Assembly (NCBI RefSeq): GCF_037042905.1
Contig: NC_087250.1
Coordinates: 27,530,001-27,594,000 of the forward strand
Length of the DNA: 64,000 nt
Direction: 5' to 3'
Source of the DNA: Lytechinus pictus
Taxonomy: Eukaryota
Shown here: positions 1-64,000 of the stretch, one piece after another
Layout of the letters: every line of letters begins with the position of its first letter
How positions within the stretch are numbered: position 1 is the first letter of the stretch
Position numbers and translations under genes: made by a program
Notes under the pieces: generated by a model
Told to the model about the DNA's origin: nothing
The model's database searches: none
Seen by the model: the letters and a program-made list of their open reading frames with translations, nothing else

Positions 1-634
1 TTTAGCCCCCTAAATGTGCATGCGCCGGGTCAAGTCAGTTTTTATCTGATCGCCCGAGTCAAGTTCTACAAGTTAGGATACGTGGTTACCCTGGCTAGGC
101 CGTCGGGATATCCCTGGGGCCCCTTGAAAAAATACTTTATTTTAATTTAAAAAATGCGATAAATAGCCCTTTATTCCCTTTAATTTTGTTAATTTTAGCC
201 CCCTAAATGTGCATGCGCCGGGTCAAATCAGTTTTTATCTGATCGCCCGAGTCAAGTTCTATAAGTTAGGATACGTGGTTACCCTGGCTAGGCCGTCAGG
301 ATATCCCTGGGGGCCCCTTGAAAAAATACTTTATTTAAATCATCTAAAAATGCGATAAATATCCCTTTATTCCCTTTAATTTTGTTTAATTTGAGCCCCC
401 TAAATGTGCATGCGCCGGGTCAAATCAGTGTTTAACTGGTTGCCCGTGTCGAGCTCTACAAGTTAGGGTACGTGGTTACCCTGGCTAGGCCGTCGGGATA
501 TCCCTGGGGCGCCCCTTGAAAAATTACTTTATTACACACACACCGCCAAAAATGGCCGGTGCCCCCCCTGAAAAAGCAAGGACCCCCCATTGCCCCCCCT
601 CCGGGGGGGGGGGGGAATCCTAGCTACGCCACTG
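1..634. mobile_element. Right end of a non-autonomous DNA transposon (CAGTGGCGTAGC-type terminus) with an internal ~195-bp tandem repeat; left part lies outside the window
   Basis: About 2.7 copies of a unit starting tttagccccctaaatgtgcatgcgccggg (at ~1, ~194, ~390). The region ends in tcctagctacgccactg at 634, the reverse complement of the CAGTGGCGTA terminus also seen at 29566/30532. Confidence 0.65.
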
Positions 635-710
635 TCTGTGAAGATCCGAAAACGCTGGAAATTAAAAGCTACGGAGCCCGAGAGGGGACATGCATTAACA
701 TTTTTTTTTT

Positions 711-1196
711 AATAAGTCGTTCCCACCACTTATAAGTCGTTCCCACCACTTATAAGTCGTTCCCACCACTTATAAGTCGTTACCACCACTTATAAGTCGT
801 TCCCACCTCTTATAAGTCGTTCCCACCACTTATAAGTCGTTCCCACCACTTATAAGTCGTTCCCACCACTTATAAGTCGTTCCCACCACTTATAAGTCGT
901 TCCCACCACTTATAAGTCGTTACCACCACTTATAAGTCGTTCCCACCACTTATAAGTCGTTCCCACCACTTATAAGTCGTTACCACCACTTATAAGTCGT
1001 TCCCACCACTTATAAGTCGTTCCCACCACTTATAAGTCGTTCCCACCACTTATAAGTCGTTCCCACCACTTATAAGTCGTTACCACCACTTATAAGTCGT
1101 TCCCACCACTTATAAGTCGTTCCCACCACTTATAAGTCGTTACCACCACTTATAAGTCGTTCCCACCACTTATAAGTCGTTCCCACCACTTATAAG
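711..1196 (+). repeat. 20-bp subterminal tandem array (tataagtcgttcccaccact) x24
   Basis: Read directly; no spacers; occasional c>a variant units. Confidence 0.98.
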
Positions 1197-1308
1197 CCGG
1201 TTAGCCATCGCCGGCGAGCTCCTCCTTCAGCGCTTAGCCATCCGAATGTATGCAGCTTGATTGTTTTGAAGCTAGCTAGGGCTTGGCCTTGGCTTGAGTA
1301 GCCTTAAG

Positions 1309-1362
1309 GGCTTGGTGATAATGTGAAATATTGATATCAATATTTCACATTATCACCAAGCC
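1309..1362. repeat. 54-bp perfect palindrome within the element arm (mirror copy at ~3819-3872)
   Basis: ggcttggtgataatgtgaaatattgat|atcaatatttcacattatcaccaagcc. Confidence 0.95.
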
Positions 1363-1710
1363 TTGAGTGACGTAGGCCTATAGCTCTAGACACAAAAATC
1401 CGTCTGTTCTCCTCAGAACAGATTTTTCTGTCTAGCCTAGCCGACGCTAGTTCGGAATCGTATCTAGATTTGACCCATAACTCCGGCGTGGAGACATCCT
1501 ACTAAAACATACCCAAAATCAAGAGTAGGCCCATAATAATTATTTTCTTAATTAAAAATACCTCACTAAACATTTATATACCGTGGTCATATCTACCAAT
1601 CTCTTCTTAATATCATGATTAATCAACCTCGATCCATATATAGGGAGAGAGTTGGATCAAGAGAGGAATCGAGAGAAGGGGGGGGGGGGAGGGGGGTCCT
1701 GTTATAACTA

Positions 1711-3472
1711 CAGTGCGTCTCAAAAAAACTATACACTTTTGAAAGGGCTACCAAACAAAAGATATGTCACTTTGGGGGAATATACCTACATATATGGAAA
1801 GCCAATGAAGTCAACTTTCAGATGACACCAAAAAGTTGGAAAACTATTCATGCTTGAGTGAGCACTACCCATTAAACAAAGGGTATGAAAATTAGGGATT
1901 GGCAGGAATTAGCCTTTCAATTTCTGTCAGTTTTTGAGAGGCGAGTCCCTCGGAACTTGTTAACTTAAATTAATTTAATTTAAATTAATGGTCATTTATG
2001 ATCGATTTAAATTGTTGAAGCAAATTTCATGAATTATCAAATTGAAATTTCATGCATGAGTGATCGTGAATTGCACTCTTTAGTGCAGTATTTTAACTTT
2101 ACAATGTGGATCTCAGCCCCGATCTTAGCAGTGCATTCATTTGTGTCAGGAGAATAGGGTTAAGAAACGACTTCAGTGGGTGAAGTAAGCTGATGGGGAA
2201 AAGGTTCAACAGAACGTTTAGCCTCCCTCCTTCAGGTCCGCCCCCCCCCCCTCCTCCTGTTGAGATTGAGACTGATTGCTATTACATGCACGCATTAAGT
2301 CCAGAGTGGACTGTCAATTTGATAATAAATTCTGAAAATTAGGTCATCAACTTTCACTTATCAATCATTCAATCAATAATTTGTTAGTAAATCAACTCAA
2401 TGTGATCAATCAATTATTCACCTTTTTCAATAAATTATCAATCAAACATTCAGCTTTTTCAAAAAATTATTTCATAAATCACCATAATTAATCAAGATCT
2501 TAATAATCATTCAATTGAAAAGAAAGACCCATCAACCATAAGTCACGAGGCATTTAAGTTTTTAATACCATCCAGGAAAAGAAAGGAGTGGAGGGCGGGG
2601 GTGAGTACATGACATGTAATTTGTATTAAAGGTAACACAAAGAAGAATGCCCCTTTAACCCAGTCTTATCCTATCTCATCCCCTTGCATGTAAGAGGTAC
2701 AATCACACTACTCTAACTCTCACAAGCAAACTTGCCAAGATCCACATAATAAACTAAAAATGCTACACTAAAATTACAATTGCTGTTTACTCATGTATTA
2801 CATTTCAATTTTGTAACTTGCGTAAGAAACCAAAACTGATCTCAATTCATCAGTAATTTAGCATAACATCCTACCCTTAACTTTGCAAGTTCCAAAGGAC
2901 TCACCTCTAAAAAACCACTGGAAGGCTAATTCCTGCTCCCCTTAACAAAGGCTAGTCTCTCAGGAGGGGTGGAAGGGGTACAGAGAAAGAGGGAGGGGGG
3001 GGGGGGTTAAGTGATCTGTTGACCCTTATCCCATCAACCTACTTCCCCCACCTAAGTCCTATCCCTTCCATGATCACATTGCTGAGATCCACGTGAAAAA
3101 GTTAAAAATTGTATTTTATGTTCTCTCATGCATTAATTTCAATTTAATTATTCTTGAAATTTGCTCTAAAACCTAAATTGATAAATGCTTGATAGTCGAT
3201 TTATCAGAACACCCCCAACTTTGCAAGTTCCAAGGGACTCGCCTCTCAAAAACTGACAGAAATTGAAAGGCTAATTCCTGCCCACCCTAATTTTCATACC
3301 CTTTGTTTAAGTGGGTAGTGCTCACTCAAGCATGAATAGTTTTCCAACTTTTTGGTGTCATCTGAAAGTTGACTTCATTGGCTTTCCATATATGTAGGTA
3401 TATTCCCCCAAAGTGACATATCTTTTGTTTGGTAGCCCTTTCAAAAGTGTATAGTTTTTTTGAGACGCACTG
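1711..3472. mobile_element. Tc1/mariner-like non-autonomous element with long TIRs
   Basis: TA|CAGTGCGTCTCAAAAAAA...TTTTTTTGAGACGCACTG|TA; ~245-bp near-perfect TIRs plus degenerate internal inverted and direct repeats; no ORF. Confidence 0.9.
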
Positions 3473-3984
3473 TAGTTATAACAGGACCCCCTCCCCCCCC
3501 CCCTTCTCTCGATTCCTCTCTTGATCCAACTCTCTCCCTATATATGGATCGAGGTTGAGTAATCATGATATTAAGAAGAGATTGGTAGATATGACCACGG
3601 TATATAAATGTTTAGTGAGGTATTCTTAATTAAGAAAATAATTATTATGGGCCTACTCTTGATTTTGGGTATGTTTTAGTAGGATGTCTCCACGCCGGAG
3701 TTATGGGTCAAATTTAGATACGATTCCGAACTAGCGTCGGCTAGGCTAGACAGAAAAATCTGTTCTGAGGAGAACAGACGGATTTTTGTGTCTAGAGCTA
3801 TAGGCCTACGTCACTCAAGGCTTGGTGATAATGTGAAATATTGATATCAATATTTCACATTATCACCAAGCCCTTAAGGCTACTCAAGCCAAGGCCAAGC
3901 CCTAGCTAGCTTCAAAACAATCAAGCTGCATACATTCGGATGGCTAAGCGCTGAAGGAGGAGCTCGCCGGCGATGGCTAACCGG

Positions 3985-4290
3985 CTTATAAGTGGTGAGA
4001 ACGACTTATAAGTGGTGGGAACGACTTATAAGTGGTGGTAACGACTTATAAGTGGTGGGAACGACTTATAAGTGGTGGGAACGACTTATAAGTGGTGGGA
4101 ACGACTTATAAGTGGTGGGAACGACTTATAAGTGGTGGTAACGACTTATAAGTGGTGGGAACGACTTATAAGTGGTGGGAACGACTTATAAGTGGTGGGA
4201 ACGACTTATAAGTGGTGGGAACGACTTATAAGTGGTGGGAACGACTTATAAGTGGTGGGAACGACTTATAAGTGGTGGGAACGACTTATT
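3985..4290 (-). repeat. Inverted copy of the 20-bp array, x15
   Basis: agtggtgggaacgacttata units, the reverse complement of 711-1196. Confidence 0.98.
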
Positions 4291-5908
4291 AAAAAAAAAT
4301 TGTCATGCATGTCCCCTCCCGGGCTCCGTAAAAAGCCATGTTAACGTGAATTTTTGTTGCATGTGGTCGTAACATAAAGCTATTACGTAATAGCTTCATG
4401 GTCGTATCATGCATGCACTGTACTGCGTGCCCGTGTGTATAACGTATTTCGATATGGCTGTTGGTTGTGCGAAAGACGAAATCAGAGAGCAGGAAGTGGA
4501 AAGCGAACTACCCGATTTCGTTTTCGCTGTCTGCGTTTTTCCAAACAGAATCAGGGGGTAGAAAGCGTGTTCTGATTTTGTTTTTAATATATAACAAACA
4601 CAGGTATAGAATGAGGTATCAGAGAGGACCAAAAGTATTTCTGATTTCATTCTTCTGTTTTTGATCTCCAAAAATGAAATCACAACAGGTTTTTCTCGTT
4701 GTGATTTCGTTTTTGTGTTTTCAGAGACCAAACCATGAGGTTGATTTCCGTTTTTGCTCTACGAAAATCAGGAATGAAAAACGAATTATCCATTAGTACC
4801 CTGATTATCCAGGCAACCAGGCATATCTGAATACCTACGTAGCGAGAAAGCAAGTTCGCGAGAGTCGGCAGTCACAGAGGAAGAAACAAACACAGATGCA
4901 ACAGCTTCAGGAGATGAAGAAGAATCCGACTCGTATCTATCTCCCGAAACACCGAGCCCTAAAAAACAAGGGGAAAACCCCGTCAAGCGTAGGAGAAAAC
5001 AGAAAAAATGAAGAAAAAAAAATTGAACAGTAATTATTCTTGAAAGGTGCAGAGATGGTCCATATCTGTTCTAACTTGAAAACGCAGAATCTACACCTCA
5101 TTTCTCTTAATGTCAGAGGCATTCGGAATAAAGTAAAACGAGGCGTTATATTCCCATGGTTATCTTTTCAAAAAGCGAATGTAATTTTATTACAAGAAAC
5201 CTTCTTAAAGTATACACACAAAGAAAATTCACGAAAGTGATGATTATAGACAAATTATATATGAATGGAAAGGTCTTGTCTTTTTATACACAAATATGTC
5301 ACTAAAAAGTCTTATCGATGTCGTGGAAATGCAAGAAATGAAATTATTAGAGACCATTCTAAGCCCCCCAGCCGCCCCCCAGACCGACAGTTCACGCAGT
5401 GAAAACAGTCGAGAATAATGACGTCACACAATAATCGAGCTCATCATCCCTCTGTGCATAATAGTACACTGAATCACCTTACTGACCTCTTCAATATCTT
5501 CCGAATTTACCGTTTTCTTCATGTAATGTGACATCCGAATTCTGTTTTCGACAACTTCAGACTATAAGGGAACCAGAACTGTGTTATTTTGCCCGTTTTT
5601 TATTGAATTGTGAACTGGAAAGATCGATTTTGTCCACTCGACAGTCTTCGTTGTGTTGCTCTACTAACTATTGAAAAACTCCAAGCTGCACGGTCCCATT
5701 CACTTGCTCCCGATGCATGTTGCAGGCTACGCTGTTTGATCCAGTCAAAAGTCAAGGTAAGCATGTTTGGAAACTGTACTTGTTCTGACGATGCATTCAG
5801 GTCAGATGACAGATACAGATCTGATATAAGTTTAGAATCATGCATTTTGGCATAACTACTATTAAAATTAAAAAGTTTTTATTTTAGAAATAATGTTTTT
5901 GTACAATT

Positions 5909-6524
5909 CCACCCAAGGCAAGGGTTCATTACATGCCGCCACGCACAGAAAAATCAAGCCATAGAAGTCGTGTGTTGTGGACCCAAGAAGTGAGATCCCA
6001 GACGCCTCCAGGCTAAGCACGCGCGACCCACTAGTTAGAAATCCACTGCCAAACGCGGTTCGTGGTGCGGGGTTAGTATACTTAATACGTGTGAGTGGCA
6101 CAATTCCAGCAGATTTTTTCTTCAGATTTCTAAAACTGGTCAGGACTCAGGCAGGCAATTAAATTATTTAGGAGCACTGAGTGGTATGGACCATGGCTGA
6201 AAATCTGCTGTTTCAGAGGAATGTTTAAGTTTTTATTATACACAGAATTATATCACCATGATGCCGATGTCATGAAGCCAGACAAATTTTCAGCAGTGAT
6301 TACCCTGATTCCTGGCCAAAATCACTCACACGTATTGCGAGGTTAGTATTAGTATACTACTAGTACGTATTGCGAGGTTAGTATTAGTATACTAACCACG
6401 AACCGCGTTTGGCAGTGGATTTCTAACTAGTGGGTCGCGCGTGCTGGGATCTCACTTCTTGGGTCCACGACTTCTATTGCTTGAATTTTCTGTGCGCGGC
6501 GGCATGTAATGAACCCTTGGGTGG
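5909..6524. repeat. Imperfect inverted repeat (~190-bp arms, ~225-bp loop), MITE-like
   Basis: 5909-6097 is the reverse complement of 6323-6524 with small indels. Confidence 0.8.
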
Positions 6525-6647
6525 GCCAAAATTAGAGTCTGGTGTTTCTTTCTGATTAGAGTGTTGCTGCATATATGTATGCGTAATGCCTTCAACAATG
6601 AAGATAAATGCAATCTTTGTAATGACACAGAGACTCAGAGAGCACCG

Positions 6648-6804
6648 TACCTCAAGTGATGTTCGTGTAGTCTCCACTTCACTACTGGAGTACTGCTACA
6701 GCCTATACTACGCTACACACTTACCCGGGTAGGTGTGGCGTACATGTACGGTAGTGTAGCGGTAGTGAAGTGGAGTGGGGCCTACACAAACATCACTTGA
6801 GGTA
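6648..6804. mobile_element. 157-bp hairpin MITE, hAT-like (8-bp TSD)
   Basis: TACCTCAAGTGATGTT...AACATCACTTGAGGTA flanked by gagcaccg / gagcacca. Confidence 0.7.
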
Positions 6805-7769
6805 GAGCACCAGTGTTCTGAGTGGAACTTTTCAGGTGTCTAAACCTACTATCATTTGTTGTTGACTGGGAATTACATGCCACCGCACGTCATCAATCAT
6901 CACGATAATTAAATTCATACTTTGATTTGATTATTTAAACTATTTCTTTTTTTCTCTCTTCTACACACAGATCTGCACAATTGCTAACTCTGGTGACTTC
7001 TGGTCTCTGCTTGCTACCTCAATCTGGGAGATTCCATCATGTCCTTTTACTATGATTTGGATATAGCCATTTTTTTCTTCACTCTTTCCAGGACCTACGG
7101 TTTGCAAGATGTGGAATGATAATGATACAAAAGAAAAAATTTCTTTATCAATCTTGGAAACAATTTTGAGCACAGTTTTGGAGAGAACTAAGAAATTTTA
7201 CTCGGACAGGAATACAGCTTGTCAAAAATAATAACACACAATTTAAAACGAAAGAACAATTTTAATGTTACTAGGGCATTTTGCGAGAAATGTTATACTC
7301 AATCACACGTCCCAAATCAAGGGAAAGTCCTTTGATTAAACATGTAGTTGAATTGCGATTGCAACTCGACCTTATTACGCTTGAATTTGAATTTAAGACT
7401 TACGCTTGATTTGCAATTGAACATAAGTTTCTTGCAGTGCCCCATAATTATGTTTTGTTATCAGATATTTAACGTGCTGATTTTTCTCGAAAGGTATAAT
7501 ATATTTGTCCTTTTAAACGGTATTTGAATATGGGTACGCCTTTTATTTGTTTTCCACAATATTTATTGCATGTATGAACAGAAGTGAAATATTTATTGTG
7601 AAGCACTGTGAATGTTGTGTGATGGTTCATCATCAGACTGAAAGCCTGGTGGATGTGAGGAAGTGGCCTGGATGAAAGAAAAGTGAACATGTGTCCAATT
7701 ACTGATTTGCATATTCTAAGACAATTTTGTTTCTGGATAAATTTTGCTATGCATTCCCTACATTAAGAG

Positions 7770-8106
7770 TAAAGGAGAAGTCCACGCAATCAAAAATTCA
7801 TTTGAATTTAAAGAAAAATAACAAGATATTGCAGGAAATTTCATAAAAACTTTGATTCAAATTTATATAATTACTATTTTAACAGTTCCGTAAATATAAC
7901 CTATTGTGATCAGATGAAGAGTTTCCTATCGTCAAATCTGCAAAGAATAAAAAACAAAATGCCACAAAAAATAGAAACGAATGTGATGTGAGTGACAACT
8001 CTAATTTGCATATCATTGTTTTGTGTATATGACTGTTTTGAGTAAAAACAACAAGGGAAATCACTCTATTCAAATAATTTTTAGTTGATGTGGACTTGAC
8101 TTTTAA
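7770..8106. mobile_element. Degenerate TTAA-type MITE related to 23450-24050
   Basis: taaaggagaagtccac...gtggacttgacttttaa termini and similar internal sequence. Confidence 0.55.
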
Positions 8107-8296
8107 CTCTACCCCTCCCATCCCAAATAAGAGTAGAAATAATCTAATCAAGAACTTGAAAATCAAAAGCAGCAATTAAGAAGCAAGATTTGATAAATAC
8201 AGGTCTGAATAGAATTTCACAAGAAAATAAAAAGAGAAAAAAAAGATGGGTAGGGACGGGGAAGGAATACAAAAAAAATACCCAGAAAAAAAAAAT

Positions 8297-8359
8297 CCGA
8301 GTTTCGAACCAGGGTCCTCGCACATGACAAAACAATGGCCAACGCATTTGGCCACAGAC
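8297..8359 (-). pseudogene. tRNA-like Pol III cassette (degenerate), followed by a T-run
   Basis: Minus strand gtctgtggccaaatgcgttgg...ggttcgaaactcgg has A-box-like and B-box motifs; acceptor stem not convincing. Confidence 0.5.
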
Positions 8360-10565
8360 CATCGCCCTAATAGGAAGGCATTTTTAAGATATATGAAAGA
8401 AAGTCCGCTCGCCGCTGTTTCCTAATAATGCTTCGGCAATTCAACTGCAATTTCAGTCATTTCGCGATGGATATTGCCGTGTTTTTTTTGTGATTCCTGA
8501 CTTTGCTACTTAATGAAATTTCATAATTTTTGTTCAGTCATAAAGAAGAATGTCTATGCTTTATATTGACTATAACATTAATGTGACGCAAGTGTGATTT
8601 CTACGTGAAAATATGCTTTGTTTATTCACCTATATTTCTTGAAAAAAAAAAAAAAATTCTAAGCTAAATATCGGTCACCAAAATACGTTAAATGTGCACT
8701 TTTTTTCACTGTTCAGTAAATTCAAACTTTTATCTATATAACAAGACCAATCTTAAGAGGAATAAACAATTCTAAGAGCAAAAAACGCTGATTGGAAAGA
8801 TCGTCTCCAATGGGCTGCTGTCAGCTCAGCTGCTCACTGCTCATTGTGTGACGTCACTCAGCTGGAGCTCGCAAGAGGACCGGTGGAAGGCAGAAATATG
8901 GCATGAAAATAAATCATTTTTGAGAGCTGATTTCTGCAATCTCTGATCACTATTTTGAAAAGTGAAGTTATATATCTGATTAGTAATACTTCCCCTTTAC
9001 AATGATGACCACATAAAGTCATTATAAAATACTTTTGATTCTTTGGATGTATACTTTAACAACTGAACTGGAATATGCGTTTAGATCATAAAAATGTGGT
9101 GAGCTGTGCTTTTTCAACCATGGAACAAATCATTCTAAAGGCGTTGTGACTATAATAAAAAAAAACAGGATAACATTGAAATACTCGAAACTTTTGTGAA
9201 ATTCGACGGAAGGGCAATCGCTGTAAGATTAAGTGTTAAGAAAAAAGTATACTTTCTTCTAAATGTTTATGCCCCTACTAAAAAATCTGAAAAAGAAATA
9301 TTTTTCAAGATAATGTATAACTGGATAAAAGATATAAAACAAAAGGGTGATTTACTCGTATTTGGAGGTGATTGGAACTGTGTACAAGATCCCAAGCTTG
9401 ATACCCAAGGTTGTTCACAGGCTTATAAACAAATTAAAGGGTTACAAAATATTCAGAATAAATTTAGTCTAAGTGACGTATGGCGAAAATGGTATCCACT
9501 CGGAAAACAATTTACCTGGCGTCAATTATCGTTAGGTATATCATCTCGACTTGATTACTGGTTGATTTCTTCATCATTGTATTGTAATGTCCAAAGTACT
9601 GATATCAGACCTGCAATCAAGTGTGATCACTGTGTCATATCACTAAAATTAAGGATAGAAAGTGTTACGAGAGGAACGGGGACATGGAAATTTAATAATT
9701 CATTATTACATGATTCTGTCTATAAGAAACATATTAAGTATATTATAAACTCTACATCATTTCAATGCTATATGAATGCAAGAACCAAATGGGACATTAT
9801 GTAAAAAATAAGGATTCGAGAGTTTACCATGAAATTCGGCAAGCAAAAGCAAATTGAAAAGATGGAATGGTATAAAAGAACGTACGAAATGTACATGTTA
9901 TTGTGCAGGAATGTTGACAGTGGTAATTACGAAAGAAACGACATAGCAAGAATGAACGATCTGAAAACAGATATTGAAAAATGGTATGCACATAGATGTA
10001 GGGGCGCATTTGTAAGATCTCGCGAACGGTGGATGGAATCTGGCGAAAGATCTAACAAGTATTTTCTCAATTTAGAAAAGAAAAATGGAAAACAAAAAGA
10101 AATTGACTGTATAAATAAAAATGGAAAAATTGTTACTGGTAATGGAAACGTTCTTAAAGAAATAACAAAATATTACAAAGACTTATACTAAAAAAAGTCT
10201 TTAAGTGTACATTCCGAAATAAAAAAGTACCTAAAAAATACAAATTTAACTACTCTTTCTGAGGATGATGCACTGGCTTGTGAAGGCTTAATAACAGAAA
10301 AGGAATGTTTTGAAGCGTTAAAAATAATGAGAAATAACAAATCTCCCGGCAGTGATGGACTAACTGCTGAATTATATCGGTGCTTCTGGGATGATTTAAA
10401 GTATATGTTGATCGATAGTTTAAACGAATGCTTTGAAAGTCAAGAGTTGTCTGAAAGCCAGAAACAGGCCGTCATTACACTGTTGCATAAAAAAGGTGAC
10501 AAGAGAGTAATAGACAACTGGAGACCAATTTCATTGTTGAACATTGACTACAAGATCCTTGCAAA

Positions 10566-12501
10566 GGGTGATTGCATTCGTGTCGTACGGGACATTTAGG
10601 GAACATTTGACAGTTTTTTGACAAGAAAAACTAAAAATATTCCAGTAACTAAATGTGATCATCAAGTACTACCAGAGTGTTAGAAAAACCAAGACTTAAC
10701 ATGACTTTAATTCACATCCTGTATAATACAGATTTAAAGTAGTAATGTGTCGTACGGACGCAGAAAAGGTGGCTTTTTTAGAAACCTCAAGTTTGTACTC
10801 TAAAGTCTGTGAGTTGGACAGATAATTTTCATAGAAACTGAACTAAAATTGATATTCAATTACCCAAGAACAAACACATCTATGAAAGAAAGCAAAATAA
10901 TCCTTCATGAATAAATAAAGCAAATTGCAATTTTCGAGAACATTGTGGGGTACGGGACACTCAAAATGTTACGGGACATTTCTAAATTGAAGCCAAACTT
11001 TCTTACTTTATGTCTCTTTGACTTCTTCAATCACTTTATTTGGCTGATGATAATGATAATCCTATCAAACTAAAGACATTAATTATGTTAGAAACCGCTA
11101 TTGGCTGAATATTTCTTTCAATTATCATAAACAAAAAAATGTGTCGTACGGGACACTTGTGTGTCGTACAGGACACTTCTGTGTCGTACGGGACACTTCT
11201 GTGTCGTACGGGACACTTGTGTGTTGTACGAAATGTTGTACTCGGCAGCCTGAATAAAACAATGACCTTTTTACTAATCAGAAGGGGAGCATTGCCCCTA
11301 AATTCTTCGTTTTTAATGAAAAGTCTTTTAATAAGTAGTCATTCAGGACAATATAATTAAGTAACCTCAATATATACAATCGGGAGCAATATGTTATCAT
11401 TTTTTTCATGATGGGAAATGTACAAGGGTTCACAGCATTTTTACGAGCTGAAAAATTTGAGGTTTTGTGTGAAGTTATATTTAGTGAATTAATTGATGCT
11501 TTCCAATACACTATTTAAACAATGAATGAATGAAACTCTTTGTGTAAATTATGGGGCTAAAATGTTATAATTTTTTACATAAAATGTTTATACACTAGCG
11601 TACCTACGGGGGGGGGGGGGGGCAGGGGAGGGGGCACTGTGCCCCCCCCCTGACGAGCCACAACCCATACAAAAGACATATACCTGCCCCCCCCCTGACG
11701 AGCTTGAAGACATTTATAGGGTGAATCAATTTTAAAGGTTTTCTTTTCATGCTCAATGATTAATTGGAGGGATTCACAAAAGAATACGCCTACATGAAAT
11801 CAATTAAAATGGTTAGAATCACCTATTTCATGTTCTATGGAGATAAAAAAGTTCTTTTTCAGTTCACTTTACGTCAAATCAATTACTTGAATTAAAATAG
11901 GTCTACTATTTATAGTTTCTGAATCCAAATCATGTAATTAAATGTAGTATATATTGTGTGTCGTACGGGACAACTATTAATAGGACGATTATTGACAAAT
12001 GAAGAACACTAATTAGATCCTTATGGGATAAATCGATCACCCATGGGTCAAAGATAGAGAAACTGATTTGGTGAAATTGCATCATCAAAAATAAAATTGT
12101 AAGAAAAACTTTTGCACTTTCATGTGTCGTACGGGACATTGCCAAAAATAGGTTCGGAAAAATCAGGGCTGCCGCTATTATGGAACATGAAAATGCTGTA
12201 GATATTATTTGGAACATTCAATGATACATTATTCCATTGACCTGCAATATTTTCAGTCTTCTCGTGCTTTGCCAATAGTTGTTTCAGGCAGTGTTTGTAC
12301 TTGACTATTTAATCAGCAAAATTATTGAAAATTGAAAATTCAATTTTCCCCCTAAAAAAACTATATCTGACTTTACTTTTGGTTAAAATTCATTATTTTC
12401 ATAAAATTTAGGTATCATAGTAAAATATTACACTAATTATGACTTTATTGAAAGCATGTTGAAATTTATGATATTTTTGAAGTTTTAGTGTGGAATCGCC
12501 C
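10566..12501. mobile_element. Non-autonomous DNA transposon (GGG ends, 3-bp TSD; PIF/Harbinger- or Zator-like) inserted in the LINE RT domain
   Basis: GGGTGATTGCA...TGGAATCGCCC; TSD AAA; empty site cttgcAAAagcac in copy 2 (~59020-59032). The motif gtgtcgtacgggaca recurs throughout, with a 20-bp tandem at 11140-11230. Confidence 0.85.
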
Positions 12502-13780
12502 AAAAGCACTTTGTAAAAGATTGTATACTGTGTTAGAAAACATAGTCTCCGCAGATCAGACTGGTTATTCAAAACAACGTTCCTCTGTACAAAACATCCG
12601 CCTTGTTTTAGATACTATTGAATATTGTCACTACAAGAACTCCCCAGGGATTCTAATTTTTCTAGACTTAAAAAAGGCATTCGATAACATTAGTCACGAA
12701 TTCCTTTTTCTGTTACTAGATAGACTGAGGTTTAAAGAAACTTTTAAAGTTTGGGCTAAAACTCTTTTTAACAATGCGATAGGGAAGGTAATTAATAATG
12801 GTTGGGTCTCCCAATAATTCAAAATAGAGCAAGGTGTGAGGCAGGGTTGCGCTTTATCAGGTCTCCTCTTTATACTGGTCACCGAAGTCATGGCAGTGAG
12901 AATAAAGCAAAATGCTTACATTAATGGAATTCGAATTCCCTCAGAAAATCCAGTCATGCCAGTTGGTATTGTTCAAGAAAATGTCGTTATGTCACAATCA
13001 GACAATTGGCAGACGACGCTGTTATTTTTGTAAACTCTATAGAGTCGGGAAATTTGGCTTTGAAAGAAGTTGAAACGTTTGGTCTTTTAGCATGCCCAAA
13101 ACTAAACTTAATGAAAACAAATGCTATGTCTACCTCTTTCCAAGAAAAGGAACTGGACAATTTAGCATGGACAAACCAGCCCATAAAATACCTCGGTGTA
13201 TACATTTCCGCCAAACAAAAAGAATGTGAAAGTTTAAATTGGGATTTTAAAATTGAGAAGGTGAGATCTCTTTTGAGGGTATGGAAAATGAGAAACCTGA
13301 TATATTATGGAAAGATAACAATTATAAAAACACTTATTGTTTCTCAATTTGTATACATTGGGACATGTTTACCAATTCCAAAGAATACTATGACTAAACT
13401 TAACAAATTAATTTACAGTTTTCTTTGGGGTTCCAAAAAAGAAAAAGTCAAGAGAGCGGTTGTTACTCGCTCTCCAGCAAATTGGGGGTTTAGATATGGT
13501 AAACCTAAGAACCAAATTTTAATCATTACAATTATCTTGGTTCACAAAATACCTTAAAGGTGACAAGTCACAATGGAGACTATTTTTTAAATTCTGGATA
13601 AACCTTATCGGAGATGTATCGGAGGTTTTGAGAATGAACTGTTCGAGTAAAGATATGCCTTTTTTATGTACGAAGTTCAAATTACCAGAGTTTTATGTCA
13701 ACCTACTTATGTACTGGAGTGAACTGAGATACGTTCATTTTAATAACGTTAAAGACGTGTTCGATCAAGTATTATGGTAC

Positions 13781-14374
13781 GGCATACATTCGTAATTCCG
13801 AAGCTTCGTTATTCCGAAGGTTCGGATATTCCGAAGGTTCGTTATTCCGAAGGTTCGTATTTCCGAAGGTTCTTAATTCCGAAGGTTCGTTAGTCCGAAT
13901 ACGAAATTAGGTTCGTAATTCCGAAGGTTCGTTAGTCCGAATACGAAATTAGGTTCGTAATTCCGAAGGTTCGTTAGTCCGAAAACGAAGTGAGGTTCGT
14001 AATTCCGAAGGTTCGTTAATCCGAAAAAGAAATGAGGTTCGTAATTCCGAAGGTTCGTTAGTCCGAAAACTAACCTTATTTCGTTTTCGGACTAACGAAA
14101 CTTCGGAACAACGAACCTTATTTCGTTTTCGGATTAATGAACCTTCTGAATAACGAACCTTATTTCGTTTTCGGATTATCCAACCTTCGGAATAACGAAC
14201 CTTCGGAATAACGCCCCAAATGTTCGGATTAACGAACCCTTTTACGTTTTCGGATTAACGAACATCGAGGTATAGGTAGTTTGCGTGTTTCGGAATTACG
14301 AACCTTCGGAATAAAGAACCTTTGGAATTACGAACCTTCGGAATTACGAACCTTCGGAATTACGAAGTGTAACC
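13781..14374. mobile_element. Mutator/MULE-like foldback MITE built from ~16-bp repeats
   Basis: 9-bp TSD TTATGGTAC (13772-13780, 14375-14383); GG...CC ends; ttcgttattccgaagg-type arrays in opposite orientation in the two halves. Confidence 0.9.
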
Positions 14375-16185
14375 TTATGGTACAATAGCAATATTAAACA
14401 CGGAAATGACCTCTTATATTTTAAAGAGTGGAAAGCTAACGGGATTGAAAAAGTCAGTGACCTTTTTGAAAATGGGCAGTGGATATCGTGTGACTCCTTA
14501 CAAAGACGATTGGGCACAAATTCATTGTTAATACATTTCAAATTTTCTAAATTGAAAAAGGCATTTCCAAAAGTATGGGTGAGTGAAACAAGAAATACAG
14601 TTTACACCAAAGATGAAACAGAAAATGAACCAGAAATGTTTGAAATATCATCTGGTGATTTCATTAAAGTTTGTTGCATGAAAGCAAAACATTTTTATTT
14701 ATTACTAAATGAATCAGAACAAGAGAATCCCTCTGTTTCAGGGTGGTGGGAGGAAATTTGTCAACTACCAGTAGATTATTAATGGAAGCACGTATTAGAT
14801 TTTAAGTTGAAACATATCAGAGATAATAAAGTGAGACAATTTAATTTCAAATTATTGCACAATATTTTGCCCTTTTAGAAAAAAATCTTTTTAAATGGAA
14901 GATCTCGTCAAACATTATTTGCTCATTTTGTAACGAACCTAAATCATCTATTTACGTTTTGTTAAAATGTCACCAAGTCACTGATTTTTGGAAAAAGGTT
15001 CACATTTTAATACTAGATTGGTTTCAAAAAGACATTTATTTAGAAGAAAAGAATATTGTAATTGGTTTTGAAATCAGTGAGTCTAAATTTAATTTGATTA
15101 ACCTATTATTAATTTATGCACAATATGCAGTGTACAAAGTATATATGTTAAATTACTTCAAGAATAAATTGTTCAATAGTCAATCAATTTTGGATGGTAT
15201 TTAAAAATGATTTCAGGAATTATGCTCAGTGGAAATAGAAAAATAAGAAAGATGTTTCAGAAGAACTTGAAAAGTTTCTGTTTTAGATACTCTTACCATT
15301 TCTGCATCTGTATTTACTTTTTTTTTCTATACATGTTGATTAATTTTGTATACACGTGATTATATTGTTATTTGATTTGATTTTATGAAATAAAGTACCT
15401 CAGAAGAGGAAAAGAAAAAAAATATATATATATGTGGATTTATTTCCTTCATGAAAATATGATTAGAATTAGTGGTCTTCAAATGCCGTGTTTTATGTGA
15501 CTAGGAAATAAAATAATTCAACACGCATTTAAAGCACTTTTCTTGCTCGGCGGGGATGGACGAGGCGCATTTTTTTCTGTCTAAAAGGGCGCCAAAATCA
15601 GGTCAGGTTTTGGCCCCTCCCTACGAAATCCCTGATCTTATTATCATTATTCTATACATGAGGAATTTCGTATAACATTTTTTTACAATGAAAAGAGCCT
15701 TTAGTCTTTTTCTCTTCGAACATTTAAATTTCGCTGTAAAGTATGCTCACTGCGTATACTAAATTTTGGCCCTAAACATCTTTTTGACATTGTTTGTCGT
15801 TTTCTCTACGCACTATCATAATTTATTTCCAAAATTCTTTGCAATTTGAGCACTGATCCACGTTTATCATGAGCTAAAAATAAAAACCATACCTCCTAAT
15901 TTGTGTATACACTGCACCTTTTCGTGTATCCGTGTTTAATAATACATTATACAAGGATCTTAATTCAACTAAAGAGAAAAAAAAGTATTAAATTAAGCGT
16001 TGTTTTATCGGTTCACAAAACAAAATCTGAGAACACTTTCACTGTAAAGGTTTCTTAAAAAGCGAGATAATGTTTAATATACCCTCGTAATTTTTTGTTC
16101 AAATGTTTCTTGAGTTAATTTTAACTTTTCTTGCTTTTTTTGTTTTGTTTTTTAGGTAGGCTACTGTCCCCATTTTCTCTTCGTC

Positions 16186-17848
16186 ATGGCGTCTAAGTTC
16201 CCAACAAAGAAGGGTGGAGAGGTAGAGCTTCGTACAAGGAAAGGTCATGACATGACCTGGTCATGTGACAAGCATGGTGAGCCAATCAAATTTTACTGTA
16301 AGAAACACAAAATTCCCATATGTCATCCATGCGCTACCAAAAATCACAGCCAGAAACCATGTGAGCTAGACGACATCGAGGATGTTATCTTCGAAAGGAG
16401 AAGACAGCTAGATGAAAAACGGCCAATAATACAGGAACTTCAGAAACAAATGGAAGCCCTCAAAGCGAAAATAAAGACTACATCAACGTCTGGAAGTACT
16501 CATCTTCGGAAAATTGACAACAACATTCAAGCTTCATATTACGACAAGATCGATTCTGTTGGAGAAAAGGAGAACAGGATGATTAGGGTTATTAACGAGG
16601 AGGCAGATGAGGAAATAAGACTAGTAAATGAGAAGAGAGAAAAACGGATCAAAGACTGCAACACCGAGAGAGAAAAGGAGCGACAAATCATCAGAGACCA
16701 AAAAGCAAAACTTTTATCAGATGCAAAGAAAATCAGCGAAGTTGTTTCTAAGAAGATCAAAGATCTTGCTAATAAGAATCAGCATGTAATAAACACTGTA
16801 GAGAACATTGAATCAACCATCAAACGTATAAACCAACATGATGAAACATTGGTGAATGAAGCTCCTCAAGTACTTGCATCTATTGATGAAAATTTTAATT
16901 TTAATGTTCATCAAGATGTTAGCGATTGTCTTGACCGAATACAGAATGAAGTTGAGAGAGTGAAATTTGTAGAGGGGGGAAGTAGGTGGAGAATACTATG
17001 GTAAAATTGATGGGTATATCGGTAAATGGGAACTTGTCAAATCAATCAACATTCCATCGGTTGTTAATAACCCGTGTGTGCGTGGTTTAGTCAGTGATGA
17101 TGAGATATGTGTGCGAGACGAAGATAACAAAGACATGTATATTACAAACATCAACACTCAACACACAGAGAAAGTCATTGATGGAGGTGTGTGTATTACA
17201 TCATGTGCGCCCATAGACAGTAACGTAATAGTATGTGGAAAGTGGAGAGATGATTGCACGGGCGACAGGTTGAATGGATGCATCACTCTCTATGACAGAC
17301 AATGGAAGGTGATTAGAGACATCAGCATACCAAGGAATGGATACAGCAATCGTGTGTATGTTGATGTTGACAGGGATGGGATGATCATCGCTGCTCAGTA
17401 CAATCAGTCTAATATCTACGTCATCAATCCTGCTAATGATAAGATAGTAAACACTATTACGATGCAGGGTAAGAAGGTGTGGGGTGGGATACAAGCCTTG
17501 TCATCAGGTGATATCGTTGTTGAGACAAGTTATGATGAATACACTGTCATCTCACGATCAGGAGAAGAGAAGGCACTCATACACTGTGGTGAGTGGGACT
17601 GGTGGTCACAGTGTCGCGTTGACAAACTGACAGACACACTCTACATCGCGTACTGGGATGGAGCGCGTAATACCATCGCAGTTGATCAGGCGTCACGTGA
17701 TGGTATCATCCAGGCAAGGAGGATCGTGGAATACGTGAAATCAGATCGCTTTCACTATTTCAGCCCTTGTCTTGTTACTCCTTCTGGTAACCTCGTAGGA
17801 TGTGATGGAGACAAACTTCTTATCTACAAGAAGACATTAATCTTGTAA
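16186..17848 (+). CDS. B-box / coiled-coil / beta-propeller (RING-less TRIM/NHL-like) protein, copy 1; ~553 aa if one +1 frameshift in a G6 run (16974-16979) is corrected
   Basis: B-box-like CDKHGEPIKFYCKKHKIPICHPCATKNH; long charged helical segment; repeated beta-strand blades (VYVDVDRDGMII, IQALSSGDIVV). Polypyrimidine+AG acceptor at 16141-16155. Copy 2 is in frame across the break. May be a pseudogene or a homopolymer sequencing error. Confidence 0.8.
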
Positions 17849-18311
17849 ATCATCTAGACTATCAAAGGAATCATATCGGATTTGTAAGAGAAATATAGAC
17901 CAGAGATTTGTTTTCACTTTTACTTCCATTTCAATTTACGTCCTTCTAGCTCTATATGTACGTGACTACATTCATATACACATGGCCATGGTGTGTATAA
18001 TGTTGTATCAATCCATATCAAATAGAAAAATTTCGCTAATATCCACTCCGTCTAGATTTAGGTCTGTAATGAATGCCCTCAGATCCAAATGAATAGTTTA
18101 CTCGAAACCTGAACAAAATAAATGCAAAATGTGTTAACGAATTGCCTACTTGAACCAGATGGTTATTGTAGAAAGTCTTTTAGAATGGCTGAATTCAGTA
18201 TTGAACGTGTTAATAACTGATTAACTGATGTTATTCTCCTAATAGTGATCGGATTATTCCTCGATTAAAATTGCTCTCAGCTTTTAAGGTATTTGATTCG
18301 AATCAATTAAT

Positions 18312-18476
18312 CAGGACCCCATTTCATAAAAATGTTGTTTATGATAGCAACTCATGCTAAAATGTCAATTACCATGACAACAATAACGATTCTGGTTCCT
18401 GATTGGCTGATCCAATGAAATTTGATATTCAAACTGGAGTTGTTATCATAGCCAGGTTTTATGAAATGGTACCCTG
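18312..18476. mobile_element. Small MITE
   Basis: caggaccccatttcataaaa...ttttatgaaatggtaccctg imperfect TIRs. Confidence 0.55.
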
Positions 18477-19879
18477 GTTGATTTCATTGTTTCTTTAGTC
18501 TGTGGTAATAAAAAAAAAAAAAACGGGAAGGGGTCAAAACTGTATGAAATTTAAGTTTCGTAATGTACACAATCCCCCCTCATGAAGTTAAATTAAAATA
18601 AGATAAAATCTCGTAAATAATGGTGTTTTATAGGGTTCTTGTTTAGTCTACATTCATATCTCAATATAAAGGGAAAGGGATAATGTTTCCCGTATAATTC
18701 TTTTTTTCGCCAATTAAATATTCTCTAGTTATGTATAACAAAATAGGTGAGATTTTTCTCAAAAATATTTAGCACACGGTATATTCATCATATTCCTGAA
18801 AGTATTGCATCATATTGCTTATTTCAATCAGTGCATTTTTCTTCGCTTGTACAACTTTTACTTTATCCTCATATCGCTTAATATTTTCAACATAGATTAC
18901 TGATTAATTGTTTCCCTACACGAATAATATCATCTTACACATTGGCTACCTGACTATCAAATCTTAAGTAACAATAATATGGAAGTGAAACATTGTTTTA
19001 AAATAGTTATTTGTGTCGACGTTCTGTAATGATGTATTCGCACCTACTACGTTCAGTTATGTTTATCAACATCATGAAATTATGTCAAATTAATTTCATT
19101 ATAAAAATCATATGTCAATAAAAAAAACACATGATAGGCTAGCGTACCATGCTGTAAATAAATAAAACAGGAATCTATTTTTGTTTAACAGACAGAATTA
19201 GATAATTTGTCAAATATCTGCCCATAATGTAGCTTTTGTTCGTGGTTTCATGTTAATATAATATATAACTCGATTCAATCCATTTGTTTATTTCGTTTCT
19301 ATTTCAAATTGTGTTTAGTGTGTAAACTGGAAGTCTATTCCAGAGGCATTAGCTAAAGTGAATATTCTTAAGATGAAAATGGTTGTATTCTTCTGATCAT
19401 AATTGATTCAAATTGTGTGGTTATTCTTATACATCTACCCCCTATCTCTCTATTAACCCCTAAATTACCCCCTTGTACTGTGTAATACGACACGGATATC
19501 CATGTTGCTGCAATAAGTTGTATATAAATCGTTATTGTCTAGGGTGTGTTGTTTTAAGGTAGGAGTATATCATTTTTCAAAAGAAAAAAAATCCAACCGA
19601 ATTTATTCTTACAATAATCAACTTTGTACAGGTTAAGTTTAGCTAGGGTTTATGCTTTATTTCAACTATCAATTCAATTGCCCGTTATTGTCTATATAGT
19701 ATAGGTTATTGAAAGTTCGTTCCTAAAAATGGAACGGGATATAGTGCTGCTATATGTCTACATTTTCATCCGGTGATATGTCAGATCTAACGATTTTTCT
19801 TGTTTTTGATTGGCTGAGAAGCGCTGTTACTATGGGTAATGTCAAATGAAACGCTTGACAATCCAAACTTTTTTTTTAT

Positions 19880-22030
19880 TTGCTCAATATTTGTTGTTTG
19901 ATCTTATACAGCTAATTACAATTTTCTTCATAAAACTAGGAAAACTGATGTACATAATGAACATTTATATTATGATATAACATGTATAATGGGATTATTT
20001 TAGTATCTATTATTTCAAGTGTATATTGCAAGACGAGTAGAAACTATACTTTTTGTTTTTAAAATAATATATTTTCATTATACTTTGTTGTGAATTACTA
20101 ACACTATTGAATAGAAAAAAAAACAACGTTTGTTGATGTATAGACTTAAATCGAGACGAAATTATTCTTACCTACTTGAGAGCTGAAAATAGTCAAGTGA
20201 AAATAGTTTGGAAATATCTTTCTTTACTGTGAGTTAATGTATTTAGTAAATTTCGAAGAAAAAAATTGCCAATGCAATATATAGTGCGTCCCACAAAAAA
20301 ACGAAACCGAGATTTATCGATGATTTATCATAACTTAATCACAAATAAAATAGACAAATGACCTAACATTGTAAAGCTTGGAATTTCCTCTTTCATCTGC
20401 AATTACTTAAATAATTTTTTATTCACGCATGAGTGAGTAAAAACAAATTTGAAGAGGGGATACCAAAAAGTCATTTGGCGGGCTGTATCTGGGTTTTAAA
20501 AAAAAAACCGCATTTTGAAAAATTTCAATATCTGCTCTTTAAATTGATACCTCAATTACAGAAAATGGTCAAGAAATAACACAGTTCTGGTTATTTGAAA
20601 TAAGGTTTGAATTTCAATAATTTCATAAAATAAAGAGGTTTTACAGGCTAGCGTTCAAACTCACTCGACACTCCGTTTTGTTGACTATCAGCCATGCATT
20701 AAGTCTTTTGTTAACTGTGCGATAGCTTCTGTGGGAAACCGGTGAAAACACGTTTATTTAATGAAATTATGGAAATACAAGCATTGTTTCGAGGGAACAG
20801 AACCTTTTTACTTCTTCACAATTTTTTGAGATTAAGGTATCAAATAAAAGAGCAGATATTGAACTTTTTAGGCATGTGATTTTCTTTTTGAAATTCAGAT
20901 ACCCCCGCCAAATGAGTTTTTGGTATCCTTTCTTCATATTGTTTTTGCTCACTCATGTGTAAATAAAAAATAATCTCAGTAATATCAGATGAAAGAGGAG
21001 ATCCTAGATTTACATTGATAGGTCATTTGTCTATTGTATTTATGATTAAGTTATGATAAATCATCGCTAAATGTCGGTTTCGTTTTTTGTGGGACGCACT
21101 GTATAGTGATATACAAATTGCTGATCTAATTATCAACCGATCGGAAGAATATCTAAGATTTTAAATTGATCAAAAATACATGGTGTATTTTGAAGTTATT
21201 ATCATAGTTATGAAGAGGGTGTTCTTAATACACAAATAATCACGTACTATATAATCAAGAAATTTTGTCAGCATAAATGAAAATATATGTCAAACAAAAT
21301 ACCGACTTTGCTCAATATATGATGTTTAATACATACAGCTGATTATAATTCGCTTCATAAAACTTGGAAAACTATTGTACATAACATGCATAATGAACAT
21401 TATTATGATATAATGTATATCATGATATCTATTATTTTCAAGTGTATATTGAATGATGAGTAGAAAGTATACGTTTGCTTTTGATATAATATATTTTTAT
21501 TATACTTTGTTGTGAATTACTACGAAAAAAAGCCAAATTATTGTTGTTGGATAGACTTAAATCAAGACGAAATTAATCTTAAATACTTGAGAGCTGAAAA
21601 TAGTCATATGAAAATAGTTAGGAAATATCTTTCTTTACTGTGGGTTAATGTATTTAGTACATTTCGAGAAAGGTTTGCCAATGCAATATATACATGATAT
21701 ACCGGTAGTTGTATACAAATTACTGATCAAAACACCAATTATCAACCGATCTAACTATATCTTCACTATGGGTTATCTACGACATTTCGAGAAAAGCTTA
21801 CCAATCCACAATGAGTTGTATGCACATTACTCATCTAAAAACCAAGTATCAACCGATCTGAATAAATGCTTAATATTTTTAAACTGATCGAAATCTTTGC
21901 AGTTTTTTTTAGGTCATTATCATGGTGATGGGGAGGGTGATTTTAATGCACAAACAATCATGTAATGTTATAATCAAATAATTTTGTCAGCATAAACGAA
22001 ATTAAATGTAAAAAACCCGACTCTATATGC
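19880..22030 (+). repeat. Old tandem duplication (~620-700-bp unit); first unit split by a Tc1-like MITE
   Basis: 19880-20281 plus 21103-21315 aligns by eye to 21316-22030 (e.g. tacttgagagctgaaaatagtca...ggaaatatctttctttactgtg). Confidence 0.75.
20282..21101. mobile_element. Tc1/mariner-like foldback MITE
   Basis: TA|(t)AGTGCGTCCCACAAAAAAACGAAAC...GTTTCGTTTTTTGTGGGACGCACTG|TA; ~300-bp diverged arms. Confidence 0.88.
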
Positions 22031-22089
22031 AGTTCATATTAGTGATTTACAAATGATTTTATTGGGCATGTAGGACTGATGGTAACAGA

Positions 22090-22510
22090 CGAAGGGGGGG
22101 GGGGGGGATGAGAAGATAAAGGGAAAAGAGAGGGGTGGGAAAGTGGAGGGGAGTGAGAGATTAAAAAAATGGAGAGACGAGGGAAGTAAAGATGGAAAAA
22201 ATATAGAGAAAAATATATATATGAAAATAAAAGGATAAAGAGACGGAAAGGAAAGGGAAAGAACAGATGAGAGAGAGGGGGAGGGGGGGGGGGGGAGAAA
22301 GATAGAAGAAGGGGAGAGAAAAGAATGGAGAGACAGTGAGAATAAAGACTGAGAAAGAGCGAGAGAGAGAGAAGTAGAGGAGTGAGAAGGAGAAATGGAG
22401 AGACAATGTGAATACAGATGGAATAAGAGAGAGAGAAAGAGAGAAGAAGAAGAAGAACTACCGAGAGACAAGGGATGATAGAGAGAGATTTGGGGGAAGG
22501 GGACGGGGTG
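22090..22510 (+). repeat. Purine-rich (GA) low-complexity tract
   Basis: Read directly. Confidence 0.9.
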
Positions 22511-22850
22511 AATTTGTATTTGAGTTTGTATTTGTATTTTCCTTTCTTATATAGGAAACAAAGAAACATTACATTACAAAGTGAAATACATCACAAACCA
22601 TGTCAATCATAAAAATTCATAACAAAATTGAAGAAAGGATGAATTTGAATTCCGTATAGATAGATCTGGCTTCGTCGAAATTAAGTAAAAGGAAACATAA
22701 CTGAGGGGCTTGCCAAGAACGAATGAATTTAAGAGATTAAAAAAAAATCATAGAAAAGAGAGAAAGAGGGGGGGGGGGGAACAATCAGAACGCTACTTTT
22801 TTGCTTCACTGGGAAATTTTGTACGATTAAATAATATTAAATTATATTAA

Positions 22851-24078
22851 AGGGATGGTCCAGGCTGAAAATGTTCATAATAACTAAATAGAGTAAAATC
22901 CACAAAGCCAAATGCTGAAAATTTCATTAAAATCGGATAACAAATAAGGAAGTTATTGAATTTTAATTTGTCTAATTTTAAATATTTTGTGAAAACAGTT
23001 ATTTGCATATGGTCATGATTATTCATTAGGTGGGCTGATGATGTCACATCCCCACTTTTCTTGTTCTTATCTTATTACATGAAATCATACACGTTTCATT
23101 TCTTCATACATGTGCAAATGATGTGTCTCTATTACGATAAAATAGGTTGCAGCAATAAATAACTAATGCACTTGATCAGTTGCCATCCAATTGTTTTAGC
23201 TCTTGGTAGAAAAAGTTTAATAAATCTAATTTCATATAATACAATACAAAAGAACTGGCGGGGATATGACTTCATCAGTCCACCTCATGAATATTCATAA
23301 AGACAATCATGCCTAGAATAGTAAAACTGTTTCACCGGAATGATAATGCAAATCTTTAAAATTCAAATAACTTCGTTATTTTTTACCCAATTTTGATCAA
23401 ATTTTTAGCATATTGCTTTTTGAATTTTATTCCTTTTATTGAGATTTAAAGGTCAAGTCCACCCCAGCAAAATTGTGATTTCAATAAATAGAGAAAAATC
23501 AAACTAGCATAACACTGAAAATTTCATCAAAATCGGATGTAAAATAAGATAGTTATGTAATTTTAAAATTTCGCTTCATTTCACAAAACAGTTATATGCA
23601 CATCTCTGTCGGTATGCAAATGAGGGAACTGATGACATCACTCACTATTTCTTTTGTATTTTATTATATGAAATATGAAATATTTTGATTTTCTTGTTAT
23701 TGTAATGTGAGTTGAAGTTTCATTCCTCCCTGAACACGTGGAATTCCATTATTTTAACATTTTGTGCTTCAGGCAAGGAGGTCCTAATCGTCAAATTCGT
23801 AAAAATTGAAATATTGTGTAATTTAAACAATAAAAAACAAAAGAAATAGTGAGTGAGTGACATCATCGACTCTCTCATTTTGATGTAACTGGCTCGTTCA
23901 TATAACTATTTTGTTAAAAATAAGCGAAACTTTGAAATGTCATAACTTTCTCATTTTACATCCGATTTTGATGAAATTTTCAGCATGATGTGCTCATCTG
24001 ATTTTTCTCTATTGATTCAAATCAACATTTTGTTGGGGTGTACTTGTCCTTTAAATATCTCCAGCCTGGACTATCCCT
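22851..24078. mobile_element. Kolobok-like MITE (outer)
   Basis: TTAA|AGGGATGGTCCAGGCTG...CAGCCTGGACTATCCCT|TTAA. Confidence 0.88.
23450..24050. mobile_element. Kolobok-like MITE nested in a related MITE
   Basis: TTAA|AGGTCAAGTCCACCCCA...TGGGGTGTACTTGTCCT|TTAA. Confidence 0.88.
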
Positions 24079-24483
24079 TTAAATGTGACCATTGTGCTAC
24101 TTCTAAAATTTCAAAGAACTACGCCACTGTCATATTGAAATTATGTTCAACGCTTCACCAAAATAATATATCAAAATATAATAACACAACACAAGAAATA
24201 CATTTAATTATAAAATTATAAAGAATAAAGAAGATTATGGCAATGGCAATTAATGAAAGTGAAATGTGAAGGAACCTGCATAAAAAAGCAGAGCTTATAA
24301 TGTCTGCTGGTTCCCTAATATGGTTTAGATGCTTTGATATGGTAATTGTTTAACTACGGGCTGGGGGGGGGGGTTCAAGTATATCTAATACAAAATAATG
24401 TATGCACTGTCAGACCAACGCACGTTGCTTATTGAATAACCCATTGAAAGTAAATTTCTTCTTCTTTAGAAGCCACCCAGTAA

Positions 24484-27400
24484 TAGACGGGTCAATATAC
24501 GACCAAAAATAGCCTTACCCGGAACAAATTGCAACAAATGATTTTTCAACGGTATTTTGTACTATTTGACCTCAGGAATAACATACTAAAAATCTACCAA
24601 AATCCGCATCCGGGAAAGTGGTTATTTTCAAGATGGCGTCCAAAATGGCCGCCATTCACTGAGAATGGATACAACTGACACATTATCCACCCTAGAATAC
24701 TATTTCGGTTCATATTCCATGGTCTGGGGTACAAACATTGATTTAGGCTAGGATGCATTATGAGCCCTCCAGTGTACCAGGCAAATCCAAGATGGCGCCC
24801 AAAATGGCTGCCGTAGGCTGAAAATCCACAATTAATCTAAATTTGTTTTTTAGTTAATGGTTTTAAAGGTGAAATAGTACATTGAAACAAGTTACAAGGA
24901 CAGCCAGTGGTCGAGTGTGTCCAAAAATCCAAGAAGGCTTCCAAAAAATGAGTTTAAAATGGCTGTTGATAATTAAAATGGACATAGTTCATTTTATATC
25001 CGCCTGGGACATAATGATTTTGGTGTCTAGACCATGATTTCAATGGTCAAATAAGACATTGGGATAAGTTACAAGGACAGTCAGTGGAGTAGTATGTTCA
25101 AAAATCCAAGATGGCTTCCAAAAATGGAGTCGAAAATTGCTGTTGCTACTTAAAAAAAACCGACATAGTTTGCTCAATGTCCAGAAATATGATTTTTGTG
25201 TCTAAACCATGGTTAAATGGGTCAAATAATACATTGGGGCAAGTTACAAGGAAAGTCAGTGGTCTGGTATGTGCAAAAATCCTAGATGGATTCTAAAAAT
25301 TGATTCTGAAACGGCTGTTAATACTTAAAGCGGACAAAGCTCATTTCATTTTGGCCTGGGTATGTGATTTTGATGTATAAACCACTGGTTTCAAGGGTCA
25401 AATAATATATTAGGATAAGTTACAAGGACAGTCAATGCTATGGTATGTCCAAAAATCGAAAATGGCGTCCAAAAATGGTATTAGAAATATGCTGCTGATA
25501 CTTAAAGCGGATCAAGCTCCTTTCATATCGGCCTGGAAATGTGATTTTGGTGTCTAAACCACTAGTTTCAAGGATCAATTAATACGTTAGGGCAAGTTAC
25601 AAGGAAAGTCAGTGGCCTGGTCGGTCAAAAAATCTAAGTTGGCTTCCAAAAATTGATTCTAAATTGACTGCTGCTACTTAAAGCGGACATAGCTTATTTC
25701 ATATCGGCATGGGAGATGCAATTTTGGTATCTAAACCACTGGTTTAAGGGCCAAAATAATACATTAAGACAGGTTTTAAGGCCAGTCAGTGGTCTGGTAT
25801 GACCAAAAATCCAATATGGCTTCCAAAACTTGATTCTTAAATGGCTGTTGATACTTTAAAGTGGCATAGCTCATTTTCAATCCGCTGTGAGATATGATTT
25901 CGGTGTCTAAACTATGGTTTCAAGGGTCAAATTATATAAATGGACAAGAAAATGGCAGTCAGTGGTCTAGTATGTCAAAAATTACAAGATGGCTTCCAAA
26001 AATGGAGTAAAAATATGTCTGATGTTACTTATAAAAGGACATAGTTTGTTTAATATCTGTCTGGGGAATATGAGTTTGGTGTTAAAAGCATTGTTTAGAA
26101 GGGTCAAGTAATACACTAGGGTAAGTTACAAGACCAGTCAGTTGTCTGTTTAAAAAAAAATCCAAGATTACTTAAAAAAAAAGGGGTGTAAATTGACTGT
26201 TGCTACTTAAAAGTATGCATAGTTTATTATAAATACACCTTGGAGGTATGATTTTGCTGTCTATACTAGAGTTTACAGGGTCAAGCAATACCTTGGGTTA
26301 AGTTGAAAGGACAGTCAGGTGTCAGGTATGTCCAAAAATCAAAGATGGCTTTAAAAATAGGAGTCTTAAATGACTGCTGTTACTTAAAAGTGGATGTAGA
26401 ACATTATAAATACACCATGGGGATATTATTTTGGTGTCTACACGAGGGTTTCAAGGGCCAAACAATACTTTGGGACTGGTTACCATGATATGCAGCTATC
26501 CATTTTGCCTTAAAATCCAAGTTGGCTTAAAAATGGGTTCTAAAGTGACTACTGTTACATAAAATATCTACCTGTTAGAAATAATCTTGGTGCCTACACT
26601 TAAATGCATGGGGACAAGTTATCATATTGTTTAATGAGTTGGTAACAGCACCCATTTTGATGAAATTTTAGAATCCATCATGGATTATTTGACAAAATGG
26701 AGTACTAACCATCCTGTTTACTTGTCCGAATGTATCATTTGACCCTTCATACCACAATTTGGACACCAACATTATTTCTTGCAGATGAATATTGTAGAAC
26801 TCTGACCACTATTGAATGATATGAGTCGTTTTAGATTCCTTTAAAAACCCTCTTGTGTTTTAGGCGAACTGGACAACTGCATATCAATGTAACCAGTCCA
26901 AACGTATTATTTTAACCATGAAACCATAGTGTGGACACCGAAATCATATCTCCTAGGTGGATTTTAAATGAACTATGTCCATTTTAAAAGTAACAGCAGT
27001 CATTTAGACTCCGATTTTTGGAAGCCATCTTGTATTTTCGACATACTGGACCACTGACTGTCCTTGTAACTAATTTTCTGCCTTTTGAAACCATGATATA
27101 GGCAACAAAATCATATGCCCTTGACGAATAAAACATGAACTATGTCATTTTTAAATACCATCGCGGCTAATTGATACTATTTTTTAAGCCACCGTGGACT
27201 TTTGGACATACTTGACCACCAATCGTTCTTGTAACTTATCCCAATTTATTATTTGACCCATTTAACCATGGTATAGGCACAAAAAATCATATTCCCGAAT
27301 AGAACAAACTTTGTTGGGTTTTTTTAAAGTAGCAACAGCATTTTTTACTCCATTTTTGGAAGCCATCTTGGATTTTTGAACATACTGGACCACTGACTGT

Positions 27401-28008
27401 CCTTGTAACTTGTCCCAATGTATTATTTGACAATTGAAACCATGGTCTAGACACCAAAATCATATCTCTCAGGTTGATGTGATATGAGCTATGTCCATTT
27501 TAAGGATTAACAGCCATTTTAAACTCAATTTTTGGAAGCCATCTTGAATTTTTGGACACACCAGACCACTGGCTGTCCTTGTAACTTGTCCCGACGTACT
27601 ACTTCATCATTAAAACAATCGGATGGAAACCAAATTAAAGCCACTTAAGTAAGTAATAGATGAATTGTGGAGTTTTTAGACTACGGCATCCATTTTGGGC
27701 GCCATCTTGGATTTTCCTGGTACCCTGGAGTGCTAATATTCACTCTAACTTGTATAAATAAATTCTTTTACCCATTGGACCATGGAATATGAACCCAAAT
27801 ATGATTCTAGGGTGGATAATGAGTGAGTTATATCAATTTTTAGTGAATGGCGGCCATCTTGGATGACATCTTAAAAATAACCACTTTCCCGGATGCGGAT
27901 TTTGGTAGATTTTTAGTATGTTATTCCTGAGGTCAAATAGTACAAAATACCGTTGAAAAATCATTTGTTGCAATTTGTTCCGGGTCAAACCATATATTGA
28001 CCCGTCTA
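24484..28008. mobile_element. Academ-like non-autonomous foldback element with internal ~180-bp tandem repeats
   Basis: TAA|TAGACGGGTCAATATA...TATATTGACCCGTCTA|TAA (TAG ends, 3-bp TSD); long inverted arms; ~180-bp units forward at ~24880-26600 and inverted at ~26890-27620. Confidence 0.8.
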
Positions 28009-28820
28009 TAACGGCTTCCATGAAATGACAGTGATCTGAAGTCGGGTATCATCTATCGGGAATTCACCTTCATGTCTATCCATTCTACGTCAAAAGATGG
28101 CGCTCTTTTGAGTCTACATTATTAATAGGGGTGGGCAAATGACAAAAAAAAAATGAAACGGGTGGATTCTATGGCCATTTTTGCTGCTGAACCCAAATCT
28201 GACAACCATTTTGACCTACGATGTAGTTTGATATTGGTTCCAAGCGATTTTTCAAAATGGCCGCCAAATTTGTTCTAAATCGGTGTTTTAACAGGTAAAT
28301 CCTTAAATATCTATACAAATAAGGCTTGCAATATGTCTAAATATATGTTTTCAAGGTCAATGAGCACAAAATACATGAATCAGATAATTTGAGTCATTTA
28401 AAATAACGATTTTTGGTGAAAAACGGCATTTTGAGGTCATTTTTTTGTAAAAATTGCCTCCAAATCACAATTTATACATAAAACCTCAATAATCTATTCA
28501 TCTATAGTGTTTCATATGTCTAAATATTTGTTTTCATGGCCACTGAGTTCAACAATAGATAAAACAGACATGTTTTTTGGATTTTGTACTGTCATTTTTA
28601 ATAGAAAAATAATGTTTTCTGTAATTTTTGGAAAAAAATTACTGAATACAGACTGCAAATATACAACTACAGCTTGTAATCTGGCTATAACCTTGTTTTT
28701 ATTGCTATTTGTTAAAAAGAATGTGTATTTTAGTGGATTTTCGTCAAATATGACCCCCCCCCAAAAAAAAAAATGAATACAATGAAGGATTTCACACGCT
28801 TGCATGTCATGCAACTATTG

Positions 28821-28823
<3 letters not shown>

Positions 28824-28881
<58 letters not shown>

Positions 28882-28888
28882 TATATAC
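28824..28888. repeat. (TA)n microsatellite
   Basis: Read directly. Confidence 0.97.
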
Positions 28889-29454
28889 ACTGTATAAGTG
28901 GATATTTTCAGTTTTTCGAAGGGTATCTCCATATCAATTATAACAAAATGAAAAAAAAATACAAGAGGACAAGTGTACATATTTTATGTTGTCAAACATT
29001 TGGGAAAACAAGTTCCCGCTAATTTCACAAAAATAGCATTTTGGCACTATTTTAAAATTGAACGGCATAAAATGGGTGTCCAATCTATCTTGTTATATAT
29101 TTTCAAGAGTGCTGAGTTCAAATATTAGCGTACGTAAAAGATTAGAAGCATCGTCATGGTGTTAATTAAAAAACAAGAAAAAAAAAAAGATTTTGAAAAA
29201 TATCGGTATTATACAGAATACATACTTTGAGCCTAAAGCATACTGGGGAACATTTCATTACCATTTGCATTCCACAAATTTCCTTAAGAACAATTGACTA
29301 AAACTCACTGTTACCATGGTAACTGTCAGATAAAACAGCAATTGTTAGACTTGTGACAAGTTTTTTTTTTATGAAACATTGGGTGGCAGAAAATATAATT
29401 CAGCACCAACGTTTAAAGGGTTCATAGCCAATAGATTTAGTACTTGCTTGGAAG

Positions 29455-30970
29455 CACTGGCGTAAATCCGTGTTGATGGGTGGGGGGGATGACTGAAATA
29501 TTTTGGCATTTTTTTTGCAATCATGTTTTTAGATATGCAAGGAATTGCCATTGATATGTCCACAGCAGTGGCGTACCGTGGGTCACGGCATGGGGGGGGG
29601 GGCACCAGCAAAAATTTTGAATCACTGAGTGAGTGCGCTAGTGAGCGCGCTCAGTTGCCAGTTATACTGACCTAATAGAGACATTTTAAGGACAATGTCA
29701 TTAAACTGATATGTATCTCACTGATCAAATAATGCGAGCGCGAAGCGCGAGCTGAATTTTTTTTATATTCACACCTAAAAAGGGACATTATAATCAAATT
29801 TGTGTAAACATGATAGGTACCTGTCTCGCTAAACAATGCGAGCGCGAAGCGCGAGCTGAAAATTTAGATAATTCAGACCTGAAGTGGGGCATTCTAAGTT
29901 TTTTTTGTAAGAATTAACTAGGACCATACGTATTTCATTAACCAAATGATGCGAGCGCGAAGCGCGAGCTGAAAATTTTTGATATTCAGATCAGAAGGGA
30001 CATTTTAAGGACTGATTTTAGGAATTTATGAAAAGCAGACATATCTCACCAATCCACTAATGCGAACGTAATCACGGACAGGAAATGTTTTATATATACG
30101 AAGACCTTAACATGGGGCAATCACTTTTTGAGTCGTGAAAAAGAAGCATATGTCACTACATAAAACAATGATAACTCAAGTGCTAGGAAATATATTTGGT
30201 TTATATTGACTTGAAAACGGGATGTTTTAGTACAACAGGATTATATATCACGTTAAACAGACAATGCGAGCACCAGGAACAATGAAGACGTAGGCCCTGG
30301 GCAAATTATGTTTCATAAAGTTATGATAAATATGTTTCTTATGTAATGTAACATAACATAATTATAATATAATATAACATTATAATGAATAATATTTTCT
30401 TCTTTCCCACTACGTTTCTTTTCCTTTCTCCCTCTTTTTTTCTCCTTTTACCCTTTCCCCGTTTTTTTGTGTCAGCCGATGGGGGGGGGGGGGGGAGATG
30501 TGCCCCCCATGCCCCCCGTAGTTACGCCACTGTATGTCCATATGGCAAATACCCCTCCAATATTATTATCTTTTTTACCCCATGATGGTTTAATGGTTTT
30601 ATTAGAGATTACATTTAAAAAATTCTGACATTCCATCTTATAATCCCTTCCCAAAGACCCCAACATTGATGAATTGGAAGAAACGGGGATTTCTCTTCAA
30701 TGTTATTATAAGGACATAAGTATTTCGTTTGGAAATGGTGAACTGGCTATTTATTTGCATTTTATGATTCAATAATATTGTTTTATTTGTTAAGCGGTAT
30801 TTTAGGAAGAATTTTCACCAATAAAACAATTATCTCTTGTGATTTTTTTCTTCATTTCTTTCGTAAAAAGTGGGGGGGGGATGTTTGTACAGGCCACCTT
30901 CCCTCCTCGAAAAGTGGGGGGGGGGGATATATCCCCCCCATCCCCCCCCCCCCCGGGATTTACGCCAGTG
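29455..30970. mobile_element. hAT-like MITE nested in 28126-32659
   Basis: CACTGGCGTAAATCC...GGATTTACGCCAGTG; 8-bp TSD CTTGGAAG (29447-29454, 30971-30978). Confidence 0.9.
29563..30532. mobile_element. hAT-like MITE nested in 29455-30970, with ~100-bp internal repeats
   Basis: (cag)CAGTGGCGTA...TACGCCACTG; 8-bp TSD TATGTCCA (29555-29562, 30533-30540); repeated gcgagcgcgaagcgcgagctgaa. Confidence 0.88.
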
Positions 30971-31659
30971 CTTGGAAGTTTATGTTATAGCATGATATTC
31001 AATCAAAATATTTCATCAATTAAGTTCATATCAACAAATTCACAGTCTCTATAATTATTCAGAATGAATGTTTCACATGCTGTTTTGTACTACATAATAT
31101 CTACATAATAATGGGTTATCTTGCCATATTCCCCATGATAATGATGATGGAACTGCTGGGCATTAAAAAAATGGGTGATAAGGGTACTGTAGACAAAACA
31201 TGAATAAGAATGAAAATTTCCCTTTATCCTCCAGACATGTTCATGTAAGTTGAGTTTAAGAAGATACTGTATACAGGTAAGGTATATGTAAGACATAGAC
31301 TTGCTAAGAGTCAGACTCCCAAAACTGACTACATGTACTTCTGAAAATCAGACAATAAACATGATAATAGCAACAATGGCTGTCTGTGTATTATCACTTG
31401 GGGTATGATTTGTAATTTTTTTAACGCTAGACTAACATAGTTATTGATGGAACTAAGTTCCAGGAAGAATATACTTATAAGTGGTTAATTTAAAAAGCAA
31501 GGAAATGTGCATAGGATCTATGAAATGCTGGGTAAATTGTTTTCCCTTATGTTTGACAGCTTAAGATATGTACATAAGTCTGGTATTTGATATTATTTTT
31601 TTCATTTTGTTATAAATAATGTGGATATATTCTCAGTAAGACTGAAAATATTCATATAT

Positions 31660-31691
<32 letters not shown>

Positions 31692-32663
31692 TTATTCCAT
31701 AAAATGATCAACCTTTTTGTACATCCAACCCCCATTATTCTCAAGTCTTACTTCACTTCATAAACTGACCAATTCATGGTCTTTTGAGAAAATTACAGAC
31801 TGTAAAAGGAACAAGAAATTAGAGACAAAAAAATCATGAAGGTCCCACATATAGGGGTTGGACATACATATCTTATGGAATGCCCATATATATATACACA
31901 CACACACAGCGATAGTTGCATGACTTGTATGCATCTGATATCCTGCTTTGAAATTATTTATTTTTTGGGAGGGGGGGGGGGTAATATTCGACAAAAATCC
32001 ACTAAAATACAGATTCTTTTCATTAAGATGATACAATTGATATTTGTAACTGTCTACCAAATCACAATAAAAAAACGAGGTTATAGACAACTTACAAGTT
32101 GTAGTTACATGAATACTTGTAGTATGTATTCAGTCATTTTTACCCAAAAAAATACAGAAAATGTGATTTTTGACTGAAAATGACTGTACAAAAGACCAAA
32201 ACATGTATGTATTGTTGGACTCAGTGGCCATGAAAACATGTATTTACACATTTAACAAACTACAGATGAACAGATAATCAAGTTCTATGTACAAAAAATT
32301 GTCATTTGGGAGCAATTTTTACAAAAAATGACCCCAAAACGCTGGTTTTTTTAAACCAAAAATCATCATTTTAAATGGCTCAACTTATCTTATTCATATA
32401 TTTTAGAGCTCAATGACCATGAAAACATATAGTTGGATACATTGCAGGCTTTATTTGTATAGATATTTAAGGATTTACCTGTTAAAACATTGATTTGGAA
32501 GGAATTTGGCGGCCATTTTGAAAAATCGCTTGGAACCAATATCAAACTACATCGTAGGTCAAAATGATTGTCGGACTTGGGCTCAGCAGCAAAAATAGCC
32601 ATAGAATCCACCCGTTTGAAATTGAATTTCCAAAAAAAGGTTTTATTTGCCCACCCCTATTAT

Positions 32664-32725
32664 TAATAATAATATAGGGTATTTATATTGCGCACATATC
32701 CACCTTGTTAGGCGCTCAAGGCGCT
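32664..32725 (-). mobile_element. 3' tail fragment of a SINE/LINE ending in (TTA)n
   Basis: Minus strand agcgccttgagcgcctaacaaggtggatatgtgcgcaatataaat...tattattatta resembles the tail of the SINE at 38067. Confidence 0.55.
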
Positions 32726-33453
32726 CACACACACAATGTGATTTCTGACATTAATAAAATCAGTTGAAATCAGAAGTCCTAGCAGTCTACATTGAAGATG
32801 AAATGAAACGATTGATTTCCGTAATGTCAATACGCTAAAGACGCACTCCCTCACTCCTCACTTTTTTTTCCTTGCACAGAGCAAATATGCAACTAAATAG
32901 CTCATGAAATAGATTGGATGAGATTGAGAAATACCCCCCCCCCCATTGCCCAATTGGCAAGCATACACTGTTACTTTACAAACATGCATGTCAGGTCAAA
33001 AAAAATTATGCAAAAGGAAGATCAAATGAAATATTTTCAAACTGAGAATGTCGTCTTCCATTATAATCGTTGGAGGAATCATGTCGGGTTTTTTTGTTTT
33101 TTTGGTGAGGCACCGATCCCTCAGATATGACAAATAAGCTGGGGGTTTCGTGTTGAGATAGAAAGGCCAACGCAAAAAGCAGGGTAAAAACACGGTGTTG
33201 TGATCACGTATCAAGATGCTCGAAGCTACCCGTCAGAGGCTGAAAATAATATAAAGTGATACTCACCAAAATGCTGAAAATTTTCATTAAAATATGATTA
33301 CAAAATACTGCTGTTAGTGTATTTTAATGGGCTGGTGATATCACGTCCAGTGCCATAGAAAGGACTTTTCAAATAGCGTGTGCTGGGGGATTCGTTAACA
33401 AAATTGTTAACTAGATGATGCCCGAAGGGATTTCAGTAACTAAAAAGAGAAGC

Positions 33454-33482
33454 AAAAAAAAAAAAAAAAAAAAAAAATAGAA

Positions 33483-33525
<43 letters not shown>

Positions 33526-33599
33526 ATACATAAATAAATGAATAAATAAATAAATAAATAAATAAATAAATGAATAAATAAATAAATAAATAAATAAAA

Positions 33600-33658
<59 letters not shown>

Positions 33659-33750
33659 ACAAACAAATAAATAAATAAATAAATAAATAATTAAGTAAAA
33701 TAAATAAATAAAATAAATAAATGAATAGAAAAAATAAATAAATAAAAAAT
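33454..33750 (+). repeat. Poly-A followed by a (TAAA)n microsatellite
   Basis: Read directly. Confidence 0.97.
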
Positions 33751-34876
33751 ACTGCTGCCAAATGTTTCTCTATTTCAATCATTTGTTTTTCTTGTCAACT
33801 TGATGGCAATGGAGTGCTTCATATGTGATAGCATACACAACACCCTCTGAAAAATCATGAGGGGTGCTTGTGCATTCACCCCAGTACCCCCGCTTTATAT
33901 TTTATTAAGTTATTAGATTAAATCATATTCCTCTACTATCTAAAGACATGTTTGCATGATAAATATTATACATTTAATCAGTAGTCAATTCATGTTTTCC
34001 GTTCTTGGTGGACGAAATTTGACTAAATATAATTTTCCATAAAATAAATTAAAACAAGAATAAGTGCGGATTAGTCTGCAGGCACAGACCCTGATTAGAA
34101 CTTTGATCAACAAGTGTGCCTCCACGCAAAGACTAGCACATACAAAACTTGCTGCTCCAAGATAACCTTCTGTACACAAGGCATATAAGTAGGCTGCACA
34201 TTTAGACCCTTAACTCGAGTGAAGGGTTTTCCCAGCAGACTAAGTGCGGATAGACATCATCAATTTGTTCATTTTATATTCATGAAGACATGCAGAGGCC
34301 CGTCTTATCAGAACAATGAAGGTGCTTAAAATATCACAAATCTATCATTTCTTATCCGGTTTCAATGACATTGTCAGTATTTTAATTGTCTAATTTTACT
34401 TTTTCTATTCAAATCATATAATATCCAAGCCTGGAATACCCCCTTTAAGCTTCCTTTCTTAGGCACGTCAACCCACATGAAATAATAATATTTGTTGACA
34501 ACGAAACTACATAATTTTTATCATGTCATCTCTGCCTTCCAGAAGGTGTACGTTGTTCATTGAATCACATGGATCCTTTTAATTTATACAGTCTTTTATA
34601 TATCTATATAATACACTGAAATATTAAGAGTTAATGGACGAGGTGTAATGTTTAATACTTAATTCTTATATTGCCCCCTTTCCTGGCCAAACGACGGTGT
34701 AATATTCGCAACAATCACCCTCATGAACATTTGATATTTGCATACTATACCAGCATGCTGACAATCACCATGTAGAAGCATGCTCATTATAACTGTAACG
34801 TTAAATATTTTTTAAATGATATGTTATTTTTCCTGTCTAACCATCCTTGTGATCCCATACAGAGTGTTGTACATAT

Positions 34877-35881
34877 GAAGAGTTTAGTTACAAAAGGGAT
34901 TAGGTCCACTATGGACCATTTCGAGAAAAAAAACATGTTTTTTTATTCTCACTTATGTATTGTTAAGTTGGTGGAATGACACTGTATATCACTGAGATGG
35001 ACACGTGACTGATTGAACTCTCAAATAACAAGTTTATTAACAACAACTCGGAGCCGTAGTTCTTACATCTCGGTTACATGTAGCGTTGCCTAGCAACCCA
35101 TAACAACCACTTAGCAACCACGCGCATGCGTAAACCTATATCATAACATGACAACTTGGTGCAATATTCTTATGAGAAACTAAATTATCATGATGTACTG
35201 CTCTATCACGTGAACATAAAATTGGGTATAAAAGAAATCTACCTGCCTTCAACTTTTTTCTATATATTCTTTTAAAAATCATAATTGCGGACCTACCCTC
35301 TTTTGCAACTAAACTGAAATGAATCCAATCTATTTTGACTAAAGAAGTGATTGTTTCATTGCCACTTTTATTCACGTTTTCATGAAAATTTCAAATTTTC
35401 TTTGTTTTCATTAGAGCAACAAAAAATTTAGAGGTTTTGAGACAGAAAACAATAAAATTTATGAAAAATGGACCTAACCCCTTTTGACAAATGAGCTCTT
35501 CAGAAGAGTTTGTTTGCATAAGGGGTTAGGTCCACTCCAAAAAAAAAAAAATCCTTTTTTAAATTCTTCCATATTGCAATATTCTTATGCGAAACTAAAT
35601 TTTAATGATACCCTACCATGATAACATAAAATTGGGTATAAAAGAAATCTACCTGTCTTCATCTTTTTCATGATATTCTTTTCCAAAAAAAAATCTGTAT
35701 GGACCTAACCCCTTTTGAAAAAAAAGAGTAATTTTTCTTTGCCATTTTAGTTCGATTTTTAATAGGAATTTCAACTTTTCTTTGGTATCATCTTATAGAG
35801 CTACTAAATATCTACACATTGAGACATAAAAATCAAATTTGATGAAAAATGGACCTAACCCATTTTCCAATTGAGCTCTTC
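34877..35881. mobile_element. Head-to-tail dimer of a GAAGAG-ended MITE (34877-35501 and 35503-35881), ATAT TSD (Sola1-like AWWT)
   Basis: Each unit reads GAAGAGTTT..GTTAGGTCCA...TGGACCTAACCC..GAGCTCTTC; outer flanks ATAT/ATAT. Confidence 0.75.
34961..35148 (-). mobile_element. Possible short solo LTR inside the first MITE unit
   Basis: TGTTA...TAACA termini; AATAAA on the minus strand; absent from the second unit. No clear TSD. Confidence 0.5.
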
Positions 35882-38066
35882 ATATACATCGGAAGTGATC
35901 GACGGAAATATGCAAATAAATGTTCATGTTGAAAGTGAAAGTTGTTCATTCTAGGGACTGATACAGGATGTAAAACTGCATGTTCAAAACTTGTAGATTA
36001 TATTCGCATTCATCCACAAAGTGAACAGAGACAGAGGGTGTGAACTTGAAATTATCGGTAAGTTTTGATAATTAGGAATACCCTAATCCGTATTTTCTTT
36101 TCATTTTTCCGTATTGATAAACTGGAGAACATGTAAGCTAATAGGATGGGGGATCGGTTGTCCGGACACTTTATATTTTTGAAGCCTTCTTCTTTGTTAT
36201 TGGATTACACTACAAATACGAAATCAATAGTTGTAATCATCTTCTATTTTGTTCTCTATAATATTTCCTGACATTTTGTATTAAAAATTGATGAAACTTC
36301 GCTTGTAAATTTTTCCAAATGACTTTCTAAAATTGATTGTCCGGACCCACAACCTGTCCGGACACACAACAACTGGGTATACTACATAATCCTGAATCAT
36401 TTCATATGAATTTATAGGCCTACTTTATTAACACTTGGGATACGAGAAATTTCCTAGTCAATAGAAAATCGAATCTAAACATAATCTTGCTGTAGCCTAT
36501 AACATTGACACTATAAATGTTAGAGGTGAGAGAATTCAAAATATAAGTATGATAAGAAATGAAGAAGGACAATTTTATTAGGACTCAAACATAGAGATAA
36601 TGAGGGTGACTCTTGCACGTGGTAAACGAATGCGGTGCAAGACATAATTTTCGTTCTCGCTGATGTATGACGTTATATGATAATATAGCACCCCCCCCCC
36701 CCCGGATTAAAACCTATGGTTATGCACGTGATCAGGAAATTACAAAGAAACATGTTTGGAAGTCTCAAACTTTTCGTCGTTGTTGTTCTTCCTTGGAACC
36801 ATAGTAGAATATAAAGTTCACTATCAAACCGTATTCATAAATAAACAAGTAAAGATTGTTTTTGTCTTGTCAATCTGAGACACTACACTCAAAGCAAAAT
36901 ATACAAAATTAGAAGAGATGTATTGTCTATCAACCTGATAATTGTAAACTGATGTTATATACATATTTTGAACATGCAACCAGCTAACTGTGACACCTCA
37001 TCCCTCTCTTTCCTCTCTCTCTCTTTCTCTTTCCTGTATCACTATAATCAATATCATGTAAAAGAGAGAGCTCTGGGGCTAGGCCCACCCCAAAAGTTCA
37101 AGCACCAAGATAAAATTGAGAAAGAGAAAGAAAGGAAAGGAATAGGTGTGAATTATATACACATAAATTTGTCTCAATCTATCACAAAATAGGATTAGAG
37201 TGTCTTCTTTTGCTCGATCTCTTTAATAATTTTTATCTTTTGGACAATGTTTGGCCCCCTCATCTTTTGTTGGTTCATCACGGCATTGACACAAGACTTT
37301 TTAAATTTGACAAAAGTTTCCGAAACTGTGATCAAATTAACAATTTTTGTTCTAATATCATTCAGACTAAAAATATTCCTTCTGGATAAAAATGAAGGGA
37401 AAACTAATCTGCATTTGTAATAATTCTTTTCTGTATTATCATAATAGTACAAAACAATTGAATTATATTGGATGGTTCAGAATTGAATATCAGAGTTATT
37501 TCAATAGTTTTGTATAGTAGCCTGGTATGCGGAGGATATCAGTCCTTTGTTCAATGTGCTCTCATATTGAACAGACAACTGATTCAGACAAAAATAAACA
37601 TTAAAAATGCATCGCTAAAATCATGGACCCTTGTAGGGTCCATGCTAAAACACTCTGTAGATTACAATCCTTGATATCAGTATTAATAGTATAAAACCAT
37701 TATTGTCAAAGTCATGGTCAGTTATTAAATGTTATTATCATGTACAACATTATTATCATTCTTATTATAGTTATGGTGATTTAGATTTTTCGTTATCATA
37801 ATCAAAATTATTATCATAAATGGTGACAATTATAATAATAATAATAAAGTAGATGGCCCTAATGGTACTATTATTATGGTAATATTCACCATCAACGTTA
37901 TCTAACATGCACAATAATAAAACATTTAAGTTTTATGCAGAAAAGTCTATAGAAAGTTCAAATAAAAAAAATGAAAATGCCTTGAAATTTCAAGGCTCAA
38001 AATCCTCAAGGCCAAGGCTTGACAGTCCTAGGCCAAGGCTTCGAAAAAATTGGCCTTAAGGCGCTT

Positions 38067-38349
38067 TAATAATAATAATAATACCAACATGCTTATATAG
38101 CGCATATCACTGCCTAATGCGTCCCTATGCGCTTAATTGGATATTATTACACTGGCTTTAGCCTCGCAGCCTTTTACAAGCGCGATGGCATTTAAAGGAG
38201 TAAATTCCTGCCATTTATCTCACCTGGGTCGAGTGCAGCACAATGTGGATGAATTTCTTGCCGAAGGAAATTACGCCATGGCTGGGATTCGAACCCACGA
38301 CCCTCTGTTTCAAAGTCCGAAGACTAATCCACTGGGCCACAACGCTCCA
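38067..38349 (-). mobile_element. tRNA-derived SINE, apparently full length
   Basis: Minus-strand head tggagcgttgTGGCCCAGTGG (A box)...GGTTCGAATCC (B box); body gctgcactcgacccaggtg; (TTA)n tail. Confidence 0.88.
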
Positions 38350-38982
38350 CATGGCAATGGTCGAATATCAAGGCACTATAACACTAGTTCTTGATTACAA
38401 AAAATGTTTCTATACTTTCCAAATTTTAGGTCAGGGTATCATTTTTTCAGCTTGCGTTTTGTGCTCGCTTCAATAAAGTTTAGATGTCCATTTACCAATC
38501 CCAGTTTAAAAGTCAGAAATTTAAAAAAAATCACAGCTTTCTCTCTTCTCGCTTGTATCAGAAGTTTAGTAAAAATCTATTTTGTTCACAGTTAGAAAAA
38601 GGTGCTAAAAATGTCAAGGTTAAAACTCGGAAAATAAAAAAATTCAGCTCGCGCTTTGCGCTCACGTATTTTGTGTACTTAGATACCTATCCTCTTAAGG
38701 GTAACAAAATATTAATTTCCTATTGTTTAGTTGGAAAATTAAAATTTCAAGCTTATGCTTCGCGCTTGTATTAATATTGTTTGATCAAAAACATATCATG
38801 TTTATGTTTACAAAAGTGTTTTATTGCTCACATTGATTGGTACATGTAGGATATGTATTCTTCTCATGTGTTACATGGAAACCTTCATTAACAGGTAGCT
38901 TTTCAGATCAATATAGTAACATTTTCAACTCCAGCTCGCAATCTCCTCTTCATGAGCCACTGTTATTATTGGCTCCCTTTTT

Positions 38983-39420
38983 CATCCATATTTGCATCAT
39001 ATCAAGTTTAGGTGACAGGTCATCAGGACATGTCATCAGAGGTCATGCAAAGGTCACGACGCGCACGTACGCGCGCGTCAAAATTCAAAAATTCCCCAAA
39101 TCAACCGTGGTCAAGTTTGGGTACGTTTCGGGTCATTTTGAGCATGTCAAGAATTTGCGCGCGCACAGGTATGCGTGCGCGTTCTTGCACCTACCATCGG
39201 TATGCATCTTCGAGTCATCATTTATTTTATGTCTGTCCATTGTCCATTAGCTTCTGATTAATTTGATACCTCATTCAGCCTCTTACGACCAATAATACGG
39301 GAATGCGCGTCCATTCAAATTTGCATTACACGCGCGTGCAAACTCGCAAAATAAGTCATAAGTGGGCAAAAATATGCCTATATAATATTCACTGTGACTC
39401 TTCAGGGAGTCCGTTGACCC
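38983..39420 (+). repeat. Near-identical partial copy of the interior of the Helentron-type element (40151-40570)
   Basis: Identical spurious 81-aa ORFs at 39012 and 40180; offset 1168 bp. Confidence 0.92.
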
Positions 39421-39791
39421 CCATTTTTTTTTTCCTATTCGAATAGAGTATGAATAGGAAATATGATTTCGTGCCACATTTGACCCTTAAAAACATCGTG
39501 ACGTCATCAAAATGGCGTCGGAACTAAAAATTAACGTTTTCTGTTTCATGATGTCACCACACTCATGTAAATTGATTCTAATTCCGTAAATATTGGTCTT
39601 TTCTCGCCAAATTTTCAATATGTTTTAGCTTAGAATGTACCCTTTAGACAATATGTCCATTGTATCATTTTAAAGCTTGTGCTATTCTCAAAACTAGAAC
39701 TTGTAGAGGTTTGTCATCATGCCAATTTTCTACTTGCAAAAATTTACATTGACAATATGTTTCCTGTTTTGCATTTGCCGTCTGTCGGAAA

Positions 39792-39858
39792 CATTGTGGT
39801 CGACTGGATAACGCACCTGACTAGTAAAGCAGGGGTCGGTGGTTCAAACCTTGCCTGC
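39792..39858 (+). pseudogene. tRNA-like Pol III cassette (degenerate), followed by a long T-run
   Basis: tgTGGTCGACTGGataacgcacctgactagtaaagcaggggtcggtGGTTCAAACC. Confidence 0.55.
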
Positions 39859-39890
39859 CTTTTTTTTTTTTTTTTTTTTTTTTCCTTTTT

Positions 39891-42023
39891 AGGTGGTCTG
39901 TCATGAATATGACAGATCACCTATTATATTCGTCAGAATTTACTTTATTTATTTTTATTGCCAAATTTTGTTCCCACTTTATCTCAAAATCGGGCTTGTC
40001 AAATTTCTTGATTTTCATGTCATGTATGGAAATTATTATGGAATCGTGAAACGAAACTTTTCAAGGTTATCAAATCATGATGACGTCATCTAGGCGCCAT
40101 TTTGTAAAATTATATGATTGTTCATATCATCGCAACTAATCATAAAAAATCATCCATATTTGCATCATATCAAGTTTAGGTGACAGGTCATCAGGACATG
40201 TCATCAGAGGTCATGCAAAGGTCACGACGCGCACGTACGCGCGCGTCAAAATTCAAAAATTCCCCAAATCAACCGTGGTCAAGTTTGGGTACGTTTCGGG
40301 TCATTTTGAGCATGTCAAGAATTTGCGCGCGCACAGGTATGCGTGCGCGTTCTTGCACCTACCATCGGTATGCATCTTCGAGTCATCATTTATTTTATGT
40401 CTGTCCATTGTCCATTAGCTTCTGATTAATTTGATACCTCATTCAGCCTCTTACGACCAATAATACGGGAATGCGCGTCCATTCAAATTTGCATTACTCG
40501 CGCGTAAATGGGCAAAAATATGCCTATATAAAATTCACTGTAGCTCTTCAGGGAGTCCGTTGACCCCAAATTTTTTCTCACTCTTTTATATAATCAATAT
40601 CTCATTTGGAGATTTTGTAATTACGTCAATTTTAAGTTATTAGTGAAAATTACATATTTTCGCAACAAACGTCAACGTACTTGACCGTATCTTCGTTATT
40701 ACTGGTCAGTTTTCTTCCAAATTTTGATATGATATAGTGAAGACAATTATCTACAAATAACATGTGACTAATTTTCACTTTTGACCCCAGCATCAGTGTG
40801 TTATAACTTGTTTAAGTTTTTGCTAATTTTTTCTGGACTTAATTTTTGAGAATTTTTTAAAGAAATTGCTTCATTAATCACTTGTACGGTCTTGCTGAAA
40901 ATTTTAAGCCCACCTGCTTTGCGGTTACTTATGTAGGACATATTTTGTAATTTTGCCGGAACTTTTTAAGGGGCAATTTTAACATTGTAAAACATCATTT
41001 ATGTATTTTTTTAGTAAACGCTGCAATATCTAAACGCTATTGGGTTGAAAATTTTCATTCCGGACATTTTGCGGAAATTCCTGGATTTTTTTTCTGTTTG
41101 TTAATTTTTACTTAATATAACGTATAACAAATTTTCAGGTACCTTCTGTGAAATGAAAAAATTGTGCAATTTAGTTAATTACACATGTTCCCGAAATTTT
41201 GCGGGAAAATTGCCAGTATTTGAATCTTTTACCTGACTTTTTTCAGTAAAAATCATCAAGAAAGAATTTTCAAGTAAATGTCAAAGTCATACACAATTAA
41301 TAAATGGATATTGAAAATTTTTGACGGAAAATATTATTTGAAATGTTTAAAAATTTGCAGAAATTTGGCAAACATTTACAAAAAAAATCTACTTGGTTCT
41401 TTTATCAAATACATCACTGATGAGTTTTGATGTGAATGCTGTGAAATTATAGCATTGTGAAATGTAGCAGAAAATTTGAACAAAAATATTTAAGATATTT
41501 TAGCTTTTAAAAAGTATCACCTATGAATTTTCAAGTATTCTGTGAAATTAATACCCACTGACATTGTGAAATGTCAGTGGGTGAAATCTTTAAAAAAAAT
41601 GCTCAAAGTACAAAGAATTTTTAACAAGATTTTGCATAAAAAACATCAAACTGTCGATTAAAAATTAGCTGCTGTGAAAATTAAGGCGCCTTTCATTGCG
41701 CAATTTTGGAAAGCCAATTTCGGTAAAATCGTCTGAGATTTTTGGAGAGTTTTTAAGGCATTTTACGTGCTCCTAACTTTATTTCGTATTTAACATATTG
41801 CATTATCACCACCATCATTACAATCATCACGATTGTCATCACTACATTTATAATCACATTTAGCAATGGTCAAAATTTATTTCTTTGATGTCTATGATCA
41901 AGATTATCAATCATATCTGAATGATTCATTCCCGGGATTCATTTTATACAACATTAGCCGTCAATGAATGAAAAATCATGACAGACCACCTAATTCGTCC
42001 GCATGACGAATTAAAATCTAGTT
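39891..42023 (+). mobile_element. Helentron/Helitron2-associated non-autonomous element (DINE-1/HINE architecture)
   Basis: 5' hairpin AGGTGGTCTGTCAT-gaat-ATGACAGATCACCT (39891-39922); 3' subterminal inverted repeat ATGACAGACCACCT (41978-41991); stem-loop AATTCGTC-cgcat-GACGAATT; end CTAGTT; T-rich flanks without a distinct TSD. Confidence 0.82.
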
Positions 42024-42099
42024 GTTTTTATTTTTTTATTATTATTGTTTTGTTTGTTGTTTCTAAGGAGGTTATTCGGCAATTGACTGTTAGATTTGC

Positions 42100-45000
42100 C
42101 TAAACTCTAGAAAGTGCATCCGCAATAACATTGTCATTTCCCTTGATATGAGTCACGTTCAGCCCATAAGGCTGAAGAAACAGACTCCAACGGAACAATC
42201 TCTGGTTCTTGTTCCTAAACCTTTCGAGGAAGGTTAGTGGATTGTGATCCGTGAAAACGGTCACATCAGGGCAGCTACTCAAATACACATCAAAGTGTTG
42301 AACTGCCAGCACCAGACCTAGGCACTCCTTCTCTACCGTAGAGTATCTTTGCTGGTGTACATCAAGCTTCTTCGAAAAGTAGCTCACGGGTTTCATGAAA
42401 CCCTCTTCATCCAACTGAAGGAGAACTGCACCAACTCCTACCTCACTTGCATCAGTGGCCAGTAGGAACGGATGCTCAAAGTTAGGAGCCTGCAATACAG
42501 GCTTTGAGATAAGAACAGCTTTCAATTTCTGAAAGGCAATCTCACATGGTTTGGTCCAATCAAACTTGGTCCCCTTCTTGAGAAGATCTGTAAGAGGAAT
42601 AGCAATGTCACTGAAATTCGGAACAAACTTGCGGTAAAACCCACACATGCCCAGAAACCTCATCACCTCCCTCTTTGTGGAAGGGGCAGGGAAATCCACA
42701 ATAGCTTGGATCTTTGCCTCTCGTGGGGCAACGCGTCCATGCCCTACTACATGACCCAAGTAAGATACTGTTGCCTGCGCAAACTCACACTTGGACAAAT
42801 TCACAACAAGTCCTGCCTTGGTCAATCTGACAAACACATCTCTCAAGCAAGTTAGATGATCTGACCAGGTATCACTAACTACTAGAATATCATCAAGATA
42901 TACTACAACATTGTCCAGTCCGGCAATTACACAATTCATGAGCCGTTGAAATGTTGCTGGAGCATTCCTCATGCCAAATGGCATAACCCGACACTGGAAT
43001 AACCCCTGTGGGGTCACAAATGCAGAGATTTCTTTAGCCCTCTCTATTAATGGCACCTGCCAATAACCTTTCATCAGATCCAGCTTTGTGATATACCTTG
43101 CATTACCAATCTGATCAATGCAATCCTCAATACGAGGTAGAGGAAATGAGTCAGGTTTTGTTACAGCATTGACTTTCCTGTAGTCAATGCAAAAACGCTG
43201 ACTCCCATCTGGTTTTGGAACAAGAACTACAGGTGAACTCCAGCAGCTCTGACTAGGCTCAATGACACCGCATGCAAGCATATACTCAAGTTCCTTCCGC
43301 ACCTGGCTCTTCTTTCTTGGCTTCAAACGGTAGGGATGTTGTTTAATAGGCAGATGATCGCCTACATCAACATCATGAATAGCCTCTCCGGTATATCCCA
43401 ACTTATCTCCACATACTTCAGGGTAATCAAGAAGTATTTGCACTACATCCTGCTGTTCAAAATCTGATAGATGACCCAATATCTTTGAGGGATCAGCCAT
43501 CACCTGTGAGTTATTCACCTTTCCAGACATCCCTTCACCAATCTCCGCTTCCACCGGGATTTCAAGTTCTGCAGGAATATGTTCTGCTGCCTTTTCACAA
43601 ACAACAGCAACTGTCACCACCTCGTCACGATCATAATACTTCTTCAGCATATTAATATGGCAAACCCTCTTTGTTTTTCTCCTGTCTGGAGTACTCACAA
43701 GATAGGTTTCTTTACCCAAGTTCTTCTCTACCACATATGGACCACTGAACTTTGCTCTAAGAGGTTCACCCTGGATGGGCAGTAACACAAGGACTTTGCT
43801 ACCAGGCTCGAATGAGCGAGGTTCTGCCTTCTTATCTGCCCGGGCCTTCATTGCACCTTGAGACAACCTCAAATGTTCCCCCGCGAGTTCACACGCCCTC
43901 AAGAGTCGTTCACGAAATTGTGACACATAATCAAGCACATTCCCACTCTCCATCCCAAAATCTGACAACATATGCTCCTTCACTACCTTGAGAGGACCTC
44001 TTGGCTCATGGCCAAACACAAGCTCAAATGGGGTGAATCCCGTAGATTCATTTGGAGTATCACGAGAGGCAAATAGGAGGAAAGGAATGCCCTTTTCCCA
44101 GTCTCCAGAGTTCTCAGAGCAGTAAGACTTGATCATTGTCTTTAAGGTCTGATGGTATCTCTCAAGGGCACCCTGCGACTGTGGGTGGTAAGGTGATGAG
44201 TTTACCTGCTTGATTCCTAATTGATGCATCACCTCCTGGAATACACTAGACGTGAAATTAGAGCCCCGATCTGACTGGATGTCTTGAGGGAGTCCATAGC
44301 GTGTGAAGAACACCAAGAGGGCATCAATAACCGTCTTAGCCTTAATGTTCCTCAACGGAAAAGCTTCTGGAAAACGTGTGGTGGAATCCATGACAGTAAG
44401 CAAGTATTGATAACCTGCCTTGGTTTTCGGCAAAGGGCCAACACAATCTATCAATACACGGCTAAATGGTTCAGGAAAAACAGGAATTGGAATAAGTGGG
44501 GCTGGTTTGATGTGATGTTGTGGCTTGCCCACCACCTGACAGACATGACATGACTTACAATACTCAGATACGCACTTCCTGAGACCAGGCCAGTAGAAAG
44601 GAGCCCTAATCCTGGCCACTGTCTTCCTCACACCTAGATGTCCAGCAAGGGGAATATCATGAGCTAACCTTAGAATCTCTGCTCGATACTGGGGCGGGAC
44701 AACAATCTGATCTACCGCAACCCAATCTTCATCAGCTGGGCGACCAGGAGGACACCATTTTCGCATCAACACACCAGACTTGATGTAATAACACTGTGAG
44801 ACCTTCTCAGCCTCCTCTGCTGTCAAAGCAACATGATACAAACCCTTCAAGTCTGCAGCTGACTGTTGGGCTGCAATCAAGGCAGGCTGGCTGAAAACAG
44901 TCCTATCATCACCAGTCTGACTATTCATTCTCTCACTCAGATCTCTGAAAATTGTATCCCCTAAATCTATGTCACCACCATTTTCAACCTCTCTCTCATC

Positions 45001-46662
45001 TCGCCCTGCCATAGCCTGCGCTCTGGTAACCGCACACGATGGAAAAATACATGGGATAGCCGTTTTCATAGCCTCTGTCTTGGAATCCACTACCGGCATG
45101 TCACTCAACACAGTAGATGGCTGCACCTTACCCCCAGCCAAATCATTGCCAAGCAGCATTGTGATTCCCTTCATAGGCAATCGAGAAACAACGCCAACTG
45201 TCACTCGCCCAGAAACCAGCCCACTACAAAGTTCTACATCATATAGAGGAACAGATTTGAAACCCTCATTCACATCTTGGATCAGAACTCTCATGCCTGT
45301 GAAACTAGATTCAATGGATGACTCATCAGCAATTAATAGTGTCTGAACAATGCCAGTATCTCTCAAAATCACAACAGGAAATTCCTCTCCATCAACAGTG
45401 AACTTCACCGTGCCATCAGAAATAAATTCCTTGTATCCTTCATCCACCCCATCACGAAACGTCTGCTTTACCCCATCACCACACACAGGGTCTCCTACAC
45501 AAACCGTAGCCGGCCGAACAAAACCGCTGGCCTGGACTTTATTCTGACCAGTATTCTTGTCCTTTAGTTTCTGACAGTGAGAAATAAGGTGCCCATCCTT
45601 CTTACAGTATGCACAAAACAACCTGCCCTCTGGTCTAACACCATTAGACTGGCTACCACCACTCAACTTACTCTTCGGCGACTTTGACCTCTCCATTTCC
45701 TTATGTAACGTCTCGGACCTACTCCAACCAAAACCACTCGCTAACGGACTAGAAGGTTGGAGCTGCGATGCGCTACTTCTATGTGACAACTCATACCCAT
45801 CTGCCAACATTGCAGCATTTCTGACACTAACAACAGCATGATCATTCATGTACGTTTTAACATCACGGGACATGCATCTTGTGAACTCATCAATCAAAAC
45901 AACCTCACGCAGTGATTCATATGTCGTCTCAATTCTCAGAGACCGGATCCATCTATCAAATGCGACCTCTTTTCGACGTGCAAACTCAACACAAGTCTCT
46001 GCAGAATCCCTCTTGAGATCACGAAACATCTGACGGTATGCCTCTGGGACTAGCTCAAACGCCTGAAGGATGGCATCTTTCATTTTCCAATAGTCAAAAG
46101 CGTGATCATAGCTCAGTGCAGACACGACAGACTGTGCCTTGCCTGAAATTACTTGCTGAATGAGCAATGCCCAGTCACTTTCAGGCCATTCCATTTTCCT
46201 GGCTACTCTCTCAAACAAAAGAAAGAACGAGTCTAAATCAGTCTCATCATACCTTGGAATAAGCTTTACCCTGGCAGAGAACCCAGCTTCCATTGACCTT
46301 TTCTCTCTCTCACCCAACTGCCCACTCTGAGACACAATTTCACTATGCCGCATCATCTCAAACTCCAGTCGCTTTCTTTCCATTTCCCTCTCATGCTCAG
46401 CAGCTCTCAGCCTATCTCTTCTTTCTTCTAGTTCAATACGGGCCAGTGCAAGCCGTACTTCATGACTGTCAAGTTTAGTTCTGTCATCACAATCATTATC
46501 AGAATCACCACTCATACTTTCAGGTATCAATTCCGCACGGGCCGCAATAGCAGAAAATAACTCTGCCTTAGTCTTCAAATCCGAAAGATCTTTACGCAGC
46601 TGACGCAAGCGAACGAGTGTGAGGTCTGCCTCTAAAAACGTATCTACATTAAACTGTGCCAT
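42100..46662 (-). CDS. Gag-Pol polyprotein of a Gmr1-like Ty3/Gypsy LTR retrotransposon (Gag-PR-IN-RT-RNase H)
   Basis: Zinc knuckle CAYCKKDGHLISHC; protease LRDTG; integrase HHCC, LIDCVGP/SDRGSNF/LERYH and GPY; RT FCIDYRKVN, MPFG, YLDD; RNase H TDAS, EKE, TDH, ADALSR. Uninterrupted 1520 aa. Confidence 0.97.
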   Translation of the reverse strand: MAQFNVDTFLEADLTLVRLRQLRKDLSDLKTKAELFSAIAARAELIPESMSGDSDNDCDDRTKLDSHEVRLALARIELEERRDRLRAAEHEREMERKRLEFEMMRHSEIVSQSGQLGEREKRSMEAGFSARVKLIPRYDETDLDSFFLLFERVARKMEWPESDWALLIQQVISGKAQSVVSALSYDHAFDYWKMKDAILQAFELVPEAYRQMFRDLKRDSAETCVEFARRKEVAFDRWIRSLRIETTYESLREVVLIDEFTRCMSRDVKTYMNDHAVVSVRNAAMLADGYELSHRSSASQLQPSSPLASGFGWSRSETLHKEMERSKSPKSKLSGGSQSNGVRPEGRLFCAYCKKDGHLISHCQKLKDKNTGQNKVQASGFVRPATVCVGDPVCGDGVKQTFRDGVDEGYKEFISDGTVKFTVDGEEFPVVILRDTGIVQTLLIADESSIESSFTGMRVLIQDVNEGFKSVPLYDVELCSGLVSGRVTVGVVSRLPMKGITMLLGNDLAGGKVQPSTVLSDMPVVDSKTEAMKTAIPCIFPSCAVTRAQAMAGRDEREVENGGDIDLGDTIFRDLSERMNSQTGDDRTVFSQPALIAAQQSAADLKGLYHVALTAEEAEKVSQCYYIKSGVLMRKWCPPGRPADEDWVAVDQIVVPPQYRAEILRLAHDIPLAGHLGVRKTVARIRAPFYWPGLRKCVSEYCKSCHVCQVVGKPQHHIKPAPLIPIPVFPEPFSRVLIDCVGPLPKTKAGYQYLLTVMDSTTRFPEAFPLRNIKAKTVIDALLVFFTRYGLPQDIQSDRGSNFTSSVFQEVMHQLGIKQVNSSPYHPQSQGALERYHQTLKTMIKSYCSENSGDWEKGIPFLLFASRDTPNESTGFTPFELVFGHEPRGPLKVVKEHMLSDFGMESGNVLDYVSQFRERLLRACELAGEHLRLSQGAMKARADKKAEPRSFEPGSKVLVLLPIQGEPLRAKFSGPYVVEKNLGKETYLVSTPDRRKTKRVCHINMLKKYYDRDEVVTVAVVCEKAAEHIPAELEIPVEAEIGEGMSGKVNNSQVMADPSKILGHLSDFEQQDVVQILLDYPEVCGDKLGYTGEAIHDVDVGDHLPIKQHPYRLKPRKKSQVRKELEYMLACGVIEPSQSCWSSPVVLVPKPDGSQRFCIDYRKVNAVTKPDSFPLPRIEDCIDQIGNARYITKLDLMKGYWQVPLIERAKEISAFVTPQGLFQCRVMPFGMRNAPATFQRLMNCVIAGLDNVVVYLDDILVVSDTWSDHLTCLRDVFVRLTKAGLVVNLSKCEFAQATVSYLGHVVGHGRVAPREAKIQAIVDFPAPSTKREVMRFLGMCGFYRKFVPNFSDIAIPLTDLLKKGTKFDWTKPCEIAFQKLKAVLISKPVLQAPNFEHPFLLATDASEVGVGAVLLQLDEEGFMKPVSYFSKKLDVHQQRYSTVEKECLGLVLAVQHFDVYLSSCPDVTVFTDHNPLTFLERFRNKNQRLFRWSLFLQPYGLNVTHIKGNDNVIADALSRV

Positions 46663-47363
46663 ATTTCTCTATCCAGTAAATTGACATAAAAAAAAGAAGA
46701 ATGAAAGAAAAGAAACAAGTATTTAGGAGATCTAACAACAGTATGTCTAAAAAAAAATCATTAAAATGTCATGCGCCCATGCCACGGACCAGGCTATGTC
46801 ACACGCGTTTCAGTTTTGAAACCATATGTTCAGGTCTAATGTCAAAATAGTATGACCTAGTCTAAGAGACAAAAAAAAAAAGGTCACATCAAAAACTCCT
46901 CTATTCTAAGAGTCTAACTCTAACGTTAAGGCTCTAGAATGGCATAGGACCTAGACTGACTCAAGAATCAAGGATAGGTCTAAATCATCAAAGTAGACAA
47001 CGTTACGAAATGTCCTTGCCGGCCAAACTCATCCAGGCAATGAACAGAGCAGAATCGCGACGAAAAATGTCCTGGAAAGTGCAGAAAAATGCACAGTATT
47101 GACAGTAAGAATATTAAATAGCACCAGCCAACGACTGCAGTACAAGCTATTTAATAAATAGACCTAAATCCTGAAATCGAGACCACAAACAACGCCTACG
47201 CTACATGTAACTTAGTACAGAAGTAGCCGAGACAAGCAAGCAGTAGGCAAATGCCAAAGCAGAGAAAACCCCGACATCAAATTAGATACGTGGGACAATA
47301 ACGTAAACAAAAGCGAGATCGGACACAACCCGAGCAAGACAAATGGCTTGTAAAATTATATTT

Positions 47364-47377
47364 CGGACAAGCCCCCA
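47364..47377 (-). promoter_or_regulatory. Primer-binding site, tRNA-Pro type
   Basis: Minus strand TGGGGGCTTGTCCG, 2 nt after an LTR-like ...TGACA end; canonical tRNA-Pro PBS is TGGGGGCTCGTCCG. Confidence 0.85.
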
Positions 47378-47379
47378 TA

Positions 47380-47564
47380 TGTCATATCAGGGAGGGGAGC
47401 TTAAGAAAATACCCTTCCTGGTATGACTATCACAACAACTCCATCAACAATACAAAACAGAAACAAACGGAAAATGAGGCAAAATTCATAAAATTACCTT
47501 AAAACTTCTTTTATTGCGCAAAGGCGCCCTCTTGCGCTGACAAGAATCGCACATGTACATGACA
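47380..47564 (-). mobile_element. 5' LTR of the Gypsy element (outer boundary tentative)
   Basis: Adjacent to the PBS; TGTCAT...ATGACA inverted termini; minus-strand AATAAA at ~47510-47515. No second LTR to confirm the length. Confidence 0.6.
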
Positions 47565-48280
47565 CACAAATTACTCGCGCTTCGCGCTCGCATTTATTAT
47601 TTTTGAAGAAAAAATGATATTACATATATATATATATGGATTTGGAGGGCGCAATTCATCTTCGCTGGATAAGGTCACGACCGTTCCCGGAGAGTGATTA
47701 AACCCTCTATTTCGAACGTTTTTGGATATATATTTTGAGAAAGGACTAGTGGAATCTGAGGTAAATATAGTGACATAACATATATATCTATTTGGAAACT
47801 GGATGTTGTTGCATGGTCTTGATATTTTGAGATTCCAACTTTGATGTTAACGCCCAGGCTATTTTTGAAAGATGGCGGCCTACGCAGAAAAAGCCCGGTT
47901 TAAACCTCCAATAGACTCAACTGACATTAAACCGGTGTTTGTGAAACACAAGGACATCCCCTCTAGTAATGACAATACAGATGTATCAAGTGAAGAACTT
48001 TTCATGTGCATTGCTCGTACAACAAAAAGTAGCGGCATTAGAGGGATTCAAAAAATCGGAGGTTTATGGCGTTCATATCTATGAGGCGCCGAATGTACCA
48101 ATATTATTTAGAACAATTATTTCTTATATAATCATTATTTATCAAATAATAACTATTATTTATATATAATTTACATTTTATTTGTAAATAACTACTATTA
48201 TATAAAATATCATTTCTAATTATTTATATATAATTCCAAGTAATACTTCATTATTTGTAAATAATAATAGTTCGACATTC

Positions 48281-48570
48281 CATTATTTATAAATAATGAT
48301 TATTTGTTTTTCATTATTTATAAATAATGATTATTTGTTTTTCATTATTTATAAATAATGATTATTTGTTTTTCATTATTTATAAATAATGATTATTTGT
48401 TTTTCATTATTTATAAATAATGATTATTTGTTTTTCATTATTTACAAATAATGATTATTTGTTTTTCATTATTTATAAATAATGATTATTTGTTTTTCAT
48501 TATTTACAAATAATGATTATTTGTTTTTCATTTTTTATAAATAATGATTATTTGTTTTTCATTATTTATG
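48281..48570 (+). repeat. 31-bp subterminal tandem array with 18-bp palindromic core CATTATTTATAAATAATG (mirror at ~55945-56207)
   Basis: Read directly. Confidence 0.93.
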
Positions 48571-51152
48571 AATAATTTGTTGAGTTTTCCATTATTTATA
48601 AATAATGATTATTTGTTAAATAATGAAAACGTCTACTTCATTATTTATAAATAATTTTTTCGAGTGCACCATTATTCTCATTATTTATAAATAATCATTA
48701 TTTAATGTTCGAGTTTTCCATTATTTATAAATAAAAATTATTTGTTAAATAATGAAATATCTACTTCATTATTTATAAATAATAATTTTGTTTCAATATC
48801 CCATTATTTATAAATAATCATTATTTATAAACAATTTTTACAGTTTGCCATTATATACAAATAATCATTATTTATATAAAAATAACCATTATTTATTAAA
48901 TAATGCCATTATTTATTAAATAATGCCATTATTTATTAAATAATGGAAAACTCGCTATAACATGCAAATGTGGGACCGCCCATGATATGAATATTCATGA
49001 TGCGATTTCCTTTTTCGTGATTTTTCTTCACAAATGTTTGTCCATTTCCTCTTTATAATGACATTTCTTGAAGCAATTTTCTAGGGATATGGTCTGATTG
49101 TAATATTCTTCATTTTCTATATAACTTCGTCTTCGTAGAAATATCAAAAAGTGTAATTTTATACGATTTTTCCTACAGTTCACAATCCCCATAGGCGCGC
49201 GTGTATCGTAGGGACAACCGGTGAATCGACGGAGTGCTCTTCATCGAAATACTACATTGGTTGGTCCCCGGAAGTGGCGGGCGGAATTTAGCCCGAATCC
49301 TCGATGGAAGTCGATCAAGTGCATATGAGCTGAGAGAGTGAAATATCAGTGTACTTGTACAGGCCCTTCTACTTTTTATAAATATTTATTGTTGCTTTTT
49401 TTGTTAAGTAAATTTTTCCTGGTTTAGAGATAAGTTTCAGTTCTAATAATGCACTTCAAATACATTTTGGAGTGTCTGTTTGAGGCATTTGGGGCGATTT
49501 CACCCTGGCCCCAAAATGCTCGCAACGACAATACGGGGGCATGATGACCCCTAAATTTTTAAAAACTTATTTTTCTATTGAAAATTATCACAAAATTCAC
49601 CAAAAGTGTGCACGAAAGCCTTCGTATTTAACTTTTAAAACTCCAAAAAGTGCCCAAATGACAAGCTTGGTCGCTTCACTGTGTCGCTTTCAACTTGAGA
49701 ACGTTTACGCAGAACACAGAATTTTTACACATAATTTTTACCGGGGGGGGGGGGAGCAGCTAGGACACGCGTAAAGTTTCTCAAAAAAAATCTTGAAAGC
49801 GAGACAGCGACGCGACCAAGCTCAAATGACAAGCTTGGTCGCTTCGCTTTTTCAAGATTTTTTATGAGAACAAAAAAATTCTGCGTAAGGCCATGATGAT
49901 AATGAGATAAAAATAATGAAAATGAAGTATACATAAATCAATGTGCCAGGCTCTTTAGAGCATGGCCGTATACAGAATTTCTTTCGGAGGAGGGGGGGGG
50001 GGAAGCAGACGTACGCGTAAACTTTCTCAAGTTGAAAGCGACACAGCGAAGCGACCAAGCTTGTCATTTGGGCTTGGTCCCGTGGCTGTCTCGCTTTCAA
50101 GATTTTTTTGAGAAAGTTTACGCGCGTCATGCTCCGGCCCCGGCCCCCCTTGAAAAAATTATGCGTAAGGCCATGTTGATAATGAGATGAAAATAATGAA
50201 AATGAAAGTATACATAAATCAATGTGCCAGGCTCTTTAGAGCATGGCCGTATACAGAATTTCTTTCGGAGGAGGGGGGGGGGAGCAGACGCGTAAACGTT
50301 AATTCTCAAGTTGAAAGCGACACAGCGAAGCGACCAAGCTTGTCATTTGGGCACTTTTTGGAGTTTTAAAAGTGAAATACGAAGGCTTTCGTGCACACTT
50401 TTGGTGAATTTTGTGATAATTTTCAATAGAAAAACAAGTTTTTAAAAATTTAGGGGTCATCATGCCCCCGTATTGTCGTTGCGAGCATTTTGGGGCCAGG
50501 GTGAAATCGCCCCAAACGCCTCAAACAGACACTCCAAAATGTATTTGAAGTGCATTATTAGAACTGAAACTTATCTCTACACCAGGAAAAATTAACTTAA
50601 CAAAAAAGCAACAAGAAATATTTATAAAAAGTAGAAGGGCCTGTACAAGTACACTGATATTTCACTCTCTCAGCTCATATGCACTTGATCGACTTCCATC
50701 GAGGATTCGGGCTAAATTCCGCCCGCCACTTCCGGGGACCAACCAACGTAGTATTTCGATGAAGAGCACTCCGTCGATTCACCGGTTGTCCCTATACGAT
50801 ACACGCGCGCCTATGGGGATTGTGAACTGTAGGAAAAATCGTATAAAATTACACTTTTTGATATTTCTACGAAGACGAAGTTATATAGAAAATGAAGAAT
50901 ATTACAATCAGACCATATCCCTAGAAAATTGCTTCAAGAAATGTCATTATGAAGAGGAAATGGACAACAATTTGTGAAGAAAAATCACGAAAAAGGAAAT
51001 CGCATCATGAATAATCTTATCATGGGCGGTCCCACATTTGCATGTTATAGCGAGTTTTCCATTATTTAATAAATAATGGTTATTTGTATATAAATAATAA
51101 TTATTTGTATATAATGGCAAACTGTAAAAATTGTTTATAAATAATGATTATT

Positions 51153-54100
51153 CCCAGGTAACAAGCCAACGTTGGCTCCACGTTGGAAACTTGAAAGTCG
51201 TTGGACGTTGGAAAAACTTGATGGATTAACGTTGAATCGACGTTGGAAACTAGTTTGATGGAAAGATGATGGACAATCAACAATGACACGACGTTGGCAA
51301 CGTTGGAAACGTGTTAGTTGGAGAGTTGTTAGACAGTCGACAATGTCACAACGTTGGAAACACGTTTGATTGGATAGTTGTTGAACAGCCAGCAAAGGCA
51401 CAACGTTGGCAACGTTGGAAACTAGTTCGCTGGAAAGTTGTTGAACAACCGACAATGGCACAACGTTGACAAAGTTGGAAACTAGTTTGTTGGAGATTTG
51501 TTGGACGGTCGACAATGGCACAACGTTGGAGACTAGTAAGTTGGAGAGTTGTTGGACAGTCGACAATGTCACAACGTTGGAGACACGTTTGATTGGATAG
51601 TTGTTGACAGCCAGCAAAGGCACAACGTTGGCAACGTTGGAAACTAGTTCGCTGGAAAGTTGTTGAACAATCAACAATGACACGACGTTGGCAACGTTGG
51701 AAACTTGTTAGTTGGAGAGTTGTTGGACAGTCGACAATTGCACAACGATGGAAACTAGTAGGTTGGAGATTAGTTGGATAGTCGACGATGACACAAGGTT
51801 GGCAACGTTGGAAACTAGTTCGATGGAAAGTTGTTGAACAACCAACTATGGCACAACGTTGTCAAAGCTAGAAACTAGTTCGATGGAGATTTGTTGGATA
51901 GTCGACGATGGCACAACGTTGGAAACTGGTAGATTGGAGATTAGTTAGATAGTATACAATGACACAACGTTGATAAAGCTGGAAACTAGTTAGATGGGAG
52001 GTTGTTGAACAACTGACACTGGCACAACGTTGGAAACTGGTAGATTGGAGATCAGTAGGATAGTCGACGATGACACAACGTTGGCAACGTTGGAAAGTTG
52101 TTGAACAACAGACAATGGCACAACATTGGAAACTAGTGTGTTGGAGATTTGCTGGACAGCCAACAACGTCACAACGTTGGAAACGCGTGTTTGATTGGAT
52201 AGGTGTTGAACAGCCAACAAAGGCACAGCGTTGACTACGTCGGAAACTAGTTCGATGGAGAGTTGCTGAACAACCGACAAAGGAACAACGTTGGAAACTA
52301 TTTTCTTGGAGATTTGTTGGACAGTCGACAATGGCACAACGTTGACAAAGGAGTGGAAACTAGTTTGACGGAGAGTTGTTGAACAACGGACAATGGCACA
52401 ACGTGGACAGCGTAATTGGAATAGTTTATTGGAGAGTTGTTGACAGTTAACATTGACACAATGTTGGAAACTATAGTTTGTTGGATATTTGTTTGACAGT
52501 CAACATAATATCCCGGCATAATATACACAGTGTTGAGAACGTTAGAAACTGGTTCATTGGAGAATTGATAATGATATACAGACGACTACTCGCATAATTA
52601 TTAATGGGTCCAAGGGGGGGGGGTCGATCAAGTAAGTTTGCTTGTCTATGCATGTCACCCTTGGTATCCCCCAGCAATAAGGGGAAAAGAAATCGAGAGA
52701 GAAGGAAAATAATGGGAAGGGAAAGAGGAACTAAAACTAAGTCTAAGGGGAAAACAAAAATAAAGATGGGGTAGAATAGAGAGGCTGCATGCACCGGGGG
52801 ATGCAAATGTGTCGATTAATATAGAAAATAAAGGAGAAAAACAAGAAAAAAAATGTAGTTCAAGACCAGAATTTCCAGAAACGCCCTCGTCCTTTGCAGC
52901 TGGCTCGGCCTTTCACAGTAAGTACGAGATAATTCATAGGCCTACCGTCACATAACTAGAAGAAATTGAAGAAGGAAATACAAGCATCAAATGTGCCTAT
53001 TTAAAAATACCATACTATTCTGATGCGCAGAATTAGTCTCGACGTCGGACTCCTTCTGTCATGTCTGTGTAGTCTGCTTCCTTCAATTTTGAACTTGAAG
53101 AATCTGGTAGAATTTGGACTGGATAGTGGATATAGACAATTGAATTCCAGAATATCTAGTGATCTGGAACAGTACTTATAAGCTGCATATTTAGGACCTA
53201 CAATCTACAGTGGAATTTTCTTTGCACTTGCAGATAATCGGTAACTGCAACCATTGATCCCCTCCGAAAGATCCCGGAGTCAGCTTCTGTGCGCGTACAG
53301 TCCGACGCTACTATATTCGTGTAAGTAGTAGTAAAGTAGTACTTAACACCAGTCACTGCACAGTATAACATACTAACTAACCTCGTAATTAGCTTGTGTG
53401 AGTGACTAATATAATACTAACCTCGCAATACGTGTGAGTGGGAACGAGTATGCGATACCAAGGGCAAGGCAACAGTCATTGGGTGATTTCAATAATTTCA
53501 AGTACAGTGTTGAAATCTGGTGTTGGAGTTGTGACAACACCGTACTTGAATCAGGCTGGTGTTGAGATTGACCTTGGAAAATATGGTGTATTTCCGGCAG
53601 TTTGTGTTGAAGGCTGGTGTTGATTGTCATCTGCTGAACCCAACACTGCACTGTGGCTGCATGGTGTTGATGATCTACAAGCAATTTCCCCATTCAGCAA
53701 CACCGGCCCCCAGGGATTGGGAGAATCGTGATTTAAAGTTCAGTGTTGGTGTTGATGAACTGTAGCTCACGAACAGGGGGCGAACACGACGAACCATCTC
53801 CGTAAAATTATCTTTTACATTTAAGATGAGAGCAAATCATTAGAGTTTTAATACATTTCAATGAAAAATAATATTACGCTTGGTGTTGGAGCTCAGTTCA
53901 GCAGCCCTTTCACGCTCTCAACACCGTACACCGTACTTGAAATCACCCAATGACTTGCTACCTGGCATTCCTGCCTTATTTATTATACACTGCCTTGAAT
54001 TGACCTGGTCGGTCCTGCCTGGCCTAGCCTGGACCGAGTGTTTTCCAACTGCAGTCAAACCTGTAGTTGCTATGTGAGGCATGCTACACTTGACGCTGAA

Positions 54101-55705
54101 ATATCATTTAATAGTTATGGCACGAGCGAGACTGGGCCATGGCCATGCATATTGAGATATCAGTTGACTTCTATCTTAATAAAAAAGAGGCACTCTTTAG
54201 TTACAGTAGGCAGTAGTTACGTTACTCTGAGTGAGGCCAAGTTACGCGACCTCCCTTTTAGATTTTGTAAATACTGAGAGACTGCAATTACACATGTGAA
54301 TTTTTGTGATAAATAAATATCACACGTAATTCTCTTGATTCCTCTTAATTATGTGAAGAGACTTGTAACAGAAAGAATGAAAAGAAATAAATAGCTGTAA
54401 TAATAGTTGTAATGTTTTTTGATAGAATCATGAACAGGTTACAGATGATGATGGCACTGTGTTGAAAACTGTTTGATGGAGATGGTGCATCGTTGGATTT
54501 GTTTAAAATTAGACCAACAAAGAATCAACGTTACAACAACATTTAACCGATATTAGACAAACATTGAATCAACGTTTACGCTAACATTGGACTAAAGTTG
54601 AATCAACTTTCCATCAACATTGGACCAACATTATACCAACGTTGGATCAACGTCACCCAACGTTGGACCAACATTGGACCAACGCTGCCAAACCTGCCTC
54701 ATCTGGACAATGATTATGCACTCATGAATATTCATTACATCAGTAAATGACCAAAATTTTAGGTAATATTGCTATAATAATTAGAGTATTTATGTTTATT
54801 CAATATTTCCACCATGAAAAGTTTCAGAAAAGTATGTGGCTCCATTACCATATCATTTATAATCAAAACATATTATTCTAAGTGAAATATTCAAGGTTAA
54901 GTGTGGAAAATGATATTAACTGTATTCTGCCAAGTATAGCAAAGTTGCTCTATATATAGGAGTCAATGACAGGATACAGTGGATAGGTGTAGGATGATAG
55001 GAATAGGATATAGGATTAGGATGTAGGATTTTAGGATAGGATAAGACATGATGATAAAGATTAGAGTGAAGAGTTGTAATGGTGGACTTCACCTTGAAAC
55101 CAATTAATGTTTTGTTAATTACTGCCATACGTTGGAATAACGTTGGAGCAATGTTGGAGCAACGTTGTGACAACGTTGTAACAATGTTGGAGCAATGTTG
55201 CCAGACAACGTTGGAGCATTGTTGCTGGACAGCGTTGAACCAACGTTGTAAACATAGTTGGACTGACGATGTATGCAAGTGCACGTCCATCGCTGCTTCA
55301 ACGTTGCCCATCAACGTTGCAGCAATGCTGTTATTGATGACTCAGCCGACATTATACCAACGTTGGAGCATTGATGGTGGACAACGTTGAACTGACGTTG
55401 GAAATGTTGTTGGTCTGACGATGTATGGACGTGCACTTCTATCGATGATGCAACGTTGCTTACCAACGTTGTAGCAATGTTGTATTTGACTATTTAGCCA
55501 ACATTGGATCAACGTTGCCAAACAACGTTGAAACATTGTTGCTGGACAACGTTGAACTGACGTTGGAAATGTTGTTGGTCTGACGATGTATGCGCGTGCA
55601 CTTCTATCGATGATGCAACGTTGGCCTGCCAACGTTGAGGCAACGTTGGGAAAAAAATTCCCAACGTTGATCCAACGTTGGTCCAACGCTGTATTGTTAC
55701 CTGGG
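51153..55705. mobile_element. Non-autonomous DNA transposon with CCCAGGTAAC ends and CAACGTTG-rich subterminal arrays
   Basis: TATT|CCCAGGTAACA...TGTTACCTGGG|TATT; the empty site is readable in the opposite arm of the host element (~48798-48832); arrays at ~51165-52550 and ~55128-55690. Confidence 0.88.
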
Positions 55706-57368
55706 TATTTATAAATAATGGGATATTGAAACAAAATTATTTATAAATAATGAAGTAGATATTTCATTATTTAACAAATAATCTTTATTTATAAATAATG
55801 GAAAACTCGAACATTAAATAATGATTATTTATAAATAATGAGAATAATGGTGCACTCGAAAAAATTATTTATAAATAATGAAGTAGACGTTTTCATTATT
55901 TAACAAATAATCATTATTTATAAATAATGGAAAACTCAACAAATTATTTATAAATAATGAAAAACAAATAATCATTATTTATAAATAATGAAAAACAAAT
56001 AATCATTATTTGTAAATAATGAAAAACAAATAATCATTATCTATAAATAATGAAAAACAAATAATCATTATTTATAAATAATGAAAAACAAATAATCATT
56101 ATTTGTAAATAATGAAAAACAAATAATCATTATTTATAAATAATGAAAAACAAATAATCATTATTTATAAATAATGAAAAACAAATAATCATTATTTATA
56201 AATAATGGAATGTCGAACTATTATTATTTACAAATAATGAAGTATTACTTGGAATTATATATAAATAATTAGAAATGATATTTTATATAATAGTAGTTAT
56301 TTACAAATAAAATGTAAATTATATATAAATAATAGTTATTATTTAATAAATAATGATTATATAACAAATAATTGTTCTATATAATATTGGTACATTCGGC
56401 GCCTCATACATATCTGACGTCCCAAGACGCCCGTATAGAGCTCATCACAAAAGGCATGAACGTTAGGAATGTCAATATCGCAGTATACGATAAAAATCCA
56501 TTTCTAAATGATGGAATGGATGGATGTATTCGCCTCATAATTAAGGACATACCCCTGTCAGCCCATGACTCCTTAATTTGTGACGAACTAGAGATGAGGA
56601 AATATAAAACTGTTGGGAAACCCACCTACCAACGGCTCCGTGTTGATGGGCAGTTGACAGACTGTCTAACCGGAGATAGGACTGTTTACATCCAGCAACC
56701 ATCCCAACCCCTCCCTCGTTTCATGACCTTCGGCCTCTTCAAAGGGAGAATCTTCCACCCAGGGCAAATCACAACCAACACAAGCAAGGTGGTAGTATGC
56801 TCCAACTGCTTGAACGAAGGGCACCATCGTTCAAGTTGCATTAACCCGGTTGTGTGCTGCATTTGTAAACAACCCGGGCACATTCAGCGTGATTGCAGCT
56901 ATACGACCACGCCCACCTCGCAACAACAGGCTGATAACACCCGCACAGCAGATATCACCCCCGATGCCCAGGCGACAATTGAACAGTTCATCGCGTCCAA
57001 GCGAAATGCAGCTACACCCGTCACCGAACAGACGCATCACCCTGACGACCCCATACCTATGGAACCGAAGATTACGCGATCTAAAAGCAGCCGCCAATCG
57101 CAACAAAAGAATGCGTCGTCATCCAGGCAACCAGGCATATCTGAATACCTACGTAGCGAGAAAGCAAGTTCGCGAGAGTCGGCAGTCACAGAGGAAGAAA
57201 CAAACACAGATGCAACAGCTTCAGGAGATGAAGAAGAATCCGACTCGTATCTATCTCCCGAAACACCGAGCCCTAAAAAACAAGGGGAAAACCCCGTCAA
57301 GCGTAGGAGAAAACAGAAAAAATGAAGAAAAAAAAATTGAACAGTAATTATTCTTGAAAGGTGCAGAG

Positions 57369-59080
57369 ATGGTCCATATCTGTTCTAACTTGAAAACGCA
57401 GAATCTACACCTCATTTCTCTTAATGTCAGAGGCATTCGGAATAAAGTAAAACGAGGCGTTATATTTTCATGGTTATCTTTTCAAAAAGCGAATGTAATT
57501 TTATTACAAGAAACCTTCTTAACAACTGAACTGGAATATGCGTTTAGATCATAAAAATGTGGTGAGCTGAGCTTTTTCAACCATGGAACAAATCATTCTA
57601 AAGGCGTTGTGACTATAATAAAAAAAACAGGATAACATTGAAATACTCGAAACTTTTGTGAAATTCGACGGAAGGGCAATCGCTGTGAGATTAAGTGTTA
57701 AGAAAAAAGTATACTTTCTTCTAAATGTTTATGCCCCTACTAAAAAATCTGAAAAAGAAATATTTTTCAAGATAATGTATAACTGGATAAAAGATATAAA
57801 ACAAAAGGGTGATTTACTCGTATTTGGAGGTGATTGGAACTGTGTACAAGATCCCAAGCTTGATTCCCAAGGTTGTTCACAGGCTTATAAACAAATGAAA
57901 GGGTTACAAAATATTCAGAATAAATTTAGTCTAAGTGACGTATGGCGAAAATGGTATCCACTCGGAAAACAATTTACCTGGCGTCAATTAACGTTAGTTA
58001 TATCATCTCGACTTGATTACTGGTTGATTTCTTCATCATTGTATTGTAATGTTCAAAGTACTGATATCAGACATGCAATCAAGTGTGATCACTGTGCCAT
58101 ATCACTAAAATTAAGGATAGAAAGTGTTACGAGAGGAACGGGGACATGGAAATTTAATAATTCATTATTACATGATTATGTCTATAAGAAACATATTAAG
58201 TATATTATAAACTCTACATCATTTCAATGCTATATGAATGCAAGAACCAAATGGGACATTATGTAAAAAATAAGGATTCGAGAGTTTACCATGAAATTCG
58301 CCAAGCAAAAGCAAATTGAAAAGATGGAATGGTATAAAAGAACGTACGAAAAGTACATGTTATTGTGCAGGAATGTTGACAGTGGTAATTACGAAAGAAA
58401 CGACATAGCAAGAATGAACGATCTGAAAACAGATATTGAAAAATGGTATGCACATAGATGTAGGGGCGCATTTGTAAGATCTCGCGAACGGTGGATGGAA
58501 TCTGGCGAAAGATCTAACAAGTATTTTCTCAATTTAGAAAAGAAAAATGGAAAACAAAAAGAAATTGACTGTATAAATAAAAATGGAAAAATCGTTACTG
58601 GTAATAGAAACGTTCTTAAAGAAATAACAAAATATTACAAAGACTTATACTAAAAAAAGTCTTTAAGTGTACATTCCGAAATAAAAAAAGTACCTAAAAA
58701 ATACAAATTTAACTACTCTTTCTGAGGATGATGTACTGGCTTGTGTAGGCTTAATAACAGAAAAGGAATGTTTTGAAGCGTTAAAAATAATGAGAAATAA
58801 CAAATCTCCCGGCAGTGATGGGCTAACTGCTGAATTCTATCGGTGCTTCTGGGATGATTTAAAGTATATGTTGATCGATAGTTTAAACGAAGGCTTTGAA
58901 AGTCAAGAGTTGTCTGAAAGCCAGAACAGGTTGTCATTACATTGTTGCATAAAAAAGGTGACAAGAGAGTAATAGACAACTGGAGACCAATTTCATTGTT
59001 GAACATTGACTACAAGATCCTTGCAAAAGCACTTTGTAAAATATTGTATACTGTGTTAGAAAACATAGTCTCCGCAGATC
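57369..59080 (+). pseudogene. LINE ORF2 5' part (endonuclease and start of RT), copy 2
   Basis: Same motifs as copy 1 and the same stops (57552-57554, 58264-58266, 58651-58653). Confidence 0.92.
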
Positions 59081-61418
59081 GCCAAATTCATAACAGAGGT
59101 CCATCTCTTGAAGGTGCAGGTCAGGTTCGAATGTGAGTTGAATTTGATTAAGGTCAAAGGTCAATGAACTTTCACACTACTTTGTTCCTCTAATGACATG
59201 AACTTTATAATTTTATACTTTTTAACACTAACATTTTAATTCAGAACTCAGTGCTCTCTATACCTGAACCAGATTTTGTATTTTACTTGTTTATTCTTTA
59301 AAAACTGTTGTTATTTATTTAATGAGCTATAGTTCTTGGCACCATTTATAATATTCACACAAATTTGCCAATGGTACAATAGAAAAGCTGTCAAAGTTTC
59401 TTAAATGTTACCCTTCAGCTTTGCTGTATGTGCATGTTCTGGTAATACTGTAGACTGTACAAAACAAATTGATTTTACAATTTTACTCACATTATTATCA
59501 ATTACATTCTTTTCACTAACATTCATTTCCTTACTTGCATGGAAATAATTATAGGTTCATAGTATTAACAGCATTCTTAGTGTTATCTGATTTTCTAGGG
59601 ATAAAGTAGGCCTATACCATTAATGCATATGTAAACTGTCAGAACCACAATTCACCCCCTAAACTGCTGACAGCCTCAGAAGTCATATAGCATAGTTTTG
59701 ACATGCAGTCTCTTCATGACTGCAATATGCAGGCGAGACAACGCTTGGCGTTTGCCTTGTTAAACTATCAGCGTCCAAAGTGTTGCGAGTTGGGTTGAAA
59801 CAATCTATAATACGCCTAAAACGGGCAAAAGTCTAATACCGCCCAAAATGTCTAAAATACGAATGGTTCCTTAGTCCTGATCCCAAACATTCAAAATCCA
59901 TGTCATTTCAATCATACTCTCTAGATTTGTAGAGGAATATATTCAGAAGAAATTAAGACATTTAAACTATGGGGTCCATGTGCTCGTTTTCAAATTATCA
60001 GTGTCCAAAGTATTGCGAGATGGCTTGAAACAGCATAAAATGCACCAAAAACAAGCACAAGTCTGTAATACCGTCTAAAATGCGAATGGTTCCGTAGTCT
60101 TGGTCCCAAACATTGAAAATTCATGTCATTTTTATCATACTTTGCACATAGATACTTTAGCACCTGAATATTCCAAATATGCAAAAATTAACATGGGTTC
60201 ATGTGCTTGATGTTTTGCTATAGAGCTTCAAAGTTAACCCAAAATGGATGATGTTCTTAAGAATTGCGCATCCAAAAAAATTGGCATTTTTAGACCTCAC
60301 GATATCTCAACATTGAGTTTAAAGTCATATTACTTAGTGAAAATCCATGAAAACATTATCAAATTCTGCAATATGCCTGTATCCGTAAGATGGATAATCT
60401 ATGTATATTGCTATCAATTGTTTGCTCCTTTAAGTCTATCAACACTCTCAGTTCTTAGAAATTGCGGGAAAGATACTCAACCTTAAAAATTTCAAATTTC
60501 AATAACAAACTTGAGAAGTAAAAGAAATGCTGCACTTTACTCAAAACCCATGTCATTTTCACCAAACTTTGCAAAGTTGTAGAGGAAGGTATACCTAAGA
60601 CATGTAAGAGGTGCAAGCATTAAAAAATATGGGTTCGTGTGCTTATTTTCAAACTATCAGCACTCTTATTAGAGCAAGATAACTACAATGAGTTTAAACC
60701 TCTATTACTCAGTCAAAATACATGAAAAAGTCATCAAATTTCGCAAGAGAGGTAATTATTGTATCGTTATAATGGAGAATCTATTTGTAGTGCTATTTGT
60801 TTGCAATTGTAAGTTTAACAGCACTGTCAGTTTTTCAAAATGGCGTAAAAGATAACAAAATCCCAATCTAAAAAATGTGAAATTTCAGTAAGAAACTACA
60901 AAAGTACAATAAATGCTACACTTTATTCAAAACCCATGTCATTTTCACCAAACTTTGCAAAGTTGTAGAGGAAGGTATACCTAAGAGGTGCAAGCATTAA
61001 AAAATATGGGTTCGTGTGCTTATTTTCAAACTAGCAGCACTCTTATTAGAGCAAATTTGTTTCTTAAAACACCCGAAAACGTGCCAAAAGCAGTATCTAT
61101 GTGAGGAAAAATTCCGAACCACTTTTCCATTTATTCAAACTCGAGGTCATATTCATCATACTTTGCAGCACTACAGAGAAACTATTTTGAAATTGTAGAG
61201 GAAAAAAAAATGTTCCATGGACATGATGGAATAATCCTAGTTTATTAGCTTCATAAAATAACACATCGGATCTGCAGTTAGTGCAGATAAGGAGAAAAAT
61301 CAGCTCACATTTATACCTACAGCTGATTAAATCACCAGTTCATCCATTGTGACGTCAGCGCGCAGAGTGTAAAATATGCGCAGATCATGATGCGCACAAA
61401 CATAACTGTGGAACGTCC
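59081..61418. mobile_element. Right-hand remnant of a probable TTAA-targeting (Kolobok-like) element with internal direct repeats
   Basis: Ends ...ctgtggaacgtcc|TTAA exactly where homology to copy 1 (TTAA at 15529-15532) resumes; direct repeats ~60530-60680 / 60915-61055. No left TIR found. Confidence 0.55.
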
Positions 61419-62111
61419 TTAAAACACTTTTTTTGCTCGGCGGGGATGGACGAGGCGCATTTTTTTCTCTCTAAAAGGGCGCCAAAATCAGGTCAGGTTT
61501 TGGCCCCTCCTACGAAATCCCGGATCTTATTATCATTATTCTATACAGGAGGAATTTCGTATAACATTTTTTACAATGAAAAGAACCTTTAGACTTTTTT
61601 CTCTTCGAACATTTAAATTTCGCTGTAAAGTATGCTCACTGCGGATAAAAAATTTGGGCCCTAAACATTCAAGACATCTTTTTGACGTTGTTTGTCGTTT
61701 TCTCTACGCACTATCATAATTTATTTCCAAAATTCTTTGCAATTTGAGCACTGATCCACGTTTATCATGAGCTAAAAATAAAAACCATACATCCTAATAT
61801 GTTTATACACTGCACCTCTTTGTGTATCCGTGTTTAATAATACATTATACAAGGATCTCAATTCAACTAAAGAGAGAAAAAAGTATTATTACAATTAAGC
61901 GTTGTTTTATCGGTTCACAAAACAACGCAAGAAAAATTAAGATTAAATGTGAGAACACTTTCACTGTAAAGGTTTCTGAGAAAGCGAGAGAATGTTTAAT
62001 ATACCCTCGTAATTTTTTGTTCAAATGTTTTTTTAAATTCATTTTAACTTTTCTTGCGGTTTTTTTTTGTTTTTGTTTTAGGTAGGCTACTGTCCCTATT
62101 TTCTCTTCATC

Positions 62112-63780
62112 ATGGCGTCTAAGTTCCCAACAAAGAAGGGTGGAGAGGTCGAGCTTCGTACAAGGAAAGGTCATGACATGACCTGGTCATGTGACAAGCA
62201 TGGTGAGCCAATCAAATTTTACTGTAAGAAACACAAAATTCCTATTTGTCATCCATGCGCTACCAAAGATCACAGTCAGAAACCATGTGAGCTAGACGAC
62301 ATCGAGGATGTCATCTTCGAAAGGAGAAGACAGCTAGATGAAAAACGGCCAAAAGTTCAAGGACTTCACAAACAATTGGAAGCCCTCAGCACGAAAATAA
62401 AGACTGTGTCAACGTCTGGAAGTACTCATCTTCGGACAATTGACAACAACATTCAAGATTCATATCACGACAAGATCGATTCTGTTGGAGAATCAGGAGA
62501 ACAGGATGATTAGGGTTATTAACGAGGAGGCAGATGAGGAAATAAGACTAGTAAATGAGAAGAGAGAAAAACGGATCAAGGATTGCAACACCGAGAGAGA
62601 AAATGAGCGACAAATCATCAAACACAAAGAAGCAAAACTTCTAGCAGATGCAAAGAAAATCAGCGAAGTTGTTGCTAAGAAGATCAAAGATCTGACTGAT
62701 AAGAATCAGCATGTAATAAACACTGTAGAGAACATTGAATCAACCATCACACGTATTAACCAACATGATGAAACATTGGTGAATGAAGCTCCTCAAGTAC
62801 TTGCATCTATTGATGAAAATTTAAGTTTGAATGTTCATCAAGATGTTAGCGACTGTCTTGACCGAATACAGAATGAAGTTGAGAGAATGAAGTTTGTAGA
62901 GAGGGAAGTAGGTGGAGAATACTATGGTAGAATTGGTGGGTATATCGGTAAATGGGAACTTGTCAAGTCAATTCACATTCCATCGGTTGTTAATAACCCG
63001 TGTGCGCGTGGTTTAGTCAGTGATGATGAGATATGTGTGCAAGTACGTAACAGTGACATGTATATTACAAACATCAACACTCAACACACAGAGAAAGTCA
63101 TTGATGGAGGTGTGTGGATTACATCATATGCGCCCATAAACAGTAACGTAATAGTATGTGGTAAGGAGAGAGAAACTGATGATTGCACGGATGGCAGGTT
63201 GAATGGATGCATCACTCTCTATGACAGACAATGGAAGGTGATTAGAGACATCAGCATACCAAGGAATGGATACGATAGTCGTGTGTATGTTGATGTTGAC
63301 AGGGATGGGATGATCATCGCTGGTCAGTTCAATCAGTCTAATATCTACGTCATCAATCCTGCTGATGATAAGATAGTAAACACTATTACGATGCAGGGTA
63401 AGGAGGTGTGGGGTGAGATACAAGCCTTGTCATCAGGTGATATCGTTGTGGAGACAGGTGGTAATGGATTCACTGTCATCTCACGATCAGGAGAAGAGAA
63501 GGCTGTCATACACTGTGATGAGTGGGGCTGGAGCTCAGAGTGTCTCGTTGACAAACTGACAGACACACTCTACATCGCGTACAGGGATAGAGCGCGTAAG
63601 ACATACGCAGTTGATCAGGTGTCACGTGATGGTATCATCCAGGCAAGGAGGATCGTGGAATACGTGCAATCATCAGATCGCCCAGTCTACAGCAGTCTAT
63701 GTCTTGTTACTCCTTCTGGTAACTTCGTAGGGTGTGATGGAGACAAACTTCTTCTCTACAAGAAGACATTAATCTTGTAA
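62112..63780 (+). CDS. B-box / coiled-coil / beta-propeller (TRIM/NHL-like) protein, copy 2; ~555 aa if the +1 frameshift at ~62493 is corrected (probable pseudogene)
   Basis: Paralogue of 16186-17848; ggagaaTCAGgagaac versus ggagaaAAGgagaac in copy 1; splice-acceptor AG at 62080-62081. Confidence 0.8.
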
Positions 63781-64000
63781 ATCATCTAGACTATCAAAGG
63801 AATCATATCGGATTTGTAAGAGAAATATAGACCAGAGATTTGTTTTCACTTTTACTTCCATTTCAATTTACGTCATTCTAGCTCTATATGTACGTGACTA
63901 CATTCATATACACATGGCAATGGTGTGTATAATGTTGTATCAATCCATATCAAATAGAAAACTGTCGCTAATGTCCACTCCGTCTACATTTAGGTCTGTA

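What the first reader, a model, noticed from the sequence alone, without database searches (positions are those of the whole stretch)
670..4330. Spacer-less ~1.9-kb palindromic transposon with a Tc1-like element exactly at its symmetry centre
Seen: the outer arms stay reverse-complementary right up to the TA dinucleotides flanking the inner element (ggggtcctgttataacTA ... TAgttataacaggacccc). Removing 1711-3472 and one TA leaves a palindrome with no loop. The unique parts of the arms differ at only ~3 substitutions plus G-run lengths. Inference: either a mariner transposase hit the tip of an extruded cruciform, or the nested TIR pairs let one arm overwrite the other. The second route would build giant foldback elements from two unrelated superfamilies that then move as a composite.
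Basis: partly seen in the sequence, partly recalled or inferred. Interest (0 to 1): 0.72.

Follow-up and report, generated by a model that had tools for sequence, protein, structure and literature searches.

The report
Transposon centred inside a foldback transposon
A gene-less Tc1/mariner-like jumping element sits exactly at the mirror centre of a second, unrelated hairpin-shaped jumping element; the pairing is real, but one arm copying over the other explains it about as well as a transposase aiming at a hairpin tip.

Summary
The structure is real. A 3.66-kb gene-less foldback (670-4330, TA..TA ends, 6-bp target duplication, IS3EU-like) holds a 1.76-kb gene-less Tc1/mariner-like element (1711-3472) at its symmetry axis. 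Public contigs show the arm without this inner interior in organism A and the inner element without the arm in organism C. Organism B has a contig across the same arm-to-inner junction. One-family and artefact readings are therefore unlikely. TA is self-complementary, so the window alone cannot tell a target duplication from an inverted copy. Arm differences are 3 substitutions in 674 bp across the junction, against 4 events in 43 at the tips and 4 in 90 further in. The inner copy's minority letters are mirrored in both arms there, which fits arm-to-arm copying. The inner copy looks older (at least 2.2% from relatives) than the arms (1 in 273 from B), and B's inner differs from the window's. 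No empty centre was seen. Arm copying 0.45; insertion at the tip, once or repeatedly, 0.43. The scan noted no look-alike stretch elsewhere, only similar foldbacks in this genome. New variant of a known kind; interest 0.45.

The parts
664..669 (.). left copy of the 6-bp target-site duplication
   Evidence: identical to 4331-4336
670..711 (+). left tip of outer element, begins TACGG
   Evidence: 3 substitutions and 1 indel against the right tip in 43 columns
712..1196 (+). left 20-bp tandem array, 24.2 units
1197..1710 (+). left unique arm, ending in TA at 1709-1710
   Evidence: 3 substitutions and 2 G-run indels against the right arm; covered up to 1676 by near-identical contigs in organism A, and 1406-1678 with 1 difference in B
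1309..1362 (.). 54-bp perfect loop-less hairpin inside the arm (mirror copy 3819-3872); overlaps a very abundant repeat of organism A
   Evidence: summed depth about 70,000 in bin 1264-1327 against about 500 in bin 1200-1263 (X1)
1458..1522 (.). second arm module shared with a very abundant repeat of organism A
   Evidence: depth 386,178 in bin 1456-1519 and loose ends at 1458-1472 and 1518-1523
1711..1960 (+). left TIR of the inner Tc1/mariner-like element, begins CAGTG; perfect to 1870, four left-only changes in 1871-1951
1961..3222 (.). inner interior, non-coding, with degenerate inverted similarity (to about 2082/3103; weakly 2169-2230/2998-3058) and an internal partial TIR copy at about 2738-2945
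   Evidence: longest stop-to-stop frame overlapping 1197-3985 is 68 aa; 0 of 26 frames reach a Pfam cut-off
3223..3472 (-). right TIR of the inner element
3473..3984 (-). right unique arm, starting with TA at 3473-3474
3985..4289 (-). right 20-bp tandem array, 15.2 units
4290..4330 (-). right tip of outer element, ends CCGTA
4331..4336 (.). right copy of the 6-bp target-site duplication

Best explanation
Two independent non-autonomous cut-and-paste elements are nested. The outer is a foldback with IS3EU-type ends, moved in trans by an IS3EU-type transposase (inferred from ends and 6-bp duplication). The inner is a Tc1/mariner-like element that once inserted at a TA in one arm or in the interior. 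A break at or near the inner element's other end was repaired by template switching. The broken end paired with the opposite inner TIR, copied outward through the TA and the arm, and rejoined at the outer tandem array or tip. That erased whatever lay beyond and put the inner element on the axis with no target preference. The inner element has since ridden as an ageing passenger, while arms were kept young by copying within and between family members. Shown: two families, the junction in independent data, the mismatch profile. Inferred: the break, the copying event, joint movement, arm renewal.
For: Symmetry is highest in one tract that crosses the junction: 3 substitutions in 674 bp (plus 2 G-run indels), against 4 events in 90 bp further in (Fisher p=0.005) and 4 in about 42 bp at the tips (p=0.0003); both tract ends lie in pre-existing inverted homology. 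Of the 40 variant rows shown, the window holds the minority letter against both B and C at 30: 25 in 1961-3100 (at least 2.2%), 3 in 1711-1870 and 2 in 1871-1960. The 3 outer ones are mirrored in the right TIR; the 2 inner ones are left-only. Independent decay at 2.2% predicts about 7 unmirrored differences in the outer 160 bp; 0 are seen (P about 0.001). Two modules shared with abundant repeats sit at mirror positions in both arms, which points to earlier arm copying in this family. In run X2 the depth over 1712-1775 (10.4) equals that of the junction contig alone (10.5), so no free inner terminus is seen in B. The mechanism has precedent: Galileo TIR extension (PMC3573991), Goblin template switching (PMC3814204), short inverted repeats seeding large palindromes at a break (PMC7999016). 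Long loop-less palindromes are unstable; apart from a TA run, the only loop-less perfect palindromes of radius 12 or more in the window are the two 54-bp hairpins.
Against: B's junction contig differs from the window at 6 or more of 148 TIR positions, and three B interior contigs at 34 of 518, while B's arm contig differs at 1 of 273 (p=0.009 and 1e-5). One shared insertion should age arm and passenger alike (about 12 differences expected in 273), so an extra step, arm renewal or inner replacement, is needed. No asymmetric precursor was seen. The mirrored letters could come from a subfamily master with perfect TIRs, since 10-24% of organism C's depth carries the window's letter at those three sites, and unlike tips may be normal for the family. 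The window's second foldback keeps an off-centre insertion uncorrected (51154-55706). The 2.2% figure assumes that B and C stand for the donor; the window's own species may not be among them.
Confidence: 0.45

Rival explanations
1. Tip hot spot. The outer family travels as a loop-less 1.9-kb palindrome, and Tc1/mariner transposase has hit the central TA more than once (window and organism B), because the extruded or bent tip is a favoured target.
For: Same junction in B with a different inner copy and a near-identical arm, which two independent insertions explain without extra steps. Organism A has arms reaching to 1676, within 35 bp of the axis, and almost no depth over 1968-2927. Mos1 bends target DNA 147 degrees at TA, and mariner/Tc1 favour bendable palindromic AT-rich sites (PMC5481204). 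RAG prefers hairpin tips (PMC1618415), and ISPsy8 inserts at a REP hairpin's symmetry axis (PMC1525189).
Against: No empty centre among the joints, loose ends or records shown (24 joints, 516 loose ends and 3257 records were not shown). B shows no free inner terminus, so no sign of a recently active donor family there. The two 54-bp hairpins also have a TA at a loop-less tip and are unhit. No paper found shows hairpin-tip targeting by Tc1/mariner. The graph link between B's arm contig and junction contig is a 30-nt overlap only.
Confidence: 0.25
2. One insertion at the central TA of a loop-less palindrome, by chance (1 in 185 TA sites) or modest preference. It survived because the insert gave the unstable palindrome a spacer, and later arm copying homogenised the TIR ends.
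For: Exact TA-element-TA anatomy. Spacers lower palindrome instability (PMC7999016). Window and B's junction contig share G at 1745, where at most about 22% of organism C's family-level depth has G; this is one site only.
Against: Needs an empty precursor that was not seen. Has the same arm-versus-passenger age mismatch as the best explanation. The inner TIRs lengthen the stem by 250 bp.
Confidence: 0.18
3. The 3.66 kb is one family, and the inner 'TIRs' are just part of its long arms.
For: Any TACAG in a long palindrome mimics a TA-flanked inner element; the window's second foldback has such a motif at 49358-49366/50631-50645 with no other support. In B the only inner terminus seen is joined to the arm.
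Against: Organism C covers 1712-3100 throughout, at depth 980 to 82,000, with zero depth over 1200-1647; organism A shows the reverse. The same terminus motif marks an unrelated TA-flanked element at 20282-21101 (4 matches in the window, 0.03 expected).
Confidence: 0.04
4. Fold-back or chimeric assembly artefact.
For: Near-perfect palindromes are a known failure mode of amplification and assembly (recalled). No raw reads of the source were available.
Against: The arms differ in substitutions, G-runs, tips and unit number; the palindrome stops exactly at a direct 6-bp duplication. An independent run bridges the junction with different letters.
Confidence: 0.03

Closest known systems
IS3EU/GingerRoot DNA transposons (PMC10045372; passages read)
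   Same: TA..TA termini and 6-bp target duplication
   Different: no transposase remnant; arms make up the whole outer element; terminal match to a named Repbase family not testable
Non-autonomous Tc1/mariner elements and MITEs (PMC3814204, passages; PMC5481204, passages)
   Same: TA flanks, CAGTG terminus shared with a separate TA-flanked element in the window, TIRs, no coding capacity
   Different: 1.76 kb with 250-bp TIRs and degenerate extensions; sits on another element's axis, so its TA duplication cannot be verified here
Galileo foldback-like P elements of Drosophila (PMC3573991; passages and Discussion part 1 of 2 read)
   Same: long TIRs with tandem repeats of unequal unit number; TIR extension by copying internal sequence from one arm to the other; chimeras between copies proposed
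   Different: other superfamily; the passages read describe no second transposon acting as the inner anchor or lying on the axis
Sea-urchin TU foldback elements (recalled; named in scan notes e1-7881642 and e1-7909118; search found 0 papers)
   Same: outer tandem-repeat domain plus inner unique domain in each arm
   Different: recalled 8-bp duplication and a unique middle segment; here 6 bp and the middle is a second transposon
Hairpin-tip targeting: RAG (PMC1618415; abstract and 2 passages); ISPsy8 and IS1397 in bacterial REP hairpins (PMC1525189; passages)
   Same: insertion on the symmetry axis of a palindrome
   Different: other enzymes, short hairpins, many independent insertions or biochemistry; here two junction observations and no empty site

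Membership tests
IS3EU/GingerRoot (outer element) | TA..TA termini | tested here: met
   begins TACGG at 670, ends CCGTA at 4330; criterion from PMC10045372
IS3EU/GingerRoot (outer element) | 6-bp target-site duplication | tested here: met
   664-669 equals 4331-4336; one copy only
IS3EU/GingerRoot (outer element) | encodes an IS3EU-type DDD/E transposase | tested here: not met
   0 of 26 frames of 40 aa or more in 1197-3985 reach a Pfam cut-off; filed as IS3EU-like non-autonomous, not as a member
IS3EU/GingerRoot (outer element) | first 11 bases match a known family (Repbase rule for non-autonomous elements, PMC4455052) | not testable with these tools
   no Repbase or Dfam library, no source genome
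Tc1/mariner (inner element) | TA target duplication | tested here: inconclusive
   TA on both sides, but a self-complementary TA inside mirrored flanks proves nothing; flanks of free copies in organism C were not among the rows shown
Tc1/mariner (inner element) | terminal inverted repeats with a Tc1-like CAGTG end (motif recalled) | tested here: met
   250-bp TIRs; same end motif on a separate TA-flanked element at 20282-21101
Tc1/mariner (inner element) | occurs apart from the outer element | tested here: met
   organism C covers 1712-3100 with zero depth over 1200-1647; a hole in contig cover is weak on its own, but the depth contrast is large
Tc1/mariner (inner element) | encodes a DDE/D transposase | tested here: not met
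   filed as Tc1/mariner-like non-autonomous
Foldback structural class (Galileo, FB, TU) | long inverted arms containing tandem repeats | tested here: met
TU elements of sea urchins | 8-bp target duplication (recalled) | tested here: not met
   6 bp here; not filed as TU

The most novel reading that the evidence does not exclude
The Tc1-like passenger spreads through the foldback family by owning its fragile centre. Either the loop-less tip is a recurrent Tc1/mariner target, or centres that break are repaired from filled copies, which copies the passenger into young arms (homing without a nuclease). Either would explain the same junction in two organisms with different, older inner copies and near-identical arms.
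Probability: 0.22. Interest if true: 0.7.

Novelty: new variant of a known kind. Interest (0 to 1): 0.45.

Why it matters
How non-autonomous elements come to be whole hairpins is called unexplained by simple deletion in PMC3814204. This locus offers a dated test case, because two nested pairs of inverted repeats mark where copying began and ended. If the centre is instead a recurrent target, it would be natural evidence that Tc1/mariner transposase reads DNA structure, shown so far in the papers read only for RAG and bacterial IS elements. If filled centres spread by repair, it would be a way for a dead element to persist and multiply inside an unrelated family. As it stands it is one well-marked nest in a genome rich in foldbacks.

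Tried and rejected
No source genome is held, so the genome-wide copy search could not be run. No other copy of arm or inner element lies in the 64-kb window. Exact-motif scans found 0 matches: metagenome contigs for the arm and the inner terminus, viral contigs for the arm end, prokaryote genomes for the arm. Rfam: 0 matches over 600-4400. Pfam: 2 of 26 frames gave one weak hit each (PF12422, E 0.058, 13.9 bits against a cut-off of 27), the same mirrored frame; rejected. Sequencing runs: 14 of 18 listed rows hold part of 1200-3100, none half of its words, best share 0.15; 4 of 18 were laid, on one arm and most of the inner element only; the other 14 are not used. All were contigs, so no reads span the element and uncovered parts do not prove absence. 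Joints between about 1671-1696 and 2982-3008 were rejected as matches between G-rich runs. A TA-flanked 'inner element' in the second foldback (49360-50637) was rejected as unsupported: the motif occurs only in its two arms. Scan notes: no look-alike stretch. Paper searches with no hit or nothing on point: 0 papers; 1 unrelated listing. One alignment setting reports a fourth arm substitution at 1691; it lies in the G-run and is an alignment effect, absent.
Full report
Observation. An outer element runs from 670 (TACGG) to 4330 (CCGTA) between two copies of the 6-mer AAAAGC. Each arm has a tip of about 42 bp, an array of a 20-bp unit (24.2 units left, 15.2 right) and a unique part of about 514 bp. 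The unique parts differ by 3 substitutions and two 1-bp G-run differences. They stay complementary through the TA at 1709-1710 and 3473-3474 into a 1762-bp inner element (1711-3472) whose first 161 bp are perfectly mirrored. Without the inner element and one TA, the model is 1897 bp with a loop-less centre and 185 TA sites. One limit is basic: TA is self-complementary, so a target duplication and an inverted copy of the left flank look the same. The empty form is a construction.

What the parts are. Neither part codes for a protein: 26 stop-to-stop frames of 40-68 aa overlap 1197-3985, none reaches a Pfam cut-off, and Rfam gives nothing. TA..TA ends with a 6-bp duplication are the stated marks of IS3EU/GingerRoot (PMC10045372, passages). 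A second foldback in the window (48080-56408) has the same end type and a 6-bp duplication. The inner end motif also marks a separate TA-flanked element at 20282-21101 with other flanks (4 matches in the window against 0.03 expected). I file the two as IS3EU-like and Tc1/mariner-like non-autonomous elements, by ends only. That the host is a sea urchin comes from unchecked scan notes; I did not test it.

Evidence from other animals. No source genome is held. Of 18 runs listed, none holds more than 0.15 of the words. I laid 4 of them on 1200-3100. Organism A (X1, X3) covers the arm to about 1676; 6 of its 14 listed arm records have 2 or fewer differences (54 differences in 1162 letters over all 14, some from other repeat families). 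It covers the inner TIR only with about 87%-alike relatives among the records listed and has almost no depth over 1968-2927. Organism C (X7) covers 1712-3100 throughout and has zero depth over 1200-1647. So each family occurs without the other. Organism B (X2) has a 202-letter contig over 1649-1858, with 8 other letters and 8 gaps, that bridges the junction, and a 273-letter arm contig (1406-1678, 1 difference) that overlaps it by 30 letters. The junction therefore exists in independent data. With the unequal arms and the direct 6-bp duplication, this makes an artefact unlikely. No empty centre appears in the rows shown; 24 joints, 516 loose ends and 3257 records were not shown, and a G-run 14 bp from the axis breaks contigs there.

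Signs of arm copying. Arm-to-arm differences are 4 events in 43 columns at the tips, 3 substitutions in the 674 bp from 1197 to 1870 (plus two G-run indels), and 4 events in the next 90 bp (Fisher p=0.0003 and 0.005). Of the 40 variant rows shown (243 not shown), the window carries the minority letter against both B and C at 30. Twenty-five lie in the interior (at least 2.2%). Three lie in the outer 160 bp of the TIR and are mirrored in the right TIR; two lie in 1871-1960 and are left-only, as are two indels there. Independent decay at 2.2% predicts about 7 unmirrored differences in the outer 160 bp; there are none. Copying between the inner TIRs therefore happened after some divergence. Whether the same tract ran on through the TA into the outer arms is inferred from the continuous symmetry, not shown. 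A subfamily master with perfect TIRs would look similar, and 10-24% of C's depth carries the window's letter at the three mirrored sites.

The awkward result. B's arm contig differs from the window at 1 of 273, its junction contig at 6 or more of 148 TIR positions, and three of its interior contigs at 34 of 518 (p=0.009 and 1e-5). Only 1 of B's 30 laid records is 99% alike or better. A recent insertion shared by both is thus unlikely. Either two different inner copies reached the same TA in young arms, or one old composite has had its arms renewed or its centre copied into younger family members. Against repeated insertion, B's depth at the inner terminus (10.4) is that of the junction contig alone (10.5), so no free, recently active donor is visible there. 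The run is shallow and filtered, so this is weak.

Mechanism. I rank arm copying first (0.45). An inner element inserted at any TA supplies a second pair of inverted repeats. A break at its far end, repaired by invading the opposite TIR and copying outward to the array, centres it exactly and gives TA on both sides. Precedents are Galileo TIR extension and chimeras (PMC3573991; passages and Discussion part 1 of 2), Goblin template switching (PMC3814204; passages) and large palindromes seeded by short inverted repeats at a break (PMC7999016; passages). It needs no loop-less 1.9-kb precursor, which the last review's rules would make unstable. It does need arm renewal to fit B. Insertion at the tip is nearly as likely in total: repeated (0.25) or once, followed by survival and later copying (0.18). 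Mos1 bends its target at TA and the family prefers bendable palindromic sites (PMC5481204; passages); RAG prefers hairpin tips (PMC1618415; abstract and two passages); ISPsy8 inserts on a REP hairpin's axis (PMC1525189; passages). The data in hand do not separate these readings. In the window, three other insertions inside foldback-like elements are off-centre or in asymmetric spacers (51154-55706, about 31696-31880, about 29455-30973), so neither centring nor correction is the rule.

Novelty. Nested DNA transposons, foldbacks with tandem arms, TIR extension and hairpin-tip targeting are each known. Searches listed no paper whose title or abstract start describes a Tc1/mariner element on the axis of a eukaryotic foldback; the library lacks most subscription papers and Repbase Reports, and I read no supplements. 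The scan's notes hold no look-alike stretch but several IS3EU-like foldbacks and mirror-image Tc1 derivatives elsewhere in this genome; these are unchecked leads suggesting that palindrome formation is common here. Verdict: real, a new variant of a known kind, interest 0.45. The boldest reading not excluded is that the passenger spreads by owning the family's fragile centre, through repeated tip insertion or repair from filled copies (probability 0.22, interest 0.7).

Noticed in passing
window 48080-56408: Second gene-less foldback with TA..TA ends and a 6-bp duplication (CATATC); arms about 1.6 kb at 95-100% with 31-bp tandem arrays, a modular spacer of about 580 bp, and a 4.55-kb insertion in the right arm (51154-55706, ends CCCAG..CTGGG, 4-bp duplication TATT). 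It interrupts an ORF1-like frame at 56372-57325.
   Followed up: partly
window 20282-21101: TA-flanked 820-bp element with the same end motif as the inner element, arms about 77% alike.
   Followed up: partly
window 1309-1362 and 3819-3872: 54-bp perfect loop-less hairpin overlapping a very abundant repeat of organism A; some A contigs join 1271 to 1362, skipping it.
   Followed up: partly
window 24480-28012, 28118-32667, 13785-14371, 23441-24059, 5919-6519, 6648-6804: Further older foldback or palindromic elements, one with 177-bp tandem arms and one with 16/42-bp tandem arms; 28118-32667 holds nested inserts.
   Followed up: no
window 42100-46668 (- strand): 1522-aa Gypsy-like frame in which the integrase-like region precedes the reverse transcriptase, a Gmr1-like order (read from the translation; label recalled, not tested).
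   Followed up: no
window 15529-18068 and 61419-64000: Two 92%-alike copies of a B-box, coiled-coil and beta-propeller-like gene region (domain names by eye).
   Followed up: no
window 4807-5208, 9056-10565 and 57121-59027: Pieces of a Tx1/L1-like non-LTR element at 98-99.5% identity, the left copy split by about 3.8 kb of other sequence (label recalled).
   Followed up: no
window 1-533: 197-bp tandem repeat, 2.7 units, cut by the window start.
   Followed up: no

What the first reader, a model, noticed from the sequence alone, without database searches (positions are those of the whole stretch)
17078..17848. Hypervariable patches in the beta-propeller of a duplicated RING-less TRIM-like gene: candidate diversified recognition family
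Seen: versus copy 2 (63004-63780) I count about 40 amino-acid changes and three in-frame indels in ~256 aa, but only a handful of silent changes. The changes cluster in patches: RDEDNK/QVRNS, WR/ERET, SYDEY/GGNGF, GEWDWWSQCR/DEWGWSSECL, WDGARNTI/RDRARKTY, KSDRFHYFSP/QSSDRPVYSSL. The 3' flank differs at ~6/220 nt, the dead LINE by ~1.5%, and the N-terminal ~78 aa including the B-box by one residue. Established: TRIM C-terminal domains determine ligand specificity and are often positively selected in immunity. Inference: a tandemly amplified sensor family whose propeller loops diversify by positive selection or patchwise gene conversion. This is the best candidate for an undescribed system in the window.
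Basis: partly seen in the sequence, partly recalled or inferred. Interest (0 to 1): 0.82.

Follow-up and report, generated by a model that had tools for sequence, protein, structure and literature searches.

The report
Hypervariable propeller receptor family in sea urchin
The flagged stretch is the ligand-binding propeller of one (probably broken) copy of a large sea-urchin-only gene family whose loops on one propeller face are being driven apart by selection, which makes the family a strong candidate for an undescribed set of intracellular recognition receptors.

Summary
In window 17078-17845 versus copy 2 there are 41 aa differences in 255 aligned residues and three in-frame indels, in the patches named. 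Silent changes are not "a handful": there are about 13, and the two-copy dN/dS of 1.15 is not significant. Each window copy also carries a private 1-nt frameshift.

The family gives the real signal. The genome (proteins identical to Lytechinus pictus models) holds at least 126 matches, about 20 of them in a 1-Mb tandem array around the window. The C-terminal domain folds as a six-bladed NHL-type propeller (pLDDT 91; best matches are TRIM-NHL domains, Z 20.5-22.9). Hypervariable residues and nearly all indels lie in every second loop, so on one face. With hypervariable columns defined independently in S. purpuratus, dN/dS is 1.8-2.3 (P=3e-5). One intact pair shows 63 nonsynonymous versus 4 synonymous differences.

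The propeller framework is homogenised, with dS 0.13 against 0.38-0.41 in the N-terminal half. It recombines with different N-termini: B-box, TIR, and a probable Death domain whose call stays below threshold. Some copies add ZU5. Immune function is inferred, not shown.

The parts
16154..16155 (+). AG splice acceptor in front of the single coding exon of copy 1
   Evidence: Sequence. Contigs of runs X1 and X2 begin to match exactly at 16156, carry 30-51 unmatched letters upstream, and give no depth over 15900-16121.
16186..17848 (+). Copy 1 coding region (B-box, coiled coil, propeller), broken by one frameshift
   Evidence: Open frames 16156-17004 and 16973-17848 lie in different frames. Alignment to copy 2. 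This is locus L003.
16258..16350 (+). B-box zinc finger (residues 25-55)
   Evidence: Pfam PF00643, E=3.8e-6, 27.4 bits against a cut-off of 24.1. The family profile hits the B-box/coiled coil of TRIM25 and TRIM5 at E=6e-5.
16798..18100 (+). Approximate start (about residue 205) and extent within view of the shared 'linker + propeller + 3' flank' cassette that is near-identical among copies with unrelated N-terminal halves
   Evidence: Identity jumps to 92-100% at residues 199-209 in 4 of 4 such pairs. 3' flanks differ by 1-2%.
16974..16979 (+). G6 run: private +1 frameshift of copy 1
   Evidence: 29 of 29 other paralogues have one base fewer here; sequence. The reads did not settle whether it is real.
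16985..17848 (+). Six-bladed NHL-type beta-propeller domain of copy 1 (contains the finding, 17078-17848)
   Evidence: AlphaFold model of the copy 2 equivalent: pLDDT 91.3, 24 strands. Best structural matches are NHL domains of Mei-P26, Brat, TRIM2, NHL-2, Lin41 and TRIM71, Z 20.5-22.9.
17063..17086 (+). Hypervariable patch P1 (loop between strands 1 and 2)
17111..17137 (+). Hypervariable patch P2 (loop 3-4; indel versus copy 2)
17180..17203 (+). Hypervariable patch P3 (loop 5-6)
17240..17281 (+). Hypervariable patch P4 (loop 7-8; indel versus copy 2)
   Evidence: 28 distinct haplotypes among 29 copies..
17333..17356 (+). Hypervariable patch P5 (loop 9-10)
17390..17407 (+). Hypervariable patch P6 (loop 11-12)
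17468..17491 (+). Hypervariable patch P7 (loop 13-14)
17519..17542 (+). Hypervariable patch P8 (loop 15-16)
17585..17617 (+). Hypervariable patch P9 (loop 17-18)
17651..17680 (+). Hypervariable patch P10 (loop 19-20)
17732..17770 (+). Hypervariable patch P11 (loop 21-22; indel versus copy 2)
62112..63780 (+). Copy 2 coding region, broken by one frameshift; its propeller (62923-63777) was the modelled sequence; its patches P1-P12 lie at 62989-63756
62493..62494 (+). TC in place of A: private +1 frameshift of copy 2
   Evidence: 29 of 29 other paralogues have a single base here; sequence.

Best explanation
The flagged stretch encodes the C-terminal six-bladed NHL-type beta-propeller of one member of a large, apparently sea-urchin-restricted, tandemly arrayed gene family. 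This member, copy 1, carries a frameshift. The family architecture is B-box2, coiled coil, propeller, with no RING.

Shown: the loops that leave every odd-numbered strand, which all lie on one face of the propeller, are hypervariable in sequence and length in three sea urchin species. They are rich in Trp, Phe and Tyr. Their nonsynonymous changes accumulate about 2 to 6 times faster than synonymous ones. The strands, the opposite-face loops, the B-box and the coiled coil are conserved.

Also shown: a cassette comprising the last ~60 residues of the coiled coil/linker, the propeller and the 3' flank is kept nearly identical at silent sites across copies (concerted evolution). It is recombined onto different N-terminal modules. 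In the same array these include TIR and probable Death-domain exons (MyD88-like order), and some copies carry a C-terminal ZU5 extension.

Inferred: the variable face is the canonical 'top' ligand-binding face. The family is a germline-encoded repertoire of cytosolic recognition proteins. In this reading, diversifying selection (most plausibly from pathogens or other genetic parasites) keeps each copy's binding surface different, while gene conversion maintains the scaffold. The B-box/coiled coil (oligomerisation) or Death/TIR (signalling) modules would provide the output.

The two copies in the window are most likely young pseudogenes of this birth-and-death family, unless the single-base insertions are assembly errors.
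For: Family and array:
- There are 126 own-genome matches at E<=0.001, about 20 of them at 76-89% identity within C6:27.0-27.95 Mb.
- 21 of 29 loci have an identical NCBI protein model.

Fold:
- pLDDT 91.3, pTM 0.89, 24 strands.
- The top six of 48,161 chains are TRIM-NHL NHL domains, Z 20.5-22.9.

One-face variability:
- Mean entropy in odd versus even loops is 1.71/0.45 (S. purpuratus), 1.35/0.48 (L. variegatus) and 1.16/0.26 (this genome); Mann-Whitney P is 3e-13, 3e-8 and 3e-10.
- 32 sites have a nonsynonymous rate above the family's mean synonymous rate (BH q<0.01): 24 in odd loops, 8 at adjoining strand ends, 0 in even loops.
- Of 49 indel columns, 25 lie in odd loops, 23 in strand columns (several at strand ends adjoining odd loops) and 1 in an even loop.

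Selection:
- 69 hypervariable columns were defined from 22 S. purpuratus paralogues. Over 14 independent closest pairs in this genome they give 58 synonymous and 443 nonsynonymous differences, ratio about 1.8, P=2.9e-5. The remaining 212 columns give 0.71.
- YN00 and ML give 2.2-2.3 for all 14 pairs and 2.9-3.4 for intact-only pairs.
- The intact pair L014/L004 differs by 0.4-0.5% in the N-half and 1.1-1.9% in the flanks, yet shows 63 nonsynonymous versus 4 synonymous differences in the propeller (dN 0.097, dS 0.021; P=4e-4).
- In 8 of 12 patches every distinct nucleotide haplotype is also a distinct protein haplotype.

Concerted evolution and recombination:
- Among 18 intact B-box copies dS is 0.41 (B-box), 0.38 (coiled coil) and 0.13 (propeller).
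- The PHI statistic for the whole CDS gives z=-20 to -34.
- The common boundary lies at residues 199-209 in 4 of 4 pairs.

Signalling modules in the array:
- The exons of model P0087 lie in order on the + strand with GT-AG sites, both introns in phase 1.
- The TIR fold is supported: the top 17 VIA rows are TIR domains (Z up to 11.7) and all Foldseek rows are TIR.
- Death domain: Pfam E=0.019-0.025 over 5-82 of 86 profile positions.
- ZU5: 24.1 bits against a cut-off of 21 in L. variegatus P0013 and 21.0 bits in P0224.

Aromatic enrichment at the hypervariable sites: W 4.75x, F 3.2x, Y 2.1x.
Against: - No ligand, no binding and no immune induction is shown.
- Five S. purpuratus homologues have only 0-22 raw reads per sample in adult coelomocyte RNA-seq (supplementary file 2 of PMC13043383), so expression in those immune cells is low under those conditions.
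- Both window copies are frameshifted, and their pairwise ratio (1.15) is compatible with neutrality.
- Synonymous divergence is also about twofold higher in hypervariable than in framework columns (0.114 vs 0.055). A local mutational or conversion contribution is therefore not excluded.
- The 'framework' ratio is high (0.7-0.96), so part of the domain may simply be weakly constrained.
- My site test uses a single parsimony tree on recombining sequences.
- The assignment of the variable loops to the 'top' face rests on strand order and on the NHL repeat register, not on coordinates, which the tools did not expose.
- The Death-domain call is below Pfam's cut-off, and that part of the model has pLDDT 38-56.
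- No Pfam NHL repeat is detected by sequence.
Confidence: 0.72

Rival explanations
1. There is no selection. The differences between the two window copies are what is left after patchwise gene conversion from older paralogues, plus neutral decay of two pseudogenes.
For: Both copies are frameshifted. Copy 1 versus copy 2 gives a ratio of 1.15, P=0.42. Coding dS (0.073-0.12) exceeds flank divergence (about 4%). Each copy is a mosaic: copy 1's 5' flank and N-half are 99-100% identical to L014/L004, and copy 2's to L002, while their propellers differ by 5-7%.
Against: This cannot explain the family. The excess of nonsynonymous change is found in pairs of intact copies (63 vs 4; ratio 2.9-3.4 in hypervariable columns). 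It is also found in columns chosen from another species. The B-box of the same two copies shows 5 synonymous and 1 nonsynonymous difference, so most of their divergence arose under constraint. Patch haplotypes are almost all unique, so donors among the 29 copies are lacking.
Confidence: 0.1
2. The loops are simply unconstrained (omega about 1), and a locally raised mutation or micro-conversion rate makes them look hypervariable. There is no adaptive diversification.
For: Synonymous divergence is about twofold higher in hypervariable columns and about threefold by the entropy classes. Indels cluster there. The short-range PHI signal (w=3-5, P=0.004-0.006) fits very short exchange tracts.
Against: The ratio is significantly above 1 by three estimators, with columns chosen independently. 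It is about 6 in L014/L004. Most variable loops are confidently ordered: 10-residue pLDDT blocks are at least 89, except about 79 at 81-90 and 71 at 251-260. Aromatic residues are enriched rather than the loops being compositionally random.
Confidence: 0.08
3. Diversifying selection is real, but the targets are not pathogens. The family could be diversified RNA-binding regulators like other TRIM-NHL proteins, restriction factors against transposons, or part of self/non-self or gamete recognition.
For: The closest folds are RNA-binding TRIM-NHL domains. The array is interleaved with LINEs and an apparently intact LTR-type element. S. purpuratus homologues have low counts in coelomocytes.
Against: Array members carry a TIR domain and probable Death and ZU5 modules, which in animals are typical of innate-immune and cell-death signalling (the functional generalisation is recalled knowledge). 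Hypervariable sites are enriched in aromatic and acidic residues rather than the basic residues expected for an RNA-binding face (the expectation is recalled).
Confidence: 0.2

Closest known systems
TRIM-NHL proteins (Brat, Mei-P26, LIN-41/TRIM71, TRIM2/3, NHL-2)
   Same: B-box2 followed by a coiled coil and a C-terminal six-bladed NHL-type propeller. They are the best structural matches, Z 20.5-22.9. The family profile hits TRIM B-box/coiled-coil sequences at E=6e-5. Recalled: these proteins bind their ligands (RNA) on the top face.
   Different: No RING and no filamin domain. No Pfam NHL repeat is detectable, and the profile hits to TRIM3/TRIM2 NHL are only E=0.04-0.28. Recalled: known TRIM-NHL genes are few, conserved developmental regulators. 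Here there are more than 100 copies with hypervariable loops and dN/dS>1.
TRIM5alpha / fish finTRIM and related B30.2-TRIM arrays
   Same: A TRIM scaffold carries a C-terminal recognition domain whose surface loops are hypervariable and positively selected. The genes lie in tandem arrays with pseudogenes. PMC2657112 (abstract and passages seen) describes this for finTRIM.
   Different: The recognition fold there is B30.2/SPRY, not a propeller, and those proteins keep the RING. No Death, TIR or ZU5 variants are recalled for them.
Fungal NACHT-WD40 (HET-E/D/R, 'HNWD') non-self recognition genes (recalled from memory, no call)
   Same: A beta-propeller serves as the variable recognition module. 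Hypervariable positions lie on one face under positive selection, combined with concerted evolution or repeat exchange that keeps the scaffold uniform.
   Different: Those use WD40 repeats on a STAND NTPase. The variability is generated by repeat shuffling within and between genes. It is a different kingdom, and there is no B-box, coiled coil, TIR or Death module.
MyD88 and other Death/TIR adaptors
   Same: Array member P0087 has a probable N-terminal Death domain followed by a TIR domain, as in MyD88. MyD88 TIR is among the best fold matches, Z 10.4.
   Different: Here the Death-TIR pair is followed by a coiled coil and the hypervariable propeller. The protein would therefore combine adaptor and sensor. 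The Death-domain call is sub-threshold.
Expanded sea urchin innate receptor families (TLR, NLR, SRCR; SpTransformer)
   Same: Lineage-specific expansion to more than 100 genes, tandem arrays and rapid diversification in the same animals. PMC13043383 (passages seen) notes 140 genes annotated as TRIM in S. purpuratus.
   Different: The recognition fold is different. This family is mostly annotated 'uncharacterized protein', and I found no paper describing its variable propeller.

Membership tests
TRIM / RBCC | N-terminal RING finger | tested here: not met
   Pfam finds no RING in copy 1, in L002 (553 aa) or in the other members scanned. The product starts 24 residues before the B-box, and the frame is closed just upstream of the exon.
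TRIM / RBCC | B-box zinc finger | tested here: met
   PF00643 scores 27.4 bits (copy 1) and 25.6 bits (L002) against a cut-off of 24.1.
TRIM / RBCC | Coiled coil directly after the B-box, TRIM-type | tested here: met
   The family profile aligns positions 27-169 and 27-198 to the B-box/coiled coil of TRIM25 and TRIM5 at E=6e-5.
TRIM-NHL subfamily | NHL repeats recognisable by sequence (PF01436) | tested here: not met
   No PF01436 hit at E<=1 in copy 1 or copy 2, nor at E<=0.01 in L002, L005, L019 and L022. The profile versus PDB sequences reaches only E=0.039-0.28 for TRIM3/TRIM2 NHL.
TRIM-NHL subfamily | Six-bladed NHL-type propeller fold | tested here: met
   24 strands, pLDDT 91.3. The top six structural matches are NHL domains with Z 20.5-22.9, rmsd 3.2-3.7 and 247-259 residues aligned. 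Other six-bladed propellers follow closely at Z about 19-20.
TRIM-NHL subfamily | Filamin/ABP280 domain between coiled coil and NHL (present in several members; recalled) | tested here: not met
   No filamin hit in Pfam scans.
TIR-domain proteins (array neighbours P0087, P0086; not the window copies) | TIR fold and sequence signature | tested here: met
   By fold, the top 17 VIA rows and all listed Foldseek rows are TIR domains (Z up to 11.7; E down to 1.8e-4). By sequence, TIR_2 reaches only E=0.005 and 17.7 bits against a cut-off of 28. No TIR or Death exon is found in the window.
Death-domain proteins (array neighbours P0087, P0099, P0224) | Six-helix Death fold and Pfam Death signature | tested here: inconclusive
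   PF00531 gives E=0.019-0.04 and 14.5-15.5 bits against a cut-off of 22.6, but covers profile positions 5-82 of 86. The model shows six helices at pLDDT 38-56.
ZU5-containing death-fold signalling proteins (array neighbour P0224; L. variegatus P0013) | ZU5 domain | tested here: met
   PF00791 scores 24.1 bits (P0013) and 21.0 bits (P0224) against a cut-off of 21.
Diversified innate recognition receptor families | dN/dS>1 concentrated on a surface of the recognition domain | tested here: met
Diversified innate recognition receptor families | Expression in immune cells or induction by challenge; ligand binding | tested here: inconclusive
   Contigs of run X1 (guessed to be RNA) cover the exon from the acceptor onwards. 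S. purpuratus homologues have low counts in coelomocytes, and four appear among scRNA cluster markers. No binding data exist.

The most novel reading that the evidence does not exclude
Sea urchins possess a previously undescribed class of germline-diversified cytosolic immune receptors. In it a hypervariable NHL-type beta-propeller plays the role that LRRs play in TLRs/NLRs or B30.2 plays in TRIM5. The scaffold is kept uniform by gene conversion while selection diversifies one face. The receptor module is plugged combinatorially onto B-box/coiled-coil, Death-TIR (MyD88-like) or ZU5-Death signalling modules by recombination and phase-1 exon shuffling within the array.
Probability: 0.4. Interest if true: 0.88.

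Novelty: new variant of a known kind. Interest (0 to 1): 0.78.

Why it matters
Sea urchins are a reference system for how animals without antibodies build large innate recognition repertoires. The known examples are TLR, NLR, SRCR and SpTransformer genes. A further family of more than 100 genes would add a new recognition fold to that list. It would have a hypervariable propeller face, a scaffold held uniform by concerted evolution, and modular links to TIR, probable Death and ZU5 signalling domains. It is directly testable, because L. pictus is a genetically tractable urchin. It would also give a second, animal example of the 'variable propeller face plus concerted evolution' design recalled from fungal HNWD genes. 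Finally, it shows that TRIM-NHL-like scaffolds, usually regarded as conserved RNA regulators, can be recruited for arms-race evolution.

Tried and rejected
- PHI test inside the propeller alone: only a weak, very short-range signal (w=3-5, P=0.004-0.006; w=50, P=0.47). I could not show conversion tracts within the domain.
- Cassette-like patch shuffling: rejected as the main mechanism, because 19-28 of 29 haplotypes per patch are distinct.
- Per-site binomial test of nonsynonymous versus synonymous counts: too little power (only a few sites at P<0.05). It was replaced by a test against the family's mean synonymous rate.
- RNA evidence: no RNA holder is listed for the stretch. Two raw RNA runs (X21, X22; about 6% of each read) laid 0 reads, which is no test. 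The contig runs X1 and X2 are only guessed to be RNA. No insertion or deletion rows appeared, and a loose end sits at 16975, so the G6 frameshift is neither confirmed nor refuted.
- Sequence search of P0087 against solved structures: nothing meaningful (E about 0.5).
- A first alignment for the Death-TIR model (A3) misplaced half of four TIR rows. It was remade with fewer Death rows as A4.
- P0018, which seemed to join B-box, propeller and TIR, is a read-through of two neighbouring genes in an older annotation and was set aside.
- Earlier notes of this scan: nothing for this genome or sequence.
- Literature: six searches and a term look-up in PMC2575513 (0 occurrences of NHL, B-box, propeller or TRIM) found no description of this family.
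Full report
**What is at the coordinates**

Window 17078-17848 lies in the last 256 codons of a single-exon gene, copy 1. An AG acceptor sits at 16154-16155, the ATG at 16186 and the stop at 17846-17848. A second copy lies 45.9 kb downstream (ATG 62112, stop 63778-63780).

Over 17078-17845 the two copies differ at 41 of 255 aligned residues and at 62 of 765 aligned bases. Several other quoted figures also hold:
- The first 78 residues differ by one residue.
- The first 220 nt of 3' flank differ at 6 positions.
- The upstream LINE blocks are 98.3-99.5% identical.

- Silent changes are not rare. The C-terminal 286 codons carry 12.8 synonymous and 53.2 nonsynonymous differences (dS 0.073, dN 0.083, ratio 1.15). 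That is not different from neutrality (P=0.42). The flanks over 1.4 kb on each side differ by about 4%.
- Each copy has a private one-base insertion that breaks the frame. Copy 1 has G6 for G5 at 16974-16979; copy 2 has TC for A at 62493-62494. Neither is shared with any of the other 29 paralogues compared.

**The family**

A search of the window's own 812-Mb assembly with the C-terminal 276 residues gave 126 matches at E<=0.001 (131 candidates scored; counts are lower bounds).
- About 20 matches at 76-89% identity lie on the same contig between 27.0 and 27.95 Mb, spaced 20-80 kb apart and all on the + strand.
- Further clusters lie at 22.9 Mb and 26.1-26.3 Mb, and on contigs 16, 13 and 8.
- An intact neighbour (L002) is 100% identical to an NCBI model of Lytechinus pictus named 'uncharacterized protein'.
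- All named hits among the 120 listed of 138 are from L. pictus, L. variegatus or S. purpuratus.

A full phmmer scan of 1.84 billion representative proteins found only 101 clusters at E<=0.001. Of 10 distant ones looked up, 4 carried names. All four were sea urchins, including Diadema antillarum.

I took 30 loci. Twenty have an intact frame with a recognised start, and six are clearly broken (L001, L003, L006, L024, L025, L028). L025 has no open frame across the propeller and was left out, so the C-terminal alignment holds 29 copies.

**Fold**

Pfam sees only the B-box (27.4 bits against a cut-off of 24.1) and nothing in the C-terminal 290 residues. An AlphaFold model of the copy 2 domain, built from a 76-row alignment, has pLDDT 91.3 and pTM 0.89. 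It shows 24 strands, that is six four-stranded blades.

Against 48,161 solved chains the six best matches are all NHL domains of TRIM-NHL proteins: Mei-P26 (Z 22.9), Brat (22.6), TRIM2 (21.4), NHL-2 (21.0), Lin41 (20.9) and TRIM71 (20.5). Other six-bladed propellers follow at Z about 19-20. Foldseek agrees, with TM 0.67-0.69 for NHL domains.

The family profile matches the B-box/coiled coil of TRIM25 and TRIM5 at E=6e-5, but NHL sequences only at E=0.04-0.28. The architecture is therefore a RING-less TRIM-NHL-like one, with an NHL fold that sequence profiles do not recognise.

**Where the variation sits**

The 29-copy alignment shows long invariant stretches interrupted by about 12 short patches that vary in sequence and length. 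The same positions are variable among 22 S. purpuratus and 19 L. variegatus paralogues.

On the model, the patches are the loops after strands 1, 3, 5 ... 23. Strands alternate in direction, so all these loops are on one face.

| Measure | Odd loops | Even loops | Source |
|---|---|---|---|
| Mean entropy, S. purpuratus | 1.71 | 0.45 | (P=3e-13) |
| Mean entropy, L. variegatus | 1.35 | 0.48 | (P=3e-8) |
| Mean entropy, this genome | 1.16 | 0.26 | (P=3e-10) |
| Sites with nonsynonymous rate above the family mean synonymous rate (32 in all, BH q<0.01) | 24, plus 8 at adjoining strand ends | 0 | |
| Indel columns (49 in all) | 25, plus 23 in strand columns, several adjoining odd loops | 1 | |

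The 32-site result comes from a parsimony count on a FastTree tree, with 257 synonymous and 1116 nonsynonymous changes in total. The 32 sites are enriched in Trp (4.75x), Phe (3.2x) and Tyr (2.1x).

In the NHL repeat register, 'VYVDVD' is strand a, 'MIIAG' strand b, 'NIYVIN' strand c and 'IVNTITM' strand d. The variable loops are then the b-c and d-a loops, which is the conventional top, ligand-binding face.

**Selection**

Over all pairs the propeller has dN about equal to dS (ratio 1.04). High-entropy columns reach dN 0.64 against dS 0.30, but that choice of columns is circular.

I therefore defined 69 hypervariable columns from S. purpuratus alone. I then counted differences in 14 phylogenetically independent closest pairs of this genome (28 of 29 copies; L026 was left unpaired).
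- Hypervariable columns give 58 synonymous and 443 nonsynonymous differences, ratio about 1.8 (P=2.9e-5).
- The other 212 columns give 110 and 271, ratio 0.71.
- YN00 and ML estimators give 2.2-2.3 for the 14 pairs, 2.3-2.6 for the eight closest and 2.9-3.4 for pairs of intact copies only. The framework gives 0.88-0.96 over the 14 and the eight closest pairs, and 1.12-1.89 over the intact-only pairs.

The clearest single case is the intact pair L014/L004. The 5' flank differs by 1.1%, the B-box by 0.4%, the coiled coil by 0.5% and the 3' flank by 1.9%. The propeller nevertheless carries 63 nonsynonymous and 4 synonymous differences (dN 0.097, dS 0.021; P=4e-4). Silent divergence in that propeller thus equals that of the flanks, and only amino-acid changes are in excess.

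By contrast, the B-box has ratio 0.25 and the coiled coil 0.38 among 18 intact B-box copies.

**Recombination and concerted evolution**

The window copies are mosaics. Copy 1's 5' flank, B-box and coiled coil are 99-100% identical to L014 and L004 (0 of 234 and 5 of 564 differences to L014). Copy 2's are equally close to L002 (1 of 362, 0 of 234 and 2 of 564). Their propellers, however, differ from those partners by 7.0% and 5.2%.

Conversely, L014/L018 and L005/L006 have unrelated N-halves (20-50% different) but propellers 3.7-4.2% and 3' flanks 1-2% apart. In 4 of 4 such pairs, identity jumps to 92-100% at residues 199-209. This defines a shared cassette of linker, propeller and 3' flank.

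Among the 18 intact B-box copies, silent divergence is 0.41 in the B-box and 0.38 in the coiled coil, but only 0.13 in the propeller. The scaffold of the propeller is therefore being homogenised across the family.

A PHI-type test is overwhelming for the whole coding region (z=-20 to -34) but weak inside the propeller. Patch haplotypes are nearly all unique: 19-28 distinct of 29. In 8 of 12 patches every nucleotide haplotype is a different protein haplotype. Loop diversity is therefore not made mainly by swapping ready-made cassettes.

**Signalling modules on the same propeller (outside the window)**

Some array members lack the B-box.
- NCBI model P0087 (795 aa, locus L009) begins with a probable Death domain (PF00531, E=0.019, profile positions 5-82 of 86, below the cut-off). 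A TIR domain follows (TIR_2, E=0.005, also below the cut-off).
- Its three exons lie in order on the + strand at 27,203,303-27,203,584, at 27,207,478-27,208,002 and from about 27,210,783. They have canonical GT-AG sites, and both introns are in phase 1. The TIR exon can therefore be present or absent without changing the frame.
- A model of residues 1-267 (pLDDT 61 overall, 75-89 in the TIR part) matches TIR domains in the top 17 rows of the wide structural search: TRAM and TIRAP Z 11.7, Hydra TRR-2 10.8, MyD88 10.4. All listed Foldseek rows are also TIR. The Death part is modelled as six helices, but at pLDDT 38-56.
- P0086 (L005) is TIR-coiled coil-propeller.
- P0099 and P0224 (L022) are Death-coiled coil-propeller. 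P0224 continues into a ZU5 domain (21.0 bits, at the cut-off of 21).
- L. variegatus P0013 is B-box-coiled coil-propeller-ZU5 (24.1 bits).
- No TIR or Death exon lies in the window itself.

**Expression**

Contigs of two public runs of the same organism label (X1, X2; kind only guessed as RNA) match copy 1 from exactly 16156, the first base after the acceptor. They carry unmatched letters upstream and give no depth over 15900-16121. In X1 every bin through the propeller and 3' flank is covered, with no listed differences between 16555 and 18003. This fits a spliced transcript of this copy or a near-identical one. It does not prove that the run is RNA, and it does not settle the G6 insertion.

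In S. purpuratus coelomocyte data (PMC13043383; passages and supplements seen), five homologues have 0-22 raw reads per sample. Four are listed among markers of single-cell clusters 0, 1 and 10. The paper's text notes 140 genes annotated as TRIM in that genome, and TRIM-like genes induced by UVB.

**Verdict**

What is shown:
- an NHL-type propeller;
- one-face hypervariability conserved across species;
- dN/dS>1 there;
- a homogenised scaffold;
- modular recombination with B-box, TIR, probable Death and ZU5 modules.

What is inferred: that the variable face binds ligands, and that the family works in immune or conflict recognition.

I found no description of this in six literature searches. 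Subscription journals and unseen supplements may hold one.

Noticed in passing
window 42100-46668 (- strand): A single open frame of 1522 aa carries a SCAN/gag-like domain, integrase (H2C2 + rve), reverse transcriptase and RNase H, with integrase ahead of RT. It is an LTR-retrotransposon-type polyprotein that appears uninterrupted. It was only observed.
   Followed up: no
window 4807-5208 + 9056-13557 and 57121-59027: LINE fragments (endonuclease and RT hits) lie upstream of both gene copies, collinear and 98.3-99.5% identical. Copy 1 has an extra 3.8 kb between the two blocks.
   Followed up: partly
G000:C6:27203303-27212387 (locus L009; outside the window): A gene model with probable Death, TIR, coiled coil and the same hypervariable propeller. 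Both introns are in phase 1, so the TIR exon is a symmetric, shuffle-ready exon.
   Followed up: yes
L022 locus (G000:C6:27.143-27.147 Mb) and L. variegatus protein P0013: In these members the usual stop is bypassed, and the propeller is followed by a ZU5 domain and a long C-terminal extension whose end looks Death-like by eye. The extension was not modelled.
   Followed up: partly
own genome, contig 8 (about 23-42 Mb) and contigs 19, 26, 37: Dozens of isolated exons 44-50% identical to the probable Death-domain exon of P0087 point to a very large Death-domain exon family elsewhere in the genome.
   Followed up: no
29-copy propeller alignment (loci L001-L030): Synonymous divergence is about twofold higher in the hypervariable columns than in the framework (0.114 vs 0.055). 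Selection on amino acids does not explain this. Older loop lineages that escape conversion, or a local mutational bias, are both possible.
   Followed up: partly
protein P0018 (older NCBI model): It joins a truncated B-box/propeller gene to the TIR exon of the next gene, so it looks like a read-through annotation artefact.
   Followed up: yes
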